DNA of 64,000 bases from Candidatus Omnitrophota bacterium (GTDB lineage Bacteria > Omnitrophota > Gorgyraeia > Zapsychrales > Aceulaceae), in contig JAQUUP010000001.1 of assembly GCA_028693815.1 (NCBI GenBank), positions 8,433 through 72,432 of the forward strand, read 5' to 3'. This document shows, piece by piece, positions 1 through 64,000 of this stretch. The position numbers were made by a program, and so were the translations under genes. The first letter of the stretch is position 1. Each line of letters begins with the position of its first letter. The notes below the pieces were generated by a model that was given only the letters and a program-made list of their open reading frames with translations, did no database searches and was not told where the DNA came from.

Positions 1-799
1 AAAAGGAAAAAGAACAACAGCAGAAATCCCTATTCCAAGAATATAAAAACTCAAAAGGATTAATATTTTTTTTACTTTATTAGGATTCTTGTTTTTGACA
101 TCTTGCCAAAACAAAAACATAACATATAGAGCTGTCAAAAATTGTGTTAAGAAAATATGCTCCACATGTCCAGAAAACACATTTAATCCAATTGCCAAAC
201 TAAAAAATACGTAATGTTTGATCGAAGGCTCTTTAAAGACTTTATAGGAAACAATGAACAATAAAGGAAGAAAAATCTCTGCATTAACCGTCCACAGCTG
301 ATTTACGACCATAGGGCCAGTGAACATAAAAGTTAGTGCCGCTGCAATCCTCGGGAAGAAAGAAAATTTCCAAACATTCATAAGCCAATACATTAGCAAT
401 CCAGCAACCAATATTCGAGCAAGAATCAAAACATCAAAACTAATTGTATTTGGAAGGACATAAAGAAGTGCGTTTAACGGAAAGAAAATTCCTCCTTCCA
501 TCATGAGACTCATCGGAACTCCGCAGAGTTGATGGGGATTCCACAACGGGAAAATGCCGTTTTGAAAATTTATTTTTAGAAATTGAAAAAACGATTCTTC
601 CAGTGAAGCCGTATCACAAAAAATCATAGAAAAGAAATTATGAAAATTCCCTCCTTGTCCATACGGGCCATACGGTAACGCCTGAGCATACATAGTTGAA
701 ATCTTAAAGGTTTTTCCTAAAAACACAATGTCATAGAAAAAACCTAAAAGAATAACTGAAAAAAGAATCAAAATTAAAGAAAATCCATATCTTCTTTTC
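1..799 (-). CDS. Polytopic membrane protein, N-terminal part only (GT-C / YfhO-like); the gene runs off the left edge of the window
   Basis: Manual minus-strand translation from ~797 (VKRRYGFSLILILFSVILLGFFYDIV...PLWNPHQLCGVPMSL...) is open to position 1 with successive hydrophobic helices. It is absent from the ORF track because there is no stop inside the window. No specific family motif was verified. Confidence 0.4.
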
Positions 800-872
800 A
801 CAAATCCGTCCTATGTTAAGAAATCCAAATTTTATTAAGATATTTTCAATTCACCTAAAAATTTAAATCTTT

Positions 873-1547
873 TCATTCATTACAATTTTCTAAATTTAAC
901 AGTAACACAAACTCACCTTTGGGAGGCTTTTGGGAAAAGTGCGTGATAAGCTCGCTGGCTTTACCTTGTTTGACTTCTTCAAACTTCTTGGTAAGCTCTC
1001 TTGCGCAAACAACCACAGGATCTTTCAAGACATCCTTGATGTCTTCAAGCGATTTGATGACACGATGAGGCGCTTCATAAAAAATAACAGTCTTTTTTTG
1101 ATCTTTAAAAGTTTCAAGCTTTTTTTGTCGTGCAACAGATTTAACCGGCAAGAAACCTTCAAAACTAAAACTATTGGCAGGCATCCCAGAAAGAGTTAGC
1201 GCCATCACAAAAGCGGTTGCACCTGGAATAGCTGTTACAAGAATATCGTTTTCTTTAGCAAGCTTAATAAGCACATAGCCCGGATCACTAATGCCAGGAG
1301 TTCCTGCGTCAGAAACAAGCGCGATATCTTTGCCCTCCATCAGCAATTTTAAAATATACGAAGACTTTGATAATTTATTATGCTCATAATAACTTGTAAG
1401 CGGCGTTTTGATTTCGTAAGCGTTGAGAAGAATTCTGGTATGGCGCGTATCTTCAGCGGCGATTAAATCAACATTTTTCAATGTTTCAATAGCACGCAAT
1501 GTAATATCTTTAAGATTACCGATGGGGGTGGAGACGATATATAACAT
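873..1547 (-). CDS. rsmI: 16S rRNA (cytidine1402-2'-O)-methyltransferase RsmI (tetrapyrrole-methylase fold)
   Basis: 224 aa; N-terminal LYIVSTPIGNLKDITLRAIETLKNVDLIAAEDTRHT matches the RsmI signature. Confidence 0.85.
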   Translation of the reverse strand: MLYIVSTPIGNLKDITLRAIETLKNVDLIAAEDTRHTRILLNAYEIKTPLTSYYEHNKLSKSSYILKLLMEGKDIALVSDAGTPGISDPGYVLIKLAKENDILVTAIPGATAFVMALTLSGMPANSFSFEGFLPVKSVARQKKLETFKDQKKTVIFYEAPHRVIKSLEDIKDVLKDPVVVCARELTKKFEEVKQGKASELITHFSQKPPKGEFVLLLNLENCNE

Positions 1548-1645
1548 AAATTAGCATATAGCGTATAGGGATTAGCGTTTAGAAAATCAAAACCTTAATT
1601 CATCTGCTTTTTCTATGCGCTATCCGCTATGAGCTATCTTTCAAA

Positions 1646-3478
1646 TTATTCTACGGTTACCGATTTAGCCAAATTTCTTGGCTGATCAACGTCATTACCT
1701 CGTGCAACAGAAATATAATACGCAATCAATTGTAGTGGCACAACCGTAAGAATGGGGGTAAGCATTTTATGAATCAAAGGAATATAAATCACATTGTTTG
1801 CATGTTGACTAATAACGCGATCGCCTTCGCTTGCAATAGCAATAATTTTTCCTTTACGTGCACGAATTTCTTGAATATTAGAAATCATTTTTTCATACGT
1901 ATCTGACTCAGGAACAATGCAAACAACCGCGCGATATTCATCAATCAATGCAATCGGTCCGTGCTTCATTTCTCCTGCAGCATAGCCTTCAGCCGGAATA
2001 TAAGAAATTTCTTTTAACTTTAAGGCTCCCTCGAGTGCTGAAGGAAAATTAATATTTCGGCCTAAAAATAAAAAGCACCCAAAATGCGAATTAGCTTTAG
2101 CTACTTTCGCAATCTTTGTCCTAAGTTTCAAAATCTTTAAAATTGCGGCTGGCGCTTTTTTAAGACCTTTGATTATTTCTGCAGCCTTGAGAGGTGTAAT
2201 TTTCTTCTTTATAAGGCTTAATTTCAACGCAAAAAGATACAGCATGCCAAGCTGCGCTGTATACGCTTTTGTAGATGCAACACCAATTTCCGGGCCTGCA
2301 TGCGTATACAAAACACCATCTGATTCACGCGCAAGAGAAGATCCAACAACATTGCATATGGAAATTACTTTTGCACCCTTGGAACTTGCCTCTCGAACAG
2401 CTGCCAAAGTATCGGCTGTTTCGCCAGACTGGCTGATCGCAATCACAAGAGTTTTTTTATCAATAATAGGTGTCCGATATCGAAACTCGCTTGAAACATC
2501 AATCAAAACAGGCACGCGTGCTAACTGCTCAATAATATATTTTCCAACAAGGCCAGCATGATACGCTGTTCCGCAGGCAACAATCACAATATTATTAATT
2601 CTTTGAAGATCACTATCTTTTAAAGAAATTCCCTCTAAAACAACCTTGTTTCCCTTAATACGGCTTGAAAACATGCGCGCTAAAACTTTAGGCTGCTCAT
2701 AAATTTCTTTCAGCATGAAATGCGCAAAACCTTCTTTTTGAACAGAATCAATCTTAAGCGAGACTTGATGAACTTTATATTTTACTTTCTTTCCAGCTAA
2801 ATTAAAAATAGAGATGCCTTTTCTGGTCATATCAGCAATCTCTCCGTCTTTAAGATAAACGATCTTGCGCGTCTTATCTAAAATGGCAGGAACATCCGAG
2901 GCAATAAAATTTTCATTCTTACCCATTCCAATAATAAGCGGAGAACCAAGGCGAGCGGCAATCAATTGATCTGGATGATTAGAGCTAATAACACCGATGG
3001 CAAACGATCCTTTAAGCTTGCGCACAGTCTTTCGAACAGCCTCGAGAAGATTGCCTTTGTACGAAAAAGAAATCAAATGCGCAATAACTTCAGAGTCTGT
3101 TTCGGATAAAAATTTATAGCCCTTACTTTTTAGGAAATCTTTAATCTCTTGATAATTCTCAACAATTCCATTATGAACAATCAAAAACTTTCCAGATGAA
3201 TCAAAGTGAGGATGAGCATTTATTTTTGTAGGCTTGCCGTGCGTTGCCCAGCGTGTATGTGAGATCCCTAAGCAACCCTCAGCAATAGGATGGGCTTCAA
3301 GGAGGTCAGAAAGATTCTGAATCTTTCCCTGCGTTTTACAAAGATTGATTTTATGATTTTGATTCGCTACAACACCAATGCCACATGAATCGTACCCCCG
3401 ATATTCTAGGCGCTTTAATGCGCTTAACAAAATGGGCTGTGCATTCTTGTCGCCAATATATCCTACGATTCCACACAT
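1646..3478 (-). CDS. glmS: Glutamine--fructose-6-phosphate aminotransferase
   Basis: 610 aa; MCGIVGYIG Ntn-amidotransferase start with catalytic Cys2; two SIS domains; C-terminal ...AKSVTVE. Confidence 0.95.
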   Translation of the reverse strand: MCGIVGYIGDKNAQPILLSALKRLEYRGYDSCGIGVVANQNHKINLCKTQGKIQNLSDLLEAHPIAEGCLGISHTRWATHGKPTKINAHPHFDSSGKFLIVHNGIVENYQEIKDFLKSKGYKFLSETDSEVIAHLISFSYKGNLLEAVRKTVRKLKGSFAIGVISSNHPDQLIAARLGSPLIIGMGKNENFIASDVPAILDKTRKIVYLKDGEIADMTRKGISIFNLAGKKVKYKVHQVSLKIDSVQKEGFAHFMLKEIYEQPKVLARMFSSRIKGNKVVLEGISLKDSDLQRINNIVIVACGTAYHAGLVGKYIIEQLARVPVLIDVSSEFRYRTPIIDKKTLVIAISQSGETADTLAAVREASSKGAKVISICNVVGSSLARESDGVLYTHAGPEIGVASTKAYTAQLGMLYLFALKLSLIKKKITPLKAAEIIKGLKKAPAAILKILKLRTKIAKVAKANSHFGCFLFLGRNINFPSALEGALKLKEISYIPAEGYAAGEMKHGPIALIDEYRAVVCIVPESDTYEKMISNIQEIRARKGKIIAIASEGDRVISQHANNVIYIPLIHKMLTPILTVVPLQLIAYYISVARGNDVDQPRNLAKSVTVE

Positions 3479-3499
3479 AAAATTATTTCTAAGTTTAAA

Positions 3500-3787
3500 T
3501 TACTTTGAAGCAACTTTTTTTACAGTCTTCTTTTTTTCCGTTTTCTCAACCGGACGAATATTAACAAATGTTACAGTCTTTTTATATGTCCCTCTTTTTT
3601 TCTCAAAATAAACTTCACCATCGCAAGCAGCCGTCAAATGCATACGTCCTGCAACGTTAATGCCTGGCTTCCACTTGTCCCCCTGGCGAGTTAAAACGGT
3701 TCCTGCCTTAACTTTAGATCCACCAGCAACTTTAATGCCTCGCGTTTCCTTGTAATTAATTTTTGATAAACCACCGACTTTTGCCAT
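3500..3787 (-). CDS. rpmA: 50S ribosomal protein L27 with a Lys-rich C-terminal extension
   Basis: 95 aa; core KAGTVLTRQGDKWKPGINVAGRMHLTAACDGEVYF matches the L27 consensus (AGxIIxRQRGTKxHPGxNVGxGxDxTLFAxxDGxVxF). Confidence 0.8.
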   Translation of the reverse strand: MAKVGGLSKINYKETRGIKVAGGSKVKAGTVLTRQGDKWKPGINVAGRMHLTAACDGEVYFEKKRGTYKKTVTFVNIRPVEKTEKKKTVKKVASK

Positions 3788-3909
3788 GAATTGCCTCCCC
3801 GAATGAGCCCCTGCCGTTTTGCTTCGCTTTTGCTTGTAAAACGAAGCAGCAGGAGCGAATTTATCCCACGCAAGCAGGATTAATGCTGTTAATAAATATT
3901 ACTCTTATT

Positions 3910-4656
3910 TTACTTTAAAATCTCGTTGACTTGTTTCTTGAGATCTTCGCTCGTTCTCGCGTTTGTTCTTTTGCCATTTATAAAAAACGTTGGCGTACCT
4001 CCTACGTCAGCTTTTCCAGCAATCGCAAGATCTTTTTGAATCATTTGCTCTAGCTGTGCATCTTGCTCTTGCATCTTTTGAACAAATTCATCTTTGTTAA
4101 TTCCAAGCTGTCCAGCTAACTCCCCATACTTGTCTTCACTTAAATCTTTAGCATTTTGAAAAATTAAATCCAACATTTCCCAATATTTCCCATACTGCTT
4201 AGCAACCAAAAGCGCTTTTGTCGCCGGTTTTGCTTGCTTGTGATAAGAAAGAGGAAAGCTCATAAAAACATAATTCACATCCTCAGGATAAACACTTACA
4301 ACATCCGCTATAATTGGATGAAACTTTTGAGAATACGGACACTGAAAGTCAGAAAATTCCACAATGGTTACTTTTGCTTCTGGGTTTCCCTTAACCATTG
4401 AACCGCTAGTATCAATATCGTAAACTTTGTTAGGATCGATCTGAGGTCGTTCGTTCTTTTGTGCACCTTTCTGACGTGCAAACCCTTGAGACGTCAACAC
4501 TTTGACTATTTGCTTTTGATTATTTTGAATAATCGTCAGCTGCTCCTCTATATTTTTCTGATAAATAAAGTTTCTTTTATACTCATTCATCTTTAGCGCA
4601 AACAGTGCGAAAAGAAAAAGAACAACAGCAGCAAACAATATTACTCTTCTTAACAT
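3910..4656 (-). CDS. DsbA-family thioredoxin-fold protein, membrane-anchored or secreted, with a monothiol CPYS active site
   Basis: 248 aa; N-terminal hydrophobic helix; VTIVEFSDFQCPYSQKFHP is a DsbA-like context but the second Cys of CxxC is Ser. Confidence 0.65.
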   Translation of the reverse strand: MLRRVILFAAVVLFLFALFALKMNEYKRNFIYQKNIEEQLTIIQNNQKQIVKVLTSQGFARQKGAQKNERPQIDPNKVYDIDTSGSMVKGNPEAKVTIVEFSDFQCPYSQKFHPIIADVVSVYPEDVNYVFMSFPLSYHKQAKPATKALLVAKQYGKYWEMLDLIFQNAKDLSEDKYGELAGQLGINKDEFVQKMQEQDAQLEQMIQKDLAIAGKADVGGTPTFFINGKRTNARTSEDLKKQVNEILK

Positions 4657-4829
4657 ATTTGTTTTCCTTTCAATATACCTACTGATTTATTTTTTAATTT
4701 CACAAATTAAGATCAAAAATATTGTATTTTCTTCATTTTTCATCCAATTTATTGTGACAGAATAAACGATTTTACCCTATAAAGTCTTATTTGGCAAACA
4801 AATTCTACCTCTTGCCCTCTTGCGAAGCT

Positions 4830-5672
4830 CTACAGTGAAATCCCTCCATAATAAGATACGATATGCTTAATATCGTTCCATCGGCGCCCAGATTTGCAAC
4901 CAAAAATTGCAATAATAAGGTCATCATTGCCTTGCTTAGTATATCCAACAAAACAAGACTTTGCTTTTCTAGTATATCCCGTTTTTCCAAAAAGCTTTTG
5001 TTTCCAATCAAAAAACAAAATCTTATTATGACTCTTCAATATTGTTTTTCGCCCATTTTCTGAATAAATCGTTTTATGTTTATATGTAATTGCTTTACGA
5101 AAAAAAGAATGTTTAAGCGCCGCCCTAAAAATCAAATACATATCATAAGCCGTTGTATATTGCGTTCCTGACTTCGTTGGAAGTCCGTTAGAATTCGCAA
5201 ACTTTGTATGCCGACACCCTAACTGCTTTGCTCGCTTGTTCATCATAACAACAAAATCTTTTTCTGTTCCAGCAACCGCCTCAGCTAAAGCAACGCTACC
5301 ATCATTGGCAGATGAAAGTAAAATCGCAAAAAGAAGATCTGACGCTTTATATCGATCCCCCGGTTTAGCATAAATCTTGCTCGGTTCAGGATACGTAGCA
5401 TTTTTACTAATTTTAACCATACGACTCAACGGAAGCTTCTCCAGAACAAGCAACGCCGTCATTACCTTAACCGTGCTCGCCGGCAAAACTTTTTTATGTA
5501 CACTTTTGCCATAAAGCCTTTTAACTTTTGTGCTATTAGAAAAAATGGCAGAATTAGCAGAAACACGATACTTTTTGGCAGCTTCGCTTTTTTCAGATAC
5601 ACCTAAAAAAAGAACAAAAAACAATATAAAGCTAACATGAAATTTTTTAACTTTCAGAAAATTTATCAACAT
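4830..5672 (-). CDS. D-alanyl-D-alanine carboxypeptidase (serine-type, peptidase S11 / PBP5-6 family)
   Basis: Signal peptide; SxxK (ASTVK), SxN (SAND) and KTG (KTGYT) motifs in canonical order. Confidence 0.8.
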   Translation of the reverse strand: MLINFLKVKKFHVSFILFFVLFLGVSEKSEAAKKYRVSANSAIFSNSTKVKRLYGKSVHKKVLPASTVKVMTALLVLEKLPLSRMVKISKNATYPEPSKIYAKPGDRYKASDLLFAILLSSANDGSVALAEAVAGTEKDFVVMMNKRAKQLGCRHTKFANSNGLPTKSGTQYTTAYDMYLIFRAALKHSFFRKAITYKHKTIYSENGRKTILKSHNKILFFDWKQKLFGKTGYTRKAKSCFVGYTKQGNDDLIIAIFGCKSGRRWNDIKHIVSYYGGISL

Positions 5673-5677
5673 AATTT

Positions 5678-6694
5678 TTATTTTAACTGCTGGAATGCTA
5701 AAGAAATTATTTTTTGAATAAGAGCGTTATACTGAATACCTATTTTCTCGGCTGACTGGGCCACCTCGTCACACCGAGCGATGCAAGGATTTGCATTCGG
5801 CTCGATAATATAAATGCGCCCGTTTTCTGTTACCCTAATATCAAAACGTGCATAACTTTGAATATTCAAAGCTCTATACGCACGTTTACATGTTTCTTTG
5901 ATTCGCTCTTCTAGATCTCCAGAAAGCTTTCCGATAAAAACACTTTTGATATCCCATTTTTCTCGATATTTATCGTCCCATTTTGCCTTATATGTGGCAA
6001 TGCGCGGCTCATCTTCAGACATTTTTCCAAATTTCATTTCTCTTAGAGGTAATACTTTTAATCTCCTAGTTCCAAAAATACTGACATACATTTCTCGGCC
6101 TTCAATATATTCTTCTGCAATAGCATCAGCGTTCATGTTCTCATGAATAAAACGAACACGCTCAATAAGCGCCTCCTCTTTATCGACAACAGATGCCAGC
6201 GATATCCCTCGAGAAGCCTCTTCGCTTAACGGCTTAACAATCACTGGAAGCTTTATATATTTCGGAAGCCACACTTTATGTTTTCGATAAAATGTATGAA
6301 ATCGCGGAACACGAATACGATGAAAACGAAGTATTTTTTTTGCTAAGGCTTTATCATTACAAATAAAAAGGCTTTCTGCAGAAGACCCTGTATAGGGGAT
6401 ATCTAACATCTCAAAAAGCCCCGCCACATTCTTATCCAGATGAGATTTTTGATTAAACACTTCAGCTAAATTAAAAATAACATCAGGAGAGAATTCTTTA
6501 ACCTCGTCAAGCAACACACCAATATCATTACAAAGTCCTAGCACGCGCACTGTATGCCCATTTTCTAAAAGAGCACGATAAACATCGCTTTCTGTATACC
6601 AATTATCCTCGTCCTTAAATTCTTCATTAAAATCATAGCCTCTTGGTTTTGCATGCGGACTATCGAAAACTAAAAGAACTTTAAGCTTCTTCAT
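5678..6694 (-). CDS. ATP-grasp ligase of the D-Ala-D-Ala-ligase-like family
   Basis: 338 aa; Ddl-like N-domain (KVLLVFDSP...GHTV) and ATP-grasp C-terminal core (EEYIEGREMYVSIFG ... ARFDIRVTENGRIYIIEPNANP). Confidence 0.6.
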   Translation of the reverse strand: MKKLKVLLVFDSPHAKPRGYDFNEEFKDEDNWYTESDVYRALLENGHTVRVLGLCNDIGVLLDEVKEFSPDVIFNLAEVFNQKSHLDKNVAGLFEMLDIPYTGSSAESLFICNDKALAKKILRFHRIRVPRFHTFYRKHKVWLPKYIKLPVIVKPLSEEASRGISLASVVDKEEALIERVRFIHENMNADAIAEEYIEGREMYVSIFGTRRLKVLPLREMKFGKMSEDEPRIATYKAKWDDKYREKWDIKSVFIGKLSGDLEERIKETCKRAYRALNIQSYARFDIRVTENGRIYIIEPNANPCIARCDEVAQSAEKIGIQYNALIQKIISLAFQQLK

Positions 6695-6700
6695 AATATT

Positions 6701-7744
6701 TTATTTTTTATCTCCTCGAAACCATCCGGTATAAACATAATTAAGAGTCAGCGCCGTGATATATGTTGATACCTTTAAAATTGCCACACTTTCAGAATCT
6801 TTGATCACAAGGTTAAGCGCGCGACATCGAACACAAATCCCTTTAAAAAGATCATTGATAATATACTTTTTTTCTCCCGTCCACATAGAAACATTATTCA
6901 ATATTTCTCGACGATACTTCGATATGCTCTTGACAGCCAGTGGCATACTTTTATTTTCCTCTGTTCGTTCTAAAAAAATTCTTTTTAGATTCTCGTCATG
7001 AAAATGAGGAAAATCTTCGGCATGGAAACGTTTCTTTTTTTTGTAATGATTTTCTAGCGTTATTTTCAGTGTCGATGCCTGCCAATACTTTTTTCCTTTT
7101 TTAACAGAAGGATCTTTATGTTGAATTTTTTTCATCAACGATTCAACATATTCAAGCTTTTTAATAGCCTTCCATTTCTTGTATTGATTTTGCCAATCCG
7201 CATTCGGTGTAAGCCAAATCGCAAAAGTCTCTGAAAAATCTTCATCTGGATGATACTGCGCGTAAAATCCATCTAAATGACGAACAAAATTTTTGCTATG
7301 CGGTCGATAACGATATGTATCATCATACTCTTCCGACGAATGACCAAACATTTCTTGCCAACTGCGTTTCTTATGCAAGCGATACGCATAGCTTATCGCA
7401 TGACCTAATTCATGACGCAAAAGCTGTAAACATGTTTTTTTTGTTCCACCTTCCACATCCAGCATCATCTTCTGCTCAAGCTTCATCAAAGCCGGATGTG
7501 CCAAATAAAACGGAATACCAATAACAGGCTCATCTTCCGGCGTCAACCATTCTTCCGCTAAATAAAATTCTGGTTTAAATTTAAGATTTTTACTTTCAAG
7601 CTCGGCACAAACTTCACTAATGCATTCCTCAATCCACGTCCCAGCAATCGCGAGGGGAAGGTCACAAATACGTGAAGCTAAAAGCTTCTCTTCAGAAATT
7701 TCAGATAAATTAATTATTATTTTTTCTCGTCTCATTTTTATCAT
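6701..7744 (-). CDS. Putative zinc metallopeptidase with an HExxH motif (LRHELGHA)
   Basis: 347 aa; single HELGH motif in a conserved-looking context; arranged 6 bp downstream of the ATP-grasp gene in an operon-like layout. Confidence 0.5.
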   Translation of the reverse strand: MIKMRREKIIINLSEISEEKLLASRICDLPLAIAGTWIEECISEVCAELESKNLKFKPEFYLAEEWLTPEDEPVIGIPFYLAHPALMKLEQKMMLDVEGGTKKTCLQLLRHELGHAISYAYRLHKKRSWQEMFGHSSEEYDDTYRYRPHSKNFVRHLDGFYAQYHPDEDFSETFAIWLTPNADWQNQYKKWKAIKKLEYVESLMKKIQHKDPSVKKGKKYWQASTLKITLENHYKKKKRFHAEDFPHFHDENLKRIFLERTEENKSMPLAVKSISKYRREILNNVSMWTGEKKYIINDLFKGICVRCRALNLVIKDSESVAILKVSTYITALTLNYVYTGWFRGDKK

Positions 7745-7864
7745 TTGATCTTTTCTGAATTATACCATAGCTTCAAAGCCAATAATATTAATTTTACAAT
7801 TCTTAAGAGACAGAAAAAGTTTTTTTTGTTATGATGCTAGCAGAAAATAAAAAGAAAGGTTGTT

Positions 7865-8659
7865 ATGTGGATTGAAAATATTATATTGGGCATCGCTCAA
7901 GGCATTGGAGAATGGCTTCCCATAAGTTCTGAAGGGCTCATTGCTCTTATTAAAATAAACTTCTTCTCTGGCGAAAACCTTTTTTCTATTATTAAACTTG
8001 CTCTTTTTCTACACCTAGGGACCTTTTGCGCAGCTTTTGTCTATTTCAGAAAAGATGTCCTTTCCCTTTTAAAAGCACTCTTTTTTTATAAAACAGCAGA
8101 AGAAAAGAACAAAAAATTACTAACCTTCTTAATTATTTCAACGACCATCAGTGGCCTGCTAGGTTTTGGGCTCATTACTCTTCTCTCTCAAATAGAAAAT
8201 CAAATACGTCTATCTGGAAAAATTATCACAGCTGGCGTAGGAATCCTTCTTCTTTTAACCGCTTTGTTACAAATTAGAACCAAAAAAACAGGTTCAAGAA
8301 ATATTTCAGACTTAAAAAAAACCGATGCCATTATCTTAGGATTCATTCAAGGCTTTGCTGTTCTTCCAGGATTATCTCGGTCTGGAACAACCGTCGCCGC
8401 ATTGCTTCTTAAGAAATTTGATAAAACAGTAGCGCTAAAACTAAGTTTTTTAATGAGCCTTCCAATCGTTCTAATTGGAAATATTTTCTTAGGGATAAAA
8501 TATTTTGAATTTAGCTTTGAGGCTCTAGCCGGATTTCTATTTTCTTTTATTTTTGGACTTCTAACAATCCACCTTCTTTTTAAAATTGCTGAAAAAGTAA
8601 ACTTTGGATATTTTATTCTTTTCTTTGGAATTCTAACAATTATTTCAGTCTTCATATAA
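7865..8659 (+). CDS. uppP: Undecaprenyl-diphosphatase
   Basis: 264 aa, 8 TM helices; ILGIAQGIGEWLPISSEG and PGLSRSGTT motifs characteristic of BacA/UppP. Confidence 0.85.
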   Translation: MWIENIILGIAQGIGEWLPISSEGLIALIKINFFSGENLFSIIKLALFLHLGTFCAAFVYFRKDVLSLLKALFFYKTAEEKNKKLLTFLIISTTISGLLGFGLITLLSQIENQIRLSGKIITAGVGILLLLTALLQIRTKKTGSRNISDLKKTDAIILGFIQGFAVLPGLSRSGTTVAALLLKKFDKTVALKLSFLMSLPIVLIGNIFLGIKYFEFSFEALAGFLFSFIFGLLTIHLLFKIAEKVNFGYFILFFGILTIISVFI

Positions 8660-8820
8660 GAGAAAATTAACTAAAACTAATCTTTAATCCCAGCAACTCT
8701 CACCATAGCGGTTTTTTCTTTTATTGCCCCTAGTTTTTTCACAAAATATGTTCTATAATTAAATTAGCTCTAAAGTTCGCATTTGTATTCTGGACAAAAA
8801 GGGATATCTAATACTCCCTA

Positions 8821-8872
8821 GGGGGCGAAATCCGGAATCGCGAAGAGCACAATCATCTTCGCCCCCTTTTTT
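8821..8872 (+). terminator. Rho-independent terminator downstream of uppP (GC-rich stem + T6)
   Basis: GGGGGCGAA...(inner GCGAAG/CTTCGC stem)...CTTCGCCCCC followed by TTTTTT at 8867-8872. Confidence 0.45.
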
Positions 8873-9081
8873 AAAATATCAATTCGCTGTCCTGTTATTT
8901 CAATAATATAAGAAATAAAAAAGTCCGCCTAAAAGATGAACTTTTTTTCAGGTTTATTCTACAAGATTCTGCGCAAAAGCAATAAAGCAAAGAAAAGCCC
9001 CGCAGCCTTCATATGTCTCTCGATGCTGCTTATGCTTTTTATGTTTTTCACAATCAAATGACCATCAAAACAATTAAAGAA

Positions 9082-9756
9082 TTATTCAACTTCTACAATT
9101 AAATCCCCTAAATGATGACAACAGGAGCACATATTCCCCTGTCCGCGCAGGCGAAGTTTTTGCCCATGGCGCGTTCCTGGCTTAATTTTAAGGGATATCT
9201 CTTTGCCATTATGATTAAACTTAGCCTCGCCGCCATTCATAAGCAAATTTTGCGGAATCTGAATCCTTGCAATAATATCTGTTATTTCCTGCCGAACAGA
9301 ATGGTTTTTCTGGAAATTTCCACCTGCTCCGAAAGAATAATGATGCGAATGACCCTGAACGCCTCCTATATGCTCAAAGATATCAAAAAATCCATCCTCT
9401 TCAAAAGATCTAGAATAATATTCTCCGTCGGATGTTTTTTTTGATGCCGCGGAGAATCCTCGAAGATGCCTAAGAATTTCATCAAAATCAAACCCCTGCG
9501 AATAAGCAAAATCTCCTTGAACCCCCGTAGATGACCCATGTTGATACGAATCATATTCCTGTCGACGTTTTTTATCATTCAAAACATAGTATGCCTCAGA
9601 AATTTCTTTAAATTTCTCCTCGGCTTTTACCTTTTTACCTGCAACCACGCGATCCGGATGATATTTAAGCGCAAGCCTCCGGTAAGCCTTTTTGATCTCC
9701 GCAAGACTGGCGTTCTGCGTCACTCCTAAAATTTTATAATAATCTTTATTTAACAC
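9082..9756 (-). CDS. DnaJ-like co-chaperone (J-domain + G/F region + single C-terminal domain, no zinc finger)
   Basis: [32 protein letters not shown]-domain with HPD; C-terminal KLRLRGQG...GDLIVEVE resembles a DnaJ CTD. Confidence 0.8.
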
Positions 9757-9861
9757 TATCTACTCCATCGCCAGCTCAAACACATACCACATCGTCTCTC
9801 AGCTCTTTTACGTAAATTTATCAAACCCTATACTGATCAAACAAATCAATATTGCTCACCG

Positions 9862-10479
9862 CTATTTCTTTTTTGGCAAATAGATAATTAACTTATTATC
9901 TTGTTTCTCCGTTTTCATCTTAGCTGTATCCGCGTCCTGCGGCAAAGGTATAGTTTTCATAAAAGAACCAAAACTTTTTATCTGAAGGGACTGATTAAGT
10001 CCCTCTTGTTTCTCTTGCGTAGAGTACTCCCCTTTCACTGTAACCGAATGCTGATTAATCTGAATATCAACTTTGTCTTGATCCATGCCTGTCATGTCAA
10101 ATTCAATCGTATACCCATCAAGAGTCTTATTAATATTAACCGCAGAATCAAAACTCATATTATTGACAAAAGCTCCCCTTGCTAACCCAGAACGCCCAAA
10201 TGAATCCTGAAACATTAAATCCATCGCTGCCTGCATCCGATCCATTTCCTCAAACGGGTCCCAAACAAATCCGCTTTTAACCCGCGGGTGCATTGTAGAG
10301 TCAGTATATTGTTTCTGTTTTTCTGCTTCTAATTCATCAACACGTTTTTGCAATACCAAAATCTGTTTCTTCAGCTCTATAATATCTTTTGTTTCCTGAG
10401 CAAAAAGCGGAATATTATACAAAAAAATTCCAACAACAATAAATATCCCCACTGTTATTAAGATTCTTTTGTTTCTCAT
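9862..10479 (-). CDS. Membrane-anchored small heat-shock protein (N-terminal TM helix + coiled coil + alpha-crystallin domain)
   Basis: 205 aa; hydrophobic ILITVGIFIVVGIFLY; ELKKQILVLQKRVDELEAEKQKQ coiled coil; ACD-like C-terminal half (TVKGEYSTQEK...GSFMKTIPLP..NKLIIYLPKK). Confidence 0.65.
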   Translation of the reverse strand: MRNKRILITVGIFIVVGIFLYNIPLFAQETKDIIELKKQILVLQKRVDELEAEKQKQYTDSTMHPRVKSGFVWDPFEEMDRMQAAMDLMFQDSFGRSGLARGAFVNNMSFDSAVNINKTLDGYTIEFDMTGMDQDKVDIQINQHSVTVKGEYSTQEKQEGLNQSLQIKSFGSFMKTIPLPQDADTAKMKTEKQDNKLIIYLPKKK

Positions 10480-10557
10480 ATTGCACCTCCTACAAATATA
10501 CTCTTTACCTTTCCTCCTATAATGCCATAATGATAGGGGGAAACACCCCCCCCATCA

Positions 10558-10935
10558 TTATGTTTTAATAACTATTTTCTGAGGCTGCGCTTCTTCAGAT
10601 TTTGATAATGAAACTTTTAGAACCCCATCCGTATACTCAGCCTTAATCTTTTCTCTATCGATTTGTGTATTAATTTCAAATCGGCGCTCAAAAGAAACAG
10701 GCCTTCTTTCTCTATGAAGAAGCGTATATTCCTTACCAATTTCCTCTTTCTGCTTCTTTCCTTGAATAATAAGCTGATTGCCATCCAGATTAAGATCAAG
10801 TGAATTTTTGTCGACACCCGGCATTTCTACAGCAATAATAATTTCTTTATCCTTCTCATATATATTGACAAATGGAGCAACAGTCGTCTCCTCTTCATCT
10901 TTATTTTTTCTAAACTTTTCTAACATCTTAATCAC
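10558..10935 (-). CDS. Hsp20/alpha-crystallin family small heat-shock protein
   Basis: 125 aa; APFVNIYEKDKEIIIAVEMPGVDKNSLDLNLDGNQLIIQGKK...ERRFEI...DGVLKVSLSK classic ACD. Confidence 0.85.
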   Translation of the reverse strand: MIKMLEKFRKNKDEEETTVAPFVNIYEKDKEIIIAVEMPGVDKNSLDLNLDGNQLIIQGKKQKEEIGKEYTLLHRERRPVSFERRFEINTQIDREKIKAEYTDGVLKVSLSKSEEAQPQKIVIKT

Positions 10936-10976
10936 CTCCTATTTTAACCTCCGAAAAATGAGAAGTTCGCACTGGG

Positions 10977-11447
10977 TTATTTAACATCTATACTAATTTG
11001 TTTTGGCTTTGCTTCCTCTTTTTTTGGTAATGTCAGCGTAAGCACCCCATCTTGATATTTTGCATCAACTTTATTAACATCAACAGAAGCTGGTAAAGGA
11101 ATCGTCCTGAAAAAACTTCCATAAAACCGCTCTGTTTTAAAATATTTTTCTTCCTTTACTTCTGTATCCTTTTTTTTCTCACCCTTTAAAATAAGGCTGC
11201 CGTCATGTATAGAAACTTCAATTTCATCTTTAGTTAAGCCTGGCAAATCAGCCTTAACCAAAAGACTATCTTTTGAATCATATACATCCACAGCTGGAGC
11301 CCATTGTCCACCCAACAATGTTGTGTCCCCTAAAGGATTTCGCGCTAAAGAAAAATCAAAAAGTTGATTCATTTGCTTTTGGATTCCCTCTAATTCAGAG
11401 AAAGGATCCACCCACCAATTATCTTTTCTATAAGGTACAAGTGTCAT
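10977..11447 (-). CDS. Hsp20/alpha-crystallin family small heat-shock protein
   Basis: 156 aa; WAPAVDVYDSKDSLLVKADLPGLTKDEIEVSIHDGSLILKGEKK...GSFFRTIPLPASVD...DGVLTLTLPKK. Confidence 0.85.
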   Translation of the reverse strand: MTLVPYRKDNWWVDPFSELEGIQKQMNQLFDFSLARNPLGDTTLLGGQWAPAVDVYDSKDSLLVKADLPGLTKDEIEVSIHDGSLILKGEKKKDTEVKEEKYFKTERFYGSFFRTIPLPASVDVNKVDAKYQDGVLTLTLPKKEEAKPKQISIDVK

Positions 11448-11590
11448 TGTAACCGCCTCCTTAATTCAAAGCTTTATTCCTATTTTTTTAAATTTTTCCT
11501 TGATTAAATCACCCAAAGTTCACCTGAACGATGAATTTCTCAAAAAATCTCCATTTCCTTCACCTCCTTTCAACTTAACCAATCTATCGA

Positions 11591-11617
11591 TTGGCACTCT
11601 ACCATAAGGAGTGCCAA
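11591..11617 (-). promoter_or_regulatory. CIRCE-like inverted repeat (TTGGCACTC-N9-GAGTGCCAA) between hspR and the first hsp20
   Basis: Perfect 9-bp arms with a 9-bp spacer, one symmetric substitution away from the HrcA operator consensus TTAGCACTC-N9-GAGTGCTAA; 143 bp upstream of the hsp20 start at 11447. Confidence 0.55.
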
Positions 11618-11634
11618 TTCCTAGGTAAAAAATT

Positions 11635-11955
11635 TTATCTCTTTTTTTTAATCTTAAATGTTCCTTTTTCCATTTCAAGTATCACCTTAAGTCCAGGTAT
11701 CTTTACGCTATGCTTCTCCATAAAAAACCAGCACCGCTGAGCTTCTTTTAATTCACGCTTTGAATACAATCTCGACTCCCCCTCATTCTTACGAGCAGGA
11801 GAAACAATACCCTCTTTATCTAATTGTTTTAAAACCCAAATAGGAATTTTTAAAATTTTACATACAATTCCCGTCGTATAAATAGGAACATCAGGCTCAA
11901 TATAAACCTCTTCAAAATCCTCACTATTTTTTATTTTCTTTGATGCCATGACCAC
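11635..11955 (-). CDS. hspR: MerR-family heat-shock regulator (HspR-like)
   Basis: 106 aa; IYTTGIVCKILKIPIWVLKQLDKEGIVSPARKNEGESRLYSKRELKEAQRC matches the MerR/HspR HTH (YTI..aa.l.g..pqtLR.Yer.GL..P.R..gg.R.YS..dl); first gene of the hsp20-dnaJ operon. Confidence 0.7.
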   Translation of the reverse strand: MVMASKKIKNSEDFEEVYIEPDVPIYTTGIVCKILKIPIWVLKQLDKEGIVSPARKNEGESRLYSKRELKEAQRCWFFMEKHSVKIPGLKVILEMEKGTFKIKKKR

Positions 11956-11975
11956 TTTCCTTTTTAACTAATCTA

Positions 11976-12040
11976 AATATACAACTTTTCGAAATATTTG
12001 TCAAGTATTATCGAAATATTTATTTCGATAATCGAAATAT
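11976..12040 (-). promoter_or_regulatory. Sigma70-like promoter (TTGACA-N17-TATATT, minus strand) overlapping a palindromic operator with three TCGAAATAT half-sites
   Basis: On the minus strand: -35 at 11999-12004, -10 at 11976-11981, RBS AAAGGAAAG before the hspR ATG. Perfect palindrome TATCGAAATA-TT-TATTTCGATA at 12009-12030; additional TCGAAATAT copies at 12032-12040 and inside the spacer (11989-11997). Confidence 0.5.
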
Positions 12041-12175
12041 ATCTAAAACCGTTTCCCGAAAAAATACTGCGGTCTATCCACCGCCAATTCTCTGGCAGAG
12101 ATAAAAATGCTTCGATTAACATCAATATAGCTTGAAAAAATGAAGAAAGGGAAGGCAAAAGCCTTCCCTTTTATT

Positions 12176-12252
12176 TGGTAGCCCCAACGGGATTCGAACC
12201 CGTGTCTGATGACTGAGAATCACCTGTCCTAACCAGGCTAGACGATGGGGCC
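12176..12252 (-). tRNA. tRNA-Glu (anticodon CUC), CCA encoded
   Basis: Reverse complement folds as a cloverleaf: acceptor GGCCCCA/TGGGGCT, D-arm TCGTCTAGCCTGGTTAGGAC, anticodon stem GGTGA/TCATC with loop TTCTCAG, T-arm ACGGGTTCGAATCCCGT, then ACCA. Confidence 0.75.
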
Positions 12253-12441
12253 ATATATTCTATTCTAAAAACCTTTAAAAAAGATTATCTAATCGCCTTC
12301 TCTAGAAAAAAAACAGTAGGCGAGTAAAATAATATCACATCTATCAGTATGGTCAACAAAAATTATTGGCCCTAATTTTAATTTACTCTTTTAAACAAAT
12401 CCTTTTCCAAAAATAATAATTTCTCTAAAACGGAATTAAGG

Positions 12442-12470
12442 TTGACACTCAAAAATCTACCTTATACTAT
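12442..12470 (+). promoter_or_regulatory. Candidate sigma70 promoter for the FIST-HK-GGDEF operon (TTGACA ... TACTAT)
   Basis: TTGACA at 12442-12447 with a TATACT/TACTAT -10 15-17 nt downstream, about 40 nt before the ATG at 12512. Confidence 0.3.
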
Positions 12471-12511
12471 AGAAGATATAATTAACCTATTAATACTAAT
12501 ATTATTACTTT

Positions 12512-13714
12512 ATGTCTATACACATTGGTGTCGGTTTTAGTAAAGATGAAAATCCCTTCCGTGCAGCACAAAATGCTGCTGCGCAAGCTAAAATCCAAAC
12601 AAAAGAAAATCCTGTCCACCTTGTCATTATTTTTTCAACAATCCATTACAGCCGAATCGAAACAATACGGGTTGTCAGGGAAACTTTTCCTGACGCTAAG
12701 ATCGTAGGGTGCTCAACAAGCGGTCTTATTCTTTCGAAAACCATTGAAACATGGGGCGTCTCTATTTTAGCCATCGGATCCCAAGAAATTCATTTTGGTG
12801 TTAGCTGTATTAAAAATATCAGCAGAGACAAAATTAATTTAGATTCTAGTGAAATTGCAAAAAAAACACTCAAAGACTTTGGTCTAAATCGTCGGCAAAT
12901 ATCGCTTCTTTTAACCGACGGCCTTTCCCAAAACAATTCTATGCTTCTTAAAGGAATTCAAGAATCTCTAGGTCTCCTCTCCCCTATCCTTGGGGCCGGC
13001 AGCAGCGATGACTTCCAATCAAAAAAGACATATCAATATTTTGAGAATGAAATCTTAACAGACTCTGCTGCTGTCATCATTATGGGTGGACGGATGACAG
13101 CTGGGTTTTCTAGTCAACACGGGTGGAAACCTCTAGGAAAACCGCGCATCATTACAAAAGCAGAAAAAAATATTATTAAGAAAATTAACAATAAAAAAGC
13201 CATTTCCATTTATGAAGAATTCTTCGCAGATCAAGCCGCTTCTCTTTTTTCAAATCGTTTAAATCGCATGAGAGACTTTTATCCTTTAGGCATGCTGATA
13301 GAAGGTGAAAAAAAATATCTCTTACAACAAGTTGTAAACGTAACCCATGAGGGCGACCTCATCTGCCAAGGTGAAATTCCAGAAGGAACAGAAGTTCATA
13401 TTATGATTGGAAACAAAGACTCTTGTCGGGATTCTACACTTGCGGCTGCTTGTGAAGTAAAAGAATCTCTTTTTGGAAGAACTCCCGATGTTATTATTGT
13501 TTTTGAGTCTGTTTCAAGGCAGAAATTATTAGGCCGTAACGTTTTTCAAGAAATTCAGATTATCAAAGAAGTTCTAGGAGAAAACGTTCCTATTTTTGGA
13601 ATGTATGCTTACGGAGAATTTGCCCCCTTAGGAACAGCGGGACAAGCTGGACAATCTTTTTTACAAAACGAAACGATATCTATCTTAGCTATTGAACACC
13701 ACAAGGTTTATTAG
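12512..13714 (+). CDS. FIST-domain sensory protein (FIST_N + FIST_C)
   Basis: 400 aa; N-terminal pattern ...VHLVIIFSTIHYS...FPDAKIVGCSTSGLI resembles FIST_N; the size and position upstream of a histidine kinase are typical of FIST proteins. Confidence 0.5.
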   Translation: MSIHIGVGFSKDENPFRAAQNAAAQAKIQTKENPVHLVIIFSTIHYSRIETIRVVRETFPDAKIVGCSTSGLILSKTIETWGVSILAIGSQEIHFGVSCIKNISRDKINLDSSEIAKKTLKDFGLNRRQISLLLTDGLSQNNSMLLKGIQESLGLLSPILGAGSSDDFQSKKTYQYFENEILTDSAAVIIMGGRMTAGFSSQHGWKPLGKPRIITKAEKNIIKKINNKKAISIYEEFFADQAASLFSNRLNRMRDFYPLGMLIEGEKKYLLQQVVNVTHEGDLICQGEIPEGTEVHIMIGNKDSCRDSTLAAACEVKESLFGRTPDVIIVFESVSRQKLLGRNVFQEIQIIKEVLGENVPIFGMYAYGEFAPLGTAGQAGQSFLQNETISILAIEHHKVY

Positions 13715-13763
13715 TATATTAAATCAAGAGATTAACTAAAGCTTCAAATTAACGACATTACCT

Positions 13764-15302
13764 ATGCTAAACATTACAAGCTCTTCTGTTGATATTACTT
13801 TTTTTGCGATTGTTGGAATTACAATTCTAACAATAATCGCAACACTCGTTTTTATTCTGATTAATAAAATTGATCAAATCAAAGAGCTTCACTCTGCCTT
13901 AAAAAAACTTAAACTATCGTTTAACAACTTGGATGAACAAGCAAAGCTTATTTTAAAAACTGATCTTGAGCTTAACCGTGCGCAAGAAGAATTAGACAAG
14001 CGTCTCTCTAGCCTTGACGCCCTTCAAAGAACATCTCGGCTTATTAGCACTACTTTAGATGAATCTGAAATCTTTCGAAGACTAGATAAAGCACTCATGC
14101 TTCAACTTGGATTTGAACAAATCCTCATCCTTACTTTTGATAAAGAAAGGAATCTAATTACTCGTGTCAATTCTGGATTTTCAGACTCTAAAACTCAAGA
14201 AATTTCTAGTCACCTTACAAAAGACCCCGTATTTTCTTCTTTATTTAAAGAAGGCTACGCTCTATCTTCTGCAACAGCATCCAAAGCAAAAAAAGAAAGA
14301 ATTATCAATGTTTTTGGATCCAATAATTTTATTTTATCTCCCATCCTAACTCAAGATGGAACCATTGGTGTTATTTTCGTAGGAAATCAAAATGAAATGC
14401 AAACAGTATCAGAAGCTGATGAAGAAATGGTTTCTATTCTCACAAATCAAATTGGTCAATCTCTTGAAAACGCACAACTTTTTGAACAAGTATACACCTC
14501 CCGACAAGAGCTTGAATCAAAGATTCAGGAGCGAACCAAACAACTTGCTTCCGCCTTAGAAAAAGTACAAAAAATTAGTCGAACAAAAACCGAATTTGTT
14601 TCCGCAGTCTCCCATGAGTTAAGAACTCCATTGACGTCTATTAAAGGATACGCCTCAATTTTGATGTCAGGGAAACTTGGCGAAATTCCAGACAAAGTCA
14701 AAGAGCGGTTAGAAAAAATTAATAAACATTCGAATAATCTTGTCGAACTCATCAATGAACTTTTAGATATTTCTCGCATTGAATCTGGACGTATCGATAT
14801 GAATTTTGAAAAAGTTCCTATAAAAAATCTCATTGAAAACACCCGCGACCTTTTGATGCCTCAGATGAAAGAAAAACAAATCACATTTTCTTGCGACATA
14901 CCCGAACAAATTCCAGATATTTTAATCGATCAAAAACATATTGAACGTGTTTTTATCAACCTTTTAAGCAATGCTATTAAATACACACCAAATGGGAAAA
15001 TTAATATCAAAGCCTCTTACAACGAAAAAGAAGTCCTTTTTGAAATTCAAGACACTGGATCTGGTATCAAAGCAGAAGACCTTCCTCGCCTATTTGATGA
15101 GTTTTATCGAGTTGAGAACGACCTTAATCAAAGCATCAAAGGGACAGGGTTAGGGCTTTCTTTAGTTAAACACATCATCACAGCACATCAAGGGGAAATA
15201 TGGGCTACCAGCGAAATCAACGTCGGAACAACATTTCATTTTACAATCCCTATTACCCGAAAAGAAGAAAAACCTGATGCGCAAGAAACTTTAAGCCCAT
15301 AA
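13764..15302 (+). CDS. Sensor histidine kinase (TM + coiled coil + GAF + HisKA + HATPase_c)
   Basis: 512 aa; H-box [19 protein letters not shown]; G-boxes GTGLGLSLVKHII; GAF-like region at about 100-240. Confidence 0.85.
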   Translation: MLNITSSSVDITFFAIVGITILTIIATLVFILINKIDQIKELHSALKKLKLSFNNLDEQAKLILKTDLELNRAQEELDKRLSSLDALQRTSRLISTTLDESEIFRRLDKALMLQLGFEQILILTFDKERNLITRVNSGFSDSKTQEISSHLTKDPVFSSLFKEGYALSSATASKAKKERIINVFGSNNFILSPILTQDGTIGVIFVGNQNEMQTVSEADEEMVSILTNQIGQSLENAQLFEQVYTSRQELESKIQERTKQLASALEKVQKISRTKTEFVSAVSHELRTPLTSIKGYASILMSGKLGEIPDKVKERLEKINKHSNNLVELINELLDISRIESGRIDMNFEKVPIKNLIENTRDLLMPQMKEKQITFSCDIPEQIPDILIDQKHIERVFINLLSNAIKYTPNGKINIKASYNEKEVLFEIQDTGSGIKAEDLPRLFDEFYRVENDLNQSIKGTGLGLSLVKHIITAHQGEIWATSEINVGTTFHFTIPITRKEEKPDAQETLSP

Positions 15303-15323
15303 AAAAGGATTGAAAGAAAACAA

Positions 15324-16253
15324 ATGAATCAATTAAAAATCTTAACGCTTGACGATGATCCAGATATTCTCGATGTTTTAGAATTAACCCTATCAGGAGA
15401 CTACATTGTTTTTCAAGGATCAAACGGAGAAGAAGGCGTCAGACTCGCTAAAGCTTGCTCCCCAGATTTAATCATCACAGACTATAAAATGCCAATCATG
15501 GATGGTCGTCAATTTTGTCGCATCATAAAAAAGGATATTTTATTGCAACATACGCCTATCATCATGCTCACAGGAAAAGGCGAAGTCAAAGATAAAGTTG
15601 GCGGACTTGAAGCTGGCGCAGACGACTATCTTGTAAAACCGTTTGAGCCAAATGAACTTTTGGCTAGAATCCGTATGATCTTGAGACGAACCAAACGTAG
15701 CCTAGATGCCAATCCTCTAACGCGCCTTCCCGGGAACAACTCAATCATGGATGAACTTCAATATCGCATTCAAACCAAGGAGCCTTTTGCCGTCGGCTAT
15801 GCAGATTTAGATAAATTTAAAGCCTATAATGATATTTATGGCTTTGAAAAAGGCGATGAAATTATTAAAGAAACAGCTCGCATCATTATCAATGCATCCC
15901 AAGAAAAAGGCAACAACGAAACTTTTGTAGGGCACATTGGCGGCGATGACTTTGTTTTTATCTGCGAAGATGCCATTGCCGATGATATTGCTCAAGAAAT
16001 AATCAAACAATTTGATACGAAAGCACCGTTTTTTTATAACGAGAAAGACCGTAAAAAAGGCTATATTGTTGCAAAAAATCGCCAAGGCGAACAAATCACT
16101 ATCGGGCTTCTAGCGATCTCCATTGGAATTGTTAGCAGCCGCAAACAAGCTATTACACATATCGCTCAAGTGGCTGAAATCGGAGCGGAATTAAAGAAAT
16201 ATGCAAAAAGTATCGAAGGAAGTTCTTTTGTAAGGGATCAAAGGAATATTTAA
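15324..16253 (+). CDS. Response regulator REC-GGDEF with a non-canonical GGDDF signature
   Basis: REC: LTLDDDPDILDV...DLIITDYKMPIMDG...LTGKG...YLVKPF. GGDEF: PLTRLPGNN...YADLDKFKAYNDIYGFEKGDEII...GHIGGDDFVFI. Confidence 0.85.
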   Translation: MNQLKILTLDDDPDILDVLELTLSGDYIVFQGSNGEEGVRLAKACSPDLIITDYKMPIMDGRQFCRIIKKDILLQHTPIIMLTGKGEVKDKVGGLEAGADDYLVKPFEPNELLARIRMILRRTKRSLDANPLTRLPGNNSIMDELQYRIQTKEPFAVGYADLDKFKAYNDIYGFEKGDEIIKETARIIINASQEKGNNETFVGHIGGDDFVFICEDAIADDIAQEIIKQFDTKAPFFYNEKDRKKGYIVAKNRQGEQITIGLLAISIGIVSSRKQAITHIAQVAEIGAELKKYAKSIEGSSFVRDQRNI

Positions 16254-16261
16254 GGATATCT

Positions 16262-16759
16262 TTATGGTATATTTAAAATAGGCATGCCTGAACAAAAATA
16301 ACATTTCCCGTTAGGCACATCAGGGTCTGGGACTGTATCGCAACAACCCAAAAATCTGTCGCAGGGCCAACAAGCAACTTCAAAACCGCTTCCACAGCTG
16401 GCATAATCTTTATGCATACATAATCCAGCGTAACTACCGTCAATCTTACAATGCCCACCATCATCAAAGGCGAATCCCCATGCCCAAAGACATAAAGGCA
16501 ATATCCCGCATTCATCATAGCTTAATCCCTCACAAAGTTCCCACTCAGATTGAGGTATTACACTGCTCAAAGCCGTTCCGTCAACTGGATCCCCCACAAT
16601 TGCATTCTGGACCTTAACAAAATAATTTGTTGCCGCATCCCTAACCTGTCCGTCTTCTCCAAAAAAAGTTTTAAAACCCAAAAAAGCCACCAAAGCACAA
16701 ATCGTCAGCAGCAAAAGATATTCGATAGCAATCTGTCCTTTAAAAATTTTATTCTTCAT
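16262..16759 (-). CDS. Prepilin-type (class III signal peptide) protein with a cysteine-rich C-terminal domain
   Basis: MKNKIFKG|QIAIEYLLLLTICALVAF: short basic leader, Gly at -1, Glu at +5, about 20-aa hydrophobic helix. Mature region carries about 13 Cys in about 100 aa. Strong RBS GGAGGA 8 nt upstream. Confidence 0.5.
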   Translation of the reverse strand: MKNKIFKGQIAIEYLLLLTICALVAFLGFKTFFGEDGQVRDAATNYFVKVQNAIVGDPVDGTALSSVIPQSEWELCEGLSYDECGILPLCLWAWGFAFDDGGHCKIDGSYAGLCMHKDYASCGSGFEVACWPCDRFLGCCDTVPDPDVPNGKCYFCSGMPILNIP

Positions 16760-16787
16760 GGTGAGACATCCTCCGCTCTTAAGTATA

Positions 16788-17510
16788 TCATATTTTTAAA
16801 CTTTTAAGATACTTGACCACTTCTTTAGGCTTTGAGGAACCAAAGAAATAGCTAGCTGTAGCAAGAATATTAGCTCCTGCCTTTACAGCTTCTGGTGCTG
16901 TTAATTCATTAATGCCACCATCAACAGCGATGTCTTTATCAAAAATGTCTCTTAGCCCCTGAATCTTAGGAAGAGCGACTGGCATAAATTTCTGTTTTGC
17001 AAACCCTGGATTAACGGACATCACCAAGAAACCATCAGTCTGATCTAGAACACCTTGAATGCAAATAGGGCTAGATGGATTCAAGACAACAAAAGCTTTT
17101 TTCCCATTATCCTGAATTCTTTGAATATCCTTTTTGAGCTTTATTGTGTTAACAGCATCCACTCGACGAGTATACCCATCTGCTTCTTTGAACAAATGAC
17201 CTTCTAAAGCATAACACTCCGCATGCAAAGAAATAGAATCGGCACCAGCTTTTAAAAAAGAATCAATATATGCGCTTGGGTTTTCAATCATAAAATGTGC
17301 TTCAATAGGAAGCTTCGTAATAGGACGAATAGCCTCTACAATAAGAGCTCCGACCGTAATGTTTGGAACAAAATGGCCATCCATCACATCAATATGAAGC
17401 ATGTCGACACCGGCTTCTTCGCACATCTTAATTTCACTCGCTAAATTTGTAAAATCTGCACACAAAATACTAACACTAACTTTAATTTTTTTATCCATTA
17501 ATCTCCCCAA
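16788..17510 (-). CDS. rpe: Ribulose-phosphate 3-epimerase
   Basis: 240 aa; KVSVSILCADFTNLASEI...HIDVMDGHFVPNITVG. Confidence 0.9.
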   Translation of the reverse strand: MGRLMDKKIKVSVSILCADFTNLASEIKMCEEAGVDMLHIDVMDGHFVPNITVGALIVEAIRPITKLPIEAHFMIENPSAYIDSFLKAGADSISLHAECYALEGHLFKEADGYTRRVDAVNTIKLKKDIQRIQDNGKKAFVVLNPSSPICIQGVLDQTDGFLVMSVNPGFAKQKFMPVALPKIQGLRDIFDKDIAVDGGINELTAPEAVKAGANILATASYFFGSSKPKEVVKYLKSLKI

Positions 17511-17516
17511 TAAATC

Positions 17517-18242
17517 CTAAATTTGTGCAACTGTTTTATTTTTTAAATCCTGATACAAATAATAACTAAAAATTAAAGCATAAATGCCGAGCGCTGCCTT
17601 GACAACTTCACTAGCAATAGTTCCAACCGCGACTCCAATAAATGGAATCAAAATAAAAAAAGCAGATACAAGGCTAATCAAAATTGCCGCTAAAATCATA
17701 GCACCCATTAACGCAAACATTTTAAGCAAAAACTCTTTTAAATTTGATTTAATAACAGATTTACTAAAAGCCAAAGCTTCATTTCCTCTTTTATCGTCAA
17801 TAATCACCGAATAACTAGAAAACCCATACAAAACAGAAAAAATAATGCCTGGAACAATCAAAAGCAAGGACCACAAAATAACCTTCACAAAAACAAGAAT
17901 AGATACAATTGCAAAAGGACTAAAAATATCCTTTGCTTGTTTATACATTTCCACCGCATTAACCGATTGATCTTGTGCCACATTGTGAACTGTTTTAATG
18001 AGCGCTATCGAATAAAATAAAGAAATCAAAATTGTAAGAATAAAAATTATTGCTGAAATTAAAACAGAAAGGCCTGATGGGCCAGCATCAGCTGTCTGTA
18101 AAAGTTTAAAGCTTCCAACCCCCAACAAAACAAGGACAGTCGTCGGAACAAAGAAAATAGCATAAACAATAGAAAATGCCTTAATATTCTTTAGAAGTAA
18201 ATCATAACTTTTCTTAAAAATCACTCCAAAATTCTCTTCCAT
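17517..18242 (-). CDS. Hypothetical polytopic membrane protein
   Basis: 241 aa, 5-6 predicted TM helices; no diagnostic motif recognised. Confidence 0.45.
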   Translation of the reverse strand: MEENFGVIFKKSYDLLLKNIKAFSIVYAIFFVPTTVLVLLGVGSFKLLQTADAGPSGLSVLISAIIFILTILISLFYSIALIKTVHNVAQDQSVNAVEMYKQAKDIFSPFAIVSILVFVKVILWSLLLIVPGIIFSVLYGFSSYSVIIDDKRGNEALAFSKSVIKSNLKEFLLKMFALMGAMILAAILISLVSAFFILIPFIGVAVGTIASEVVKAALGIYALIFSYYLYQDLKNKTVAQI

Positions 18243-18404
18243 ATTATCTCCTTTTCAAAGAATTAAATAAATATTGATTTGATAAAATATTATACCTTAT
18301 CAAAAGAAAAATCGCCACTGCCTTTATGTTTATCCAAAAATAGACTTGAAACTTCTATGAACATAGTGGATAAAAAAGGCCTAGATCTTATCTAAGCCTT
18401 TTAA

Positions 18405-18485
18405 TGCGCGGGGTGGGACTTGAACCCACACGGGTTACCCCACACGCCCCTCAAACGTGCGCGTATACCATTCCGCCACCCGCGC
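18405..18485 (-). tRNA. tRNA-Leu (anticodon GAG), long variable arm, CCA not encoded
   Basis: Reverse complement GCGCGGGTGGCGGAATGGTATACGCGCACGTTTGAGGGGCGTGTGGGGTAACCCGTGTGGGTTCAAGTCCCACCCCGCGCA; anticodon stem CACGT/GCGTG, loop TTGAGGG; 14-nt variable arm. Confidence 0.75.
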
Positions 18486-18547
18486 GCAAGCTAGCATTAT
18501 AGCCTCTCTTTGATTTTTTTCAACCAAAGAACTTACCTTGCCATCTT

Positions 18548-20137
18548 TTATCTATTTTCAAAACGTCTCATGTCAACAACAAACGTTTTCTCTTGAAAAC
18601 GCAACGGCTTATCAAGAATAGTCCCTGAATCAACTTTAATCTCATAGCGAAACATTTTTCTTTTATTAACAATATCTCTAAAAATATATAAAACCGTTTT
18701 TGTCTTCGGATCAAAACTAATATTAAATATTTCCATTTTTCCTTGCGCAATCTCCCTTAAGACAAAAGAGGTCAATCCAACCATGTTGTGACTATAGGAA
18801 GTTGTTAAGTTACCAAATTCATCACCTCTATGTTTTAAATATTTTTCTTGAGGTTGAATAAAATAAATTCTTTTATATTGATTCAGGTCTGCCTTTGTTA
18901 TTTGATCTTTAACAAATTGAATTTCTTTTTGACTTGGAATAACTCGATACTTTAATATCGTCTGATATGCTTGCGCCATACCGTAAAAACTTAACAATAA
19001 AAGCACGACGGAAAATATGAGTTTCCGGCCCTTAGCAAGAAACTGAGTCCATGCTCTTGCGGCCCATATCACAACAAAGAAAACAAGGATTGTCAACGGC
19101 CCCAAACATCGATAATAAAAAGCATTTTGAGTGGAAACAAGATTAGGCAAAAAACTTAAAAACATCAAAACAATCAAGATCAAAGACCGAACAAAACCAT
19201 TTGTAAAAGATTTAGCTCTTTTTTCTTTTGGCTGTCGAACAATTTCTAAAACAATAGCAGAACCAATAAAAAAAACAACAATACTCGCAAACATCTTGTG
19301 GGGAAAAATATTCCACAAATTTAAGGCATTAAATAGCGGCTCTCGAAAAAACCATGCTATTTTTCCAAAATAGTCTGCTGTGACTTCATACGGGTTGTAT
19401 CCAAATAAATTAAATCGAGCAAAATAAGGTTTAACCACATGAAGAACAATTAAAGAAAGCACCATAGAGAATACCGCCGGCGAAAATAAATTAATCATCC
19501 GATTCTTAATTTCAGAAACATTTGAAAATTCAGAGAATAAAATCACCACTCCAACCATAGTCCAATAAAACATTGATGTTGGCTTGTATATTGATAGTGC
19601 GCAAAACAACAAAAAAACAGATAAAGCAAATCGGCCGCTAACTATCCGCCGAAGAATCTTATCTGTCAAAGAAATGCGGTCACTAGCTAAAAAAGCGCCC
19701 ATCACAAACAGAATCGAAACCGGTTGATACGCCATTGCCGTTTGAGAGACAGCCACTTGAAAAGAAGGCAAAGTAAAAATAGTTAGAGATAGCAAAAAAG
19801 CGTTGATCGGTGAGAAGAATTTCTTTCGAATCCAAAAAAAGAAGATTGATGCGCAAAGAGCAAGATTGATAACACCTAAAAAACGAACAAGATTAAGATC
19901 TTTAATAGAATTAATCAAAAGTCCCATCGCCAAAAATAAATGTGCGCCGATAAAACGTCCAATGGATAAATTATAAACAACTCCTGGTGTTTCTAGTCTA
20001 GTCGGGGTTTTCAGAAAGAAAATAACATCGTCATGATAAACATAGTGCGATGCAATGGCAGGCCAAAAAGCAATACATAAAGAAATTAAAAAAAGAAAAA
20101 AAACAACAGGCTTATAAAAAACTTTTTTCTTAATCAT
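18548..20137 (-). CDS. Large polytopic membrane protein, putative GT-C-type glycosyltransferase (ArnT/PMT/YfhO-like)
   Basis: 529 aa with at least 12 hydrophobic helices and a C-terminal soluble tail; family assignment rests on topology only. Confidence 0.4.
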   Translation of the reverse strand: MIKKKVFYKPVVFFLFLISLCIAFWPAIASHYVYHDDVIFFLKTPTRLETPGVVYNLSIGRFIGAHLFLAMGLLINSIKDLNLVRFLGVINLALCASIFFFWIRKKFFSPINAFLLSLTIFTLPSFQVAVSQTAMAYQPVSILFVMGAFLASDRISLTDKILRRIVSGRFALSVFLLFCALSIYKPTSMFYWTMVGVVILFSEFSNVSEIKNRMINLFSPAVFSMVLSLIVLHVVKPYFARFNLFGYNPYEVTADYFGKIAWFFREPLFNALNLWNIFPHKMFASIVVFFIGSAIVLEIVRQPKEKRAKSFTNGFVRSLILIVLMFLSFLPNLVSTQNAFYYRCLGPLTILVFFVVIWAARAWTQFLAKGRKLIFSVVLLLLSFYGMAQAYQTILKYRVIPSQKEIQFVKDQITKADLNQYKRIYFIQPQEKYLKHRGDEFGNLTTSYSHNMVGLTSFVLREIAQGKMEIFNISFDPKTKTVLYIFRDIVNKRKMFRYEIKVDSGTILDKPLRFQEKTFVVDMRRFENR

Positions 20138-20143
20138 AGAGGG

Positions 20144-21748
20144 TTAAGACTTTTTTGCCAAAGAAGCAGCAACAAAACTCTGAAACAAAGGATGCGCCTT
20201 ATCTGGCTTTGATTTAAACTCGGGATGAAACTGGCATGCAACAAACCATGGGTGACTCTTAAGCTCAAGAATCTCCACAAGTTTCTTTTTTACATTAATC
20301 CCTGAAAAAATAACACCTTTTTTCTCAAAAGCTTTCCGATATTCATCATTAAACTCATAACGATGACGATGCCTCTCCGAAATATTTTCTTTTTTATATG
20401 CCTGAAAGCTTTTTGTTTTTTTCTGCAGCTTGCAAGGATAGGCTCCCAAGCGCATGGTCGCTCCCATATTCTTTACTTTCTTTTGTTCTTCCAAAAGACT
20501 AATCACAGGATACTTTGTTAATTTCTCAAATTCTGTTGAATTAGCCCCTTTAAGCCCACAAACATTTCTTGCAAATTCAATAGACGCAATCTGCATTCCT
20601 AAGCAAATTCCAAAAAAAGGAATCCCTTGCTCTCGCGCATATTCAACAGCTTTAATCTTTCCTTCGATCCCTCTTGTTCCAAATCCCCCAGGAATAAGAA
20701 TGCCATCAGAATCTTGAAGGTATTTCTTTGCACCAAGCTTCTCAATATCTTCAGAATCTACTCTATTAATAACAACACGAGCATCGTTTGCAATGCCACC
20801 ATGCACCAACGCTTCATAAATTGACTTATATGCATCTGGAAGAGAAATATATTTTCCAACAACAGAAATCTTGACTTCCTTCGAAGGATTTCTTAACCGT
20901 TTTACAACATAATCTTCCCACTTTTTAAGATCACTGTCTGGTCTTTTAATGTTTAGTTTTCTTAGAATTAAATCATCTAGCCCTTCTTTCTTAAAGCAAA
21001 GAGGAACTTCATAAATATTCTTAACATCCACAGCTTCAACAACAGCCTCACGATCAACACTACAAAAAAGAGCAATTTTTTCTCTCTGCTCTTTATTCAT
21101 ATGTTTTTCTGTTCGGCATAAAAGAATGTCAGGAGAAATCCCGATCTCACGTAAACGCCCAACGCTATGCTGTGTTGGTTTTGTTTTATGTTCTCCTGCA
21201 GACTTAATAAAAGGCAAAAGCGTAACATGCACGTTGATACAATAACTTGGACCTGTCTCCCACTTCATCTGACGAATAGCTTCTAAAAACGGCAGGCTTT
21301 CAATATCACCAACAGTTCCGCCAATTTCAACAATAGTAACATCCACATCACGCGCTTTCGCAACTCCTTTTATTCTATTTTTTATTTCATCCGTGATGTG
21401 AGGAATGATCTGGACCGTTTTTCCTAAATATTCGCCCTTACGTTCTTTTGAAATAACAGAGAAATAAACCTTCCCTGTTGTAATATTGCTATCCTTGCCA
21501 ACGCGCGCATTAGTAAAACGCTCATAATGGCCGAGATCTAAATCCGTTTCAGCGCCATCATCAGTCACGTACACTTCTCCATGTTGAAATGGACTCATGG
21601 TTCCAGGATCAACATTCAAATAAGGATCACATTTAATTGTCGTTGTAGAAAGACCTCTCTCCTCGAGCATTTTTCCAATCGAAGCAGCAGCAATGCCTTT
21701 TCCAAGGCTTGAAACAACACCACCTGTAACAAAAATAAATTTACTCAT
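20144..21748 (-). CDS. pyrG: CTP synthase
   Basis: 534 aa; [23 protein letters not shown]; C-terminal GATase with GICLGMQ. Confidence 0.95.
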
Positions 21749-21813
21749 AAATACTTCCGATCTTTAAAGTTTTTAATATTATAATAACCCTCTTAAAATT
21801 ATCACTTAAAACT

Positions 21814-23187
21814 TTAGCAATTCTTTTCTAATAAATACTTGCTCTGGTTTTTAGGGATCTGTTCCGGATAAACACCGTCAAAACATGCGTGACAAAACGC
21901 CTTAGAGTCTTTCATGACTTTAAGCATTCCCTCTAAACTTAAGTATTCAAGTGAATCGACCTTAATAAAATCAGCAATTTCTTTGATTTTCTTATTAGAG
22001 GCAATCAACTCATCCTTGCTTGGAAAATCAATGCCATAGAAACATGGAAACGTAATCGGAGGACAAGTCACTCGGAAATGAATCTCTTTAGCTCCTGCTT
22101 TTCTAATTTCCTCAACACGGCTTCTACTGGTCGTGCCTCGCACAATAGAGTCCTCAACAACCACAACACGCTTTCCTTTCAAAACATCGCTAATGGGATT
22201 AAGCTTTACACGCACACGAAATTCCCGCAAAAACTGACTCGGCTGAATAAACGTACGTCCAATATAATGATTTCGAATCATGCCGATCTCCAAAGGAAGA
22301 CCAGATTCTTTCGCATAGCCAACTGCTGCATAATTTCCAGAATCAGGAATCGACATAACAAAATCAGCATCAATCGAGTTCTCTCGCGCAAGCTGTTCGC
22401 CTAAACGTTTTCGCACTAAATAAATATTGTCATCAAAAATATGGCTGTCAGGACGAGCAAAATAGATATTCTCAAAAATACAATGAGCGTTCTTTTCTTT
22501 TCTTTCTAAGAAAACACTTTCAATTTTTCCGCCACTTATAAAAACAATTTCCCCAGGTTCAATCTCTCGAACTAGTTCTGCATTAATTAAATCTAAGGCA
22601 CATGTTTCGCTTGCTAGAATATAAGAGTCGTCTTTCTTACCTAAACATAATGGACGAAACCCAAAAGGATCACGCGCTCCAACTAAAACATCTTCAATCA
22701 TAAAAACAAGCGAAAAAGCCCCTTGAAGACGCATCAAAGCTTGCTTAACCCAATTCTTAACATCTCCGTTCTTTGTTCTTGCTAAAAGATGAACAATCAC
22801 CTCAGAGTCCATTGTCGTCTGAAATATAGATCCCTGCTCTTCAAGTTCATTGCAAAGCTCTTCTGTGTTTGTTAAATTTCCATTATGTGCAATAACAATA
22901 GTCTTGTTTTTATGTGTTGCCAAAAATGGTTGGATATTCTTAGAATTACTTGATCCTGTTGTTGAATAACGAGTATGGCCTATAGCAAAATTTCCCTTAA
23001 GGCTTTCAACAGAACTTTCATCAAAGCAATCTGCAACAAGGCCACGCGCTTTCTTTGAATGGATTCTCTTCCCGTCAAAAGAAAGAATACCGCACGACTC
23101 TTCCCCTCTGTGCTGCAACGCATATAAACTTAGAAAAACAATTTTTGCTGCTTCTTTATGATTGGAAACCCCAACAATGCCACACAT
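21814..23187 (-). CDS. purF: Amidophosphoribosyltransferase
   Basis: 457 aa; MCGIVGV Ntn start, PRTase motif VVVVEDSIVRGTTS. Confidence 0.95.
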   Translation of the reverse strand: MCGIVGVSNHKEAAKIVFLSLYALQHRGEESCGILSFDGKRIHSKKARGLVADCFDESSVESLKGNFAIGHTRYSTTGSSNSKNIQPFLATHKNKTIVIAHNGNLTNTEELCNELEEQGSIFQTTMDSEVIVHLLARTKNGDVKNWVKQALMRLQGAFSLVFMIEDVLVGARDPFGFRPLCLGKKDDSYILASETCALDLINAELVREIEPGEIVFISGGKIESVFLERKEKNAHCIFENIYFARPDSHIFDDNIYLVRKRLGEQLARENSIDADFVMSIPDSGNYAAVGYAKESGLPLEIGMIRNHYIGRTFIQPSQFLREFRVRVKLNPISDVLKGKRVVVVEDSIVRGTTSRSRVEEIRKAGAKEIHFRVTCPPITFPCFYGIDFPSKDELIASNKKIKEIADFIKVDSLEYLSLEGMLKVMKDSKAFCHACFDGVYPEQIPKNQSKYLLEKNC

Positions 23188-23189
23188 AA

Positions 23190-26100
23190 CTAAACTCCCT
23201 TACGGTAATATTCTTGCAAAGATTTTACATTAAAATCTTTTTCTTTACTCGCTTCAATTCCATTAATAGCTGCCCACGCCGCTTGTATCGTTGTGATACA
23301 TGGCACATTTTGCAAAATAGCAGCCGCACGAATAGATCGCATATCCGACTGACTCTTTTGCCCAGAAGGAGTATTGATGATCAGATTAATTTCATTATTC
23401 TTAATTAATTTTAATAAATTACTTTTACCTTCTCCAACCTTATTAACAACCTCAACCTTAATTCCATTTGTTTTAAGTGCTCGCGCTGTTCCTTTTGTTG
23501 AAAGAAGTTCAAACTTCATGTCCGTTAGTTTTTTTGCTAAAAATGCAATATTGCGCTTATCAGTTTCATTGACACTTAAAAAAATCTTTCCCTCTTGAGG
23601 CAAAGATTGACCCGCCGCCGCCTGCGATTTAGCAAAAGCAGCGCCAAAAGTTTCATCAATCCCCATAACTTCTCCTGTTGACTTCATCTCAGGACCCAAG
23701 ACAATGTCCACGCCGGAAAAACGAGAAAAAGGCAAAACAGATTCTTTAACCGAGATATTCTTAAGCTCCTCAATATTAACAAACTTAAAATCAGACATTT
23801 TCTTGCCAGCCATAATCTGAGAGGCAATCTTTGCCAAAGGCACACCTGTTGCCTTGCTAACAAAAGGCACCGTACGAGACGCCCTCGGATTAACCTCTAA
23901 GACATAAATACGATCTCCTTTAATGGCAAACTGAATATTAAGAAGACCAATAACTTTTAATCCCCTTGCAATGTCGCAAGTATATTTCTCAATTCTTTTA
24001 ATCAAAGTCAAGCTCAATGTATGAGGTGGCAAAACACAGGCTGAGTCTCCTGAATGAATTCCAGCATTTTCAATATGCTCCATCATGCCCGCAACAACAG
24101 CATCTTCTCCATCTGAAATACCATCGACATCAACTTCAATCGCATCTTCAATAAATTGATCAATCAAAACAGGATGCCCCTGGGAAACATCTTTAGCCTC
24201 TTCAATAAAATCAAGCAATGCCTCTTGATCATACACAATCTTCATGGCTCTTCCGCCTAAAACATATGACGGTCTTGCTAAAACCGGATATCCAATTCTT
24301 TTTGCGATTTTAATCGCTTCCTCTGCAGAAAATGCAGAACCATTTTCAGGCTGAGAAAGTCCAAGCGTTGTAATAAACTCTGAGAACTTTTCTCTATTTT
24401 CTGCCAAATCAATAGACTCAACTGTCGTCCCAATAATCGGCACTCCAGCTTCATTTAAGGCACGCGCTAAATTAAGCGGCGTCTGCCCACCAAACTGAAC
24501 GATAACACCATCAGGATTTTCAACCTCAATAATATTCATAACATCTTCAAACGTCAAAGGCTCAAAATAAAGTCGGTCAGATGTGTCATAATCTGTCGAA
24601 ACTGTCTCAGGATTTGAATTAACCATAATAGTTTCGCAACCCATCTCTTTTAATGCAAAAGAAGCATGACAGCAACAATAATCAAACTCAATTCCCTGAC
24701 CAATACGATTAGGCCCGCCACCTAAAATCATAATTTTTTTCTTCTGACTCTTTTCTTTTTCCGTAGCCTTACTTTCGTCTTCGTCTTCATATGTTGAGTA
24801 ATAATATGGCGTATAGGCTTCAAACTCAGCTGCACACGTGTCGACCAATTTAAACACAGCTCGAATCCCCTTTTCTTTTCTTAAAGCTCGCACTCCCTTT
24901 TCGCTTATTGAAAAAATCTGAGCCAGCTGTGCGTCACCAAAACCCCATTGCTTTGCTTGCCTTAAAGAATCTTTGCTAACCGATTTATTTTCTTCGAATT
25001 CTTTTTTTAAATTATTTTCAAACTCAACTAATTCTGAAATATTAGAAAGAAACCATGGATCAATCTTTGTAATCTCAAAAATTTCATCGACACTCATTCC
25101 TTTTTGAAGCGCATATTTAATGTAAAAAATACGAGATGCATTCGGGTTCTTAAGTCGATGTATCAATTTCTCATCAGAAATATCTTGAAACTTGAGCTTA
25201 TTGTCCAGGCCAACATGTCCTATTTCAAGACCACGCAACCCTTTCTGCAAAGACTCTTTAAACGTGCGCCCGATTGCCATTGTTTCGCCAACAGATTTCA
25301 TCGAAACACCCAAAGTGTCGCCTGCCTCTGGAAACTTCTCAAATGTAAATCTTGGGATTTTTGTCACGCAATAATCAATAGTCGGTTCAAATGAAGCTGG
25401 CGTTTCTCTTGTGATATCGTTTCGAATTTCATCCAATGAATATCCCACCGCTAATTTCGCTGCAAACTTTGCAATCGGAAAGCCTGTAGCCTTACTAGCT
25501 AATGCCGAACTGCGTGATACACGCGGGTTAACCTCGATAACGACAATGCGGCCATTTGTTGGATCAACAGCAAAATGAACGTTACAACCTCCTGTTTCAA
25601 CGCCAATTTCTCGAATCAACGCAATGGTTTGGTTCCGCATTCTTTGATATTCTTTATCTGTCAAAGTTTGTGCCGGAGCAACGGTAATACTGTCTCCCGT
25701 GTGAACACCCAAAGGATCTAAATTTTCAATAGAACAAACAATAACAACATTATCTTTGCAATCCCGCATGACTTCAAGCTCATATTCTTTCCATCCTTCA
25801 ATAGACTCTTCAATCAAAACTTCATTATTCCTACTGCATTCGAGACCTAAAAACGCTATTTTTTCAAGCTCTTCTGCATTATGCGCAATCCCACCGCCGG
25901 AACCGCCTAATGTATAGCTCGCCCGAACAATCAAAGGAAATCCAATTTCCTTTCCTGCCTCTCTTGCCTCCTGTATCGTATAAGCAAACGTACTGCGAGG
26001 AACCTCAAGGCCAACTTTCAAAACAGCCGCTTTAAAACATTCACGATCTTCTGCTTTCTTGATAACTTCATGAGGCGCACCAATAAGCTCAACATTATAT

Positions 26101-26429
26101 TTCTCCAAAATACCTTGCTCGAAAGCTTGCATTGCCAAATTTAATCCTGTTTGCCCACCTAACGTTGGCAAAAGTGCGTCTGGCCTCTCTTTTTCAATAA
26201 CGCGCTCTAAAAACTCCAACGTCAAAGGCTCAATATATGTCGCATCCGAAATCTCAGGATCTGTCATGATCGTCGCTGGATTTGAATTAATCAAGACAAC
26301 CTCGTAACCTTCCTCTTTAAGCGCCTTACAAGCCTGGGTTCCAGAATAATCAAACTCGCACGCCTGACCAATAACAATGGGACCAGAACCAATAAGCAAA
26401 ATTTTCTTTATATCGTTACGCTTTGGCAT
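23190..26429 (-). CDS. carB: Carbamoyl-phosphate synthase large subunit
   Basis: 1079 aa; duplicated ATP-grasp halves, [26 protein letters not shown]. Confidence 0.95.
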
Positions 26430-27513
26430 GAAAATCCTTCATCATTTTAATAAATTTATCAAATAAATACTGTGCGTCATGCGGACCAGGAGAAGCTTCC
26501 GGATGATATTGAACAGAAAAAAGTGGATACTTTTTATGTTCAATACCTTCAACAGTTTTATCATTCAAATTAATATGTGTCACTTCAACATCATCACTAT
26601 TTAAACTTTTCATATCAACACAAAAGCCATGATTTTGGGATGTAATAGAAATCTTGTTTTCTTTTAAATCTTTAACTGGATGATTAGCCCCTCTATGACC
26701 AAACTTCAGCTTGTATGTTTTTCCGCCTAGCGCAAGACCTAAAATCTGGTTACCTAAACAAATACCAAAAATAGGAAGCTTACCTAAGAAGGCTTTTGCA
26801 GTTTTAACAACATATGGCACAGCCGCAGGATCACCTGGACCATTTGAAATAAAAAGTCCATCAGGATTGATCGCTTGAATTTCTTCTGACGTAACCGTCG
26901 AGGGAAATACATGAACTTCGCATCCAAGCTTTGCGAGAATTCTTAAAATATTAAATTTAACACCGCAATCAATCACAGCAACTTTTAATGAATGTTTTTC
27001 TTCTTTGTTCCAGATATATTTTTCCTTAGTCGTAACTTCCTTAACCCAATCGCTACCTTCCATATCTGGCACTTTCTTAAGCTTATCCGCTAAACTTTGA
27101 GAATCAAAATCTTTTGTTGAAATGATACCCTTCATAGCTCCACAAACTCTTAGATGTCGCGTCAGAGCTCTGGTGTCAACATTCTCAATTGCGATGATGT
27201 TATTTTCTTTTAAATATTCCATTAAACATTTTGTAGCACGAAAATTAGAAAATCTACGAGCAAACTCTTTAACAACAAAACCCTTAACATGAATTTTGCT
27301 AGACTCAACATCTTCTTCATTCACACCGTAATTTCCAATCAAAGGATATGTCATGGTGACAATTTGACCAGCATAGGAAGGATCAGTCAAGATTTCTTGA
27401 TACCCGCTCATCGAGGTATTAAAGACCATCTCGCCTGCACTTTCTCCGGAAGAAAAGATAGAACGTCCTTGAAAAATCGTTCCATCCTCCAAATATATAA
27501 TTGCTTTTTTCAT
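26416..27513 (-). CDS. carA: Carbamoyl-phosphate synthase small subunit
   Basis: 365 aa; [16 protein letters not shown]-domain; GATase GICLGNQ. Confidence 0.95.
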
Positions 27514-27596
27514 ATGAAATAGATAACAAAAAGGCTAGTAAAACTAGTGATAATATACCATCAATTTGGGGTCAGTCAAAACATATTTGCTCTGCA

Positions 27597-29024
27597 TTAT
27601 TTTCGCAAATATCGATCAACGCATTCAGCCGCACCGCGCCCCTCATGAATGGCCCAAACAATCAACGATTGACCTCGGCGCATATCTCCCGCCGAAAAAA
27701 CACCATTAACGCTCGTCATATAATTGACATCTGTTTTAACATTGCCTCTTGAATCAAGCGGAATATTTAAATCCTCGACGAGCCCTTTTTTTAAAGAACC
27801 AATAAAGCCCATCGCCAAAATCAGCAAATCGCAATCTACTTCAAACTCAGAATCCGAAATTTCTTTCATCAAGGACCTTGATGTCATCGGATCTTTGGGA
27901 CCATATTCCAATCTTATGCCATGAAGCTTTTTAAGATTTCCTTTTTCCCCGCTTAAACTTTTTGTCAAAATACAATAATCTTGAGCAACACCTTCTTCGT
28001 GAGAACTCCCTTTGCGATAGATGAGCGCCCACTCAGGCCACGGATTATCCGTCGTCCTTGTCAATGAAGGACAAGGAAGAATTTCAAACTGTTTTACGCT
28101 TTTTGCCCCTTGACGATTTGCCGTACCAATGCAATCAGCACCCGTATCTCCTCCGCCTAAAATAATAACACTCTTATCTTTAGCATTAATTTGCTCTTTC
28201 GGATTAATGAGCACGCCCCCATTAATACGGTTTTGCTGACACAAATAATCCATCGCCTGACAAACTCCTTTTAACTCTCGCCCAGGAATTTTAAGATCGC
28301 GCGCTTCTTGTGATCCGCCAGCTAAAACAATCGCATCAAATTCTTTTTGAACATAATGAATCGAAATGTCGACACCAATATGGCATCGTGTTTTAAAAAC
28401 AATCCCTTCGTCTCGTAAAACGCTGATACGTCTTTCAATGATCTTTTTTTCAAGCTTAAAATCTGGAATTCCCAAAGATAAAATTCCGCCAATATTTTCA
28501 TTTTTTTCAAAAACGGTAACACGATGACCCGCCTTATTCAACTGATCCGCACAGGCTAATCCAGCAGGTCCCGAGCCAACAATAGCAACCAATTTTCCCG
28601 TACGTTTAAGTGGCGGACGAGGCTTGACCCAGCCTTCTTCAAAAGCCTTTTCAATAATTAAAAGCTCTACATTGCGAATGGTGACCGCATCTTTTGTAAT
28701 TGATAAAACGCAAGAATTTTCGCATGGCGCAGGACAAATGCGGCCAGTCATTTCAGGAAAATTATTTGTTTCCACCAAACGTTCATACGCTTCTTTCCAG
28801 CAACCACGATACACAAGATCATTCCAATCAGGAATTAAATTTGCCAGAGGACAACCCCAATGACAAAAAGGCGTTCCACAATCCATACAACGCGCTGCCT
28901 GTTGGCTCAAATCTCTATCTGAAAAAGGATGAAAAAACTCCCTCCAATGTCGCTTTCGCGTCTCAACAGAATCCTTAGAAAAATCTTTTCGATCATATTT
29001 TAAGAAACCAGTAATATCGCCCAT
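27597..29024 (-). CDS. gltD: Glutamate synthase (NADPH) small subunit
   Basis: 475 aa; Fe-S Cys cluster CxxCxxxC..C; FAD/NAD dinucleotide folds VAIVGSGPAGL and VIILGGGDTG. Confidence 0.85.
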   Translation of the reverse strand: MGDITGFLKYDRKDFSKDSVETRKRHWREFFHPFSDRDLSQQAARCMDCGTPFCHWGCPLANLIPDWNDLVYRGCWKEAYERLVETNNFPEMTGRICPAPCENSCVLSITKDAVTIRNVELLIIEKAFEEGWVKPRPPLKRTGKLVAIVGSGPAGLACADQLNKAGHRVTVFEKNENIGGILSLGIPDFKLEKKIIERRISVLRDEGIVFKTRCHIGVDISIHYVQKEFDAIVLAGGSQEARDLKIPGRELKGVCQAMDYLCQQNRINGGVLINPKEQINAKDKSVIILGGGDTGADCIGTANRQGAKSVKQFEILPCPSLTRTTDNPWPEWALIYRKGSSHEEGVAQDYCILTKSLSGEKGNLKKLHGIRLEYGPKDPMTSRSLMKEISDSEFEVDCDLLILAMGFIGSLKKGLVEDLNIPLDSRGNVKTDVNYMTSVNGVFSAGDMRRGQSLIVWAIHEGRGAAECVDRYLRK

Positions 29025-29027
29025 GAT

Positions 29028-32000
29028 TTATTTAAATACCTGTTCTTCGCGCTCTGTTATTTCATCTTCTTTCATCATTTTTCCTAAAACCCGTCGATAT
29101 TCCATTGGGAAAACTTTGACAAAACAGGGAACCTCTTTTTCCCAATGATCCAAAATGTATTTAGCCTTTTGACTTTGGGTGTAAAAGAAATGTTTTTCAA
29201 TCATACTTTTAAGTTCTTCAATGTCTTTGTTATCATTCAAAAGCTCTAAATCAACCATACTCAAATTGCATCGACCATCGAGCCTGCTCTCAGGATCATA
29301 AATATAGGCAAGTCCTCCGCTCATCCCAGCAGCAAAATTAATGCCAGTCTCTCCTAAAATAACAACGCGCCCTCCTGTCATATATTCACAGCCATGATCC
29401 CCAATGCCTTCGACAACGACATGAACACCACTGTTGCGAATAGCAAATCGCTCGCCAACACAACCATGAATATAGACCTCTCCCGAAGTTGCCCCATACA
29501 AAAGAACATTGCCACAAATAATGTTTTCGCTAGGATTATAGGTAGATTCTGAATACGGCTTAACAATGATCTTGCCACCGCACAAACCTTTGCCCAAATA
29601 ATCATTAGCTTCGCCTTCCAAAATAAGAGTCATTCCCTGAGAGGCAAAAGCGCCGAAGCTTTGTCCCGCGGCTCCTTTAAAGCGACAAACAATGGTGTCC
29701 TCGAATAAGCCTTCATGGCCATAACGCTTTGCAATTTCTCCAGAGAGCATCGCCCCTGTTGTTAAATTAGTATTCGCAATGGGTAGCTCAATCAAAACAG
29801 ATTTTTTCTTTTCAAGAGCTTCCCGTGATAGCTCAATAAGCTTGTGATCTAGCACATTTCCGATATCATGGTCTTGAGACTCCAGACAGCGCACAGCCAC
29901 ATTCTTTTCATGAGAAATTTGAGCGAAAATTCTTGAGAAATCTAATCCTTTAGCTTTCCAAAAATCAATCGCCTCATTTACTTCCAAAAGATCACTACGC
30001 CCAACAATTTCATCCATAGTCTTAATGCCAAGCTGGGCCAGGTATTCTCGAACTTCTTGAGCAATCAATGAAAAGAAATTTACCACATACTCTGGCTTAC
30101 CACTAAAATTTTTGCGTAATTGCGGATCCTGTGTTGCAACACCCACGGAACAAGTATTCAAATGACACTTGCGCATCATCACGCATCCACAAACCACTAA
30201 AGACGCTGTCGCGAATCCAAATTCTTCCGCGCCTAACAACGTGGCAATCACAACATCCCGGCCAGTCTTCATTTGACCATCAGCCTGAAGACGAACACAA
30301 CCGCGCAAATTATTTAAAACAAGTGTCTGCTGAGTTTCTGCAAGACCCAGCTCCCACGGAACACCCGCGTGCTTCATAGAAGTCAGAGGGGAAGCACCTG
30401 TTCCTCCATCATAACCACTAATGAGCACCATATCGGCATGAGCCTTAGCTACGCCAGCGGCAATCGTGCCGACACCGGCTTCAGAAACTAATTTAACAGA
30501 AATGCGTGCCTGCGGATTCACATTCCTTAAATCAAAAATTAATTGTTTAATATCCTCAATTGAATAAATATCATGATGTGGTGGCGGAGAAATCAAAGTA
30601 ACGCCAGGAGTTGAATGTCGAACTCGCGCGATTTCTTCATTAACTTTATGACCCGGAAGCTGTCCCCCTTCCCCTGGTTTAGCTCCTTGCGCGATTTTAA
30701 TTTGAAGCTCTTTAGCATTAACCAGATACTCAGCCGTAACACCAAAACGACCACTCGCGATCTGCTTAACGGCACTACACCGATCGTCACCATTAGGAAG
30801 CAATTGATAACGAGCAGGATCTTCTCCCCCTTCACCGCTGTTACTCCTAGCGCCGATACGATTCATGGCAATCGCCAATGTTTCATGGGCTTCACGACTA
30901 ATAGACCCAAATGACATAGCCGATGTCACAAACCTTTTCATAATAGAAGAAATTGGCTCAACCTCATCAATCGAAATAGCTTTTGTTTCCTTAAATTTAA
31001 AAAGCCCGCGCAACGTGTATTGTTTTTTCGTCTGATCATTGATAAGCTGGGCATACTCTCTATAAACTTTCTCGTCATTATTACGCGTCGCTGTTTGTAA
31101 TTTATAGATCGCTTCTGGTGTCCACAAATGTCTTTCCCCATCTTTGCGAAACGCGTACTGACCCCCATTGGCTAGCGTATCACCAAGGACCAAAGAATCA
31201 TGCATAGCTTGCTCATAACGCGTGCTTATCTCCTTGGCAATTTCATCAAGCCCAATGCCTTCAATGTTAGAAACCGTGCCAGTAAAATATTTCTCAATAA
31301 TATCGCGATTTAAACCCACGGCTTCAAAAACTTGCGCTCCTCGATAACTACGCAAAGTCGAAATTCCCATCTTCGACATAATTTTTAAAAGTCCTTTGCA
31401 AAGCGCATGAATATAATTTTCTAAAGCCCTCGTAGTCCTGACTTCTTTTTCTAACATCTTTTGTTGTGCCATATCGGCTACTGTTTCGAAAGCCAAATAG
31501 GGATTAATCGCCGTGGCTCCATAGCCTAACAAAAGCGCTATGTGCTGAACTTCTCGCGCCTCTGCTGTTTCCATAATAATGCCAACATGAGTACGCAACC
31601 CTTCATTAGTCAAATGCTGGTGGATTGCTGAAAGCGCCAATAAAGCCGGAATGGGCATCACATCTTTCGGCAGATGACGATCACTTAAAATAATCAATGA
31701 ACATCCATTGCGCACAGAGGTCTCGGCGGTGTGTCGCAATTGATCCAACGCTTCTTTAAGATCCTCCCCGGTTCCTTTACGGGGAAAACCCATTTGCAAA
31801 GTCGTTGCCCAAAAATCTTTTAATTTTAGCGAACTTACGCGCTCCAGATCTTCATTAGAAAGAATCGGATGCGTCAATTTAATTAAACGCGCGTTTTGAG
31901 GAACCTCCGTTAAAATATTTCCACAGCTTCCCATAAACGTCATCAAAGACATAACAAGCTCCTCGCGAATAGGATCAATCGCGGGATTTGTAATTTGCGC

Positions 32001-33566
32001 AAAAAGTTGCTTAAAATAATAATAAAGAAGTTGCGGTTTTTCAGATAAGATCGCTAGCGGCGTATCACATCCCATAGATCCCACAGGCTCTTCCCCCCTG
32101 ACTGCCATAGGCCCAAGAATAACCTTAAGATCCTCGCGCGAATAGCCAAACATACGCTGACGCAATATCAAAGTTGACTGATCAACCCGAAGAGGACTAA
32201 TGTCACTAAAAAATCCATGCAATCCAACTTTGTTCTCTTGAACCCATCTTCGATACGGTTGACAGCGAGCATAAAAAGTCTTAACTTCTGTATTCTTTAA
32301 AACGCGTTTTTTCTTTAAATCAACTAAAATAATTTCTCCCGGACGCAAAGATCCTTTTTCAACAACATCCTTAGAGTCAATCGCCAAAACTCCAGCCTCA
32401 GAAGCCAGCACCATAAACCCATCTTTAGTCATCGTATATCGACAAGGACGAAGTCCGTTACGATCTAACAAAGCCCCAACAACATGACCATTACTAAAAG
32501 CAACAGCTGAAGGTCCATCCCAAGGCTCCATAAGTCCCGCATGATATTCAAAGAATCCTCTCAAGTCTGGACCAATAGGATATCTAACACCCCACGCCTG
32601 AGGAATCATCATCATCATGGCATGAGGCAAATCTCGTCCCCCATTAGCTAACAGCTCCAAAGCATTGTCTAAGCAAGCCGAATCGCTGCCACCAAAATCA
32701 ATGATTGGTAATATCTTTTTAATGTCTTCACCAAAAAGATCCGATGATAAAGATTTTTCTCGAGATTGCATCTGCTTCAAATTTCCACGCAAAGTATTAA
32801 TCTCACCATTATGTGCTAAATAACGAAACGGTTGCGCCAATTGCCACGAAGGAAATGTGTTGGTACTATAACGCTGATGGACAACGGCTAGAGCGCTCGT
32901 AAACAATGGATCTTCAAGGTCTCTATAAAAATCAGAAACCTGTGTTGCCATCATCAATCCCTTATAAACAATTGTTTGACAAGAAAAGCTTGGAATATAA
33001 AATTGATCCCCCCTAGATATTTTTTCTTGAACTTTATGCTCGATCTCTTTGCGCAAAACATATAATTTCCGTTCAAAAGTTTCAGCAGTAAGATTCTTTC
33101 CAGAAATAAAACATTGCGCGATAAAAGGCTGTTCTTGTCTGGCTTTCTCACCGAGAACATCACTGTCAACAGGAACAACTCGCCAACCTAGAAATTTTAA
33201 ACCTTCTTGTTTTGTGATGTCTTCCGTCATTTCTTGACAAATACCACGTAAATCATTTGCCTGAGGCAAAAACATCATCGCGACCCCATAACAACCTTGC
33301 CGCGGCAGAGAAATCTTAAGCGCCTGACATTCTTTTTGAAAAAAATCATCCGGAATCTGTATCAAAATTCCTGCTCCATCACCAGTCTTACCATCCCCCC
33401 CAGTCGCGCCGCGATGAAGGAGATTTTCTAAAACTTTGATTGAACGAACAACGATATCATGAGACTTTCTGCCATCAATATTAACAAGAAATCCCACGCC
33501 ACAGCTATCATGTTCAAAACAAGGATCATACATTCCCTGTTTTTTCATAACAAAATTATCACTCAT
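29028..33566 (-). CDS. gltB: Glutamate synthase large subunit
   Basis: 1512 aa; N-terminal CGVGF Ntn amidotransferase domain, central FMN/Fe-S domain, C-terminal GXGXG domain. Confidence 0.95.
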   Translation of the reverse strand: MSDNFVMKKQGMYDPCFEHDSCGVGFLVNIDGRKSHDIVVRSIKVLENLLHRGATGGDGKTGDGAGILIQIPDDFFQKECQALKISLPRQGCYGVAMMFLPQANDLRGICQEMTEDITKQEGLKFLGWRVVPVDSDVLGEKARQEQPFIAQCFISGKNLTAETFERKLYVLRKEIEHKVQEKISRGDQFYIPSFSCQTIVYKGLMMATQVSDFYRDLEDPLFTSALAVVHQRYSTNTFPSWQLAQPFRYLAHNGEINTLRGNLKQMQSREKSLSSDLFGEDIKKILPIIDFGGSDSACLDNALELLANGGRDLPHAMMMMIPQAWGVRYPIGPDLRGFFEYHAGLMEPWDGPSAVAFSNGHVVGALLDRNGLRPCRYTMTKDGFMVLASEAGVLAIDSKDVVEKGSLRPGEIILVDLKKKRVLKNTEVKTFYARCQPYRRWVQENKVGLHGFFSDISPLRVDQSTLILRQRMFGYSREDLKVILGPMAVRGEEPVGSMGCDTPLAILSEKPQLLYYYFKQLFAQITNPAIDPIREELVMSLMTFMGSCGNILTEVPQNARLIKLTHPILSNEDLERVSSLKLKDFWATTLQMGFPRKGTGEDLKEALDQLRHTAETSVRNGCSLIILSDRHLPKDVMPIPALLALSAIHQHLTNEGLRTHVGIIMETAEAREVQHIALLLGYGATAINPYLAFETVADMAQQKMLEKEVRTTRALENYIHALCKGLLKIMSKMGISTLRSYRGAQVFEAVGLNRDIIEKYFTGTVSNIEGIGLDEIAKEISTRYEQAMHDSLVLGDTLANGGQYAFRKDGERHLWTPEAIYKLQTATRNNDEKVYREYAQLINDQTKKQYTLRGLFKFKETKAISIDEVEPISSIMKRFVTSAMSFGSISREAHETLAIAMNRIGARSNSGEGGEDPARYQLLPNGDDRCSAVKQIASGRFGVTAEYLVNAKELQIKIAQGAKPGEGGQLPGHKVNEEIARVRHSTPGVTLISPPPHHDIYSIEDIKQLIFDLRNVNPQARISVKLVSEAGVGTIAAGVAKAHADMVLISGYDGGTGASPLTSMKHAGVPWELGLAETQQTLVLNNLRGCVRLQADGQMKTGRDVVIATLLGAEEFGFATASLVVCGCVMMRKCHLNTCSVGVATQDPQLRKNFSGKPEYVVNFFSLIAQEVREYLAQLGIKTMDEIVGRSDLLEVNEAIDFWKAKGLDFSRIFAQISHEKNVAVRCLESQDHDIGNVLDHKLIELSREALEKKKSVLIELPIANTNLTTGAMLSGEIAKRYGHEGLFEDTIVCRFKGAAGQSFGAFASQGMTLILEGEANDYLGKGLCGGKIIVKPYSESTYNPSENIICGNVLLYGATSGEVYIHGCVGERFAIRNSGVHVVVEGIGDHGCEYMTGGRVVILGETGINFAAGMSGGLAYIYDPESRLDGRCNLSMVDLELLNDNKDIEELKSMIEKHFFYTQSQKAKYILDHWEKEVPCFVKVFPMEYRRVLGKMMKEDEITEREEQVFK

Positions 33567-33582
33567 AAATTAAATCCCTTTT

Positions 33583-35268
33583 TTATTTCTCCACATATTT
33601 ATTCACAACAGGTAATCGACGATCTCTACCAAAAGCTTTTGGCGTAATTCTAACCCCCAAAGGTGCCTGTCTGCGCTTATATTCCATTTGATCAACAAGC
33701 TTAATAATCTTCTTGCCCAACGCAACATCACCTTTTTTTCGCTTTAAAAGCTTCAAACCATGATCTCCCTCGACATAAGACTCTAAAAATGCATCTAAAA
33801 TATCATAGGGTGGAAGACTGTCTTGGTCTTTTTGTCCTTTTTTAAGCTCTGCTGTAGGAGCCCTCAGGATAATGCTCTGCGGAATCAAATCAAAGCCTTC
33901 TTTGTGATTGCGATAATCAACCAACTCATAAACTTTTGTCTTAAGAACATCTTTAATCGGGGCAAAACCCCCTGCCATGTCTCCATAAAGAGTGCAATAC
34001 CCAACAGAAATCTCACTCTTGTTTCCTGTTGCCAAAACAAGATGTCCAAATTTATTAGAAAGAGCCATCAAAATATTTCCCCGAATACGTGCCTGCAAAT
34101 TTTCTTCGGCAATATTTTCTTTTTGTCCTATAAATTGATTTCTCAACGCTTGAATGTAGCTTTGATAAACTGGACCTATCGGTATCTCCATAAAATTAAT
34201 TCCGAGATTTTTAGCCAATCTTTGAGCATCTTTTTTTGTTTCTTTTGATGTATATTGTGACGGCATAGAGACACCCCATACATTTTCTTTGCCAATAGCG
34301 TCGCTGGCAACCACAGCCACTAAAGCCGAATCAATCCCGCCACTAACACCAAGAACAATTTTTTTAAACCCATTTTTAATAATATAATCGCGCGTTCCAC
34401 AAACAAGGGCATTATAAATTTCTTCATTAGCACTTAATTTTTTATTCTTCTTTGGTTTAACAAAAACTTTTTCTTCGGATACGCTTTGCTTAAACGCGCA
34501 CACACTAACAGAACTAGCTCTTTTCTTTTCCTTAACCTCAACATCAACAACAATCAAATCTTCTTCAAATGGTCGGCCTGTTGCTAAAATCTCACCCTTG
34601 GGGCTAATAACAACGCTCGCCCCATCGAAAACAAGCTCATCTTGTCCACCGACAAGATTACAATAGCAAACAAAAGATTTCATTTGCTTTGCCCGCTTAA
34701 CAAGAAGTGATTGACGCTGGATAGTTTTTCCTCGACAGTACGGAGAAGCGGAAAGATTTAAAAGTATTTGAGCGCCTTTTTTAACCTGTTGAACGCACGG
34801 CCCTTTTTCTTCCCAAATATCTTCACAAATACTGACTCCGAACAAAACTCCGTTTAAAGAAAAAATAGAATTCTTTTCTCCTTTTGAGAAATGACGTTTT
34901 TCATCGAAAACCCCGTAATTCAAAAGGCATTCTTTAGAATAAATGCCTTTAATGGCGCCTCCCGAAATAACAGCGGCCGCGTTATAAAGTTTTTTATCAC
35001 GGCCACAATTTACAAAACCAACAACTGCTGTAATGTTTTTTATTCTTGAAGCTACGCGGTGCAGTGCTTTTATATTATCATCAACAAAATGTTTTTTTAG
35101 CAACAAATCTTCCGGTGGATAGCCTGTAATGCTTAGCTCTGGGAAAACAACAATATCGCTATCCATCTGCTTGGCTGTTTCTATAAAGCCTAAGATTTCC
35201 TTGGCGTTTTCTTCAAAATCACCAACCGTCGTATTCCCCTGTGCTAATGCAATTCTGATTTTCTTCAT
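33583..35268 (-). CDS. nadE: Glutamine-dependent NAD+ synthetase (CN-hydrolase + NadE)
   Basis: 561 aa; N-terminal nitrilase domain; P-loop LGVSGGIDSA of NAD synthetase. Confidence 0.9.
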   Translation of the reverse strand: MKKIRIALAQGNTTVGDFEENAKEILGFIETAKQMDSDIVVFPELSITGYPPEDLLLKKHFVDDNIKALHRVASRIKNITAVVGFVNCGRDKKLYNAAAVISGGAIKGIYSKECLLNYGVFDEKRHFSKGEKNSIFSLNGVLFGVSICEDIWEEKGPCVQQVKKGAQILLNLSASPYCRGKTIQRQSLLVKRAKQMKSFVCYCNLVGGQDELVFDGASVVISPKGEILATGRPFEEDLIVVDVEVKEKKRASSVSVCAFKQSVSEEKVFVKPKKNKKLSANEEIYNALVCGTRDYIIKNGFKKIVLGVSGGIDSALVAVVASDAIGKENVWGVSMPSQYTSKETKKDAQRLAKNLGINFMEIPIGPVYQSYIQALRNQFIGQKENIAEENLQARIRGNILMALSNKFGHLVLATGNKSEISVGYCTLYGDMAGGFAPIKDVLKTKVYELVDYRNHKEGFDLIPQSIILRAPTAELKKGQKDQDSLPPYDILDAFLESYVEGDHGLKLLKRKKGDVALGKKIIKLVDQMEYKRRQAPLGVRITPKAFGRDRRLPVVNKYVEK

Positions 35269-35306
35269 CTTACCTATTTTCTATACAACAAATTTTAAAA
35301 AAAATA

Positions 35307-36011
35307 TTATTTTTCCTTAATAATGCTTATAAAATTCTTACAAATAATACGTGCCTGAGAGCTAAGTAAAGTTCTGATTTTGTCATATCCCTCTAGAATT
35401 TCCTGGGCTTTCTTGTCTTTAGAAATATCTATAATTCCCCAATACGCCTTGATCCAGCTTTCAATCATTGGCCGATCAATTTCTACGTGAAACTGAAGTC
35501 CATAAATATTTGGCTCAAAATAAAACGCCTGGTTTGTACATTCCTTAGAGCTAGCCAAAAGTTTTCCACCCTTAGGAATATCAAAGATGTCTTCGTGCCA
35601 CTGAAAGACTTTTAGCGAACGTCCTAGTCGATCAAAAAGTGGATTTTCTAGCCCATCTTGGGTTAAAGAAACATCGTAAAAACCAATTTCTTTAGTTTCA
35701 GCTTTTGTTACTTTAGCTCCCAAAGTTTTAGCCAAAAGCTGAGACCCTAAACAAATTCCTAAACAAAAAATGCGTTTCTCTGCCAACTGACGAACAAACT
35801 TATCTTCCCAGATAAGAAAAGGATATTTTTCCTCTTCGTACACATTCATTGGCCCACCCAAAATCACAACAGCGTCAATGCCCGAAAAATCTTCGGACAT
35901 TGCGCTGAACTTGTCTACTTCAAGGGTCTTTGTTTCTAGCCCTTCATCTTCAAAGAACGTTTTCAATAAGCCTGGACCTTCAATATTAATATGCTTTAAA
36001 AAAAGAATCAT
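35307..36011 (-). CDS. Class I glutamine amidotransferase-like protein (stand-alone GATase1)
   Basis: GATase core FCLGICLGSQLL...FQWHED. Start chosen at MILFLKH (36011) to avoid overlap with the GSIII gene; the ORF track lists an alternative start at 36047. Confidence 0.65.
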   Translation of the reverse strand: MILFLKHINIEGPGLLKTFFEDEGLETKTLEVDKFSAMSEDFSGIDAVVILGGPMNVYEEEKYPFLIWEDKFVRQLAEKRIFCLGICLGSQLLAKTLGAKVTKAETKEIGFYDVSLTQDGLENPLFDRLGRSLKVFQWHEDIFDIPKGGKLLASSKECTNQAFYFEPNIYGLQFHVEIDRPMIESWIKAYWGIIDISKDKKAQEILEGYDKIRTLLSSQARIICKNFISIIKEK

Positions 36012-36021
36012 CGTCTTGTCA

Positions 36022-38118
36022 TTAAAGCATAAACAACATTTCCGCATAAGACGGAAGTGGCCAAATGTCTGCCGGAACCAATCCTTCTAAAGCATCAATC
36101 GGCGCGCGCAAGTCTTCCATGGCGAGTCTGGTTTTTACACCATCTCTTTTTTTGACAACAGCCTCTAGCTTGTCAACCAAACCTAAAGCTAATTCTGCTT
36201 GCTTTGTGATTTCTTTAAGCAGCTTACGCGTTGCCGTTGATTTTGTCTTATTAACAAATTCAACGCTCTTAATTGTTTCGGCAAGTTGATTCTGATACTC
36301 AATAACAACAGGTAAAATCATCGTTTTGGCCATGTCCGCCGCAAGTCGACCTTCAAAATCAAGAATGGTCTCATAGGTCTCTTTATAAACTTCATAGCGA
36401 GAATTTAACTCTATTTTAGTTAAAACTTTTTGTCTTTCGAATAACGCTAAAATTTCAGGTTTCTTTAGAATCTCTAAAGCCTCTGAGGTATTCTTTAAGT
36501 TCGGAAGACCTCTTTTTTTAGCCTCCTTAACCCACTCTTCTGTATAATTGTCCCCATTAAAGATAATTCTTTTATGCTCTTTAATAATACTCTTCAAAAG
36601 ATTCTGAACAGATCCATTAAAGTCTTTTTTAGCCTTTTTATCTTTTTCTAATGTTTCGCACATCTCGTCTAAGGCATCGGCGACAATTGTATTTAGAACA
36701 ATGTTTGGTCCTGCTAAATTTGCGCTTGATCCTACGGCCCGAAATTCAAACTTAGTCCCTGTAAACGCGAACGGGGATGTCCTGTTTCTATCCGTTGCGT
36801 CTCGTGGCAACGTCGGCAAAGAATCCACACCAACCTCTAACACGCCGCCTTTTTTAGATACTTTTGCTCCCCCTTTTTCAATTTGCTCAATAACATCAGC
36901 AAGTTGATCGCCTAAGAAAACAGAAATAATCGCGGGGGGCGCCTCATGAGAACCAAGCCTGTGGTCATTTCCCGCTGACGCAATCGAAACACGCAATATT
37001 TCCGCATACTTGTCAACGGCCTGAATAACAGCACAAAGCACGACTAAGAACTTTGCATTTTCATGTGGGTTGTCTCCTGGAGCTAACCAATTTTTCCCAT
37101 CAGGACCGACCACAGACCAATTGTTGTGCTTCCCTGAACCGTTAACGCCCGCAAAAGGTTTTTCATGTAAAAGACAAACAAGTCCGTGCTTTTCCGCAAC
37201 CTTTTGGGCAATTTCCATACAAATCATATTGTGATCAACCGCCAAATTAAGACTTTCAAAAACTGGCGCTACTTCATATTGCGAAGGAGCAACTTCATTA
37301 TGTCGTATTTTTGCGGGAATGCCCAATCTCCACATCTCGCGATCAAATTCTTCCATAAAACCCATAATACGCGTTTTAATCGCTCCAAAATAATGATCCG
37401 ACATCTGCTGATGCTTTGCTGGCGCTTTTCCAAAAAGAGTGCGCCCTGTCTGAATAAGATCAATTCTTTGATAATAATAATCTCTATCAATTAAAAAATA
37501 TTCTTGTTCCCCGCCTAATGTCGCGTAAGCTTGTTTGCCTTTAGACTGAATACCAAACAGCTCGCCTAGACGACAAACTTGTTTTGACAATGCTTTGATT
37601 GAACGCAAAAGCGGTGTCTTTTTGTCTAACGACTCACCATGCCATCCAATAAAATAGGTTGGAATACAAAGCGTCGCGCTTTCAGGACCCTCTTTAATAA
37701 AAGCAGGGCTTGTCGGATCCCATCCTGTATAACCGCGAGCCTCAAACGTTAAGCGAAGGCCTCCTGACGGAAAACTAGAGGCGTCCGGTTCACCTTGAAT
37801 CAATTCTTTTCCAGAAAACTTTAAAATAATTCCATCTTCTCCGTCTGGAGAGATAAAAGAATCATGCTTTTCTGCTGTAGTTCCGGTTAAAGGCTGAAAC
37901 CAATGCGTAAAATGCGTTGCTCCCTTTGAAACAGCCCACGTCTTCATCGCATCAGCGACCTCATCTGCAATAGTAGGATCTAGCATTCCCCCTGTCCTAA
38001 TTGTTTGACTCAAAGACTTATGCGCTTTCTCTGAAAGATAATTACGCATTGTTTTTAAACTAAAAACATTTTCACCAAAAAAATCAGCAACTGTTTGCAC
38101 TTCTTTTTCTTTTTTCAT
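36022..38118 (-). CDS. glnN: Glutamine synthetase type III
   Basis: 698 aa; GSIII-length protein with an N-terminal MKKEKEVQTVADFFGENVFS... region and a GS catalytic core. Confidence 0.8.
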   Translation of the reverse strand: MKKEKEVQTVADFFGENVFSLKTMRNYLSEKAHKSLSQTIRTGGMLDPTIADEVADAMKTWAVSKGATHFTHWFQPLTGTTAEKHDSFISPDGEDGIILKFSGKELIQGEPDASSFPSGGLRLTFEARGYTGWDPTSPAFIKEGPESATLCIPTYFIGWHGESLDKKTPLLRSIKALSKQVCRLGELFGIQSKGKQAYATLGGEQEYFLIDRDYYYQRIDLIQTGRTLFGKAPAKHQQMSDHYFGAIKTRIMGFMEEFDREMWRLGIPAKIRHNEVAPSQYEVAPVFESLNLAVDHNMICMEIAQKVAEKHGLVCLLHEKPFAGVNGSGKHNNWSVVGPDGKNWLAPGDNPHENAKFLVVLCAVIQAVDKYAEILRVSIASAGNDHRLGSHEAPPAIISVFLGDQLADVIEQIEKGGAKVSKKGGVLEVGVDSLPTLPRDATDRNRTSPFAFTGTKFEFRAVGSSANLAGPNIVLNTIVADALDEMCETLEKDKKAKKDFNGSVQNLLKSIIKEHKRIIFNGDNYTEEWVKEAKKRGLPNLKNTSEALEILKKPEILALFERQKVLTKIELNSRYEVYKETYETILDFEGRLAADMAKTMILPVVIEYQNQLAETIKSVEFVNKTKSTATRKLLKEITKQAELALGLVDKLEAVVKKRDGVKTRLAMEDLRAPIDALEGLVPADIWPLPSYAEMLFML

Positions 38119-38189
38119 TTTTCCTCCTCTTTAAGCTTTCCTAATCATTATTTCAAAAAGTTCTTCTTTAATAAAAACAACTCACTTCG

Positions 38190-38531
38190 CTATCCTATTG
38201 CCTCAGGCCCTTCCTCTTCAGTTCGAATACGAACACAGCGTGGCAAATCTAAAATAAAAATTTTCCCATCTCCAATATTACCAGTTTTAGCTCCCTTAAT
38301 AATCGCCTGAACCGTTGGCTCGACAAAGTCTTTATTAACAGCAATTTCTAAGCGAATTTTTTTTAAAAGATTCACCTCATGCACAACACCACGATAAGTC
38401 TCACTATACCCTTTTTGCTGGCCGCAGCCAAGAACATTCGTAACCGTCATTTTATGTACGCCCTCTTCAAATAATGACTTCTTAACATCTGGTAACTTGT
38501 GTGGCTGAATCATCGCAATAATTAGTTTCAT
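38190..38531 (-). CDS. glnK: Nitrogen regulatory protein P-II
   Basis: [42 protein letters not shown]...; T-loop RGxxY; likely start at MKLIIAMI (ORF-track start at 38549 is 6 codons upstream). Confidence 0.9.
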
Positions 38532-38560
38532 GATATTTTCCTCCGTCAATATAAGTTGTT

Positions 38561-39823
38561 TTATTGTGTTGTAAAAATCTGAAAACCTGTATAAGATTCC
38601 ATTCCGTGTTCGCCAATGTCGAGACCTTTAAGCTCTTCTTCTCCGCTAACACGCAAGCCAATCGCGGCGTCAATCAACTTAAAAATAATTCCCATCACGA
38701 CACCAACAAAACCAACCGCGGCAAAAACTCCCAACGCTTGAATACCAAGCTGAGTTACACCGCCTCCATAAAACAACCCATCCGCAGAAACACCTAAAGC
38801 TGCTTTGCCAAAAAGCCCAACCGACAAAGTTCCCCAAATGCCATTAATCCCATGAACAGGAAAAGCGCCAACCGGATCGTCGATGTGAAGCTTGTCTAAA
38901 AGAACAACTCCAAAAACAACTAAAACGCCTCCAACGCTGCCAATCACAATGGCTGCCCAAGGATCAATAAAAGCACAAGGAGCAGTGACCGCAACAAGAC
39001 CAGCTAAAGCGCCATTCATTGCCATAGAAAGATCTGGCTTTCCGAACATTTTCCAGACAACCAACATAGCTATAATGCCTCCAGCGGCGGCTGCTAAATT
39101 CGTGTTAATCGCAACGCGTGCAATTAAACTGCCGTCCCCTATACCTAGCGTCGATCCTGCGTTAAATCCAAACCACCCAAACCATAAAATAAAAACACCT
39201 AAAGAAGCCAGCGGAATGTTGTGACCTGCAATAGCATTAGCGCTTCCATCTGGATTATATTTCCCAATACGCGGTTTTAACATCATGGTTCCGATTAAAG
39301 CAGCTGTTCCACCAACAGCATGAACAACGGTTGATCCAGCAAAATCTAAAAATCCAAAATCAGCTAACCAGCCGCCACCCCAGACCCAATGACCAACAAT
39401 CGGATAAATAAAAGCAGAAATCAAGAACGAATATATCAAATAAGCCTGAAACTTCATACGCTCAGCCATGCCGCCTGCTACGATTGTTGCAGCCGCGCCA
39501 CAAAAAACAGCCTGAAACAACCAAAACGCGTACAAAGGAACATCCGCTCCAGATTCAGCTCCAACTAAAAACCAGCCCTTTAATCCAATAAACCCATTGC
39601 CAACCCCAAACATAATGGCATATCCAAAAATAAAAAATCCTAAAGATGCCATACAAAAATCAAGAAAATTCTTAGTCAAAATGTTACAGGTATTTTTAGC
39701 CCTAATAAAACCAGCCTCAACCATGCCGAATCCTGCCTGCATAAAAAACACTAAAAAAGCCGCGATAAGCACCCACAAGGTATCAATCCCTGTACGCATG
39801 CTTGCTAAATCAATTAGGTTCAT
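38561..39823 (-). CDS. amt: Ammonium transporter
   Basis: 420 aa, 11 TM helices; conserved Amt twin-His region. Confidence 0.9.
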
Positions 39824-39842
39824 TTCGCCCTCCTTTTTTTAA

Positions 39843-39872
39843 AGGATTTTCTTTCTTAAAAAAGAAAATCCT
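39843..39872 (-). promoter_or_regulatory. 11-bp perfect palindrome (AGGATTTTCTT-N8-AAGAAAATCCT) immediately upstream of the amt RBS
   Basis: Seen directly; about 15 nt upstream of the AAAGGAGGG ribosome-binding site. It could be an RNA hairpin or a dimeric protein site. Confidence 0.3.
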
Positions 39873-40004
39873 CAAAGTTAAAGCCTAAAGATGCCACCAA
39901 TGGCTTTTCACAAGGACGTCATTGCCCAAAACAAATCATTATCCTGCTCGCATCGCAGAATTAATTCCGTCAATAATTCATGTTCCATAAATTAAGACGT
40001 CATT

Positions 40005-40053
40005 AAAAAAGCCCGACTTCTTCCTTTCGATTCTCGTCGGAAAAATGTCGGAC
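40005..40053 (-). terminator. Terminator/attenuator-like hairpin plus U-tract inside the long amt leader
   Basis: Minus-strand RNA reads GUCCGAC...UUCCGAC-(18 nt)-GUCGGGC-UUUUUU. Two alternative upstream arms can pair with the same downstream arm. Confidence 0.35.
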
Positions 40054-40127
40054 ATCTTTGCCCAAACAAAAAAACCTCTCAACCCTTCATCGGATCAAGA
40101 GGACTTCATTGCCCTACTACTAACCTA

Positions 40128-40155
40128 AATATACAACATTTCTAAAATTTGTCAA
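40128..40155 (-). promoter_or_regulatory. Sigma70-like promoter (TTGACA-N16-TATATT, minus strand) about 300 nt upstream of amt; extended match to the hspR promoter
   Basis: -35 at 40150-40155 and -10 at 40128-40133 on the minus strand. 33 of about 39 nt are identical to the hspR promoter region (11968-12008), including flanks. Confidence 0.4.
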
Positions 40156-41023
40156 CAAAATCATTTCTTGCCCTTGACACTTGCCCTTGAGCACTTGCCC
40201 TTGAGCACTTGCCCTTGAGCAATTTTTGATCCTGCGAGACTTTGAGATAATTCTTCTTACTTATAACTTTTTTACCACTTTTATTCTCTAAATCTTTGCG
40301 GGCTTTTCCGGCAACACTTCCGCCAAGCCTTGCGGATTCTTTATTTTCATGCATCCCTTGAGCGTCTTTATTGCGGGGAATTTCTGTTGTTGAGGCTTCG
40401 CCAAGCATAGAGAAGATAAGCTCCAAATCATTCATATGATCCCGCAAATTCTCACGCTTTAGTTTTTTATACTTTTTGTATTCAGCAGGCGTCATATCAA
40501 ATAAATGTCGCTTTGGATATCTCAGCCGTTAGAATAGCGTAATCTCCTTGCTCCTGAATGCCTCGTTTCTGCCGTTTGTCCGTTAATTCCTCGCGGATGG
40601 CAATGCCTTGCATGCGCTTCTCAATCCAAACGTCTAAATAGCCTTTTGCTTTATACAAGGCTCTTGTGCGTTTAGTGGCAAGCTCAGGATCTTCAATTTC
40701 CTTAATCCGCTCATATCCAACCCTTGCCAGCCACCGCTTAAAAGGTTCGGCTTTGAGAGAGGGGATTGACTGAATTATACGGAAAATACCCTCGGTCTTC
40801 GCACAATCCATATTATATTTTTTTCATCCGGAGCCTCTAATTTCAGTCCGTGACAATTTGTCACGACCTCGCTACCTTCCTTTTTTAAGCGTTGCTTCAG
40901 CTTTCTCCAGTATGCCCCAGAGTCAGGGCTTCCGGTCAAAGCTCCACACACGTCAACAACCGAAAACCACCACTCATCGTTATGGATTAACCGGCGTATC
41001 TGCTTGCCCTTAAAAATAGCCAA
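40142..41023 (-). pseudogene. dinD: DNA-damage-inducible protein D (DinD / Bro-N family) homolog split by two frameshifts
   Basis: Three consecutive ORF fragments (40775-41023, 40497-40811, 40142-40495) in frames A, B, A. Together they give about 300 aa co-linear with DinD (IFKGKQIRRLIHNDEWWFSVVDVCGAL... / ...KAEPFKRWLARVGYERIKEIEDPELA...REELTDKRQKRG...YAILTAEISKA). Confidence 0.55.
40168..40222. repeat. Tandem repeat: 14-bp unit TTGCCCTTGAGCAC, about 4 copies
   Basis: Seen directly; the first copy is 13 bp (GACAC variant), the last ends ...GAGCAA. It lies in the 3' end of the dinD-like fragment and cycles through all three reading frames. Confidence 0.85.
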
Positions 41024-41104
41024 CTTATGAACTGTTTCTATTTCTTTTGATTCGATTTTATTTTTTGATATTTTTATGCCCCATTATAGAGTATTCGCCA
41101 ACTC

Positions 41105-42469
41105 TTACGGCGCTGTGCGCGCCCCACGCCCGCCAGAAGAAGAGGCGCGATTAACAGTACCTAGGACTCCAGCACCACGATTAGAACTTTCCATAAAGGT
41201 CCCTAAAGACCAGGCGCCTCCTCTCATCCCAGCGCCAACGGCGTCTATACCCGGCCAATTCGTAGCATCTGCGTTGCCCGTGTTATCTAATGCTCCATTG
41301 CCATGAGTTCCTGCGAACGCTCTTCCTGTTGTATTACCTACAGATATTGCTGCCTCAATTAAATTACCGCTCAACTCCATAATGCCGTAATACCCAGCAC
41401 CGGCTGTAACGCGTCCTGTATTGCTTGCATGCCCGGCAAACATTCCCACACGACAAGGCCCGCTAAAATCATTCTCTGTCGTTACATATAAGCAATTACC
41501 CTTACCATCGGTTTTATAATTCGCGGAAGTATTCTCATTTGCCGCGCCAGAATTTGCTAACGTATACGCGGCGTCCGCACGAGTCGCGTTACCCCAGGCA
41601 TATTCATTGGCAACGGGTACCAGCGGGCCTCTGCAGGCCTTTTCAAATTCAAGTTCAGTCATGGGACGTAAAGCCGCCCAATCCAAATAAGCCGCCACAT
41701 CAGCCCAGGATAAATAGTTGCAGGCAATTCCTTGTCCGTCAACTGTTTCATCATAATTTGCATCAGCATCTAAGTTGCATCCGTAAACAGCCGGAACTGT
41801 ATTATCTGTCCCAGCGGTTTTAATATCAAGACCAGAACGAAGAACATTCATTGCGCTAAAAGCCCCTGTTCCTGGGGCTGAACTCGGAGCCTCAGCTGTT
41901 CTGGTTTCTTGTTGATCATAGGTAAGTGTGTTTAAAAAATCACGGTATTGACCTTGGGATATTTCATATTTCATAAGATAAAAGGCATTGTAGCCTTTAG
42001 GAAAAGCGGCTGGGATAGGGCCTGCCTGATCGCCAGAATTACCTGAAGCCGTATACCAAAGGTTCCCAGCGGTTTGTGCTACGGTTAGCGCGGCTTCAGA
42101 AATTATAGATAAAGGAATGGTGGCGCCTGAGACCCAAGAGCCATCGGTAAAACTGCCTGTTTCTGTTCCTCCAGAACCAACATAAAAACTTCCGGTAGGA
42201 ATATACACCATTTCAATGCCAAAGAGTTTGAAAGTTGTTGATGAGCTTTGCACATTGGCATCAGTGAGTCCATCGGCACCATAATCCCAGACAAATTTTG
42301 CAGAAGCAAAAGTTACTGTTCCAGCACCTTTAACAGCCTTTTGAATAAAAAATCCCATGCCATCAGGAGAAACAATCTCACTGCCTTGAGGCACAACAAA
42401 TCCCGCAGGATTAACACCTATACTAGCCATGGTGGCATGATGCCATTCACCACTATAATAATATTTCAT
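41105..42469 (-). CDS. Formylglycine-generating-enzyme (FGE/SUMF1) family protein; the true N-terminus probably extends to about 42730 across a G9 tract
   Basis: MVYIPTGSFYVGSGG, YLMKYEISQGQYRDFLN, LSWADVAAYLDWAALRPMTELEFEKACRG, YAWGN and RGGAWS align with FGE-sulfatase domain blocks. The reading frame is open upstream of the annotated Met with protein-like sequence. Confidence 0.7.
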   Translation of the reverse strand: MKYYYSGEWHHATMASIGVNPAGFVVPQGSEIVSPDGMGFFIQKAVKGAGTVTFASAKFVWDYGADGLTDANVQSSSTTFKLFGIEMVYIPTGSFYVGSGGTETGSFTDGSWVSGATIPLSIISEAALTVAQTAGNLWYTASGNSGDQAGPIPAAFPKGYNAFYLMKYEISQGQYRDFLNTLTYDQQETRTAEAPSSAPGTGAFSAMNVLRSGLDIKTAGTDNTVPAVYGCNLDADANYDETVDGQGIACNYLSWADVAAYLDWAALRPMTELEFEKACRGPLVPVANEYAWGNATRADAAYTLANSGAANENTSANYKTDGKGNCLYVTTENDFSGPCRVGMFAGHASNTGRVTAGAGYYGIMELSGNLIEAAISVGNTTGRAFAGTHGNGALDNTGNADATNWPGIDAVGAGMRGGAWSLGTFMESSNRGAGVLGTVNRASSSGGRGARTAP

Positions 42470-42616
42470 AAAGACCCAGGCCGCGTCATAATTTTCATCC
42501 GTGCGCCAGCTATTGTTCCAGGTAATATCAAAAGTAAACGTGAGCGTGTCGTTGGTTGTGTCAATTTTTGATGGACCGAAATTGGCAATGGCGAGACCAT
42601 TGGCAAAAACAAGTGA

Positions 42617-42625
42617 GGGGGGGGG
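42617..42625. repeat. G9 homopolymer (C9 on the coding strand) inside the 5' region of the FGE-family gene
   Basis: Seen directly: GAGGGGGGGGGAAAAG. It separates a signal-peptide-encoding frame from the mature-protein frame. Confidence 0.9.
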
Positions 42626-42779
42626 AAAAGAAATAAAAACGCAAACAGAAAAATGGTAAGATTTAAGAATTTCTTAAAAAACATAAAAATCTCCTTTGTT
42701 AAATATTTACCCTCTAAAGATCTTCTCGCCACAAATTCTAATTTTTCACCAAACGAAAAACAAAATAAATTCGGCCTAC

Positions 42780-42808
42780 AAACTTACGTCATTATTTTCT
42801 GTAAGTTT
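42780..42808 (-). terminator. Hairpin (AAACTTAC-N13-GTAAGTTT) with a U-rich tail downstream of the DUF1016-SNase gene
   Basis: Perfect 8-bp stem; on the minus strand it is followed by UUUAUUUUGUUUUUCGUUU. Confidence 0.4.
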
Positions 42809-42813
42809 AGACC

Positions 42814-43779
42814 TCAATCATATTCTTTTGCCAGCCCCGCGTCAAGCAGTGCCTGATTCAACAGCTTCCCTTCTCTGGCAACACCATTGGCATCCGTCGC
42901 GTGAGGCAAAAAGAAAATATCCGCGAGATAGCGGTCATATTTATCGCTCTTATGCGTTTGCACAACAATAAACGCGCAATCAACAAAGGCATCTGTTACA
43001 AAACATTTAGCCCTTTGGCCTTCTTTCGTGTTTAACTCTGGGCAATCAATCCCGCGAAGGCGTAATTTTTGACGCGTCAACGTACCAAAGCCACAATCAA
43101 TCTGACTCCAAAGCGTGTCGCCGTCGATAATCTTTTCCACATAAGCCTTGAAAGTATATTGCGGTTTTTTATTTATCATTCCTGAAAGTTTTTGTGTGCG
43201 CGGCAGCTCTCGTAAGATATTAAAACCAAAATCAACAAAGATTGATTCTTTCTTGGGTTCGATGGCTACTTTTTCAGCCACCCCCAAGGTGCCCAACTCC
43301 CCTCTGCTAAAGACAAGTGTCGAAATTTTTGCTGGGTTGGTGGGCGCCGAAGAATTCGGCGCCTTCTTTTTTGTCTTTGGAATTCTAAGCGCGAGTTGTC
43401 TTTTAAGCTCGCGCGCAGAAAGGTATTTCTGCGCGCAACGGCGCTGCCACTCAAGACGTTTGTCGCTATCCTTAATGGTGAGCAGTGCCCGATAATGATT
43501 CCACCCCAATTCCGTACGCGCGTGCGGAATTGGAAACATTTGATGAAATCGTACGGAATCTCGAAGGGTCGTCTCCGCGATTTCAAGGTCCGTTGCCAAT
43601 TTCTCAAAAATATGATCGCCATATCCAGCGCGATCGCTGTAATGAAGCAAATGCTTTGAAATCGCCTCACCTATTTTCCAATAGGCAGCAATCTTGGTGC
43701 GCTCAATTTTCTTTTGACTGCTTGCTATTTCACATTTGATAAACTTAGCAAGCGTTTGATACATGACCGGCAAAAGCAT
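42814..43779 (-). CDS. DUF1016 (YhcG N-terminal domain) fused to a staphylococcal-nuclease (SNase/thermonuclease) domain
   Basis: N-terminal ...TELGWNHYRALLTIKDSDKRLEW... (DUF1016); C-terminal IIDGDTLWSQIDCG...LRLRGIDCPE...KSDKYDRYLADIF (SNase motifs DGDT, RL.GID.PE, D.YGR). Confidence 0.6.
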   Translation of the reverse strand: MLLPVMYQTLAKFIKCEIASSQKKIERTKIAAYWKIGEAISKHLLHYSDRAGYGDHIFEKLATDLEIAETTLRDSVRFHQMFPIPHARTELGWNHYRALLTIKDSDKRLEWQRRCAQKYLSARELKRQLALRIPKTKKKAPNSSAPTNPAKISTLVFSRGELGTLGVAEKVAIEPKKESIFVDFGFNILRELPRTQKLSGMINKKPQYTFKAYVEKIIDGDTLWSQIDCGFGTLTRQKLRLRGIDCPELNTKEGQRAKCFVTDAFVDCAFIVVQTHKSDKYDRYLADIFFLPHATDANGVAREGKLLNQALLDAGLAKEYD

Positions 43780-43809
43780 TTTGGGCGTAATCCTTATCCC
43801 TTCTTTTTC

Positions 43810-45060
43810 TTACAGCTTCTTTTGTAGCTCATCCATCAAAATAATGGACTCCGCCACCTCTTTCATGCTCTTACAAGAATTCATACTTTTCTTATGAATC
43901 ACTTTATGAGCTTCTTCTTCTGCCAACCCTTGAATCCGCATCAAAACACCTTTGGCCCGTTCAATCAGCTTGCGTGTTTCAAGCGCTTCTTTGGCCTTCA
44001 CCGTCTCTTCAACTAATTTTGTATTTTCAATCGCAATCGCGGCTTGGTTAGACACCATTTGAAGAACGCTCACCTCTTCTTGCGAAAAGGCATGAGGCCT
44101 CTTGGTATAAATATTAATAACGCCAATCACGCGGTCCTTAACAATCATTGGAACTGAAAGCATCGAACTCAACTGCTCTTTATCTGCAAGGTTACGATAA
44201 GCATACTTTTCTTCCATGCGAACATCAAAATACATCTTAGCTTTTTTTGCTTTCACGGCCTCGCCGGATAAAGATTTTTCAACCTTGATGTTAGGCTTTT
44301 TCTTATAATCTTCACTTAAAAACTGCGTTGCCTTAATCGAAAGCTCTTGCTTTTTCTCGTCTAACAGCATCACCGAACAAATCTTAGAATCCAACATTTC
44401 AGCCGTCACCACAACAATTAAATTTAAAATTTCATCCAAATAACTTTCTGATGTAATCGACTGGCTGACTTTCATCAATTGATCAAACTGCGCGGCCTTT
44501 TTCTTGGCTTCCGCATAAAGACGAGAATTTTCAATAACACCACTCACCTGTTTCGCGATGGTAGAAATTAAAGTCACAATGCTCTTTGAAAAATCTCTTT
44601 CTTTTTTATGCTGAACATTAATAACGCCAATAGTCGATTTCTTAAAAATAATAGGAATAGAAAGAAAGGCCTCGTATTTATCTTCAGGCAAAACATCAAA
44701 ATTCTTAAAACGAGAATCTTTGTAGGCATTTTTCTTGATATGAACTATTTTACTCTCTTTGGCAACCCAACCAGTGATTCCTTCTCCAGCTTTTAATGTC
44801 ACAGCGCCAAGCTCTTTTTTGTGCGGCGTTTTTGACGCCAGCAAAGTCAAGACCTTCTTTTTACTGTCAAAAAGATACACAAAAACAGAATCTGCTCTTG
44901 TGATTGTATTGATAATTCTAACAACCTCACCTAAAATAAAGCTTAAATCAAGGTCCGAACTTGTCAAATCAACAATTTTACTCAAAATCTCTATCTGCTG
45001 AGATTGAGTAATCACTGATTTCTTAGGTTGCGTTTTTTTCGTTCTTTCAATCATAATCAA
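43810..45060 (-). CDS. GAF-GAF-ANTAR RNA-binding antitermination regulator
   Basis: 416 aa; two GAF-like blocks; C-terminal ...LETRKLIERAKGVLMRIQGLAEEEAHKVIHKKSMNSCKSMKEVAESII matches ANTAR. Confidence 0.7.
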   Translation of the reverse strand: MIMIERTKKTQPKKSVITQSQQIEILSKIVDLTSSDLDLSFILGEVVRIINTITRADSVFVYLFDSKKKVLTLLASKTPHKKELGAVTLKAGEGITGWVAKESKIVHIKKNAYKDSRFKNFDVLPEDKYEAFLSIPIIFKKSTIGVINVQHKKERDFSKSIVTLISTIAKQVSGVIENSRLYAEAKKKAAQFDQLMKVSQSITSESYLDEILNLIVVVTAEMLDSKICSVMLLDEKKQELSIKATQFLSEDYKKKPNIKVEKSLSGEAVKAKKAKMYFDVRMEEKYAYRNLADKEQLSSMLSVPMIVKDRVIGVINIYTKRPHAFSQEEVSVLQMVSNQAAIAIENTKLVEETVKAKEALETRKLIERAKGVLMRIQGLAEEEAHKVIHKKSMNSCKSMKEVAESIILMDELQKKL

Positions 45061-45151
45061 TTTGAGGGTCTTTTTATAAATAGCTTAGAGAATATTTTAA
45101 CACAAAAAAACAAAACTTCCCTTTTCTCTGGAAACACGCTAAAATATCAAT

Positions 45152-45520
45152 ATGGAAAAAAAGATTTTAATTGTTGATGATGATCCTGTTCAAACAAAAC
45201 TTTTGGCGACGAAGCTTCCAGAAAATGGATACTCTGTTTTGTCAGCTACTCAAGCGGCCACGGGTCTCCAAATGGCCATGGACAAATATCCAGATTTAAT
45301 TATTCTAGATGTTATGATGCCTATTATAAATGGATACAATCTTTGTCAGCTTATTAAGAATGACCCTAAACACAAAGATATTCCCATTATTCTTTTAACA
45401 TCCCGCGATAAAGAAAAAGATATCGAAATCGGTCGCGATGTCGGAGCAGATGCTTACTTAATAAAACCTGTCAGCATTCCTTCCTTGCTAGAGAAAATAA
45501 AAGAACTTCTAAACAACTAG
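45152..45520 (+). CDS. Single-domain response regulator (CheY-like REC)
   Basis: 122 aa; KILIVDDDP...DLIILDVMMPIINGY...LTSRD...YLIKP. Confidence 0.85.
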   Translation: MEKKILIVDDDPVQTKLLATKLPENGYSVLSATQAATGLQMAMDKYPDLIILDVMMPIINGYNLCQLIKNDPKHKDIPIILLTSRDKEKDIEIGRDVGADAYLIKPVSIPSLLEKIKELLNN

Positions 45521-45606
45521 ACAATCTCATTACCCTCAACACGTTTCAAGGGCGAGGTAAATTCGCACAGCAACTTGCGTTCGCCTTGCTCCGCAAGATT
45601 GCGTGC

Positions 45607-46083
45607 TCATTTAAAAACTTTCGACACCCATATTCCAACATAATACGTCACAATAACAACAATCACAGCGATCAATAAATGCTCAGAAATAACATTAACA
45701 GGATTTGTCTTATCTTTTTTAGCAATATAATAGCTAAAAACACCTAAAACTAACAACCCAAAGGCAACGCTTACAAATACAGCGGGTAGCATTTCCATCA
45801 AAATAATCGGAATAACAAAAATCATAGCAAAACAAAACTTAACAACAAAAGTCGATATGGTTGCTTCCCAAATTTCTCTTTCCGTATGAACAGCTTCAGC
45901 CTCTTCCGAAAGATGAATGCCAAGGGCATCTGAAAAAGCATCTGCAATCGCAATCGTTATAATACCGCCAATCACAACCATTTTAGATCCTGTTCCTGAA
46001 TAAAGACCAACAATTAACCCCAAAGTTGTAATAATTCCTGAACTAAGTCCAAAGCTAAAACCTTTTTGAATGGAATGTTTCAT
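45607..46083 (-). CDS. VIT1/CCC1-family (DUF125) membrane protein, short form
   Basis: FSFGLSSGIITTLGLIVGLYSG...IADAFSDALG resembles the VIT-family N-terminal helices; 158 aa, 4-5 TM. Confidence 0.45.
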   Translation of the reverse strand: MKHSIQKGFSFGLSSGIITTLGLIVGLYSGTGSKMVVIGGIITIAIADAFSDALGIHLSEEAEAVHTEREIWEATISTFVVKFCFAMIFVIPIILMEMLPAVFVSVAFGLLVLGVFSYYIAKKDKTNPVNVISEHLLIAVIVVIVTYYVGIWVSKVFK

Positions 46084-46100
46084 TTCTTTTTTTCCTTTAT

Positions 46101-46631
46101 TTATTTTCTATCAAAAAACGGACTCTTTGATGTTGCGCTTAATGGGATTGCATACGCAACTTTGACATCTTTTCCAAGAATCCCCATCTCAAGAGCTGCT
46201 TGTCCAACGCTATACATAATACGATTATCAACGCGATGATCCATAGCCACACCCACAGCAGAACCAATCGCAATGCCTAAATCTCCTGTATTAAAAACGC
46301 ATGGAATATTTTTATGCTTATCTTTTTCTGCGCAATCCTTAAAACCACACATACCGCACTTCTTTAAACCCATTGGCTTAATTATTGTGCCAGCTAAAAT
46401 CATAATAGAAGAATTTAGAATATTTTGCGCGTCTCTTAAAAATCCCGGAGCATCATACCTTTCGCCCATTTCTCTTGTTTTATCAGAAAGAGTCTTGATG
46501 TCTTTAAATTCTGCGATCTTAAAAACAAACGTATCAACCCCTTTCCCCTTAGGAGCCGTGCGTGCCGCTATAATCATTTTTTGTGCAATATCTTTGAGTG
46601 ATTGTTCTTTTATTTCATTTTCTTCAATCAT
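46101..46631 (-). CDS. Hypothetical protein with CxxCxxxxC (CGMCGFKDC), possibly DUF2148-like ferredoxin-domain protein
   Basis: 176 aa; Cys cluster only; weak family assignment. Confidence 0.3.
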   Translation of the reverse strand: MIEENEIKEQSLKDIAQKMIIAARTAPKGKGVDTFVFKIAEFKDIKTLSDKTREMGERYDAPGFLRDAQNILNSSIMILAGTIIKPMGLKKCGMCGFKDCAEKDKHKNIPCVFNTGDLGIAIGSAVGVAMDHRVDNRIMYSVGQAALEMGILGKDVKVAYAIPLSATSKSPFFDRK

Positions 46632-46744
46632 ACATCCCCCTATTAAAAGAATAACGTATTTATGCTATCATAAAAAAAAGCTGTTTTCTATCCATTAATT
46701 TGCCTCTGGACTTTTTGAAAGGCAAGTGTAAAATAAAACCCGTT

Positions 46745-47854
46745 ATGGATAAAACAAATATTACAATTATTGGAGCCGGTGTTTGCGGTCTTGCCACAGG
46801 CTTTATATTGTCACAAAAATATAAAGACATTCTTATCATTGAACAACATGATTCTTTTGGACGCGAAACATCTTCTCGCAATTCTGAAGTTATCCATGCT
46901 GGCATTTATTACCCAAAAAATTCCCTTAAAGCAAAACTTTGCATTAAAGGGAAAACAATGCTTTATGATTTATGCCAAAAACATAATATCCCTCATAAAA
47001 AACTTGGAAAGATTCTAATCGCCTGTGATAATAACGAAGAAAAAACAATTGAGCACATTCGAAAGAATGCAATTGAAAGCGGTGTTACAAATCTTCGTTT
47101 TCTAAAAGATGGAGAACTTGACACTCTAGAACCAGATATTAAAGCCAAAAAAGCGCTTCTTTGTCCTGACACAGGAATCATCGACTCACACAAGCTTATG
47201 CACTTTTTTTCTGAAGAATCAAAGCGCAATAACGTTGATTTTGCTTACAACATAAAAGTCGTCAATATCACGAAAAAAACTTCAAAATACAAAATCACCG
47301 TTAAAGAGCCTTCTGGGGAGCTCTTCTCTTTTGAGACAAACATTATTATCAATGCAGGAGGATTTTATGCTGATCAAATTGCTTCAATGGCTGGCATTGA
47401 TATTGAAGAAAATAACTACAAAATTTATTACAGCAAAGGTCAGTATTTTCGTATTAACAATCCTAAGAAATTTAATATCAAACATCTTATTTATCCGCCA
47501 CCAAGTGCAACTGATCTAGGTATTCATATCACGCCTGATCTTGCCGGTGGTCTTCGCCTTGGTCCAGATGCTGCATTTGTTGATTGCATTGATTACGCTA
47601 TTAACGAACGAGATAAAGAAAAATTTCAGATCTCTGTTTCTCGATTTCTTGAAGGTTTATCCCAAGAAGATCTTGCTCCTGACACATGTGGCATTCGTGC
47701 AAAACTCCAATCCCCAACAGATAAATTTAGGGACTTTGTTATCGCACATGAAAAAAATAACGGACTTGAAGGTTTTGTTAATTTACTTGGAATTGAATCG
47801 CCAGGTCTTACATCGTGCCTAGCAATCGCTGAAATGGTAAAAGACCTTTTATAA
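46745..47854 (+). CDS. FAD-dependent oxidoreductase (L-2-hydroxyglutarate oxidase LhgO-like)
   Basis: ITIIGAGVCGLATG dinucleotide fold at the likely true start (MDKTN...); NSEVIHAGIYYP. Confidence 0.7.
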   Translation: MDKTNITIIGAGVCGLATGFILSQKYKDILIIEQHDSFGRETSSRNSEVIHAGIYYPKNSLKAKLCIKGKTMLYDLCQKHNIPHKKLGKILIACDNNEEKTIEHIRKNAIESGVTNLRFLKDGELDTLEPDIKAKKALLCPDTGIIDSHKLMHFFSEESKRNNVDFAYNIKVVNITKKTSKYKITVKEPSGELFSFETNIIINAGGFYADQIASMAGIDIEENNYKIYYSKGQYFRINNPKKFNIKHLIYPPPSATDLGIHITPDLAGGLRLGPDAAFVDCIDYAINERDKEKFQISVSRFLEGLSQEDLAPDTCGIRAKLQSPTDKFRDFVIAHEKNNGLEGFVNLLGIESPGLTSCLAIAEMVKDLL

Positions 47855-49012
47855 TCTTTCAATAATCATCGAAACCCCTCCACCACCACCAAAACAAATA
47901 CTCATCAAACCAATCTTTTTATTTTGATCTTTTAAGGCATGTAGCAATGTCACTAGGATTCTCGTCGCTGTCGATCCCAAAGGATGACCCAGAGCGATAT
48001 CTCCACCAAAAATATTAAATTTTGAATCTTTAATATTTAGTCTCTCTTTTGTCAAAACAGCTTGAGAAGCAAAAGATTCTCCGATCTCAAAAAGATCAAT
48101 ATCATCATTCTTTAAATTACATTTTTTAAGACATTCTTCGGCTGCTTTAATTGCACCTAAAAAAGAATTCTTTGGCTCAAGCGCTACAGATGAATATCCT
48201 AAAATTCTTGCCTTAGGGTTAAATCCATATTTCTTCATTGCCTGCTCACCTGCCAACAAAACAAGAGCTGCGGCATCCGCCGCTGATGACGCGTTACCAG
48301 GCGTTACCGTCCCAGATTCTTTAAAAGAACTTGGGAGTCTTGTCATTCTTTCTAAGCTAATATTTTTTCTAATGCGCTCATCCCTTGAAAATATTTCACC
48401 ATTTTCTTTCTTAATTGGAACGATTTCCTCATCAAATTTTCCTTGCTCTTGTGCTTTAAACGCTTTTTGATGACTTTCAAGTGCAAGTTGATCTTGCGCC
48501 TCTCTTGAAACATTAAATTCTTCAGCCAAATTTTCTGCCAACTGACCCATATGAAAATCTGACATCACGCACCAAAGCCCATCTGAAAGAAGACTCTCGA
48601 TTAACTCGTCTTGATTCTTAATAATTTGAGGATTATGCGACGCACTTTCTGTCCCACCAGCTAAAACCAAATCCGCTTGACCGCTCAATATCGCCTGAGC
48701 TCCAACAATAACAGATTCCAATCCTGATCCACAAACACTATTAATCACAAAAGCAGGCGTGCTGATATCCAGCATAGACAATGAAACAGCATGCCGCGCC
48801 ATATTTTGGCCTGTTCCAGCTGAAACAGTGTTACCTAAAATTACTTGATTAATTTTTTCTTTAATTTGAGGATATCTTTTGCAAATTTCGTCAATAACAA
48901 AACTGGCAAGTTGTGCCGCTAAAAAAGTTTTTAGACTTTTATACGTGCTCGCAATAGGAGTGCGCGCACCGTCAATAATATAAATAGGAGTTAAAATTTG
49001 ATTGGAAGCCAT
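47849..49012 (-). CDS. Acetyl-CoA C-acetyltransferase (thiolase)
   Basis: 387 aa; catalytic Cys region NSVCGSGLESV; C-terminal GHPLGSTATR and CFGGGGG. Confidence 0.9.
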   Translation of the reverse strand: MASNQILTPIYIIDGARTPIASTYKSLKTFLAAQLASFVIDEICKRYPQIKEKINQVILGNTVSAGTGQNMARHAVSLSMLDISTPAFVINSVCGSGLESVIVGAQAILSGQADLVLAGGTESASHNPQIIKNQDELIESLLSDGLWCVMSDFHMGQLAENLAEEFNVSREAQDQLALESHQKAFKAQEQGKFDEEIVPIKKENGEIFSRDERIRKNISLERMTRLPSSFKESGTVTPGNASSAADAAALVLLAGEQAMKKYGFNPKARILGYSSVALEPKNSFLGAIKAAEECLKKCNLKNDDIDLFEIGESFASQAVLTKERLNIKDSKFNIFGGDIALGHPLGSTATRILVTLLHALKDQNKKIGLMSICFGGGGGVSMIIERL

Positions 49013-51429
49013 TTAGTTAAAAGAATGACTGTCTTTCCGCCTGGAGTTAATTTATATTTTTTATTATTCACAACAATAAAAACTTCTGATACTCGCTGCA
49101 ATGAAATTTTCTTTAAAAGCTCTGGCCTTACAACAACTTTCTTGCGTGTAATCTCAATGTTAAACCAAATATCGCGATAACGAACAGAAAATTTCATTCT
49201 TTTCCATTTTTTTGGAAGTTGAGGATTTAAAGAAATCTGATCATCTTGAACACTCAAACCCGCAAAACAACGCATCACCAAATCAATCGTCCCAGCCATA
49301 ACACCGCAATGAATGCCTTCTTGAGTTGTTCCGCCTTGTGTATCATAAAGATCACTTTTAAGCGCATCCTTAAAATGTTCCATTGCCAGGTCTTCATACC
49401 CGATGCGCTGCGCCAGATAGGCGTGAACCACACGACTCAGCGTCGAACCATGGGAAGTGCGCTGAACATAATAGTCATAATTCTTTCGAAACATATCCTT
49501 AGAAACTGGATATCCTAACTTCTTAAAAATTGCGCGAATTTCTTCGTCATTCAAAAGATAAAAAGTCATCAACGTATCTGCCTGCTTAGCAACTTTATAA
49601 TTATCGGGAGAAGTTCCCTCTGCCTTTAAGATACGATCAATGCGATGAATATTGTCATATTTTTCTCGATACTCATCCCAATCTAATTCTTTAAGATCCA
49701 TGTATCCTTCAAATTGATGAATAATGCCATCTTTTCCAATTACGATTTCCATTTTAGTTGTAATATCTTTCCACCGCTCAACTTCCTCGGGGGTTACCTC
49801 AATTTTCAAAAGAAGAGCATGTCTATCTTCTTCGCTCATAGAATCAAGCAAAAATAATGCTTTTTCTAAAATCCAAACAACTAAAATATTCGTATACGCA
49901 TTATTTTTAAGGCCAGATTTTTTTGAACCAGGAATTTTTTCATGAAACTCATCTGGCCCCATAACGTTCTCTATATAATATCTTTGTTTTTTTTCATCGA
50001 ACTTTGAAATACTTGACCAAAAATGAGAAATTTCTAAAATCATTTCCGCGCCATAACGATTAAGAAAATCACTATCACCAGAAGTGTAATAATACGTCCA
50101 AACATTATAGGCAATTGCAATTGAAACATGTCTTTGGAGACAGCTATAATCCGGTCCCCACTTTCCAGACATAGGATTCAGATGAACGGTTTGGGTTGTT
50201 TCATTGCCGCCAGACGCGCTTTGCCATGGATACATTGCTCCCTTATATCCATTTTCTCTGGCATATTCTTTTGCTGCAAAAAGCCGACGATAACGATACA
50301 TTAAAAGCGCTCTGGTGATTTCTGGAGCTTTTAAATTATAAAAAGGATAAACATAAAGTTCGTCCCAAAAAATGTGTCCGCGATACGCCTCACCATGAAG
50401 GCCTCTAGCTGGAAGACCTGCATCAATTTCTTCATTATAAGTTGATGCCACTTGAAGAGAATGAAATGCATGCAATCGCAGCACAAGCTGACTTAATTCA
50501 TCGCCTTCGATTTCAATATCACATTTTTTCCATAAAGCACGCCATCGAGCCGCATGCGCCCGATAAAGGCTATCAAAACTTTCTATTTTTGAAACAGATT
50601 CCTGCGCAGCCAAACAATTATCAACAATCCCCTGATCTCGAGAAGTGTACAAACTCATTAATTTATCAACGACATATTTCTTTCCTTTTTGAACATCAAT
50701 AGTAAATTCTTTAACAGCACGTTCATGGCCGTGCGTTAAAACACGCATATTAGGATATATCCTCTTATTATCACGAAAAACAAGTGTCCGCGTTGCCTCT
50801 GTGATTTCAATCTTTGATTGATTTGTTTGCATTTGCAAAAAAAGTCCATCGCGTCCAAAACAACCCAAAGATTTTGCTTCTAAATGTTTCGAACTAAGCT
50901 GCTTATATCTTTCAACGCCAGCATTGATAATTTGACCATCAATTCCACTTCGAATAGTTATCTTACCGCTATAATTTTCGGGAGTAATTGTACAGCGAAG
51001 AGCCGCGCAATGAGGACTTGCCATGCTAACAATGCGATAATTATCCATTGCTGTAATTCGCCCTTGTTCGTCTTGCCAGCGCACTCGACGAGACAAAACG
51101 CCTTTACGCATATCAAGCGTCACTCTCCAAGAAAGAATTTTTACTTTCAGGCGATCAAACCAAGCACCATCTCCAACACGAAGATTAAGCATTAGCCAAT
51201 TAGGACAATTAACAAAATCTTCATTAGCAACTTTTCGCCCAGCGATATCTGTCACAAGCTCATTATAAACACCTGCAATATATGTACCCGGATAATGGAC
51301 TTTTGTTGCTACCGTCTCTGGCGCAGCGCCTCGCGTTCCAAAATATCCATTGCCGAGAGTACAAAGCGCTTCTCTTAGATTTTCCTCTTCTGGAACAAAT
51401 TTATCGTATATCAATTTCCATGTATTCAT
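48991..51429 (-). CDS. Glycoside hydrolase family 65 disaccharide phosphorylase (maltose / trehalose / trehalose-6-P / kojibiose type)
   Basis: 812 aa; GH65 N-terminal LGNGYFGTRGA and the catalytic (alpha/alpha)6 barrel region. Confidence 0.85.
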   Translation of the reverse strand: MNTWKLIYDKFVPEEENLREALCTLGNGYFGTRGAAPETVATKVHYPGTYIAGVYNELVTDIAGRKVANEDFVNCPNWLMLNLRVGDGAWFDRLKVKILSWRVTLDMRKGVLSRRVRWQDEQGRITAMDNYRIVSMASPHCAALRCTITPENYSGKITIRSGIDGQIINAGVERYKQLSSKHLEAKSLGCFGRDGLFLQMQTNQSKIEITEATRTLVFRDNKRIYPNMRVLTHGHERAVKEFTIDVQKGKKYVVDKLMSLYTSRDQGIVDNCLAAQESVSKIESFDSLYRAHAARWRALWKKCDIEIEGDELSQLVLRLHAFHSLQVASTYNEEIDAGLPARGLHGEAYRGHIFWDELYVYPFYNLKAPEITRALLMYRYRRLFAAKEYARENGYKGAMYPWQSASGGNETTQTVHLNPMSGKWGPDYSCLQRHVSIAIAYNVWTYYYTSGDSDFLNRYGAEMILEISHFWSSISKFDEKKQRYYIENVMGPDEFHEKIPGSKKSGLKNNAYTNILVVWILEKALFLLDSMSEEDRHALLLKIEVTPEEVERWKDITTKMEIVIGKDGIIHQFEGYMDLKELDWDEYREKYDNIHRIDRILKAEGTSPDNYKVAKQADTLMTFYLLNDEEIRAIFKKLGYPVSKDMFRKNYDYYVQRTSHGSTLSRVVHAYLAQRIGYEDLAMEHFKDALKSDLYDTQGGTTQEGIHCGVMAGTIDLVMRCFAGLSVQDDQISLNPQLPKKWKRMKFSVRYRDIWFNIEITRKKVVVRPELLKKISLQRVSEVFIVVNNKKYKLTPGGKTVILLTKWLPIKF

Positions 51430-51433
51430 TTTT

Positions 51434-52228
51434 TTAGCTCAAATCAATAAATGTTTGTAAAACTTTTTTAACATCACCAGAGTCTCTAACAATATACTCT
51501 GCTTGCGTGTCTCTTAGCTCTGTCGAAACCAAAACACCAAAACCTTTTTCCTTTAACGCTCTAAACGCATCTTCATCTGTAGTATCATCGCCTAAATAAA
51601 CAGGCAAAATATTTTTTTGTTCTTTTTCAAAAACGCTTAAAATCCAATCGACTGCTTTCCCTTTGTGCCAATCAATTTTAGGGCGAATTTCAAAAACTTT
51701 TTTACCACTCGTCTTACGCAACTGAGGATATTCAGACAAAACAGAATCAACTTGATTTTCAAAAACTTCAAAATCCTCATCCTTCACCAAGCGATAATGA
51801 CACGATACAGTATATTTTACATTTTCAATCAAAGCCCCCTCAATATTCTTAACGCGCTCTGCAAGTTTTGCTTGAACCTCGTCAATTACAGGGCGAATTT
51901 TTTGTGCTTCTTCGTTGATCTTGACTTCTCCTTGAGGATCATTAATTTCAAAACCATGGCTTCCAGCATAAAAAATACCACTAATTTTAACCTTGCTTCG
52001 AACATCATCTGTCGCGCGACCCGAAACAATCGCAACCTTCACCTTTTTAGAAAGACTTTCAACAACATTTCTCATTTCATCAGAAATAATTGCTAAATCT
52101 GGAGTCGACACAATTGGAGTAAGCGTTCCATCATAATCTAAAAAAACTACCAAAGTTTTTCCGTCTAAGCGCGCTTTGATCTCATCTAAATTCTCAAAAA
52201 AGTTCTTTAAATTTTGTCCACAATCCAT
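51434..52228 (-). CDS. otsB: Trehalose-6-phosphate phosphatase (HAD-IIB)
   Basis: LVVFLDYDGTLTPIV, IVSGR, YAGSHG, GDDTTDEDAF motifs. Confidence 0.8.
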   Translation of the reverse strand: MDCGQNLKNFFENLDEIKARLDGKTLVVFLDYDGTLTPIVSTPDLAIISDEMRNVVESLSKKVKVAIVSGRATDDVRSKVKISGIFYAGSHGFEINDPQGEVKINEEAQKIRPVIDEVQAKLAERVKNIEGALIENVKYTVSCHYRLVKDEDFEVFENQVDSVLSEYPQLRKTSGKKVFEIRPKIDWHKGKAVDWILSVFEKEQKNILPVYLGDDTTDEDAFRALKEKGFGVLVSTELRDTQAEYIVRDSGDVKKVLQTFIDLS

Positions 52229-52965
52229 TGATCTATCCTCTGTGCATTAACATTCTCAAGATTAGTAACAACAACATCTGCGCCGTTACTTTGAAGTTCT
52301 TTTTCGTTTCCTTCACGTGCTACACCTAAAACAAAAGCAAAGCCTCCATTTTTTCCTGCCTGAACCCCTGAAACTGCATCCTCAACAACAACAGCTCTAT
52401 CGGGAGTGCATCCCACATTCTTACAAGCTGTTACAAAAATATCCCCTTCAGGTTTTCCTTTTAAACCTAATTCAGCTGAAACAACGCCATCAACGCGCGT
52501 TTCAAAAAGATCTTCTAAGCCTGTTTTTTGCAAAATAAGTTGACAATTCTTACTCGAAGAAGCAACGCCAACATGAACACCATTTGCCTTTAGATCCTTT
52601 ATTAAAGCCACAGCAGGATCAAAAACTTCAGCTCCTTTTTCCGCTAAAATATTCTTAAACATAATATTTTTCTTGTTTCCAAGTCCACAAGCTGTTTCCA
52701 TGTCTGGAGCATCAGCCGGATCTCCATAAGGAATATCAATTCCTCGAGATTCTAAAAAGCTCTGAACACCTTTATACCGAGGTTTTCCATCAACAAAAGG
52801 AAGATAATCTTTTTCATGTGTAAATTCCTTAAAAGATTCGCCATCTCTCTGCTCTCTAGATTTAAGATATTCGTCAAACATCTCTTTCCACGAAGCTGCA
52901 TGAGCTAAAGCCGTTTTTGTAATAACACCATCTAAATCAAAAATAACCGCATCATAATTTTTCAT
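52207..52965 (-). CDS. pgmB: Beta-phosphoglucomutase (HAD-IA)
   Basis: AVIFDLDGVITKT; KPEGDIF; VVVEDAVSGVQAGKNGG. Confidence 0.85.
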   Translation of the reverse strand: MKNYDAVIFDLDGVITKTALAHAASWKEMFDEYLKSREQRDGESFKEFTHEKDYLPFVDGKPRYKGVQSFLESRGIDIPYGDPADAPDMETACGLGNKKNIMFKNILAEKGAEVFDPAVALIKDLKANGVHVGVASSSKNCQLILQKTGLEDLFETRVDGVVSAELGLKGKPEGDIFVTACKNVGCTPDRAVVVEDAVSGVQAGKNGGFAFVLGVAREGNEKELQSNGADVVVTNLENVNAQRIDQWIVDKI

Positions 52966-53097
52966 CTCAAATTCCTTTTCTAAACCTTTATTTCGCTGAT
53001 ACTTAGAGCTTTAATGTAACAAGAGCAAATACATTAAATATTATACGCGATTTGTCATCTGATGGCAAGCAGTTCTCCTAAAGTCCACCGCTTTTCC

Positions 53098-53640
53098 TCA
53101 ATATTCTGCAGTCATAACATAATCAGCAAAAACAGATAATGTTTTACCCCCTATTTTTCCATCAGCTTTTAGTCCATTTGCTTCTTGAAACTGCTGAATA
53201 GCTAAAATTGTCTTTGGGCCTAATTTCCCATCTATTTTTCCTGGAGAAAAGCCTTCTTTAATCAAAATTTGCTGAATAAAAGCCACATCAATTTCTCCAT
53301 CAAAAACAAGACCTAGATCTTTAAAGAAATTTAATTCTTTCCACGTTGCCTTATCGACATACCGGTTAACCTTAATCTGGCGGTCTTCTTGAAATCTTGC
53401 AATCGCGTCTCTAACCTTAGGCCCCATTTTTCCATCTATTTTTCCGCAAGAATACCCATTAACCTTTAAAAGTTCTTGAACCTGCTCAACCTGTTCATTG
53501 TACATAAAAGGGATAATCTCTCCAATTAAAGCCTTTTCTTCAGCTGCTTCTCTTTGAATAAGACCATAAATAAAATCACACCCTAAAAAACTTTGAGCAC
53601 ACATGAAAAAGACTAATAAAAATATTAATTTTCTTCTCAC
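53098..53640 (-). CDS. Lipoprotein with two peptidoglycan-binding (PG_binding_1) domains
   Basis: Lipobox FLGC; two repeats of NGYSCGKIDGKMGPKVRDAIARFQ / EGFSPGKIDGKLGPKTILAIQQFQEANGLKADGKIG. Confidence 0.7.
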   Translation of the reverse strand: MRRKLIFLLVFFMCAQSFLGCDFIYGLIQREAAEEKALIGEIIPFMYNEQVEQVQELLKVNGYSCGKIDGKMGPKVRDAIARFQEDRQIKVNRYVDKATWKELNFFKDLGLVFDGEIDVAFIQQILIKEGFSPGKIDGKLGPKTILAIQQFQEANGLKADGKIGGKTLSVFADYVMTAEY

Positions 53641-53654
53641 TTTGGCCTCTAAAA

Positions 53655-53690
53655 AATAATCGGCTCTTATCGTTAAAAGACAAGAGCCGA
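53655..53690 (-). terminator. Rho-independent terminator downstream of the REC gene (9-bp stem TCGGCTCTT/AAGAGCCGA + U-tract)
   Basis: Minus strand: AGUCGGCUCUU-GUCUUUUAACGAU-AAGAGCCGAUUAUUUUUU. Confidence 0.55.
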
Positions 53691-53711
53691 CTTTATTAAA
53701 TTTTGGATTTC

Positions 53712-54071
53712 TTAAGAAATTAATTTCTCAATAGACTCTAAAATATACTTGAAATCCACTGTCTTAACTGTAAAATCATCTGCCCCGGCCTCTCTAGCTC
53801 TTCTAGCATCTACTGCTTCTAATTTTCCAGTATAAATAATAATTTTTACTTCATCATTATCATCTTTAATTTTTCGACACACATCAAATCCGTTTTCATC
53901 GGGAAGCATAACGTCCAAAATAATGGTACAAGGATTTTCTTTTGCAAAAATTTCTAAACCTTCTTTTGCCGTTGAAGCAACAAAAGTTTCATATCCTGCT
54001 GCCACAAGATTTGCTTTTAATATTTTTTGAATATCTATTTCATCTTCAATAACTAAAATCTTTTTTTTCAT
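53712..54071 (-). CDS. Single-domain response regulator (REC)
   Basis: 119 aa; KILVIEDE...IILDVMLPDENG...YTGK...FTVKTV. Confidence 0.85.
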   Translation of the reverse strand: MKKKILVIEDEIDIQKILKANLVAAGYETFVASTAKEGLEIFAKENPCTIILDVMLPDENGFDVCRKIKDDNDEVKIIIYTGKLEAVDARRAREAGADDFTVKTVDFKYILESIEKLIS

Positions 54072-54080
54072 CCTCTTCTC

Positions 54081-54449
54081 CTAACTTAACATTTTCTTTA
54101 TTTTTGCCAACAACTCATCATAATCAAACGGCTTAAACATATAATCCTGCGCTCCAGCCTCCGCAGCTCTTTCCTTAAAACCTTCAGATGCTGTTGATGC
54201 TGTTAAGAACATAACAGGGATGTCTTTAGAATGCTCATCTGCTTTAATTCTTCTACAGACTTCAAATCCATTCAGCACAGGAAGCGTAATGTCTAAAAGA
54301 ATAAGATCGGGACGATCTTCTGCAATCATGTCCAAGGCCATTTGCCCATTAATAGCTGTTTTAATATCATACCCTTCTTTTTTAAGACGAAAAATAACAA
54401 CCTTTAAAATATCTGGCTCATCATCAACAGCTAAAATTTTCTTAGACAC
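54081..54449 (-). CDS. Single-domain response regulator (REC)
   Basis: 122 aa; KILAVDDEPDI...DLILLDITLPVLNG...LTAS...YMFKPF. Confidence 0.85.
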   Translation of the reverse strand: MSKKILAVDDEPDILKVVIFRLKKEGYDIKTAINGQMALDMIAEDRPDLILLDITLPVLNGFEVCRRIKADEHSKDIPVMFLTASTASEGFKERAAEAGAQDYMFKPFDYDELLAKIKKMLS

Positions 54450-54471
54450 AATGCCCTCCTATCAATCAACC

Positions 54472-57400
54472 TTATCTTTTTCTTCTCTCTTCTATCGGCA
54501 AAAGAAATGAAAAGGCACTTCCTTTTCCGTGTTCGGATTCTACCCAAATCTTTCCTCCATGACCTTCAACAATTTTCTTCGAAATAGCAAGACCAAGCCC
54601 TGTGCTTCCTGTTTTTCTTTCTTTGCCTTTCTTTAGCTGACTAAACGTTTGAAAAAGCCTCTCAAAATCTTCTTCTTTAATTCCTTCACCTTGATCAATA
54701 ACAGAAATCTGAACCGTATTATGTTCCAATGTTGTTTTAATTGTGATCGGCTTGCCCCCTGCATATTTAATAGCATTATTCACTAAATTTGTTACAACTT
54801 GCGTAACACGATCATGATCCATGCTCACCTTTGGAATATTTCCATCTAAATCAAGCTTAAGATCCGATCCCTCTTTTTGAGCAATCGTTTCCATCGTCTG
54901 AACAACTTCTTCAACTAACAAATTAATATCGCTCAGCTCAAAATCAAAAGTCATTTGCTGAGCATCTAACTTTTGAAAATCTAAAACATCGTTAATCAGA
55001 CGAGAGAGTCTCTCTACGTTTCTTTTTGCTACAGATAAAAACTCCGCTTGATCAGGATTCACTTCGCCAGTGACGCCATCGGCAACAATCGAGACACCTT
55101 CTTTAATGGCAGTCAAAGGAGTGCGGAGCTCATGAGACACAACAGAAATAAATTCACTTTTCATCCGCATAGCATCAAGAGCTTTTTCTTCTGCTTTCTT
55201 TCGTGCTGTAATATCTTCTTTTACAGCCAAGAAATATGTTATTTCTCCTTTTTCGTTTCGAATAGGAGAGATCGAGGCAAGCTCCCAATATTCTTCTCCA
55301 CTTTTCTTTTTATTGCAAAATTCCCCTCGCCATTCATTCCCACTTAAAATTGTGCTCCACAATTCTTGATAAACTTCTTTCGGTTGATCTCCTGATTTTA
55401 GAATTCTTGGATTTTGTCCAACAGCTTCCTTTGAAGTGTATCCGGTTAGCTCACAAAATTTTGGATTTACATAAACAATATTGCCTTCAGGATCTGTAAT
55501 CACAACTGTGCTTGGACTCTGCTCAACAGCTCGAGACAATTTAATAAGCTCAATCTCTGTTTCTTTTCTTTTTGTAATATTTTCCATTAAGCCAATATTA
55601 GAAAAAATGCGACCTTCCTTGTCAAAGCTTAAAAATCCTCGATCATAAAACCACAAATATGTTCCATCTTTACATCGAAAACGATATTCACAACTAAAAT
55701 TTTTCTTTTCATCAATAGCCTGTTTAAGCGATTTTTCTACATTTAAAACATCTTCTGGATGACACTTGCTAAGCCATTGTTCAGTATTGCTCCCCATTTC
55801 TTCAAGAGTATACCCTAAGGTTTCTAAAAAATTTCCACCCCAAACAATCTTATCTTCTAAGAAATAATGCTCATAAACAATCTGACTAACTGCGCTCACA
55901 AGTGCTGTATTTTTCGCTAAAGCCTCCGCTATTCTTAACTCACCTTTTTTTCTTTCAGTAATGTCCTCAAAGCTTTCGATGCCCCCTACAACATTACCCT
56001 GAGAATCCAAAAGCAAATCAGCATTCTTTGAAATAATTCTAATCTCGCCATCTTTTCTTTTAATATGACATTCTTTGTTTGTAAGCGGTTTTTCAATAGA
56101 ATCTGAAAACAAACCACAAAGATCCCTGCACGGATAATCAGCAAACAATGAACATTGTTTTCCAATAACATCTCCTGACAAATACCCAGTCACCTCTTCC
56201 GCTCTCTTGTTCCATCGGACAATCTTTTTGTTTACATCAACTATAAAAATAGCACTTGGAGAAAGCTCAAAAATTCGCTCAGCCGATTCTTTGGCGGCAA
56301 TAATTTCCCTCTGAAACTCCTCAAGCTTTTCTGTCTTATCAGAAAGTTCTCCATAAAGAGCCTTAATCGCATCATTTGTTTTCTCAAGACCCCACGCTTT
56401 TTCTTTTAAAGCCTCTTGAGTTTCTCTCAAAACTTCTTGCGCTTTTTTTTCTTGCGTTATGTCACGTGCAATCGTCGCAATCTCAACAATCTTTCCCTGT
56501 TTATTTTTAATAGGTGAGATATTTAATGAAACATTTATTGATGTTCCGTCTTTTCTTTGTCTCTTTGTCTCATAATTTCTAATTGTTTCTCCCTGCTTAA
56601 TCCGCTTAAGAATATCTAAAATCTCACCTTGCTGTTCTTTTGAAACAAGCATTGTTATCGACTTTCCGATAACATCCTTAGCAGAATATCCATATATTCT
56701 TTCTGCTTCTTTATTCCAGCTTAAAATCTTGCCATCTAAACTCTTTCCGATAATCGCTTCGCTAGAAGATTCTACAATCGCATAAAAACGAAGCAAATCT
56801 TCCGCAGATTTGTTAATCAAGCTAACAACAACAAAAAAAACTGTTACTAAAATAACAAGGAACAAGGAAAAAATAATGCCAAAAAATGAATACGTCTGCA
56901 CTTGCTGCGAAGAAATAACCATCGCCACAGACCACCCAGAAACATTAATTGGATGGCTAAAGAAAAGAAATGGTTTATCTTGAAACTCAATGGGCTCGCC
57001 GCTATTAACTTTCTTCTTTAAAATCGATTCAAAAGGTCCTGGTCCAAATTGTTTTGTAGAAACAAGCATTTCTTTTTGATCTGAATTAAGCGGCCATAAA
57101 GAGTTGAGAACTTTTTTAGGACTACTTGAAAGAAAAACAATTCCATTGGGATCAATTAGAAAACATAAATCAAATTTTGAAAAATCTCTTGCTAAAGAAT
57201 CGATTTCTCTTTTAATCACAACGATACCTACAATATTGCCAAGCTCATCTTTAGCAGGAGCTGAAAAATAAATTCCTCGCTTTTTCGAAGTTACTCCATA
57301 AGCAAAATAACGGCCCAGATCACCTTTTTTTGCACTTTCGAAATAAGGTCGAAACTTATAATTCTTTCCAACAAAACTATCTAAACTCTCATGATTTGAG

Positions 57401-57759
57401 GAAGCAAGTGTTGTTCCATCCAAATCTAAAACATAACAAACTGTATCTCTTAAAGCATCTGCATAACGATCTAAAACCAGGTTGATTCTTGCAAAAGTTT
57501 CAAAATCATTTGAATAAAAAATATCTTTGATCTCATCGCTGCCCGCTAAAGCCTTGACAATTCTTTCAACAGTGTCTATTTCTCGATTAACGCTACTGCT
57601 TAAAGCAAACAAAGCAGCCTCTGATTCTCGAGAAATCTCCTTTTGCGCATAATAAGATAGCTGCATTGTTAAAATGCCACCAGCAACAACAATAACAATC
57701 AAAGAAATAATATAAACAATAAAAAACTTTGATCTTAAAAAACTTTTCTTAAAACTCAT
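54472..57759 (-). CDS. Sensor histidine kinase: TM - periplasmic dCache_1 - TM - 4x PAS - HisKA - HATPase_c
   Basis: 1095 aa; Cache signature [38 protein letters not shown]...[14 protein letters not shown] between two TM helices; H-box [15 protein letters not shown]; G-box [19 protein letters not shown]. Confidence 0.85.
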
Positions 57760-57856
57760 TCTTTTTCTCTTTAGTTGTAACTTTTTTATTTATACTTCTT
57801 TTATTTATTTCTAAATCAAACAAAAAATATCTATTTTATTGTCAAACAAATAACTT

Positions 57857-60019
57857 TTATCGTCGTCTTAAAAGCATTTTAACTCTTGCCAGCAATTTTT
57901 CGTCATCAAATGGTTTACCCAAATAGTCATCAGCCCCAGCATCTAATCCTTCTAGCTCATCTTCTTTAGTTGTCTTTGCCGTTAACATCAAAATAGGAAT
58001 AGCTGCTGTTTCTAGCTCAGCGCGTATTCTCCGTGTCGCTATAATTCCATCCATCACAGGCATCATAACATCCATAATAATTAAATCTGGTTTTTTCTGA
58101 TGCGCTATGCGCACGCCCTCAGCACCATTTTCGGCCTCTAAAATACTATATCCGGCAGCATTAAGACGCATCCCTAAAATTTCTCTAATATCTGGCTCAT
58201 CATCAACAATCAAAATACAAAACTTCTTATTAATTTCTTGGCGAAGTTGAGAAGCTATCTTGATACTCTCTGGATCCACTTCTTCTATTTTATTCTCTTT
58301 AGCTTCATTCTTCATAGATTCTTCATGCGGAAGCTCTGAAACACGTTCAATTTCCTCTATGGTTGTTACGCCTTCAATTACTTTTTGCGCGCCGGCTTCA
58401 GCCAAAGTTCTTAGGCCATTGTCTTTTGCTTCTTTCCAAATAATGCTTTCAGGAGCCTTCTCTGATATCAGCTCTTTTATTTTTTCATTAATTTCCAAGA
58501 TTTCAAAAATAGCTGTTCGTCCAAGAAACCCCGTATATCCACAATATTCACAACCCTTTCCTCGAGACAACTTTTGAATTTTATATTTCTGAATAAAAGC
58601 ACCAAATCTTTCTTGCGCTTCTGCATCGGGAACATATTGTTCTTGACATTTAGTGCACACCAACCGAATAAGCCTTTGCGCTACAATTAAAATAACTGAT
58701 GATCCAATCAAGTATGGCTCAAGGCCGATATCATAAAGACGAATAATCGTTGCTAAAGCATTGTTGGTGTGCAACGTTGAAAAAACAAGATGTCCTGTCA
58801 AAGAAGCCCGAAACGCAATTTCAGCAGTTTCTTGATCTCGAATTTCTCCAACTAAAATCACATTAGGATCTTGACGCAAAATACTTTTTAATCCTGTTGC
58901 AAAATTAACATTTTTAGCCGGATTAACCTGAATTTGATTGATTCCCTGTATTAAGTATTCAACAGGATCTTCAATCGTAACAATATTTTTTGTCTCATTT
59001 TTAATCTCATTAAGAGCGGCATAAAGAGTAGATGTCTTTCCGCTTCCTGTTGGCCCTGTAATCAAAATCATTCCTTGCGGCCTAGAAATCACGTCTTTAA
59101 ATAATTTTAGATCTCTATCTCCGAATCCCATATTGTCTAAATCAATCTGTGCCTTTTTTTGATCTAAAAGACGAATAACAATCTTTTCTCCATGGAATGT
59201 CGGAATTGTTGAAACACGCAAATCAACTTTACGCCCTTCAATCAAAATGCTACTTCTGCCATCCTGAGGCTTTCTTGTCTCTGCGATATCCAGTTCTGTT
59301 AAAATCTTAATTCGAACAACTAAAGACGCATGAAGCCTTTTTGGAATTTTCATAATATTTTTTAAATATCCGTCAACTCGATAGCGCACCTCTACAACTT
59401 TTTCATACGGCTCAACATGAACATCGCTCGCCCTTGCCTTAACTGCATCTGAAACAATTAAATTACAAAGCCGAACAATAGGAGATTCCTTGCCAGAAAA
59501 ATATTCATCTTCAAACATTTCCTTTTCTGACTCTTTCTGAATAAGCTCAACCTTAATATCCTCAGTCATATTTTTAATAAGATCATATGTTACATCATCT
59601 AAAAGATAATATTTCTCAATATGTTTTGTGATATCGGTTTTCTTTGCCAAAATAGGCTTAACCCCTATGCCGCAAATCGCCCCAATATCTTCTAGAGCAA
59701 CAAAATCCTGAGCATCGCACATCGCAAGCAACAATTTTCCATCTTCAATTCGAACGGGAAAAACGCCATAACGCTTTGCTTTCTCATAGGGAAGTTTTTT
59801 AAGAGCTTCTTGATCAATCTCTTCTTTAGCCAAAATACAAACGGGGAGACCAAAAACTTCAGATGCAACATTAATCAAATCATCCTCTTTGATAAAATTC
59901 ATGTCCACCAAAAGCTCAGAAATTGATTTCTTGGCCCCAACTTGCTTTATTTTGGCATCTTGAATCTGCTCTCTTGTAACAAGCCCTTTTTCAACTAAAG
60001 TATCCAATAATTTACTCAT
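57857..60019 (-). CDS. Type IV pilus / T2SS assembly ATPase (PilB/GspE family) with N-terminal MshEN/GspE_N domain and a C-terminal REC receiver domain
   Basis: 720 aa; Walker A ITGPTGSGKTST; Asp/His boxes; tetracysteine CTKC...CEYC; residues about 600-720: ILIVDDEPDIREILGMRL...DLIIMDVMMPVMDG...LTAKT...YLGKPF is a complete REC. Confidence 0.8.
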   Translation of the reverse strand: MSKLLDTLVEKGLVTREQIQDAKIKQVGAKKSISELLVDMNFIKEDDLINVASEVFGLPVCILAKEEIDQEALKKLPYEKAKRYGVFPVRIEDGKLLLAMCDAQDFVALEDIGAICGIGVKPILAKKTDITKHIEKYYLLDDVTYDLIKNMTEDIKVELIQKESEKEMFEDEYFSGKESPIVRLCNLIVSDAVKARASDVHVEPYEKVVEVRYRVDGYLKNIMKIPKRLHASLVVRIKILTELDIAETRKPQDGRSSILIEGRKVDLRVSTIPTFHGEKIVIRLLDQKKAQIDLDNMGFGDRDLKLFKDVISRPQGMILITGPTGSGKTSTLYAALNEIKNETKNIVTIEDPVEYLIQGINQIQVNPAKNVNFATGLKSILRQDPNVILVGEIRDQETAEIAFRASLTGHLVFSTLHTNNALATIIRLYDIGLEPYLIGSSVILIVAQRLIRLVCTKCQEQYVPDAEAQERFGAFIQKYKIQKLSRGKGCEYCGYTGFLGRTAIFEILEINEKIKELISEKAPESIIWKEAKDNGLRTLAEAGAQKVIEGVTTIEEIERVSELPHEESMKNEAKENKIEEVDPESIKIASQLRQEINKKFCILIVDDEPDIREILGMRLNAAGYSILEAENGAEGVRIAHQKKPDLIIMDVMMPVMDGIIATRRIRAELETAAIPILMLTAKTTKEDELEGLDAGADDYLGKPFDDEKLLARVKMLLRRR

Positions 60020-60021
60020 TT

Positions 60022-60387
60022 TTAACGCAGCATCACTTTCTCTATCATTCTTATCAAAGCATCAGAATCATATGGTTTTTCTAAGTAGCCATCCGGCTTT
60101 TCTTGCAAAACCAGCTTTTTTTGCTCATCATCTTTCATGGCTGTTGAAATTATCACAGGAATATCTTTTGTATATAAAGACAATTTTAAATTCTTTAACG
60201 TACTAAGCCCTCCTCCTCCAGGCAACTTTAAGTCAAGAACGATCACATCAGGTTTTTCGTTATGCGCAAGTTCAACTGCACGAAAACAATCAAAAGCTGC
60301 CATCACCTGATGACCGTGTTCAATTAAACGCCTATTCATAACAGTCAAAAAATCAAGATCGTCTTCAACAAAAAGAATTTTAGACAT
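60022..60387 (-). CDS. Single-domain response regulator (REC)
   Basis: 121 aa; KILFVEDD...DVIVLDLKLPGGGG...STAM...YLEKPY. Confidence 0.85.
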   Translation of the reverse strand: MSKILFVEDDLDFLTVMNRRLIEHGHQVMAAFDCFRAVELAHNEKPDVIVLDLKLPGGGGLSTLKNLKLSLYTKDIPVIISTAMKDDEQKKLVLQEKPDGYLEKPYDSDALIRMIEKVMLR

Positions 60388-60473
60388 AGCATTCCTCCGT
60401 GTTTCATTTTACCTTGAAAAATGATGTTTTCAATTTATAATTATTCTAATACTAATATATATAATTAAGAAAA

Positions 60474-61964
60474 CTAGCGATTATTTGCAGAACAAAGATT
60501 GGCAAGTTCTTTTTGAACTGAAGAATTTAAAGAAGAAGCTTTGACACGCCATTCCCAATTGCTTGTAATCGTTGAAGGCTGGTTCATGCGAGCAGACTCA
60601 TCTAAACCTAAAATATCCTGTAGTGGAAGAATAACAGTATCCGCTATAGAATTCATTGCTAATTTGACAAAAATCAAGGCAATATTATTTTCTGTTGGCT
60701 CTTGGCCTACAATTTTATTAATCTGAACTTTAGCTTCTTCAGTGGCTTCCCGGCGAAACCAGCCTTTAGTTGTATTATTATCGTGCGTTCCCGTGTAAAC
60801 AATACAATTTTTAATATGGTTTTGGGGCAAGTAAGGGTTGTCCTCTTTGCCATCAAAAGCAAACTGCAGAATTTTCATTCCTGGAAAACGATAACGCTTA
60901 ATGACTTCTTTAACATCTGCTGTAATGATGCCCAAATCTTCAGCAATAATAGGAAACTCTTTAAAATAATCTAAAAGCTCATCAAAAAAATTATATACAT
61001 TAACTTTAGCCCACTTGCCGTTAATCGCCGTCTGCTCACCTTTCGGAATTTCCCAAAAATCCACAAAACCCCTAAAATGATCAATGCGCACAATATCAAA
61101 ACAATCAAAGTTATATTTTAACCGTTTTTTCCACCAATCATAGCCTGAAGATTGCAAAACATCCCATCGGTAAACAGGGTTGCCCCAGAGCTGTCCTGTC
61201 TCGCTAAAATAATCCGGCGGAACTCCTGCTAAAAATTCGCATTCTCCATTTTCGTCTAATTTAAAAATTTCCTTATTCGCCCACGCATCGGCACTATCGT
61301 GCTGGACATAAATAGGAGCATCCCCGATAACTTTAATACCTTTCTTGTTACAATATCCCTTTAAATCAAACCATTGAGAATAAAAAAGATATTGAAAAAA
61401 TTTTTCTCGCAAAATAAATTCGTGCAACTCCTCTCGATACGCTTCCATGGCAGCTGGCTCTCTTTTTCGGATATTTTCCGGCCATTGACACCAAGAGGCA
61501 CCTTCAAATTTTTCTTTCAACGCAACAAACAAACTATAATCATCAAGCCAAACCTTATTCTTCTCATAAAAACTTTTAAAACTTTTATCTGAAGATATTG
61601 TTTTTTTTACATTATGAAAGGCTCGATACAAAACATCTACCTTATGCATAGCAACCGCCACATAATCGACACGGTCTCCAGAAAACTTTACTTCTTTTAA
61701 ATCATTTTGCGTTAAAAACCCATCTCTAATTAAGAATTCTGGACTAATCAAAAGAACATTACCGGCAAAAGCCGAACAGCTGCTATATGGAGAATTAGAA
61801 AGAGCGATGTCCGTCGGATTTAAAGGCAAAACTTGCCAATACGATTGTTTGCTATTTTTTAAGAAATCAGCAAACTGATACGCTCCAGAACCAAAATCGC
61901 CAATTCCATGTGGTGACGGTAAAGATGTAATATGAAGCAAAACTCCGCTTTTCCGTTTAGACAT
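60474..61964 (-). CDS. malQ: 4-alpha-glucanotransferase (amylomaltase, GH77)
   Basis: 496 aa; SGVLLHITSLPSPHGIGDFG start, IGDAPIYV..DSADAW region, TGTHDN. Confidence 0.9.
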   Translation of the reverse strand: MSKRKSGVLLHITSLPSPHGIGDFGSGAYQFADFLKNSKQSYWQVLPLNPTDIALSNSPYSSCSAFAGNVLLISPEFLIRDGFLTQNDLKEVKFSGDRVDYVAVAMHKVDVLYRAFHNVKKTISSDKSFKSFYEKNKVWLDDYSLFVALKEKFEGASWCQWPENIRKREPAAMEAYREELHEFILREKFFQYLFYSQWFDLKGYCNKKGIKVIGDAPIYVQHDSADAWANKEIFKLDENGECEFLAGVPPDYFSETGQLWGNPVYRWDVLQSSGYDWWKKRLKYNFDCFDIVRIDHFRGFVDFWEIPKGEQTAINGKWAKVNVYNFFDELLDYFKEFPIIAEDLGIITADVKEVIKRYRFPGMKILQFAFDGKEDNPYLPQNHIKNCIVYTGTHDNNTTKGWFRREATEEAKVQINKIVGQEPTENNIALIFVKLAMNSIADTVILPLQDILGLDESARMNQPSTITSNWEWRVKASSLNSSVQKELANLCSANNR

Positions 61965-61981
61965 TTTTCAATTCCATTATT

Positions 61982-64000
61982 TTATACTGTTTCAACTTGA
62001 AGAAATTCCCCTAAAAGCTCAAAAGCCTCAACCCATCTTTGGGATCGAGGATCTCTTTTTTCAGCTTGTCCTTTTTTATCTTTGAGCAATTTGCGATTTA
62101 GAATAAAATAAATATTCTGCGCTTTCCACAAATCTAACTTATAATTTAAAATACTTAGACTTTCAACGACAGAAATAAGCGTTTCAATCAAATTAATATC
62201 ATCTGGATTTTTAATCAATTCTTTCATCAGCTCATTAACTTTTCGTCCAGCAATAAAACAAATTGTTTGCTTATCACGGCTAAAAGACCATCTCATAATT
62301 TCCCAAACAAGCATTCTCAATCGCTTTAAGTCAATAGGATCAGATTGAATCACATCGCACAAATCTCTATTTAAAACAAATTCTGCAATTGTTGCAAGCG
62401 CCTTAGGCAACGTTACTTGAAGCTCCTTTTGAACTTGCATCAAAGGATGATGCTTTTCATAAATCTCCCTAAACGATTCTTCGATTTCATCCATCGTCGT
62501 TTTCAAAACTTCATCTAATATTTTTTGCTGCTCTTCTTTAAAAAGATGTTCTAAAGAATAATTTTCTGGGCCATAATATTTATCTATCAAGCGATTTGCT
62601 TCTGGAATTTGTTTTGTAATAAATGCCTCAACAATTTCTTTTTGTGCTTGGCTATAATCTCCTTCTAAAAGTTCCTTAACACCGCGAATAATATTGTGAT
62701 TTCCCAAATGAAATCCTGCGAAAAAGATAGGCGTTTGTTCAAGCGTTATATCAGACTGCACTGTCCCGCATCCCATCGAAAGCTTAAGCCGTTCGTCCTC
62801 TTTTTGATATGAGCGCTCTGTTCGAATTGTATAACAATAAATTTTTGTTTCCTTTGGATACTTTTCAAACAAAGACGAAACCGCGTAATGAGCTCCAACT
62901 CTAAAAAGATCAACAACAAACGGTTGCACCTGTTGCAGATAAATATTTCTTGCATCGCCAATTTCTTTAACATTACTTTTTATTTTTTCTAAAAGACCCA
63001 AGAATGATTCTTCTATTTTTATGCCAGAGACTTCTTTTATTAACTGAATTACACGCGCCGCATATTTTAAAACTTGCGTTGGCTCAATGCCAGAAATTTC
63101 ATCAAAAAACCATCCACAGCTTGTATACATCAGCTGAGCGTTTCGCTGCATTTCTAAAAGCTTCAATATTTTAACCTTATCATTTTCAGATAAAGATCTT
63201 TGAATATTTTTGGCAAAAAAGCTCTCAACAGCCTTCTTATCTCGATTTAAAATTACCGAAATATACTGATTTCGTAGCGCCCAAACATCTTCGACAAACA
63301 GCCCCATCTCTTTTTCATAAACTTTAATGCCTTCATCTCTTAGCCAATCAAGCGAAAAACGTAAACCCTCACGCCATTTCTGATTCCATTTTGGATTTGT
63401 GCCTATACAACAACCACAATCTGAGCGCCATCGCTCTATCCCATGAGCACAGCTCCAAGAAGTATTTTCATGAATCTCAACCTCTTCTTGAGGAGGAAAC
63501 TTCTCTAGAAATTCTCCATAAATTGTTATTTTAGCTAAATTATTCTTTTCAATAGTCCGCAAACAATAAGCAAGAGCCATGTCTGCAAATTTATGATGAT
63601 GTCCGTATGTTTCTCCATCCGTTGCAATATGAACAATTTGATTTTCTTCTGTTTTAATATCAAACGCTCTCAAAAGTCGCCTGGAAAACTCTTCTCCATC
63701 ATTTAAAAGTCCTTCAAAAGCAACACCTTGCGCAATAGGCCCATCATAAAAGAAAATAACAATATTTTTTCCTGAAGGAAGCCTGCATAAATACGGTTTC
63801 TTAGGATCGATTTTTTGACCTTCTACAGAAATCCATTTTTTGTCCAATATCTTCTTCACACTCTTCGCTTGATGAGGCGCTAAAATAGTAAATAAAATCC
63901 CATATTCTGCTAAAATTTCTAGTGTTACAATATCGACAGCAGTTTCCGCAAGCCACATGCCTTCGGGTTTTCGCTTAAAACGATATTCAAAATCTTTAAT
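61982..64000 (-). CDS. Glycoside hydrolase family 57 enzyme (alpha-glucan branching / amylopullulanase type), C-terminal about 670 aa; N-terminus beyond the window
   Basis: GH57 regions III (EGMWLAETAV) and IV (ATDGETYGHH) are present; the frame is open to the window edge at 64000, so regions I/II must lie upstream of the window. Confidence 0.7.
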   Translation of the reverse strand: MKDFEYRFKRKPEGMWLAETAVDIVTLEILAEYGILFTILAPHQAKSVKKILDKKWISVEGQKIDPKKPYLCRLPSGKNIVIFFYDGPIAQGVAFEGLLNDGEEFSRRLLRAFDIKTEENQIVHIATDGETYGHHHKFADMALAYCLRTIEKNNLAKITIYGEFLEKFPPQEEVEIHENTSWSCAHGIERWRSDCGCCIGTNPKWNQKWREGLRFSLDWLRDEGIKVYEKEMGLFVEDVWALRNQYISVILNRDKKAVESFFAKNIQRSLSENDKVKILKLLEMQRNAQLMYTSCGWFFDEISGIEPTQVLKYAARVIQLIKEVSGIKIEESFLGLLEKIKSNVKEIGDARNIYLQQVQPFVVDLFRVGAHYAVSSLFEKYPKETKIYCYTIRTERSYQKEDERLKLSMGCGTVQSDITLEQTPIFFAGFHLGNHNIIRGVKELLEGDYSQAQKEIVEAFITKQIPEANRLIDKYYGPENYSLEHLFKEEQQKILDEVLKTTMDEIEESFREIYEKHHPLMQVQKELQVTLPKALATIAEFVLNRDLCDVIQSDPIDLKRLRMLVWEIMRWSFSRDKQTICFIAGRKVNELMKELIKNPDDINLIETLISVVESLSILNYKLDLWKAQNIYFILNRKLLKDKKGQAEKRDPRSQRWVEAFELLGEFLQVETV

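Follow-up and report, generated by a model that had tools for sequence, protein, structure and literature searches.

Here, we describe a heat-shock operon that carries two conserved predicted repressor sites, an HspR-like operator at its promoter and an HrcA-type CIRCE element inside the operon, immediately downstream of the regulator gene. The operon lies in the window, the whole 64-kb stretch of DNA that was analysed (G+C approximately 36–44%). Dual repression of chaperone genes by HspR and HrcA is already known; what appears new in this arrangement is the sequence and geometry of the predicted HspR-like operator, the existence of two regulator clades with distinct predicted operators, the promoter-less intercistronic position of the CIRCE, and an invariant A/T tract in front of it. 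The predicted dual-control arrangement is real and phylum-wide, and its functions are what we infer below.

A full-text literature search returned no paper on heat-shock regulation in Omnitrophota, and the arrangement offers a first testable picture of it in this large uncultured phylum. It also adds, for an HspR-like family missed by the present curated models, a new operator motif that has a clade-specific variant, suggests that a CIRCE may be usable as an intercistronic control point and not as a promoter operator alone, and yields motifs directly usable for regulon prediction in Omnitrophota metagenome-assembled genomes (MAGs).

The operon comprises five genes on the minus strand, and Pfam agrees for all five with the content read from the sequence beforehand: an hspR-like regulator gene (hereafter merR), three hsp20 paralogs and a dnaJ-like gene (Table 1). 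The terminator-like hairpin after the tRNA-Glu gene would insulate the operon from transcription arriving from upstream. In the third Hsp20, the sequence directly displays the anticipated hydrophobic N-terminus and coiled-coil-like heptads, with a basic start, a long hydrophobic segment (MRNKRILITVGIFIVVGIFLYNIPLFA) and then a heptad-like stretch. The GTG start of the J-protein leaves its J domain whole, and its DnaJ C-terminal domain is partial. The original prediction had called three small heat-shock proteins (sHsps) in a row an unusual set; they are instead a common arrangement in Omnitrophota, membrane/exported paralog included, and in the phylum groESL often lies 3' of the three-sHsp set.

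Relatives of the regulator were collected by scanning one genome per species, which gave 49 loci at 45–71% identity, most of them labelled Omnitrophota MAGs and the remainder other or unclassified; these labels are the depositors' own. Hsp20 paralog A follows merR in approximately 40 of the 49, and a DnaJ-like gene is found in 3/50 loci only. Compared with Logan contigs, the rest of the 64-kb window matched short contigs, which held no chaperone or hrcA genes.

Table 1. Positions of the operon's genes and of its predicted control elements in the window
Feature	Position	Strand	Remarks
Five-gene cluster		minus	merR, hsp20 x3, dnaJ-like; tRNA-Glu and terminator upstream
tRNA-Glu	12252-12176		upstream of operon
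Terminator-like hairpin + T-run	12171-12146	minus	3' of tRNA-Glu
Primary inverted repeat TTTCGA-TTA-TCGAAA	12023..12037		half-sites 1 + 2; perfect match; centre ~26 bp upstream of -35
N6 repeat TCGAAA-N6-TTTCGA	12007..12032		half-sites 2 + 3; 12-nt arms 12007-12018/12021-12032, 100% complementary
Half-site 3 (ATATTTCGA)	12011..12019	minus	6 nt upstream of -35; 21 bp from half-site 1
Sigma-70-type promoter TTGACA-N17-TATATT	12004..11976	minus	11/12 positions match; best promoter-like site in region
Half-site 4 (ATATTTCGA)	11989..11997	minus	between -35 and -10; half-site 3 is 22 bp away
HspR-like MerR-family regulator (merR), 104 aa	11949-11635	minus	Pfam MerR_1 (PF13411)
A/T-only tract (ATAAAATTTTTTA)	11626..11638	minus	takes in merR stop; T-run 10-15 nt upstream of CIRCE
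CIRCE TTGGCACTC-N9-GAGTGCCAA	11591..11617		predicted HrcA operator; intercistronic, 17 nt after merR stop codon
Shine-Dalgarno (SD) GGAGG, strong	11563-11567	minus	downstream of CIRCE
4-codon mini-ORF ATG GAG ATT TTT TGA	11554-11540	minus	downstream of CIRCE
Hsp20 paralog A, 156 aa	11447-10977	minus	Pfam HSP20
Hsp20 paralog B, 122 aa	10926-10558	minus	Pfam HSP20
Third Hsp20 paralog, 205 aa	10479-9862	minus	Pfam HSP20; N-terminal hydrophobic/signal-like segment + coiled-coil-like linker
DnaJ/CbpA-like J-protein, 224 aa	9756-9082	minus	Pfam DnaJ + DnaJ_C
Terminator-like hairpin	8987..9003	minus	3' of operon

The HspR-like regulator and the TTTCGA array

The regulator matches PF13411 over residues 24–92, a MerR-type winged helix-turn-helix domain, at 26.9 bits (cut-off 21.6), and its top NCBIfam match is HspR (40.1 bits, E 2.7e-10), at a score below the cut-off of 105 of the curated equivalog NF047375. 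Its nearest solved relatives are MerR proteins of the GlnR/TnrA type, and the database entry for an identical protein, from a MAG of Candidatus Omnitrophica, names it a MerR regulator. We therefore use the name HspR as a functional analogy, since the curated model is not reached and the actinobacterial HAIR operator is absent: as had been foreseen from the dissimilar operator sequence, a search for CTTGAGT-N7-ACTCAAG found no copy within three mismatches near the operon. A second HspR-like clade in Omnitrophota, with proteins of 87 aa, reaches 72.1 bits against the HspR model and is likewise under the cut-off. The same operon as the regulator encodes a CbpA-like J-protein, which is only suggestive of a chaperone-modulated, HspR-like repression.

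The sigma-70-type promoter upstream of merR, as originally proposed, is the top-scoring site of the region, differing from the consensus at one of 12 positions, and it is kept in 33 loci, many with a TGn before the -10. Around it, the word TCGAAATAT occurs in exactly the three copies that had been reported, one of them a half-site in the spacer, and these clustered copies (11989-11997, 12011-12019 and 12032-12040) are the only exact ones in the 64-kb window; a fourth copy at 12020-12028 is inverted and carries one mismatch. As one-mismatch copies are not enriched across the window, the signal is the clustering of TCGAAATAT and not the word itself. Half-sites 1, 3 and 4 form direct repeats at 21–22 bp, one over the -35 flank and one in the spacer.

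Two overlapping inverted-repeat geometries can be read in this array. The perfect 22-bp palindrome announced upstream of the -35 exists as a conserved inverted repeat, although it is a 12-N2-12 structure rather than a perfect 22-mer, the two central nucleotides of 12007-12032 being non-palindromic. A second repeat spans 12018-12042 and overlaps it. Across the related loci, TTTCGA-N3-TCGAAA lies within 200 bp upstream of merR in 39/50 (up to two mismatches), with 17 perfect copies, against 26 matches per 470 kb elsewhere, or approximately 0.01 expected per 200 bp, and in aligned promoters its position is fixed relative to the -35. TCGAAA-N6-TTTCGA is found in 38 of the 50 at the same tolerance, 11 of them perfect, while the spacing controls N5 and N7 gave 4/50 and 2/50 loci. 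The inverted repeats are thus conserved in orthologous loci, and the N3 repeat is better conserved than the adjoining N6 palindrome (17 versus 11 perfect copies). N3 is also the only geometry common to both HspR-like clades, and we propose the repeat at 12023-12037 as the high-affinity site of the HspR-like protein.

Upstream of merR most loci share the layout aTTTCGAnAATCGAAAaAAATATTTCGAaAAnAC-TTGACA-AATnTTTCGAaaTaTGn-TATATT. In three loci merR instead lies 3' of clpB, and in the two of these that were examined (L035 and L036) the array and the promoter are found upstream of clpB, placing the TTTCGA repeats before a further chaperone gene in relatives with the clpB-merR order. In the second clade the predicted operator, in the equivalent position approximately 19 bp before the -35, is TTAGAATATCTAA (TTAGA-N3-TCTAA), and a partial further copy of TTAGA-N3-TCTAA abuts the -35. 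The putative operator thus co-varies with the clade of the HspR-like protein. Because the array tracks merR in any gene order and the operator changes with the clade, we infer that the MerR-like protein binds it. A near-consensus promoter whose spacer is 17 nt long suits a repressor, not an activator of the MerR type, and a predicted operator at the promoter of the regulator's own chaperone operon in 39/50 loci agrees with the HspR-type autorepression that had been suggested.

An intercistronic CIRCE behind an A/T tract

The CIRCE-type repeat expected between the regulator and the first hsp20 was found there, and in 32/50 loci it stands in the same place, 15–34 nt (mode 17) past the merR stop. 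The window copy matches TTAGCACTC-N9-GAGTGCTAA at 16/18 positions (two mismatches), its arms extend to 10 nt, and it is the sole match in the 64-kb window, where approximately 0.03 chance matches are expected even with three mismatches. It had been described as one symmetric base different from the HrcA operator; the base does differ, but it belongs to a degenerate R/Y position at which the two arms vary independently, so that the window holds one of four combinations. At this third arm position A/G is split 14/18 on the left and T/C 12/20 on the right, left and right bases combine at just the counts that independence predicts, and A.C mismatches occur in 9/32. The N9 loop of merR-linked CIRCEs varies freely. 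This free variation and the independence at arm position 3 indicate that the CIRCE is a predicted operator bound by protein and not a stem formed in RNA.

What follows the CIRCE differs between loci. Its reported occurrence outside the groESL setting is true of the window, where the cargo is hsp20 x3 and the dnaJ-like gene, but does not extend to all relatives: the downstream gene is hsp20 in most loci, clpB in one (L009) and groES in another (L042), and hsp20(1-3)-groES-groEL follows in eight loci with six distinct groES proteins. No second CIRCE was found in those eight. Downstream of the element an SD is conserved and the peptide of the mini-ORF is not; a conserved leader peptide was rejected as a candidate, the ORFs after the CIRCE being 1–31 codons long and mutually unrelated.

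Immediately upstream of the CIRCE lies an A/T tract with the consensus TAAATTTTTTTGCCTAAAA. Positions -18 to -10 are A/T-only in all 32 CIRCE loci and TTT at -12 to -10 is invariant among them, while all 18 loci that have no CIRCE also lack the tract. The tract is separated from the CIRCE by exactly 9 nt, and the distance from CIRCE to SD lies anywhere between 0 and over 40 nt. The pair also occurs in other settings: the tract precedes the CIRCE in the clade of short HspR-like proteins, in L182 both come after a gene that encodes a protease-Hsp20 fusion, and in a 1.14-Mb Omnitrophota genome (L178) they sit in a long groES leader, approximately 100 nt past a strong promoter. We conclude that the invariant A/T-only tract is part of the predicted CIRCE module. 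It was absent from three canonical hrcA promoters. The groES-type CIRCE promoters, a set selected for T5, have T-rich tracts in their spacers as well, and the tract is hence not specific to a context in which HrcA would act as a roadblock.

Of the 32 merR-linked CIRCEs, not one has a sigma-70 match that scores 9/12 or better and ends close by, whereas the same test recovers 12/12 groES-type CIRCE promoters and 14/960 (1.5%) random windows. Within 120 nt upstream of the CIRCE, 6/32 loci have any sigma-70 match, at inconsistent positions (random windows, 9%). Other candidates in this region were discarded. The sequence TTGAAA-16-TAAGAT in the window is not conserved as an internal promoter and arises from conserved ILEME codons; by eye, the N9 loops are unrelated and hold no shared -10 box, a sigma-54 reading of TGGCAC has no TTGC at the proper distance, and a sigma-32 reading of CTTGAAA has no CCCCAT after it.

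A tblastn search with a Bacillus subtilis HrcA probe found no hrcA in the 64-kb window or within 6 kb on either side of the 49 loci. We draw on contigs recovered by scanning metagenome DNA with the pattern T5-N9-CIRCE, a CIRCE set that is thereby preselected for the T tract. Their gene order is hflX, promoter, short HspR-like gene, T-tract and CIRCE, (hsp20) clpB, hrcA grpE dnaK dnaJ, and several place hrcA in one operon with the HspR-like gene and the CIRCE. The encoded HrcA is 245 aa long, scores 220 bits against TIGR00331 (cut-off 197) and has 1493 homologues, several of them labelled Candidatus Omnitrophica. In the same contigs hrcA has a canonical promoter of its own, TTGACA-N16-TGTTAAAAT-N6-CIRCE, and at twelve groES loci (68–74% identity to an Omnitrophota GroES) TTGACA-N16-TATAAT overlaps the first CIRCE base. 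As the protein passes its model and both hrcA and groES have canonical CIRCE promoters, HrcA/CIRCE control appears to operate in Omnitrophota.

A proposed series of two repressors and competing explanations

The whole is probably best explained by two repressors acting in series, the HspR-like protein at the promoter and HrcA at the CIRCE. The HspR-like protein would repress its own very strong promoter through TTTCGA-N3-TCGAAA, whose centre lies approximately 26 bp before the -35, and would spread cooperatively onto the single TTTCGA half-sites, which lie 21–22 bp apart on the same DNA face over the -35 flank and the spacer. HrcA would occupy the CIRCE 17 nt past the regulator's stop codon. 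The weakest step is the reading of the chaperone genes from the merR promoter, with HrcA most likely blocking the elongating RNA polymerase; transcription of these genes from upstream is suggested by the merR-linked CIRCE having no promoter of its own. The regulator gene would then be expressed and autoregulated, and expression of the hsp20 genes and the dnaJ-like gene, or in relatives of groESL or clpB, would require both repressors to be inactivated by folding stress. Counting against series control, groESL downstream in relatives needs basal expression, which speaks for extra promoters or leaky control.

How a bound HrcA might stop transcription is a more tentative matter. Footprints of halted Escherichia coli polymerase place the active site approximately 14 bp upstream of the blocking protein, so a polymerase halted by HrcA would hold an A:U/T-only RNA:DNA hybrid, and such a hybrid at the halt point may, with considerable doubt, mark a release site. 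It is conceivable, though on balance we doubt it, that CIRCE-bound HrcA is a roadblock at which the weak A/T hybrid of the halted polymerase allows the transcript to be released, in effect a heat-releasable, protein-dependent terminator between the regulator and its chaperone cargo. Under this terminator reading the module would be reused before hsp20, groES and clpB across Omnitrophota, with the regulator gene always expressed. If true, a series AND-gate with an A/T tract would add a new one to the ways in which HrcA acts, and few heat-shock repressors are more widespread in bacteria.

The operon could alternatively consist of two transcription units, with a non-consensus promoter at the CIRCE whose -10, TAAATT/TAAAAT, is partly the merR stop, followed by a discriminator rich in T, with transcription starting from the purine that stands 9 nt ahead of the CIRCE; HrcA would occlude this promoter in the classical way, and HspR-like control would cover only merR and some read-through. 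Positions -20 to -15 do read (T/A)AAA(T/A)T, with A at the second position in 27/32 and T at the sixth in 26/32, a purine stands at -9 in 28/32 loci, and the canonical HrcA promoters of related contigs start the CIRCE 0–6 nt after the -10, so that a nearby start site would be normal. We nevertheless judge this unlikely: there is no -35, the segments -27 to -22 and -43 to -38 being A/G-rich coding sequence, and no TGn extension; no locus attains 9/12, although in these organisms the heat-shock promoters come close to the consensus; and it is the T-run, not the key -10 positions, that is most invariant. Improbable to a greater degree is an element acting at the RNA level, in which the U-tract would be an RNase E/Y-type cleavage site or would pair with the purine-rich SD region in the manner of fourU, the CIRCE hairpin would stabilise or clamp the mRNA, and HrcA would not be needed. 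sHsp genes are classic RNA thermometer targets, and reports from Bacillus and Rhodobacter describe an effect of CIRCE on the stability of mRNA. Pairing of U-run and SD is seen in 9/30 minimum-free-energy folds by a strict count (by eye, with the SD region, in approximately 18, among them a 10-bp helix in the window). U-runs will pair with any SD, however, and the folds are unspecific and inconsistent; arm position 3 does not covary and has A.C mismatches in 9/32, the arms are held to the HrcA consensus over deep divergence, and the spacing that is fixed is that from tract to CIRCE, whereas the CIRCE-SD distance is variable. An Rfam scan of 8900-12400 detected no thermometer, only the tRNA and two sub-threshold matches over the tRNA terminator.

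At the promoter, the TTTCGA array might be bound by another factor, or the MerR-like protein might be an activator, as most MerR-family proteins are. We give this very little credence, given that the array is strictly tied to merR operons in any gene order and co-varies with the MerR clade, that the top family match is the HspR repressor, and that the promoter combines consensus hexamers with an optimal 17-nt spacer, where MerR activators remodel spacers of 19–20 nt. Two repressors in series, of the HspR-like and HrcA types, thus remain our preferred reading of the operon.

Comparison with known regulatory systems

The closest parallel for the regulator is HspR/HAIR of Streptomyces, Mycobacterium and Deinococcus, in which a small MerR protein is likewise encoded in the chaperone operon that it controls and inverted repeats lie at a strong promoter. 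S. coelicolor has several HspR sites per promoter (PMC7464140), and multiple predicted sites are present here too. The two differ in that the predicted operator here is TTTCGA-N3-TCGAAA (15 bp) and HAIR is CTTGAGT-N7-ACTCAAG (21 bp), in that the regulator is the first gene here and the last there, with the curated HspR model not reached here, and in cargo, which in this clade is sHsps, groESL or clpB in place of dnaK-grpE-dnaJ.

Class I HrcA-CIRCE control of the Bacillus subtilis type shares the 9-N9-9 repeat, the relatives place the module before groES/groEL, and the Omnitrophota HrcA passes the equivalog model. Unlike the class I element, the CIRCE here is intercistronic and promoter-less, is R/Y at position 3 and always has the A/T tract upstream, and the Omnitrophota HrcA is short, at 245 aa against a model of 338 positions.

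LacI, CcpA and CodY repress as roadblocks, bound to DNA within a transcription unit, and the predicted operator here similarly lies past the promoter in a transcribed region, between a gene to be expressed and genes not to be. A full-text literature search found no paper tying CIRCE or HrcA to a roadblock mechanism, its one match being an unrelated review of PETase engineering. With ROSE and fourU, which are sHsp RNA thermometers, the region has in common a hairpin before an sHsp gene, with a U-run on its upstream side and an SD on its downstream side; it differs from them in having no Rfam match and no covariation, and in that the hairpin here is itself protein-operator sequence.

In Helicobacter pylori and Campylobacter jejuni, HspR and HrcA co-repress chaperone operons and are both bound at the promoter (PMC7464140, PMC6032397), and C. 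jejuni HspR binds a single high-affinity site that lies upstream of the core promoter, together with flanking low-affinity sites (PMC7464140). The Omnitrophota operon resembles these systems in its two repressors per chaperone unit, here predicted from sequence, in its single CIRCE-like repeat, in a CbpA-like J-protein encoded with hspR and, as for C. jejuni HspR, in having a single good palindrome before the core promoter and weaker sites flanking it. It departs from them in the placement of the second site: there the CIRCE lies on the start site or core promoter, whereas here it lies approximately 330 bp downstream, after the regulator coding sequence, promoter-less and with an A/T tract.

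The merR-hsp20A junction

In loci with a long gap between merR, the gene of the HspR-like regulator, and hsp20A, the first hsp20 gene (the window and the related loci L001-L007, L012, L024, L026 and L033), a strong Shine-Dalgarno sequence (GAAAGGAGGTG) lies immediately 3' of the CIRCE element, the predicted HrcA operator, and 100-150 nt 5' of hsp20A. The ORFs behind it range from 1 to 31 codons and are unrelated in sequence among loci; that of the window reads, in its entirety, ATG GAG ATT TTT TGA. This site and its ORF could serve to load ribosomes, could act as a leader, or could be a relic.

A low-G+C subgroup (L013-L022, L045 and L049), whose records are labeled Gammaproteobacteria or Melainabacteria, is organized differently. 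Here hsp20 immediately abuts merR, both CIRCE and the T tract that otherwise precedes it are absent, and the promoter context is different (…TTTAATATT…GGGTATAAT). Despite this altered context, the inverted repeat TTTCGA-N3-TCGAAA, a putative operator of the HspR-like protein, is retained.

The third Hsp20 and the operon flank

The third Hsp20 of the window carries an N-terminus resembling a signal peptide or membrane anchor, in which RNKR is followed by a long hydrophobic stretch and then ...PLFAQE. The protein is kept in many loci (33-53% identity), and these features point to a small heat-shock protein that is either exported or tethered to the membrane.

A sensory system that includes FIST-domain and histidine kinase genes adjoins the heat-shock operon in divergent orientation. 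An Rfam match to the Termite-leu RNA in this flank scored 31.8 bits, below the gathering score of 51. The match overlaps the terminator of tRNA-Glu, whose hairpin is probably all that it reflects.

Features of the window and of related loci
Feature	Location	Position	Strand
FIST-domain protein, GAF-HisKA-HATPase histidine kinase and one more ORF	window	12512-16253	plus
Termite-leu match	window	12110-12175	minus
Shine-Dalgarno and mini-ORF	window	11540-11567	minus
Third Hsp20	window	9862-10479	minus
437-aa protein with trypsin-like protease domains and an HSP20 domain	L182-L184	701-2014	
hrcA	L116	~8836-9579	
Lysine-rich ORF 5' of groES (example locus)	L175	~2860-3000	

groES, hrcA and other chaperone loci

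At L182-L184 the gene of the protease-HSP20 fusion is followed by an A/T tract and CIRCE, two hsp20 genes, groES and a gene for an autotransporter-domain protein, which occupies the place of groEL. Elsewhere (L175-L177 and L179), groES is directly preceded by a lysine-rich ORF of ~46 codons with its own strong Shine-Dalgarno sequence. This ORF is probably in the same frame as groES, which would explain why many Omnitrophota GroES proteins are called as 142 aa rather than 96 aa.

Three metagenome contigs (L086, L116 and L159) contain a single co-directional string of heat-shock genes downstream of hflX, in the order short hspR-like (a second clade of HspR-like regulators), CIRCE, clpB, hrcA, grpE, dnaK and dnaJ. 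A second promoter and CIRCE precede hrcA in L116 and L159, and were not seen at this position in L086. Compared with the 338-position HrcA model, the Omnitrophota protein is uniformly ~245 aa (L116 and its relatives P0098-P0217) and matches the model in two separate stretches, indicating that an internal portion of the usual HrcA appears to be absent.

Follow-up and report, generated by a model that had tools for sequence, protein, structure and literature searches.

A nine-base poly-C tract parts the Sec leader from the mature reading frame of a predicted exported binding protein in Omnitrophota: a candidate contingency locus or early pseudogene

A gene for a predicted secreted binding protein in an Omnitrophota genome is broken by a run of nine cytosines, and we tentatively favour reading it as a candidate contingency-type locus, a translational ON/OFF switch caught in its OFF phase. 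The gene lies on the minus strand of the window (the whole 64-kb stretch of contig that was analysed), where the G9 at 42617-42625 of the plus strand is C9 on the coding strand. Translation of both frames agrees with the claim of an earlier note on this DNA that the tract splits a signal peptide from its mature protein. Frame A opens at ATG 42684, encodes MFFKKFLNLTIFLFAFLFLFPPPHLFLPMV...PGSL and ends at a TGA (42466-42468). From the tract onward, frame B (...SLVFANGLAIANFGPSKIDTTNDTLTFTFDITWNNSWRTDENYDAAWVF-MKYYY...) stays open until the stop at 41105. ATG 42469 is the first ATG, GTG or TTG after the upstream stop in frame B, so this frame has no earlier start codon. In silico, a C10 tract gives MFFKKFLNLTIFLFAFLFLFPPPSLVFANG..., a 526-aa preprotein that is colinear with homologues from end to end, and a C7 tract gives ...LFPPSLVFANG..., a 525-aa preprotein that is likewise colinear with them; both agree exactly with the predicted fusion of the frames at G10 or G7. 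At C9 the frame is lost within the tract and the in silico product is truncated after the leader, so the description of this state as 'OFF or leaderless' holds. Because C9 cuts the Sec leader from the mature-protein frame, the gene is OFF as sequenced (Table 1). We read C9 as a real OFF allele, most simply produced by slipped-strand mispairing, at either a candidate contingency locus or an early pseudogene.

Table 1. Positions of the features at the locus, numbered on the window.
Feature	Position	Strand	Description
Promoter-like TTGACG-17-TATGAT	42817..42845	minus	Within the 3'-terminal part of the DUF1016/SNase gene; consensus match only, 10/12
Shine-Dalgarno AAAGGAG	42691..42697	minus	6 nt before ATG 42684
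Leader ORF, frame A, 72 codons	42466..42684	minus	Sec signal peptide, then out-of-frame sequence past the tract; TGA overlaps ATG 42469 as ATGA
C9 homopolymer	42617..42625	minus	Frameshift site in the signal-peptide c-region (FPPP/S); same length in Logan contig L003
Frame-B open segment without start codon	42470..42616	minus	Encodes LVFA↓NG, the signal-peptidase site, and the opening strands of the beta-sandwich at the N-terminus (alignment, AF2 model)
Annotated 454-aa ORF P0001, 'SUMF1/EgtB/PvdO family'	41105..42469	minus	Rest of the beta-sandwich and FGE-type C-lectin domain
DGR variable-region equivalent (GAGMRGGAW...GGRGARTAP)	41105..41240	minus	Aligns with verified variable regions
Bro-N/antirepressor pseudogene	40142..41023	minus	Three ORFs, two frameshifts: A7 run 40818-40824; TTTATTT near 40497

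Judged by its sequence, the leader would serve as a Sec (signal peptidase I) signal peptide, for which the criteria were positive charge in the n-region, an h-region with some 10-15 hydrophobic residues, and a c-region whose -3 and -1 positions are small. MFFKK (+2) is followed by FLNLTIFLFAFLFLF, a hydrophobic core of 15 residues with a Kyte-Doolittle peak of 2.9 over residues 9-19, and then by PPPSLVFA↓N, which places V at -3 and A at -1 of the predicted cleavage junction. In the alignment, the signal-peptidase motif (A/F)-A↓N-N is common to the fusion and its homologues. The left boundary of the locus had previously been set at 42732, where an automatic call places the GTG of an 88-aa ORF; the gene really starts at ATG 42684 with its AAAGGAG. 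No comparable Shine-Dalgarno-like motif precedes the annotated start, ATG 42469, which is M73 of the fusion.

The full-length architecture restored by the C10 fusion is ancestral. The fusion aligns from residue 1 with 33 homologues (a 34-sequence alignment), and conserved residues N29, W56, N58, S59, W60, N65, D67, A68, W70 and F72 are encoded upstream of M73; elsewhere in the gene the family-conserved positions are all kept (57/57 invariant and 56/56 near-invariant). An AF2 model (pLDDT 86.6, pTM 0.89) places residues 30-77 within a folded N-terminal domain, with predicted strands at 32-42, 47-61 and 66-77 (pLDDT >90) that lie before or across M73. The protein matches Pfam PF03781 (FGE-sulfatase, E = 9e-12), and Foldseek matched residues ~165-526 of the model to FGE structures (E = 1e-7, target TM ~0.55, 14-18% identity). 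As modelled, the 526-aa secreted protein is an N-terminal beta-sandwich joined to an FGE-type C-lectin domain. It resembles FGE/SUMF1 in the fold of residues ~165-526, and its NCBI name is 'SUMF1/EgtB/PvdO family nonheme iron enzyme', whereas the N-terminal beta-sandwich and the Sec leader are additions and the C-terminal segment is hypervariable in relatives. No cysteine was found among the invariant or near-invariant columns of the 34-sequence alignment, so the catalytic FGE cysteine pair is not conserved; on this ground we rejected an FGE/SUMF1 enzyme identity and read the protein as a binding scaffold instead. The earlier note's analogy with GldJ/GldK (PorK) was also given up: no NCBIfam match was found at E <= 1e-3, LVFA↓NG has no lipobox Cys, and the family is that of FGE-type C-lectins, including variable proteins of diversity-generating retroelements (DGRs). 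With those gliding/T9SS lipoproteins it has an FGE-sulfatase domain and an envelope location in common; the organism here is one of the Omnitrophota. What the public annotation lists as 454 aa is a truncated piece, under a wrong name, of a 526-aa secreted binding protein whose gene is frameshifted.

Verified DGR targets belong to the same family, with cassettes in L009 (Ca. Velamenicoccus archaeovorus), L005, L013 and L015 (Omnitrophota), whose genes are 44-55% identical to this protein. In these relatives the C-terminal ~130 nt differ from a nearby template repeat (TR) almost only at TR adenines, which account for 80 of 81 mismatches over five variable regions (VRs; 16/16 and 16/16 in L009, 18/18 in L013, 17/18 in L015 and 13/13 in L005). 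The FGE-type C-lectin fold is also that of DGR variable proteins of the Treponema denticola TvpA type. The Omnitrophota cassette proteins have in common with the present protein the FGE-sulfatase Pfam domain, the C-terminal motif RGGxW...GGRGxRTAP and an N-terminal signal peptide (PMC8144416). The GC-rich 3' end of the VR equivalent matches the end of the L005 TR at 27/33 nt, and the L005 VR is identical there. No TR, that is, no second copy of the gene's last 250 nt, is present in the 64-kb window of the 190-kb contig, and tblastn with the L009 RT and Avd matched L005, L009, L013 and L015 and nothing in the window. With RT, Avd and TR all absent from the window (tblastn, blastn), we rejected the gene as an active local DGR target; it is at best a remote or orphaned one. 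A template common to this gene and a probable paralogue assembled from the same run (L088) was likewise rejected, the two VR equivalents being unrelated except at the GC-rich 3' end. The family is one of exported ligand-binding proteins that are hypervaried by DGRs in relatives, a class under fluctuating selection (PMC8144416).

No other homopolymer in the window is as long as the tract, which is the only run of at least 9. G runs of lengths 1 to 6 number 6801, 1094, 133, 22, 5 and 1, and beyond those there is one run of 9; a third-order Markov simulation gave an expectation of 0.10 G/C runs of at least 9 per window. It is made of the rarest codons. Across 36 genes of the window, CCC makes up 8% of Pro codons and TTC 10% of Phe codons, CCGCCACCA encodes each of the window's two other PPP motifs, and the codon-usage probability of TTC CCC CCC CCC is ~5e-5. 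The GC3 of the gene (0.341) is host-like and equal to that of housekeeping genes, which weakens the idea of a foreign GC island. At the site of the tract, L088, whose tetranucleotide correlation with the window is 0.974, has ATC CCG TCT (IPS), and the relative L004 has TTT CCG AGC (FPS), so that the tract must be the derived state, one Pro codon having been expanded by two codons. These sequences indicate that it is lineage-specific and arose from that single codon. No G/C run of at least 7 was found in the signal-peptide region in 103 family gene copies (83 loci) or in L088, and none of 60 inspected N-termini of family proteins contains PPP. The comparison with orthologues that the earlier note had proposed thus turned up no relative with a tract at this site; nor do orthologues start at MKYYY without a leader, which it had considered as a counter-case, since all intact homologues are exported preproteins. 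The locus has no synteny with L004, the closest full-length relative.

Elsewhere in the family, L086 carries a G10 ~54 nt upstream of its start, at the same length in all four loci where it was read as DNA, and G10 is implied as well by the N-termini of another two members of its cluster, standing for six more contigs. A family-wide link to 5' G/C tracts was rejected, as the G10 of L086 shows no length variation.

Could the true genome be C10, with an intact gene behind a sequencing or consensus error? We consider this unlikely, even though length miscalls are likeliest in the window's longest homopolymer, where this frameshift lies, and the fix needed is a one-base under-call, the commonest type of error. 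A Logan contig (L003, SRR22315505) also has C9 and is 100% identical over 4,629 nt, and the Logan and GenBank assemblies, made by different assemblers, agree base for base over 4.6 kb and 3.7 kb, with the reads probably shared and both assemblies probably from the same run. Among 79 homopolymers of at least 7 nt in 49 intact ORFs, including 17 runs of 8 nt, there is no frame error. A simulation of indels at every homopolymer flagged six sites, of which five proved by Pfam to be full-length genes lying side by side and the Bro-N site alone is real, and a generally error-ridden assembly was rejected on this basis. One of the frameshifts in the neighbouring Bro-N gene lies outside any homopolymer, which shows that the locus does undergo genuine frameshift mutation. 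The homopolymer-error option of the earlier note is weakened by the Logan C9 and the clean homopolymers, and retains some force from the probably shared reads and from the tract being the only run of at least 9. Very improbable is programmed recoding, in which either the ribosome would shift by -1 on C CCC CCC CC, perhaps favoured by polyproline stalling, or transcription would slip. A -1 shift is what is needed, on a run where tRNA-Pro can re-pair perfectly, and a 9-nt homopolymer spans an entire RNA:DNA hybrid. However, the canonical slippery site is an X XXY YYZ heptamer with an A/U-rich YYZ, which this run is not, and bacterial transcriptional slippage is known mainly on A/T runs. The downstream RNA (MFE -17.3 kcal/mol, z = +0.67) folds no better than shuffles and offers no stimulatory structure, and no homologue has a tract or frameshift at the site; lacking a stimulator RNA and conservation among homologues, the tract was rejected as a programmed -1 site. 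No sign of rescue of the C9 frameshift was found. It is hardly credible that the annotation is right and a leaderless 454-aa protein from M73 is functional, perhaps through termination-reinitiation at the ATGA overlap of the frame-A stop with ATG 42469. The nonsense codon of the relative L001 does lie 6 nt ahead of the same Met, but M73 has no Shine-Dalgarno sequence and is A or V in many homologues, and the product would lose invariant D67 and W70 with eight other conserved residues, and with them two whole strands (32-42, 47-61) and most of a third (66-77) from a domain modelled with confidence. All intact homologues, moreover, are exported preproteins.

Ordinary decay is a doubtful but serious possibility: a single slippage event, in a C run that happened to be long, would have struck a dispensable, orphaned DGR-family gene, which would now be starting to decay with no selected switching. 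The adjoining Bro-N gene, whose reconstructed product aligns in one piece over residues 1-270 at 64% identity to an intact plasmid gene, has two frameshifts that are both reproduced in Logan contig 69326, one of them in a short T run, a context not prone to error. The only close relatives carry null alleles as well: TGA replaces the W70 codon in L001, and TAG the W133 codon in L004/L002 (two assemblies); no internal stops were found in ~100 more distant family copies. As these three closest relatives carry independent, irreversible nonsense mutations, plain loss is common in the clade. RT, Avd and TR were not found near L004 or L001, as they were not in the window, an intact paralogue is probably present in the same genome, and no relative has the tract. 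Against decay, the gene is pristine save for a single-base frame error, with 454 open codons, every invariant residue, a Shine-Dalgarno sequence and a promoter-like site. The tract itself needs explaining, as three consecutive rarest Pro codons despite host-like GC3, and a C9/C10 run would revert at high frequency whatever its history. Homopolymer-frameshift pseudogenes occur in reduced or host-dependent bacteria, and some, with poly-A tracts in endosymbionts, are rescued by transcriptional slippage. The present case is like those in having a single-base frame error in a homopolymer of an otherwise intact gene, and differs from the endosymbiont poly-A cases in that the tract is poly-C, unique in the window and in the gene of a non-essential exported protein. 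With the adjacent pseudogene and the null alleles of the closest relatives, the context of the locus fits gene decay equally well as it fits a switch.

On the favoured reading, the tract is a genuine, hypermutable mononucleotide repeat that grew in this lineage from a single Pro codon in the c-region of the Sec leader. In the sequenced population it is one C short (C9, not C10), most simply through slipped-strand mispairing at replication. Ribosomes would load at the strong Shine-Dalgarno sequence and ATG 42684, read through the leader's n- and h-regions, fall out of frame within the tract and stop at 42466. Before M73 the mature-protein frame has no start codon of its own, and a product begun at M73 would be missing its signal peptide together with ten conserved residues and three beta-strands. 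A slip of +1 or -2 may then turn the gene ON again, and selection may maintain such switching.

In Neisseria, the repeats of opa and pilC are placed within the leader. PhasomeIt calls phase-variable genes in this genus at G/C runs of at least 9, examples being genic G(9-20) in pilC and C(9-13) in nalP, and opa offers an analogue with a longer repeat unit, CTCTT/CTTCT, in its leader peptide (PMC5953494). The C9 within the present ORF reaches that threshold (PMC5953494), its in silico alleles toggle the frame (intact at C10 and C7, truncated at C9), and the gene is otherwise intact in its open codons, invariant residues, Shine-Dalgarno sequence and promoter-like site; orthologues and paralogues do not conserve the tract. 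Likeness to pilC and nalP extends to a G/C run of at least 9 in the ORF near the 5' end, to toggling of the frame by +/-1, to an exported binding protein and to a tract that is lineage-specific in both systems (PMC5953494). In contrast to the Neisseria systems, we have one allele from one sample of an uncultivated member of the Omnitrophota without a known phasome, and no further contingency tract in 64 kb: a C8 at 10546 was rejected as the stem of a terminator-like hairpin and a G7 at 33395 as lying in frame in gltB (glutamate synthase). No fused or alternative allele was found among 5.8 billion protein clusters, in which P0001 forms a cluster by itself, and a DNA pattern anchored in the flanks and allowing other tract lengths had 0 matches in JGI metagenome contigs. 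Phase variation is thus unproven, since no tract-length variant was found and no relative has the tract at the site. Of the switch proposed in the earlier note, the mechanism is sound, with a G/C run of at least 9 (PMC5953494), and length variants or relatives sharing the tract did not come to light.

A broader reading would place two layers of variation on one receptor family of ultra-small, probably host-attached Omnitrophota, with DGR hypermutation of the ligand-binding C-lectin tip in relatives and a slipped-strand poly-C switch in the signal peptide that controls export of an individual paralogue; the independent null alleles of the three closest relatives would reflect strong fluctuating selection against display, and an evolved simple repeat would have made such loss reversible. 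This combination strikes us as improbable. Our searches found no literature on the run SRR22315505, on DGRs or phase variation in Omnitrophota, or on DGRs combined with phase variation. Omnitrophota are ultra-small and often host-dependent (PMC10066038). If the tract switches, it would be, to our knowledge, the first indication of contingency-type phase variation in these uncultivated nanobacteria, which are believed to live as dependents or predators of other cells, and it would link two mechanisms of hypervariation at the cell surface, on a gene family diversified by DGRs. If it does not switch, the repeated inactivation of the gene in this clade bears on the surface repertoires that are inferred from MAGs.

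The gene lies on the minus strand, where the plus-strand G9 at 42617-42625 is read as C9 in the mRNA. Translation from ATG 42684 (frame A) gave MFFKKFLNLTIFLFAFLFLFPPP, with an n-region of +2, a hydrophobic core of 15 residues and a Kyte-Doolittle peak of 2.9; past the tract this frame runs through unrelated sequence to a TGA at 42466-42468. The frame of the mature protein (frame B) stays open from the tract on (SLVFANGLAIANFG...), with no ATG, GTG or TTG between the tract and ATG 42469, the codon for M73 in the numbering of the fused protein, and we found no Shine-Dalgarno sequence ahead of that ATG. In silico, adding one C joined the two frames into a 526-aa preprotein (the C10 fusion), and removing two gave one of 525 aa. 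The earlier note had described a signal peptide cut from its mature frame at the tract, a mature frame open upstream of the annotated Met, and fusion of the two by a change to G10 or G7. As the translations were as described, this observation was correct in every element. The adjacent upstream gene (42814-43779, minus strand) is an unusual join of a DUF1016 N-terminal domain and a staphylococcal-nuclease domain; the nuclease match breaks off where the protein ends, after 77 of the 107 profile positions. The gene's GC3 (0.457) is above that of neighbouring genes, and a truncated gene from a mobile element or a defence system may be present here.

Features of the frameshifted gene, its downstream neighbour and related loci
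Feature	Coordinates	Strand	Remarks
Bro-N/antirepressor-like pseudogene	40142-41023	minus	downstream neighbour; three ORFs, two frameshifts
Annotated 454-aa ORF	41105-42469	minus	start ATG 42469 (frame B)
Shine-Dalgarno AAAGGAG	42691-42697	minus	6 nt ahead of ATG 42684
Promoter-like TTGACG-17-TATGAT	42845-42817	minus	upstream of leader ATG; sequence resemblance
Complete DGR cassette (target, Avd, TR, RT; second target in L009)	L009 59-5554; also L005, L013, L015		

The 454-aa product is present at NCBI in exactly this form as P0001, encoded on a 190,578-bp contig of a Candidatus Omnitrophica MAG. Searching with the C10 fusion returned at least 6,514 proteins with E ≤ 0.001 (8,000 candidates scored); among the 120 matches listed, most are ~500-700 aa, with a few truncated or longer, and each of the 120 spans 80% or more of the 526-aa fusion. 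In an alignment of 34 sequences, every member opens with a signal peptide ending in (A/F)-A|N-N, and ten residues (N29, W56, N58, S59, W60, N65, D67, A68, W70 and F72), all upstream of M73, are invariant or nearly so. An AlphaFold2 model of the fusion (pLDDT 86.6, pTM 0.89) shows residues 2-19 as a leader helix, 19-28 as disordered, and strands 32-42, 47-61 and 66-77 in part of an N-terminal beta-sandwich with pLDDT > 90. Translation begun at M73 would leave the product in the cytoplasm, without these three strands. The ancestral form of the gene is thus the fused one. The finding itself is real: a gene for a secreted protein is frameshifted at C9.

The earlier note had called the product an FGE-domain protein. 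This holds for the fold (FGE-sulfatase, PF03781, E = 9e-12; Foldseek against FGE crystal structures, E ~ 1e-7, target TM ~ 0.55, identity 14-18%), but we rejected an FGE enzyme, as none of the cysteines is conserved among the family members in the 34-sequence alignment. A likeness to GldJ/GldK was likewise discarded, with no NCBIfam match at all. In L009, the complete genome of Ca. Velamenicoccus archaeovorus LiM (NZ_CP019384.1, ~652.7 kb), two family paralogues stand either side of an Avd-like gene, an Asn-codon-rich template repeat (TR) and a reverse transcriptase (RT). The same RT and Avd adjoin family members in L005, L013 and L015; the hosts of these cassettes are Omnitrophota and related MAGs. 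When the last ~130 nt of five such genes were compared with the nearby repeat, mismatches fell at template adenines in 16/16, 16/16, 18/18, 17/18 and 13/13 cases (80/81 in total). This adenine specificity in related loci shows that the family includes bona fide variable proteins of diversity-generating retroelements (DGRs), of the FGE-type C-lectin class. In published surveys, most such targets are described as binding proteins that are exported (PMC8144416). The C-terminal architecture of DGR targets recurs in the window copy, whose GC-rich 3' end matches the end of the L005 TR at 27/33 nt, a stretch over which the L005 variable region is identical. Neither RT, Avd, TR nor a second family copy was found within the 64-kb window, so the gene is at best a remote or orphaned DGR target.

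To account for the tract, we considered its codons and its relatives. Across 36 window genes, Pro is encoded by CCC in 8% of cases and Phe by TTC in 10%, and their two other PPP motifs use CCGCCACCA. GC3 of the frameshifted gene (0.341) equals that of housekeeping genes. Judged by codon usage, TTC CCC CCC CCC is thus very improbable (~5e-5). Even so, a generous third-order Markov model predicts ~0.1 G/C runs of at least 9 nt per 64 kb, and thus chance could yield a few per genome. The same sequencing run as the window contains L088 (P0005; SRR22315505_123438, 4001-5689), an intact 562-aa member of 50% identity that, from its flank GC of 35.6% and a tetranucleotide correlation with the window of r = 0.974, is a probable paralogue carried by the same genome. 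Its neighbours are housekeeping genes, and it has neither the tract nor a DGR within 4 kb upstream and 0.8 kb downstream. The homologous position reads ATC CCG TCT (I-P-S) in L088 and TTT CCG AGC in the close relative L004, and these single Pro codons show that the tract is a derived expansion of one Pro codon, lengthening the c-region by two residues. Comparison with orthologous loci, proposed in the earlier note, revealed no leader G/C run of at least 7 nt in any other member (103 copies in 83 loci, L088 and 60 inspected N-termini).

Other G/C tracts were also considered. A C8 at 10546-10553 was rejected as a contingency tract because it forms a terminator-like stem: read as G8 on the minus strand, it belongs to the hairpin TGATGGGGGGGG-TGTT-TCCCCCTATCA (10540-10580), directly past the stop of the ORF 10558-10935. 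The G7 at 33395-33401 was rejected as an in-frame GG codon pair in gltB. Variable 5' tracts as a family-wide feature were rejected after examination of two cases. The L009 G21 (3787-3807) lies 45 nt past the RT stop and 194 nt ahead of the second target's start, with no sigma-70-like promoter found around it; a promoter spacer, a cassette boundary and an assembly feature are all conceivable readings. In L086, a G10 (1191-1200) in a promoter-spacer-like position between TTGCAA and TAATTT precedes, by ~54 nt, the start codon of P0006, a Bacteroidota-type member of 52% identity. Direct reading of four loci (L086, L087, L091 and L092) gave G10 each time, and the N-termini of two further cluster members representing six more contigs imply the same length; none of these varied.

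Four alternatives to a switch were weighed. A consensus error behind C9 is unlikely. C9 is the only run of at least 9 nt in the window, beyond the lengths that 8-mers can check, and the MAG and Logan assemblies were probably built from the same reads; against an error, a Logan contig built independently from run SRR22315505 agrees with window 40841-45469 at 100% identity, C9 included, as does a second over 37142-40870. Furthermore, the 49 intact ORFs (56.7 kb) contain 79 homopolymers of at least 7 nt, 17 of them at least 8 nt, with no frame error, and the assembly is therefore accurate up to 8-mers. When a ±1 indel was simulated at each homopolymer of the window, ORFs merged at six sites, five being adjacent genes with full-length Pfam domains and the sixth the Bro-N gene. 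The two Logan contigs (155077 and 69326) overlap by exactly 30 nt at 40841-40870, a junction that the MAG contig spans. If the Logan k-mer length is 31, as we assume, this overlap is k-1 and implies a de Bruijn graph branch, from a source such as another sequence in the sample with the same 30-mer (a Bro-N paralogue or strain variant). Recoding, in which a −1 shift would yield full-length protein from C9, is very improbable: the RNA downstream has no excess of structure over shuffled sequences (z = +0.67), and homologues have no conserved feature at the site. Fainter still is the case for a genuine leaderless product. The frame-A stop overlaps ATG 42469 as ATGA (42466-42469, minus strand), a translational-coupling arrangement that would allow reinitiation; the domain would be truncated and a Shine-Dalgarno sequence is missing. 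This overlap is probably coincidence, because other open stretches in frame A are similarly long. The nonsense codon of the relative L001 lies 6 nt before the same Met.

A plain early pseudogene is a more serious alternative, somewhat less probable than a switch. In its favour, the adjacent Bro-N gene is broken twice, in the A7 run 40818-40824 and, near 40497, at TTTATTT. Both breaks recur in the Logan contig, and the reconstruction aligns in one piece (residues 1-270, 64% identity) to an intact plasmid gene, which confirms a true pseudogene. The closest relatives are also null, each with an in-frame stop in place of a conserved Trp: L001 (62% identity) has TGG changed to TGA at the W70 position (320-322), and L004 (69% best-segment identity) has TAG for TGG at the W133 position (about 4409-4411), as does the overlapping contig L002 (160-162), an assembly from a different sample. 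Among 103 long family matches, internal stops are limited to these three, setting aside L003 (the Logan contig of the window gene) and L076, whose stops lie upstream of the true start. No DGR was found within reach of the three. The stops reflect either recurrent recent inactivation or, less likely, stop-codon reassignment. They may mean that the clade can dispense with the protein, favouring a pseudogene, or that its display is often counter-selected, a regime favouring a reversible switch. The L004/L002 gene is a mosaic: its first ~160 residues are near-identical to P0009 (L089, 539 aa), encoded on a different contig from the same sample set (ERZ724080), and over the rest its identity to the window protein is 83%. 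This pattern suggests paralogue recombination or chimeric assembly.

The earlier note had left a choice between a phase-variable switch and a homopolymer error. We tentatively favour an ON/OFF switch over an error, at somewhat below even probability, the lack of the tract in relatives counting against it. Slipped-strand loss of one C is the most likely mechanism. The poly-C tract, which is lineage-specific and hypermutable, lies in the c-region of the signal peptide; its loss of one C would cut off both the export and the translation of the mature protein. The state would be reversible, the frame being restored by a slip of +1 or −2. This kind of mechanism is well known, and the window tract would be of the same kind as in phase variation of the pilC, nalP and opa type (PMC5953494). 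Public annotation captures only a truncated part of this frameshifted DGR-family protein of 526 aa, a predicted secreted binding protein. If the locus is a switch, what would be new is the host phylum, Omnitrophota, and the combination with a DGR-type family.

What the first reader, a model, noticed from the sequence alone, without database searches (positions are those of the whole stretch)
53712..60387. Pilus motor ATPase fused to a receiver domain inside a histidine-kinase / multi-CheY cluster
The PilB/GspE-family ATPase (57857-60019) carries an N-terminal MshEN/GspE_N domain, which in characterised proteins binds c-di-GMP. It also carries a full C-terminal REC domain with a linker of about 50 aa. 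This architecture is uncommon for T4P/T2SS extension ATPases. It sits between a 1095-aa dCache-4xPAS histidine kinase and three separate single-domain REC proteins (53712, 54081, 60022). The layout suggests a phosphorelay that gates pilus extension directly at the motor, potentially integrated with c-di-GMP. The rest of the pilus machinery is not in this window.
Basis: partly seen in the sequence, partly recalled or inferred. Interest (0 to 1): 0.65.

Follow-up and report, generated by a model that had tools for sequence, protein, structure and literature searches.

The report
Pilus motor ATPase with built-in receiver
An uncultured Omnitrophota bacterium encodes a type IV pilus assembly ATPase with a phosphorylation-sensing receiver domain fused to its C-terminus, inside a sensor-kinase operon; the fusion is conserved across the phylum and suggests that a kinase signal can act directly on the pilus motor.

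Summary
Gene 57857-60019 (-) encodes a 720-aa MshEN + T2SSE + Response_reg protein. It lies between a single-domain REC gene (2-nt spacer upstream) and a dCache-4xPAS histidine kinase followed by two more REC genes. A promoter-like site and a strong terminator-like hairpin bracket the five genes.

- **Not a one-off.** The source is an Omnitrophota MAG close to Ca. Aceula. All 120 best database clusters (52-100% identity) carry the same fusion. Every ATPase motif and the REC D-D-D-T-K residues are invariant or nearly so.
- **Conserved context.** In 68 non-redundant related loci, the upstream gene is a single REC in 41 of 65. A histidine kinase lies within four genes in 28 of 41 complete fusions.
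- **Link to pili.** In one nested subclade the fusion protein sits directly in front of pilC and pilin genes. That cluster is collinear with ordinary Omnitrophota pilus clusters.
- **Independent parallel.** A Mariprofundaceae PilB-REC heads a CheW-MCP-CheA operon.
- **c-di-GMP idea not supported.** Both Arg and both Gly of the MshEN motif are replaced across the family.
- **Unresolved.** No pilus genes lie in this window, and whether the genome has a second PilB is not known.

I rate this a new variant of a known kind, of moderate interest.

The parts
60406..60433 (-). Promoter-like site (TTGAAA-16-TAAAAT) in the 86-nt gap between the GH77 gene and the first REC gene
   Evidence: This is a consensus match only. 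The total number of such sites in the region (22) is not above the shuffles (23.4 +/- 4.9).
60022..60387 (-). REC_up: a 121-aa single-domain receiver, apparently translationally coupled to the ATPase gene (TAA, 2 nt, ATG)
   Evidence: Pfam Response_reg 72 bits. Junction sequence. A single REC is the adjacent upstream gene in 41 of 65 related loci, and it best matches this REC in 28 of those 41. Forty orthologues keep the acidic pair, the phospho-acceptor Asp, Thr and Lys-Pro, and gaps to the PilB start are mostly -4 to +12 nt.
57857..60019 (-). PilB-REC: 720-aa type IV filament assembly ATPase with a fused C-terminal receiver
   Evidence: Pfam MshEN + T2SSE + Response_reg. Best solved relatives are Geobacter, Myxococcus and Thermus PilB/PilF over residues 2-561 (E 1e-136). 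100% identical to P0001 from a Ca. Omnitrophica MAG. AlphaFold2 mean pLDDT 83.7, pTM 0.73.
59855..60019 (-). Residues 1-55: MshEN_N four-helix bundle with a degenerate c-di-GMP motif (KLL and SIS in place of RLG and RLG)
   Evidence: NF053729 scores 37.0 against a cut-off of 38.
58343..59491 (-). Residues 177-559: ATPase core with Walker A GPTGSGKT (322-329), Walker B/catalytic Glu (E392), His box (H410, H417) and a tetracysteine Zn site (C455, C458, C490, C493)
   Evidence: K328, E392, H417 and the four Cys are conserved in 120 of 120 relatives; H410 in 119 of 120.
58217..58336 (-). Residues 562-601: flexible, poorly conserved linker of variable length
   Evidence: Column conservation 0.12-0.24 with many gaps. 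AlphaFold2 pLDDT below 50 for residues 565-581 and 590-597.
57878..58216 (-). Residues 602-714: receiver domain; phospho-acceptor D650 is encoded at 58070-58072
   Evidence: Pfam 109 bits. D606, D607, D650 and T680 conserved 120/120, K702 119/120. Best NCBIfam receiver matches are PhoB, RpaB, PleD and MtrA, three of them OmpR/PhoB-type.
54472..57759 (-). Sensor histidine kinase, 1095 aa: TM, periplasmic dCache_1, TM, four PAS, HisKA, HATPase_c
   Evidence: The H-box SHELRTP and the two hydrophobic segments flanking dCache are read directly from the translation. Orthologous kinases follow PilB-REC in L002 and L003.
54081..54449 (-). REC_d1: 122-aa single-domain receiver; closest paralogue of the fused REC (44% identity)
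53712..54071 (-). REC_d2: 119-aa single-domain receiver (Lys followed by Thr instead of the usual Pro)
   Evidence: sequence.
53658..53692 (-). Terminator-like hairpin (14-bp stem followed by a T run) directly after the last REC gene
   Evidence: Eight such sites in the region against 3.8 +/- 1.8 in shuffles; this one has the longest stem.
53098..53640 (-). Possible accessory gene: 180-aa protein with two PG_binding_1 domains and an N-terminal lipoprotein-like signal. It follows the operon only in the Aceula-type subclade.
   Evidence: Pfam. Conserved at the same position in L002, L003, L094 and L155. Its membership of the system is an inference.

Best explanation
The five genes 60387-53712 (-) form one operon. 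It couples a membrane sensor kinase directly to a type IV filament assembly ATPase, with no transcription factor in between.

Proposed mechanism:
1. The kinase senses a periplasmic ligand through dCache and cytoplasmic cues through four PAS domains.
2. It autophosphorylates and transfers the phosphoryl group to D650 of the receiver tethered by a roughly 40-aa flexible linker to the C-terminus of the PilB-type ATPase.
3. Phosphorylation changes the ATPase's activity, its hexamer state or its docking onto the PilC/PilM platform, and so switches filament extension on or off.
4. The three single-domain receivers compete for the same phosphoryl groups, acting as sinks or antagonists, or bind the motor themselves. 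REC_up is the best candidate for motor binding, because it is conserved and apparently translationally coupled to the ATPase. This would resemble PilH/PixH and PilG/PixG.
5. The ancestral c-di-GMP input at the N-terminus has probably been lost and replaced by this phosphorylation input.

Shown: domain content, intact catalytic residues, operon conservation, and a family link to pilC and pilin genes.
Inferred: phosphotransfer partners, the direction and sign of regulation, and the identity of the filament system served in this genome.
For: 1. Intact enzyme and intact receiver. Walker A, Walker B/Glu, His box, the Zn tetracysteine and the REC residues D-D-D-T-K are invariant or nearly invariant in 120 clusters at 52-100% identity.
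2. The operon is conserved.
- REC / PilB-REC / HK / REC(s) recurs in L002-L006.
- In 68 non-redundant metagenome loci there are 41 complete fusions. The upstream gene is a single REC in 41 of 65. A kinase lies within four genes in 28 of 41. Extra single RECs lie nearby in 30 of 41.
3. The ATPase is the only output domain in the window operon.
4. The family is tied to filament genes.
- A subclade nested within it has PilB-REC followed by PilC (T2SSF, 195 bits), a pilin (N_methyl + T2SSG) and three pilin-like genes, then a PAS or CHASE kinase and a REC.
- This cluster is collinear with the PilB / PilC / pilin / minor pilin / PilMN / PilO clusters of other Omnitrophota.
5. Those ordinary clusters are themselves preceded by kinases and four or five tandem single RECs. 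Receiver control of PilB therefore looks like a phylum-wide theme.
6. Independent parallel: a Mariprofundaceae PilB-REC is followed by CheW, an MCP and CheA.
7. Precedent in trans: phosphorylated PixG binds PilB1, and PixH acts as an antagonist or sink (PMC11181946). PilG and PilH influence PilB localisation (PMC11656802).
8. Closest solved structures are T4aP PilB proteins, matched along the whole N-terminus and ATPase.
Against: - No pilC, pilM/N/O/Q, pilT, prepilin peptidase or pilin gene lies in the 64-kb window or within 10 kb of the fusion gene in L002-L006.
- The protein falls below NCBI's equivalog cut-offs for both PilB (609.9 vs 675.65) and GspE (578.8 vs 630.25).
- Other Omnitrophota have a separate REC-less PilB (42% identical) inside their pilus clusters. 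The window protein may therefore be a second, accessory motor.
- No phosphotransfer, ATPase or binding data exist for any member, and I found no publication on this architecture.
- Which of the four receivers the kinase serves is unknown.
Confidence: 0.6

Rival explanations
1. The same regulatory logic applies, but the ATPase drives a type II secretion-like pseudopilus that exports proteins rather than an extended pilus. The kinase would then gate secretion, for example of hydrolases used on hosts or polymers.
For: - In the PilC-linked subclade the gene order ATPase / platform / major (pseudo)pilin / minor pilins matches gspE-F-G-H-I-J-K order (established knowledge of T2SS operons).
- The best NCBIfam hit of the platform protein is GspF (339.9 bits vs 265 for PilC), and the best hit of the pilin is GspG.
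- The window protein scores nearly as well on GspE (578.8) as on PilB (609.9).
- The FG-GAP protein and the flanking glycoside hydrolases are compatible with secretion but do not demonstrate it.
Against: - All of those scores are below the curated cut-offs.
- The N-terminal region matches PilB/PilF/MshE far better than XpsE/GspE (E 1e-15 vs 2e-3), and full-length PDB matches are T4aP PilBs.
- The collinear Omnitrophota clusters carry PilM_2/PilN and PilO genes rather than GspL/M.
- No secretin was seen in any locus.
- Seymour et al. classify these clusters as T4aP (PMC10066038).
Confidence: 0.2
2. Information flows the other way. The fused REC is mainly a phosphate sink, or a reporter whose accessibility depends on the ATPase's conformational state. 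Motor activity would then tune the two-component pathway and the other receivers, rather than the pathway tuning the motor.
For: - Four receivers share one kinase in the operon, a layout typical of sink or branched designs.
- The 2024 review of PilB regulation mentions motor-dependent signalling pathways (PMC11656802).
- L006 has a REC-HTH_8 protein in the same cluster, so some relatives do have a transcriptional output.
Against: - In the window the other three REC proteins have no output domain, so the pathway would have no effector.
- The fused REC is among the most conserved parts of the protein (0.76-0.80 column conservation), which fits an allosteric role on its own ATPase.
Confidence: 0.1
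3. The ATPase has been recruited to a non-filament task linked to the flanking glycogen and trehalose genes (GH57, GH77, beta-phosphoglucomutase-like HAD, trehalose phosphatase, GH65).
For: Glucan genes flank the operon in the window. They also occur near it in L002, L003, L004 (glycogen phosphorylase) and L006 (GH57, GlgC).
Against: - Only 7 of 41 non-redundant fusion loci have any such gene, and these fall in a few subclades. This looks like inherited synteny.
- Other loci have a V-ATPase operon, sigma-70/primase genes or pilus genes instead.
- No known role exists for a PilB-type ATPase in glucan metabolism.
Confidence: 0.03
4. The fusion is an assembly or gene-calling artefact, or a decaying pseudo-enzyme.
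For: A few related contigs show the gene split into two ORFs (L093, L094, L096, L155).
Against: - The same uninterrupted 695-764-aa architecture occurs in 120 independent clusters from NCBI, JGI, ENA and Logan assemblies and in 41 non-redundant metagenome loci.
- All catalytic residues are invariant.
Confidence: 0.01

Closest known systems
Pil-Chp (PilG/PilH with ChpA) of Pseudomonas aeruginosa and Tax1 (PixG/PixH with PixL) of Synechocystis
   Same: A kinase phosphorylates CheY-like receivers that act on the pilus extension ATPase PilB. A second single-domain receiver antagonises the first or drains phosphate (PMC11181946; PMC11656802). The window operon has the same cast: a kinase, a receiver acting on PilB, and extra single-domain receivers.
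   Different: Here the acting receiver is covalently fused to PilB. The kinase is a HisKA-type membrane sensor, not CheA, and there is no MCP, CheW or PATAN domain. A CheA-linked version of the fusion does exist in Mariprofundaceae.
REC-MshEN-T2SSE architecture (Geobacter metallireducens Gmet_3473), catalogued in Wang et al. 2016, Supplementary Table 4
   Same: A receiver domain fused to a PilB/GspE-type ATPase. It is listed as a domain architecture and has not been characterised (PMC5013675).
   Different: In that architecture the receiver is N-terminal, ahead of MshEN. Here it is C-terminal, behind the ATPase on a flexible linker. The C-terminal arrangement is not in that table, although MshEN-T2SSE-cNMPbind is.
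c-di-GMP-binding MshE/PilB ATPases (Vibrio cholerae MshE, PDB 5HTL; Myxococcus PilB)
   Same: The same N-terminal MshEN fold (5htl E 2e-11) and the same ATPase core.
   Different: The ligand-contacting Arg and Gly of both 24-residue motifs are replaced throughout the family. The curated motif model scores about half the control value.
Ordinary Omnitrophota type IV pilus clusters (L170, L171)
   Same: The same phylum and the same theme: kinases and runs of single-domain receivers sit directly upstream of the PilB gene. The gene order is collinear with the PilB-REC / PilC / pilin subclade.
   Different: Their PilB is 538-539 aa, has no fused receiver and is only 42% identical to the window protein.

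Membership tests
GspE/PilB-type secretion ATPase (Pfam T2SSE, PF00437) | Profile match above the curated cut-off | tested here: met
   447.6 bits against a cut-off of 24.9, covering profile positions 4-370 of 370.
GspE/PilB-type secretion ATPase (Pfam T2SSE, PF00437) | Walker A, Walker B/catalytic Glu, His box, and the tetracysteine Zn site typical of assembly ATPases | tested here: met
   GPTGSGKT, E392, H410/H417 and C455/C458/C490/C493 are present and invariant or nearly so in 120 relatives.
Type IVa pilus assembly ATPase PilB (NCBIfam TIGR02538, equivalog) | Score at or above the equivalog cut-off | tested here: not met
   609.9 bits against a cut-off of 675.65. It is still the best-scoring model, matched end to end over residues 4-561.
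Type IVa pilus assembly ATPase PilB (NCBIfam TIGR02538, equivalog) | Genomic association with pilC, pilins and pilM/N/O/Q | tested here: inconclusive
   Absent from the window. Present for orthologues in one nested subclade, as PilC plus pilins. The rest of this genome was not available.
Type II secretion ATPase GspE (NCBIfam TIGR02533, equivalog) | Score at or above the equivalog cut-off | tested here: not met
   578.8 bits against a cut-off of 630.25, and the match starts only at residue 74.
Two-component response regulator receiver (Pfam Response_reg, PF00072) | Profile match above the cut-off | tested here: met
   109 bits against 30.2, residues 602-714, profile positions 1-111 of 111.
Two-component response regulator receiver (Pfam Response_reg, PF00072) | Acidic pair, phospho-acceptor Asp, Thr/Ser and Lys (D-D-D-T-K) | tested here: met
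   D606, D607, D650, T680 and K702; conserved in 119-120 of 120 relatives.
Two-component response regulator receiver (Pfam Response_reg, PF00072) | Phosphorylation by a cognate histidine kinase | not testable with these tools
   An adjacent HisKA/HATPase_c kinase is present and conserved, but phosphotransfer needs an experiment.
MshEN c-di-GMP receptor domain | MshEN fold (Pfam PF05157; similarity to 5HTL) | tested here: met
   70.5 bits against 23.1. 5htl E 2.3e-11 over residues 3-138.
MshEN c-di-GMP receptor domain | Tandem 24-residue motif RLGxx(L/V/I)(L/V/I)xxG(L/V/I)(L/V/I)xxxxLxxxLxxQ with its Arg, Gly, Leu and Gln contacts | tested here: not met
   The window has KLL and SIS at the two RLG positions, K23 and A52 at the Leu positions, and V55 at the second Gln. 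Gly at motif position 3 occurs in 0 of 120 relatives in either motif. The register was confirmed.
MshEN c-di-GMP receptor domain | NCBIfam NF053729 c-di-GMP motif model at or above its cut-off | tested here: inconclusive
   37.0 bits against a cut-off of 38. Relatives score 33.3-38.4. REC-less control PilBs score 70.6 and 73.2. Binding itself needs ITC or DRaCALA.
Chemosensory (Pil-Chp / Tax-type) control of type IV pili | CheA-type kinase with CheW and an MCP | tested here: not met
   The kinase is HisKA-type and no CheA/CheW/MCP domain is present. The system may work like Pil-Chp but is not a member.
REC-MshEN-T2SSE architecture (Gmet_3473 type) | Receiver at the N-terminus of the ATPase | tested here: not met
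   The receiver is C-terminal, residues 602-714. Compare the table.

The most novel reading that the evidence does not exclude
The fused receiver is an in-cis replacement for c-di-GMP control.
- Phosphorylation would make the PhoB-like receivers of neighbouring protomers pair up on their flexible tethers. That pairing would clamp or release the ATPase hexamer.
- The conserved, co-translated upstream REC would act as a decoy partner.
- The operon would then be a complete, transcription-free sensor-to-motor circuit that lets ultra-small, host-dependent Omnitrophota fire pili within seconds of sensing a host cue.
- It would also be a natural 'Rosetta stone' showing that CheY-like regulators such as PilG act by direct contact with PilB.
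Probability: 0.25. Interest if true: 0.7.

Novelty: new variant of a known kind. Interest (0 to 1): 0.5.

Why it matters
How chemosensory and two-component receivers control the pilus extension motor is still open. A 2024 review notes that no direct PilG/PilH-PilB interaction has been reported (PMC11656802).

A large natural family in which the receiver is welded to PilB argues that direct receiver-to-motor control is an old and widespread solution. This family sits next to HisKA kinases, and in another phylum next to CheA.

It also offers a tractable single-polypeptide system for biochemistry and structure work: ATPase activity with and without BeF3-, and cryo-EM of the hexamer.

For Omnitrophota, whose pili are proposed to mediate attachment to hosts or prey (PMC10066038), it points to signal-gated pilus deployment. 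It also suggests a swap of c-di-GMP input for phosphorylation input.

The caveats are that the organisms are uncultured and nothing has been tested experimentally.

Tried and rejected
1. **Genome-contig scan with the single protein.** The tool chose query-specific 8-mers plus a generic REC 8-mer. Only one true orthologue came back (L010, Ca. Aceula lacicola). The scan was wasted for taxonomic spread.
2. **Glycogen/trehalose link.** It looked recurrent in the first five loci but holds in only 7 of 41 non-redundant loci. Rejected as subclade synteny.
3. **c-di-GMP input.** Motif residues are lost and the curated model is borderline. Not supported, though weak or atypical binding is not excluded.
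4. **Search for a canonical Omnitrophota PilB through the REC-less outgroup L167.** It turned out to be Nitrospirota, so it was uninformative.
5. **PilM/N/O/Q next to the PilC-linked PilB-REC loci.** None found. Only PilC and pilin-like genes are there.
6. **Whether the window genome holds a second PilB or any PilC.** Could not be determined. Contig lengths of PilC and PilB-REC clusters gave no shared contig outside the linked subclade.
7. **AlphaFold2 monomer.** It gave domain confidence and a disordered linker only. No inter-domain or hexamer information is returned, so REC docking was not assessed and no fold search was run.
8. **Literature searches for a described C-terminal REC fusion to PilB.** These found only trans-acting regulators and the catalogue in Wang 2016. 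The library does not cover subscription journals, so earlier mention elsewhere cannot be excluded.
9. **Supplement of the Ace Lake paper.** Not held as text.

Full report
**1. What is in the sequence**

All genes are on the minus strand:
- REC, 60022-60387 (121 aa)
- ATPase-REC, 57857-60019 (720 aa)
- histidine kinase, 54472-57759 (1095 aa)
- REC, 54081-54449 (122 aa)
- REC, 53712-54071 (119 aa)

Pfam results:
- The 720-aa protein has MshEN (residues 56-140, 70.5 bits), T2SSE (177-559, 447.6 bits) and Response_reg (602-714, 109 bits against a cut-off of 30.2).
- The kinase has dCache_1, four PAS stretches, HisKA and HATPase_c.
- Each small protein is a single Response_reg domain.

The first REC gene ends TAA, two bases before the ATG of the ATPase gene. 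A promoter-like hexamer pair lies in the gap upstream of that REC (60433-60406). A 14-bp-stem terminator-like hairpin (53692-53658) follows the last REC. Both are consensus matches only, but they bracket the five genes as one unit.

The linker between ATPase and REC is about 40 aa. It is poorly conserved and rich in indels, and AlphaFold2 models it with low confidence (pLDDT below 50 for 565-581 and 590-597). The three folded parts are modelled with higher confidence (most 10-residue blocks above 80; the last 40 residues of the REC 68-80), with mean pLDDT 83.7 and pTM 0.73.

**2. Source organism and surroundings**

The protein is 100% identical to one from a 'Candidatus Omnitrophica bacterium' MAG (190,578-bp contig). 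It is 87% identical to that of Ca. Aceula lacicola. Aceula belongs to Omnitrophota, class Velamenicoccia, order Zapsychrales, family Aceulaceae, and comes from Ace Lake, Antarctica (supplement of PMC10066038).

Pfam scans of the 47 ORFs judged likely genes gave the following; they were chosen by eye from the lists of ORFs of at least 110-120 aa, leaving out ORFs that overlap them:
- Glucan genes (GH57/DUF3536, GH77) lie upstream of the operon.
- A PG_binding_1 protein follows it, then a HAD hydrolase, trehalose phosphatase, a GH65 phosphorylase and a thiolase.
- Further away lie nitrogen-assimilation and nucleotide-synthesis genes.
- No pilC, pilM/N/O/Q, pilT or prepilin peptidase gene is present, and no prepilin signal motif occurs in any frame.

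**3. The fusion is a conserved family**

- All 120 best clusters (52-100% identity, 664-764 aa) have MshEN + T2SSE + Response_reg.
- Nearly all named members are Omnitrophota. One, Ca. Ancaeobacter aquaticus, belongs to Ca. Auribacterota (PMC9324843).
- Among these relatives Walker A Lys, the Walker B Glu, His417 of the His box and the four Zn-site Cys are invariant; His410 is kept in 119 of 120. So are REC D606, D607, D650 and T680, and K702 is kept in 119 of 120. Both the ATPase and the receiver are therefore under purifying selection as working domains.
- A search of 1.84 billion cluster representatives with residues 400-720 found many further clusters at 36-46% identity carrying an ATPase C-terminal domain followed by a REC.
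- My domain labelling of the pooled sequences (166 in all) gave 56 PilB_N-T2SSE-REC and 29 T2SSE-REC, some of them fragments.
- One such cluster is from Mariprofundaceae.

**4. Neighbourhoods**

Five divergent orthologues (53-87% identity) keep the core [REC] / PilB-REC / kinase(s) / REC(s).

A metagenome scan seeded with the family-specific N-terminal motif (A1) gave 80 loci. I called ORFs and labelled them with phmmer using the window's domains. Among 68 non-redundant loci:
- 41 have a complete fusion and 19 are cut by a contig end.
- Only three, which are distant (30-32% N-terminal identity), are complete PilBs without a REC. One of these was later shown to be Nitrospirota.
- The gene directly upstream is a single-domain REC in 41 of 65 loci. 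It best matches the window's upstream REC in 28 of those 41.
- Its 40 orthologues keep all phosphorylation residues, and the gap to the PilB start is mostly -4 to +12 nt.
- A kinase lies within four genes in 28 of 41 fusions, and further single RECs in 30 of 41.
- Glucan genes occur in only 7 of 41. I treat the glycogen/trehalose flanks as local synteny.

**5. Link to filament machinery**

In five non-redundant loci (a sixth, L118, duplicates L137) PilB-REC is immediately followed by a T2SSF platform protein (195 bits). In most of them a pilin (N_methyl + T2SSG) and conserved small genes with prepilin-like N-termini follow.

In L121 and L172 these are followed by a PAS or CHASE kinase and a REC, all in one string.

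On a rough neighbour-joining tree of the N-terminus plus ATPase, these loci form one subclade nested inside the PilB-REC family.

Two ordinary Omnitrophota pilus clusters were found through the platform protein. Their layout is:
- kinases and four or five tandem single RECs
- a REC-less PilB (538-539 aa, 42% identical to the window protein)
- PilC, a pilin and minor pilins
- a PilM/PilN fusion and PilO

The PilB-REC subclade cluster is gene-for-gene homologous to this over PilC and the pilins. Two conclusions follow:
- The PilB-REC family belongs to type IV filament motors.
- Placing receivers next to, or onto, PilB is a recurrent Omnitrophota design.

Outside the phylum, the Mariprofundaceae PilB-REC heads a CheW / MCP / CheA(Hpt-HATPase-CheW-REC) operon. 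Another PilB-REC is followed by STAS and PAS/HATPase_c_2 proteins. A third has no adjacent kinase.

**6. Pilus or secretion**

- The whole N-terminus plus ATPase aligns best with T4aP PilB/PilF structures (E 1e-136 to 1e-128). GspE matches only from residue 165.
- The N-terminal 150 aa match PilB/PilF/MshE at E 1e-29 to 1e-11, against 2e-3 for XpsE.
- NCBIfam ranks PilB (609.9) above GspE (578.8), both below their cut-offs.
- In the linked subclade the platform and pilin score best on GspF and GspG, again below cut-off.

I call the protein a PilB-type type IV filament assembly ATPase. A T2SS-like role remains a live rival.

**7. c-di-GMP**

[quoted passage not shown] Arg, Gly, Leu and Gln make the contacts, and changes such as G11V, R38G, G40L and Q61V abolish binding in XpsE (PMC5013675).
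- The window has K3-L4-L5 and S32-I33-S34 at the two RLG positions. It has K23 and A52 at the Leu positions and V55 at the second Gln.
- In 120 relatives, motif position 3 is never Gly in either motif, and position 1 is never Arg. In motif II position 1 is Pro in 112.
- The hydrophobic scaffold is kept.
- HMMER alignments to Geobacter and Myxococcus PilB (RLG/RIG) and to MshE 5HTL confirm the register.
- NCBI's curated c-di-GMP-motif model (cut-off 38) scores 37.0 for the window and 33.3-38.4 for four relatives. Two REC-less PilBs score 70.6 and 73.2.

The canonical site is therefore most likely lost. Weak or atypical binding is not excluded.

A FIST / GAF-kinase / REC-GGDEF cluster lies elsewhere in the window. 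Its signature reads GGDDF, so it is probably not an active cyclase.

**8. Mechanism proposed**

*Shown:*
- an intact kinase (H-box SHELRTP, HATPase_c)
- an intact ATPase
- four intact receivers only 24-44% identical to one another
- a conserved operon
- no DNA-binding output

*Inferred:*
- The kinase phosphorylates D650.
- The phosphorylated receiver, on its flexible tether, alters ATPase activity, hexamer state or docking.
- The single RECs act as sinks, antagonists or co-regulators. REC_up is the likeliest direct partner of the motor.

The receiver's best matches include the OmpR/PhoB-type receivers PhoB, RpaB and MtrA. D697, D698 and R712 in its alpha4-beta5-alpha5 region are invariant. From general knowledge of that family, phosphorylation-driven pairing of receivers is plausible. 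I did not test it.

Precedent in trans comes from two systems:
- Phosphorylated PixG binds PilB1, while PixH counteracts it (PMC11181946).
- PilG and PilH affect PilB polarity, though no direct contact has been reported (PMC11656802).

**9. Comparison with what is known, and novelty**

- Wang et al. 2016 list REC-MshEN-T2SSE (Gmet_3473), GAF-MshEN-T2SSE and MshEN-T2SSE-cNMPbind as architectures. They do not list MshEN-T2SSE-REC.
- The 2024 review of PilB regulation does not mention a fused receiver.
- The Omnitrophota papers I could read do not mention it either.
- Public annotation names these proteins only generically.
- My literature searches found no characterisation, within a library that lacks most subscription journals.

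I rate it a new variant of a known kind. The components and the idea of receiver control of PilB are known. New here are the C-terminal in-cis arrangement, its phylum-wide conservation, its HisKA-kinase operon and the apparent replacement of the c-di-GMP site.

**10. Limits**

- I could not see the rest of this genome. Whether PilB-REC is the sole assembly ATPase or a second one beside a cluster-encoded PilB is therefore open.
- The neighbourhood census rests on my own ORF calls and phmmer labels and may undercount kinases.
- The tree is a quick distance tree.
- No step of the signalling path has experimental support.

**Scores:** interest 0.5; confidence in the main explanation 0.6.

Noticed in passing
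window 12512-16253 (+): A second signalling cluster: FIST protein, GAF histidine kinase and REC-GGDEF. The GGDEF signature reads GGDDF and the Pfam match is partial, so it may be an inactive cyclase or a receptor.
   Followed up: partly
window 53098-53640 (-): A 180-aa protein with a lipoprotein-like signal (LFLGC lipobox by eye) and two PG_binding_1 domains lies directly downstream of the operon. It is conserved at that position in L002, L003, L094 and L155. It might anchor an envelope machine to peptidoglycan, but it follows a terminator-like hairpin.
   Followed up: partly
window 60474-63958 and 47849-52965 (-): The signalling operon is inserted between glucan genes (GH57/DUF3536, GH77) and maltose/trehalose genes (beta-PGM-like HAD, trehalose phosphatase, GH65 phosphorylase). 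Glycogen genes also flank orthologues in L003, L004 and L006, but in only 7 of 41 loci overall.
   Followed up: yes
L007 10001-16807: A Mariprofundaceae (Zetaproteobacteria) PilB-REC (734 aa) is followed by CheW, an MCP, a CheA with its own REC and a cNMP-binding protein. This is a chemosensory operon whose response regulator appears to be fused to the pilus motor.
   Followed up: partly
L170 1-16149 and L171 1243-16292: Ordinary Omnitrophota pilus clusters (PilB, PilC, pilins, PilM/N fusion, PilO) are preceded by several kinases and four or five tandem single-domain receiver genes. This is an unusually receiver-rich pilus locus.
   Followed up: partly
L172 7038-17913 (also L121, L146): One string of genes combines REC, PilB-REC, PilC, a pilin, three pilin-like genes, a CHASE/PAS kinase and a REC. 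No PilM/N/O or secretin lies within 10 kb.
   Followed up: partly
L005 1617-9558: In Ca. Gygaella a complete V/A-type ATPase operon lies directly upstream of REC / PilB-REC. Seymour et al. report atypical F-type ATPases next to Omnitrophota pilus clusters. Whether the two observations are related was not examined.
   Followed up: no
window 9082-11447 (-): Three consecutive HSP20/alpha-crystallin genes followed by a DnaJ-domain protein form a compact chaperone cluster.
   Followed up: no
window 16262-20137 (-): Three ORFs of 165, 241 and 529 aa have no Pfam match at E <= 1e-4.
   Followed up: no
window 43810-45060 (-) and 26416-39823 (-): A GAF-GAF-ANTAR RNA-binding regulator lies near an ammonium transporter, GS-III, GOGAT, NAD synthase and CPSase genes. 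This is a large nitrogen-assimilation block, and the GAF-ANTAR gene is also conserved near the operon in L003 and L170.
   Followed up: no
L131 12291-13859: A cNMP-binding protein and a PilT-like ATPase (357 aa) lie about 6 kb downstream of a PilB-REC. A pilin-like protein carrying a 3-keto-disaccharide hydrolase (LamG-like) domain lies in between.
   Followed up: no
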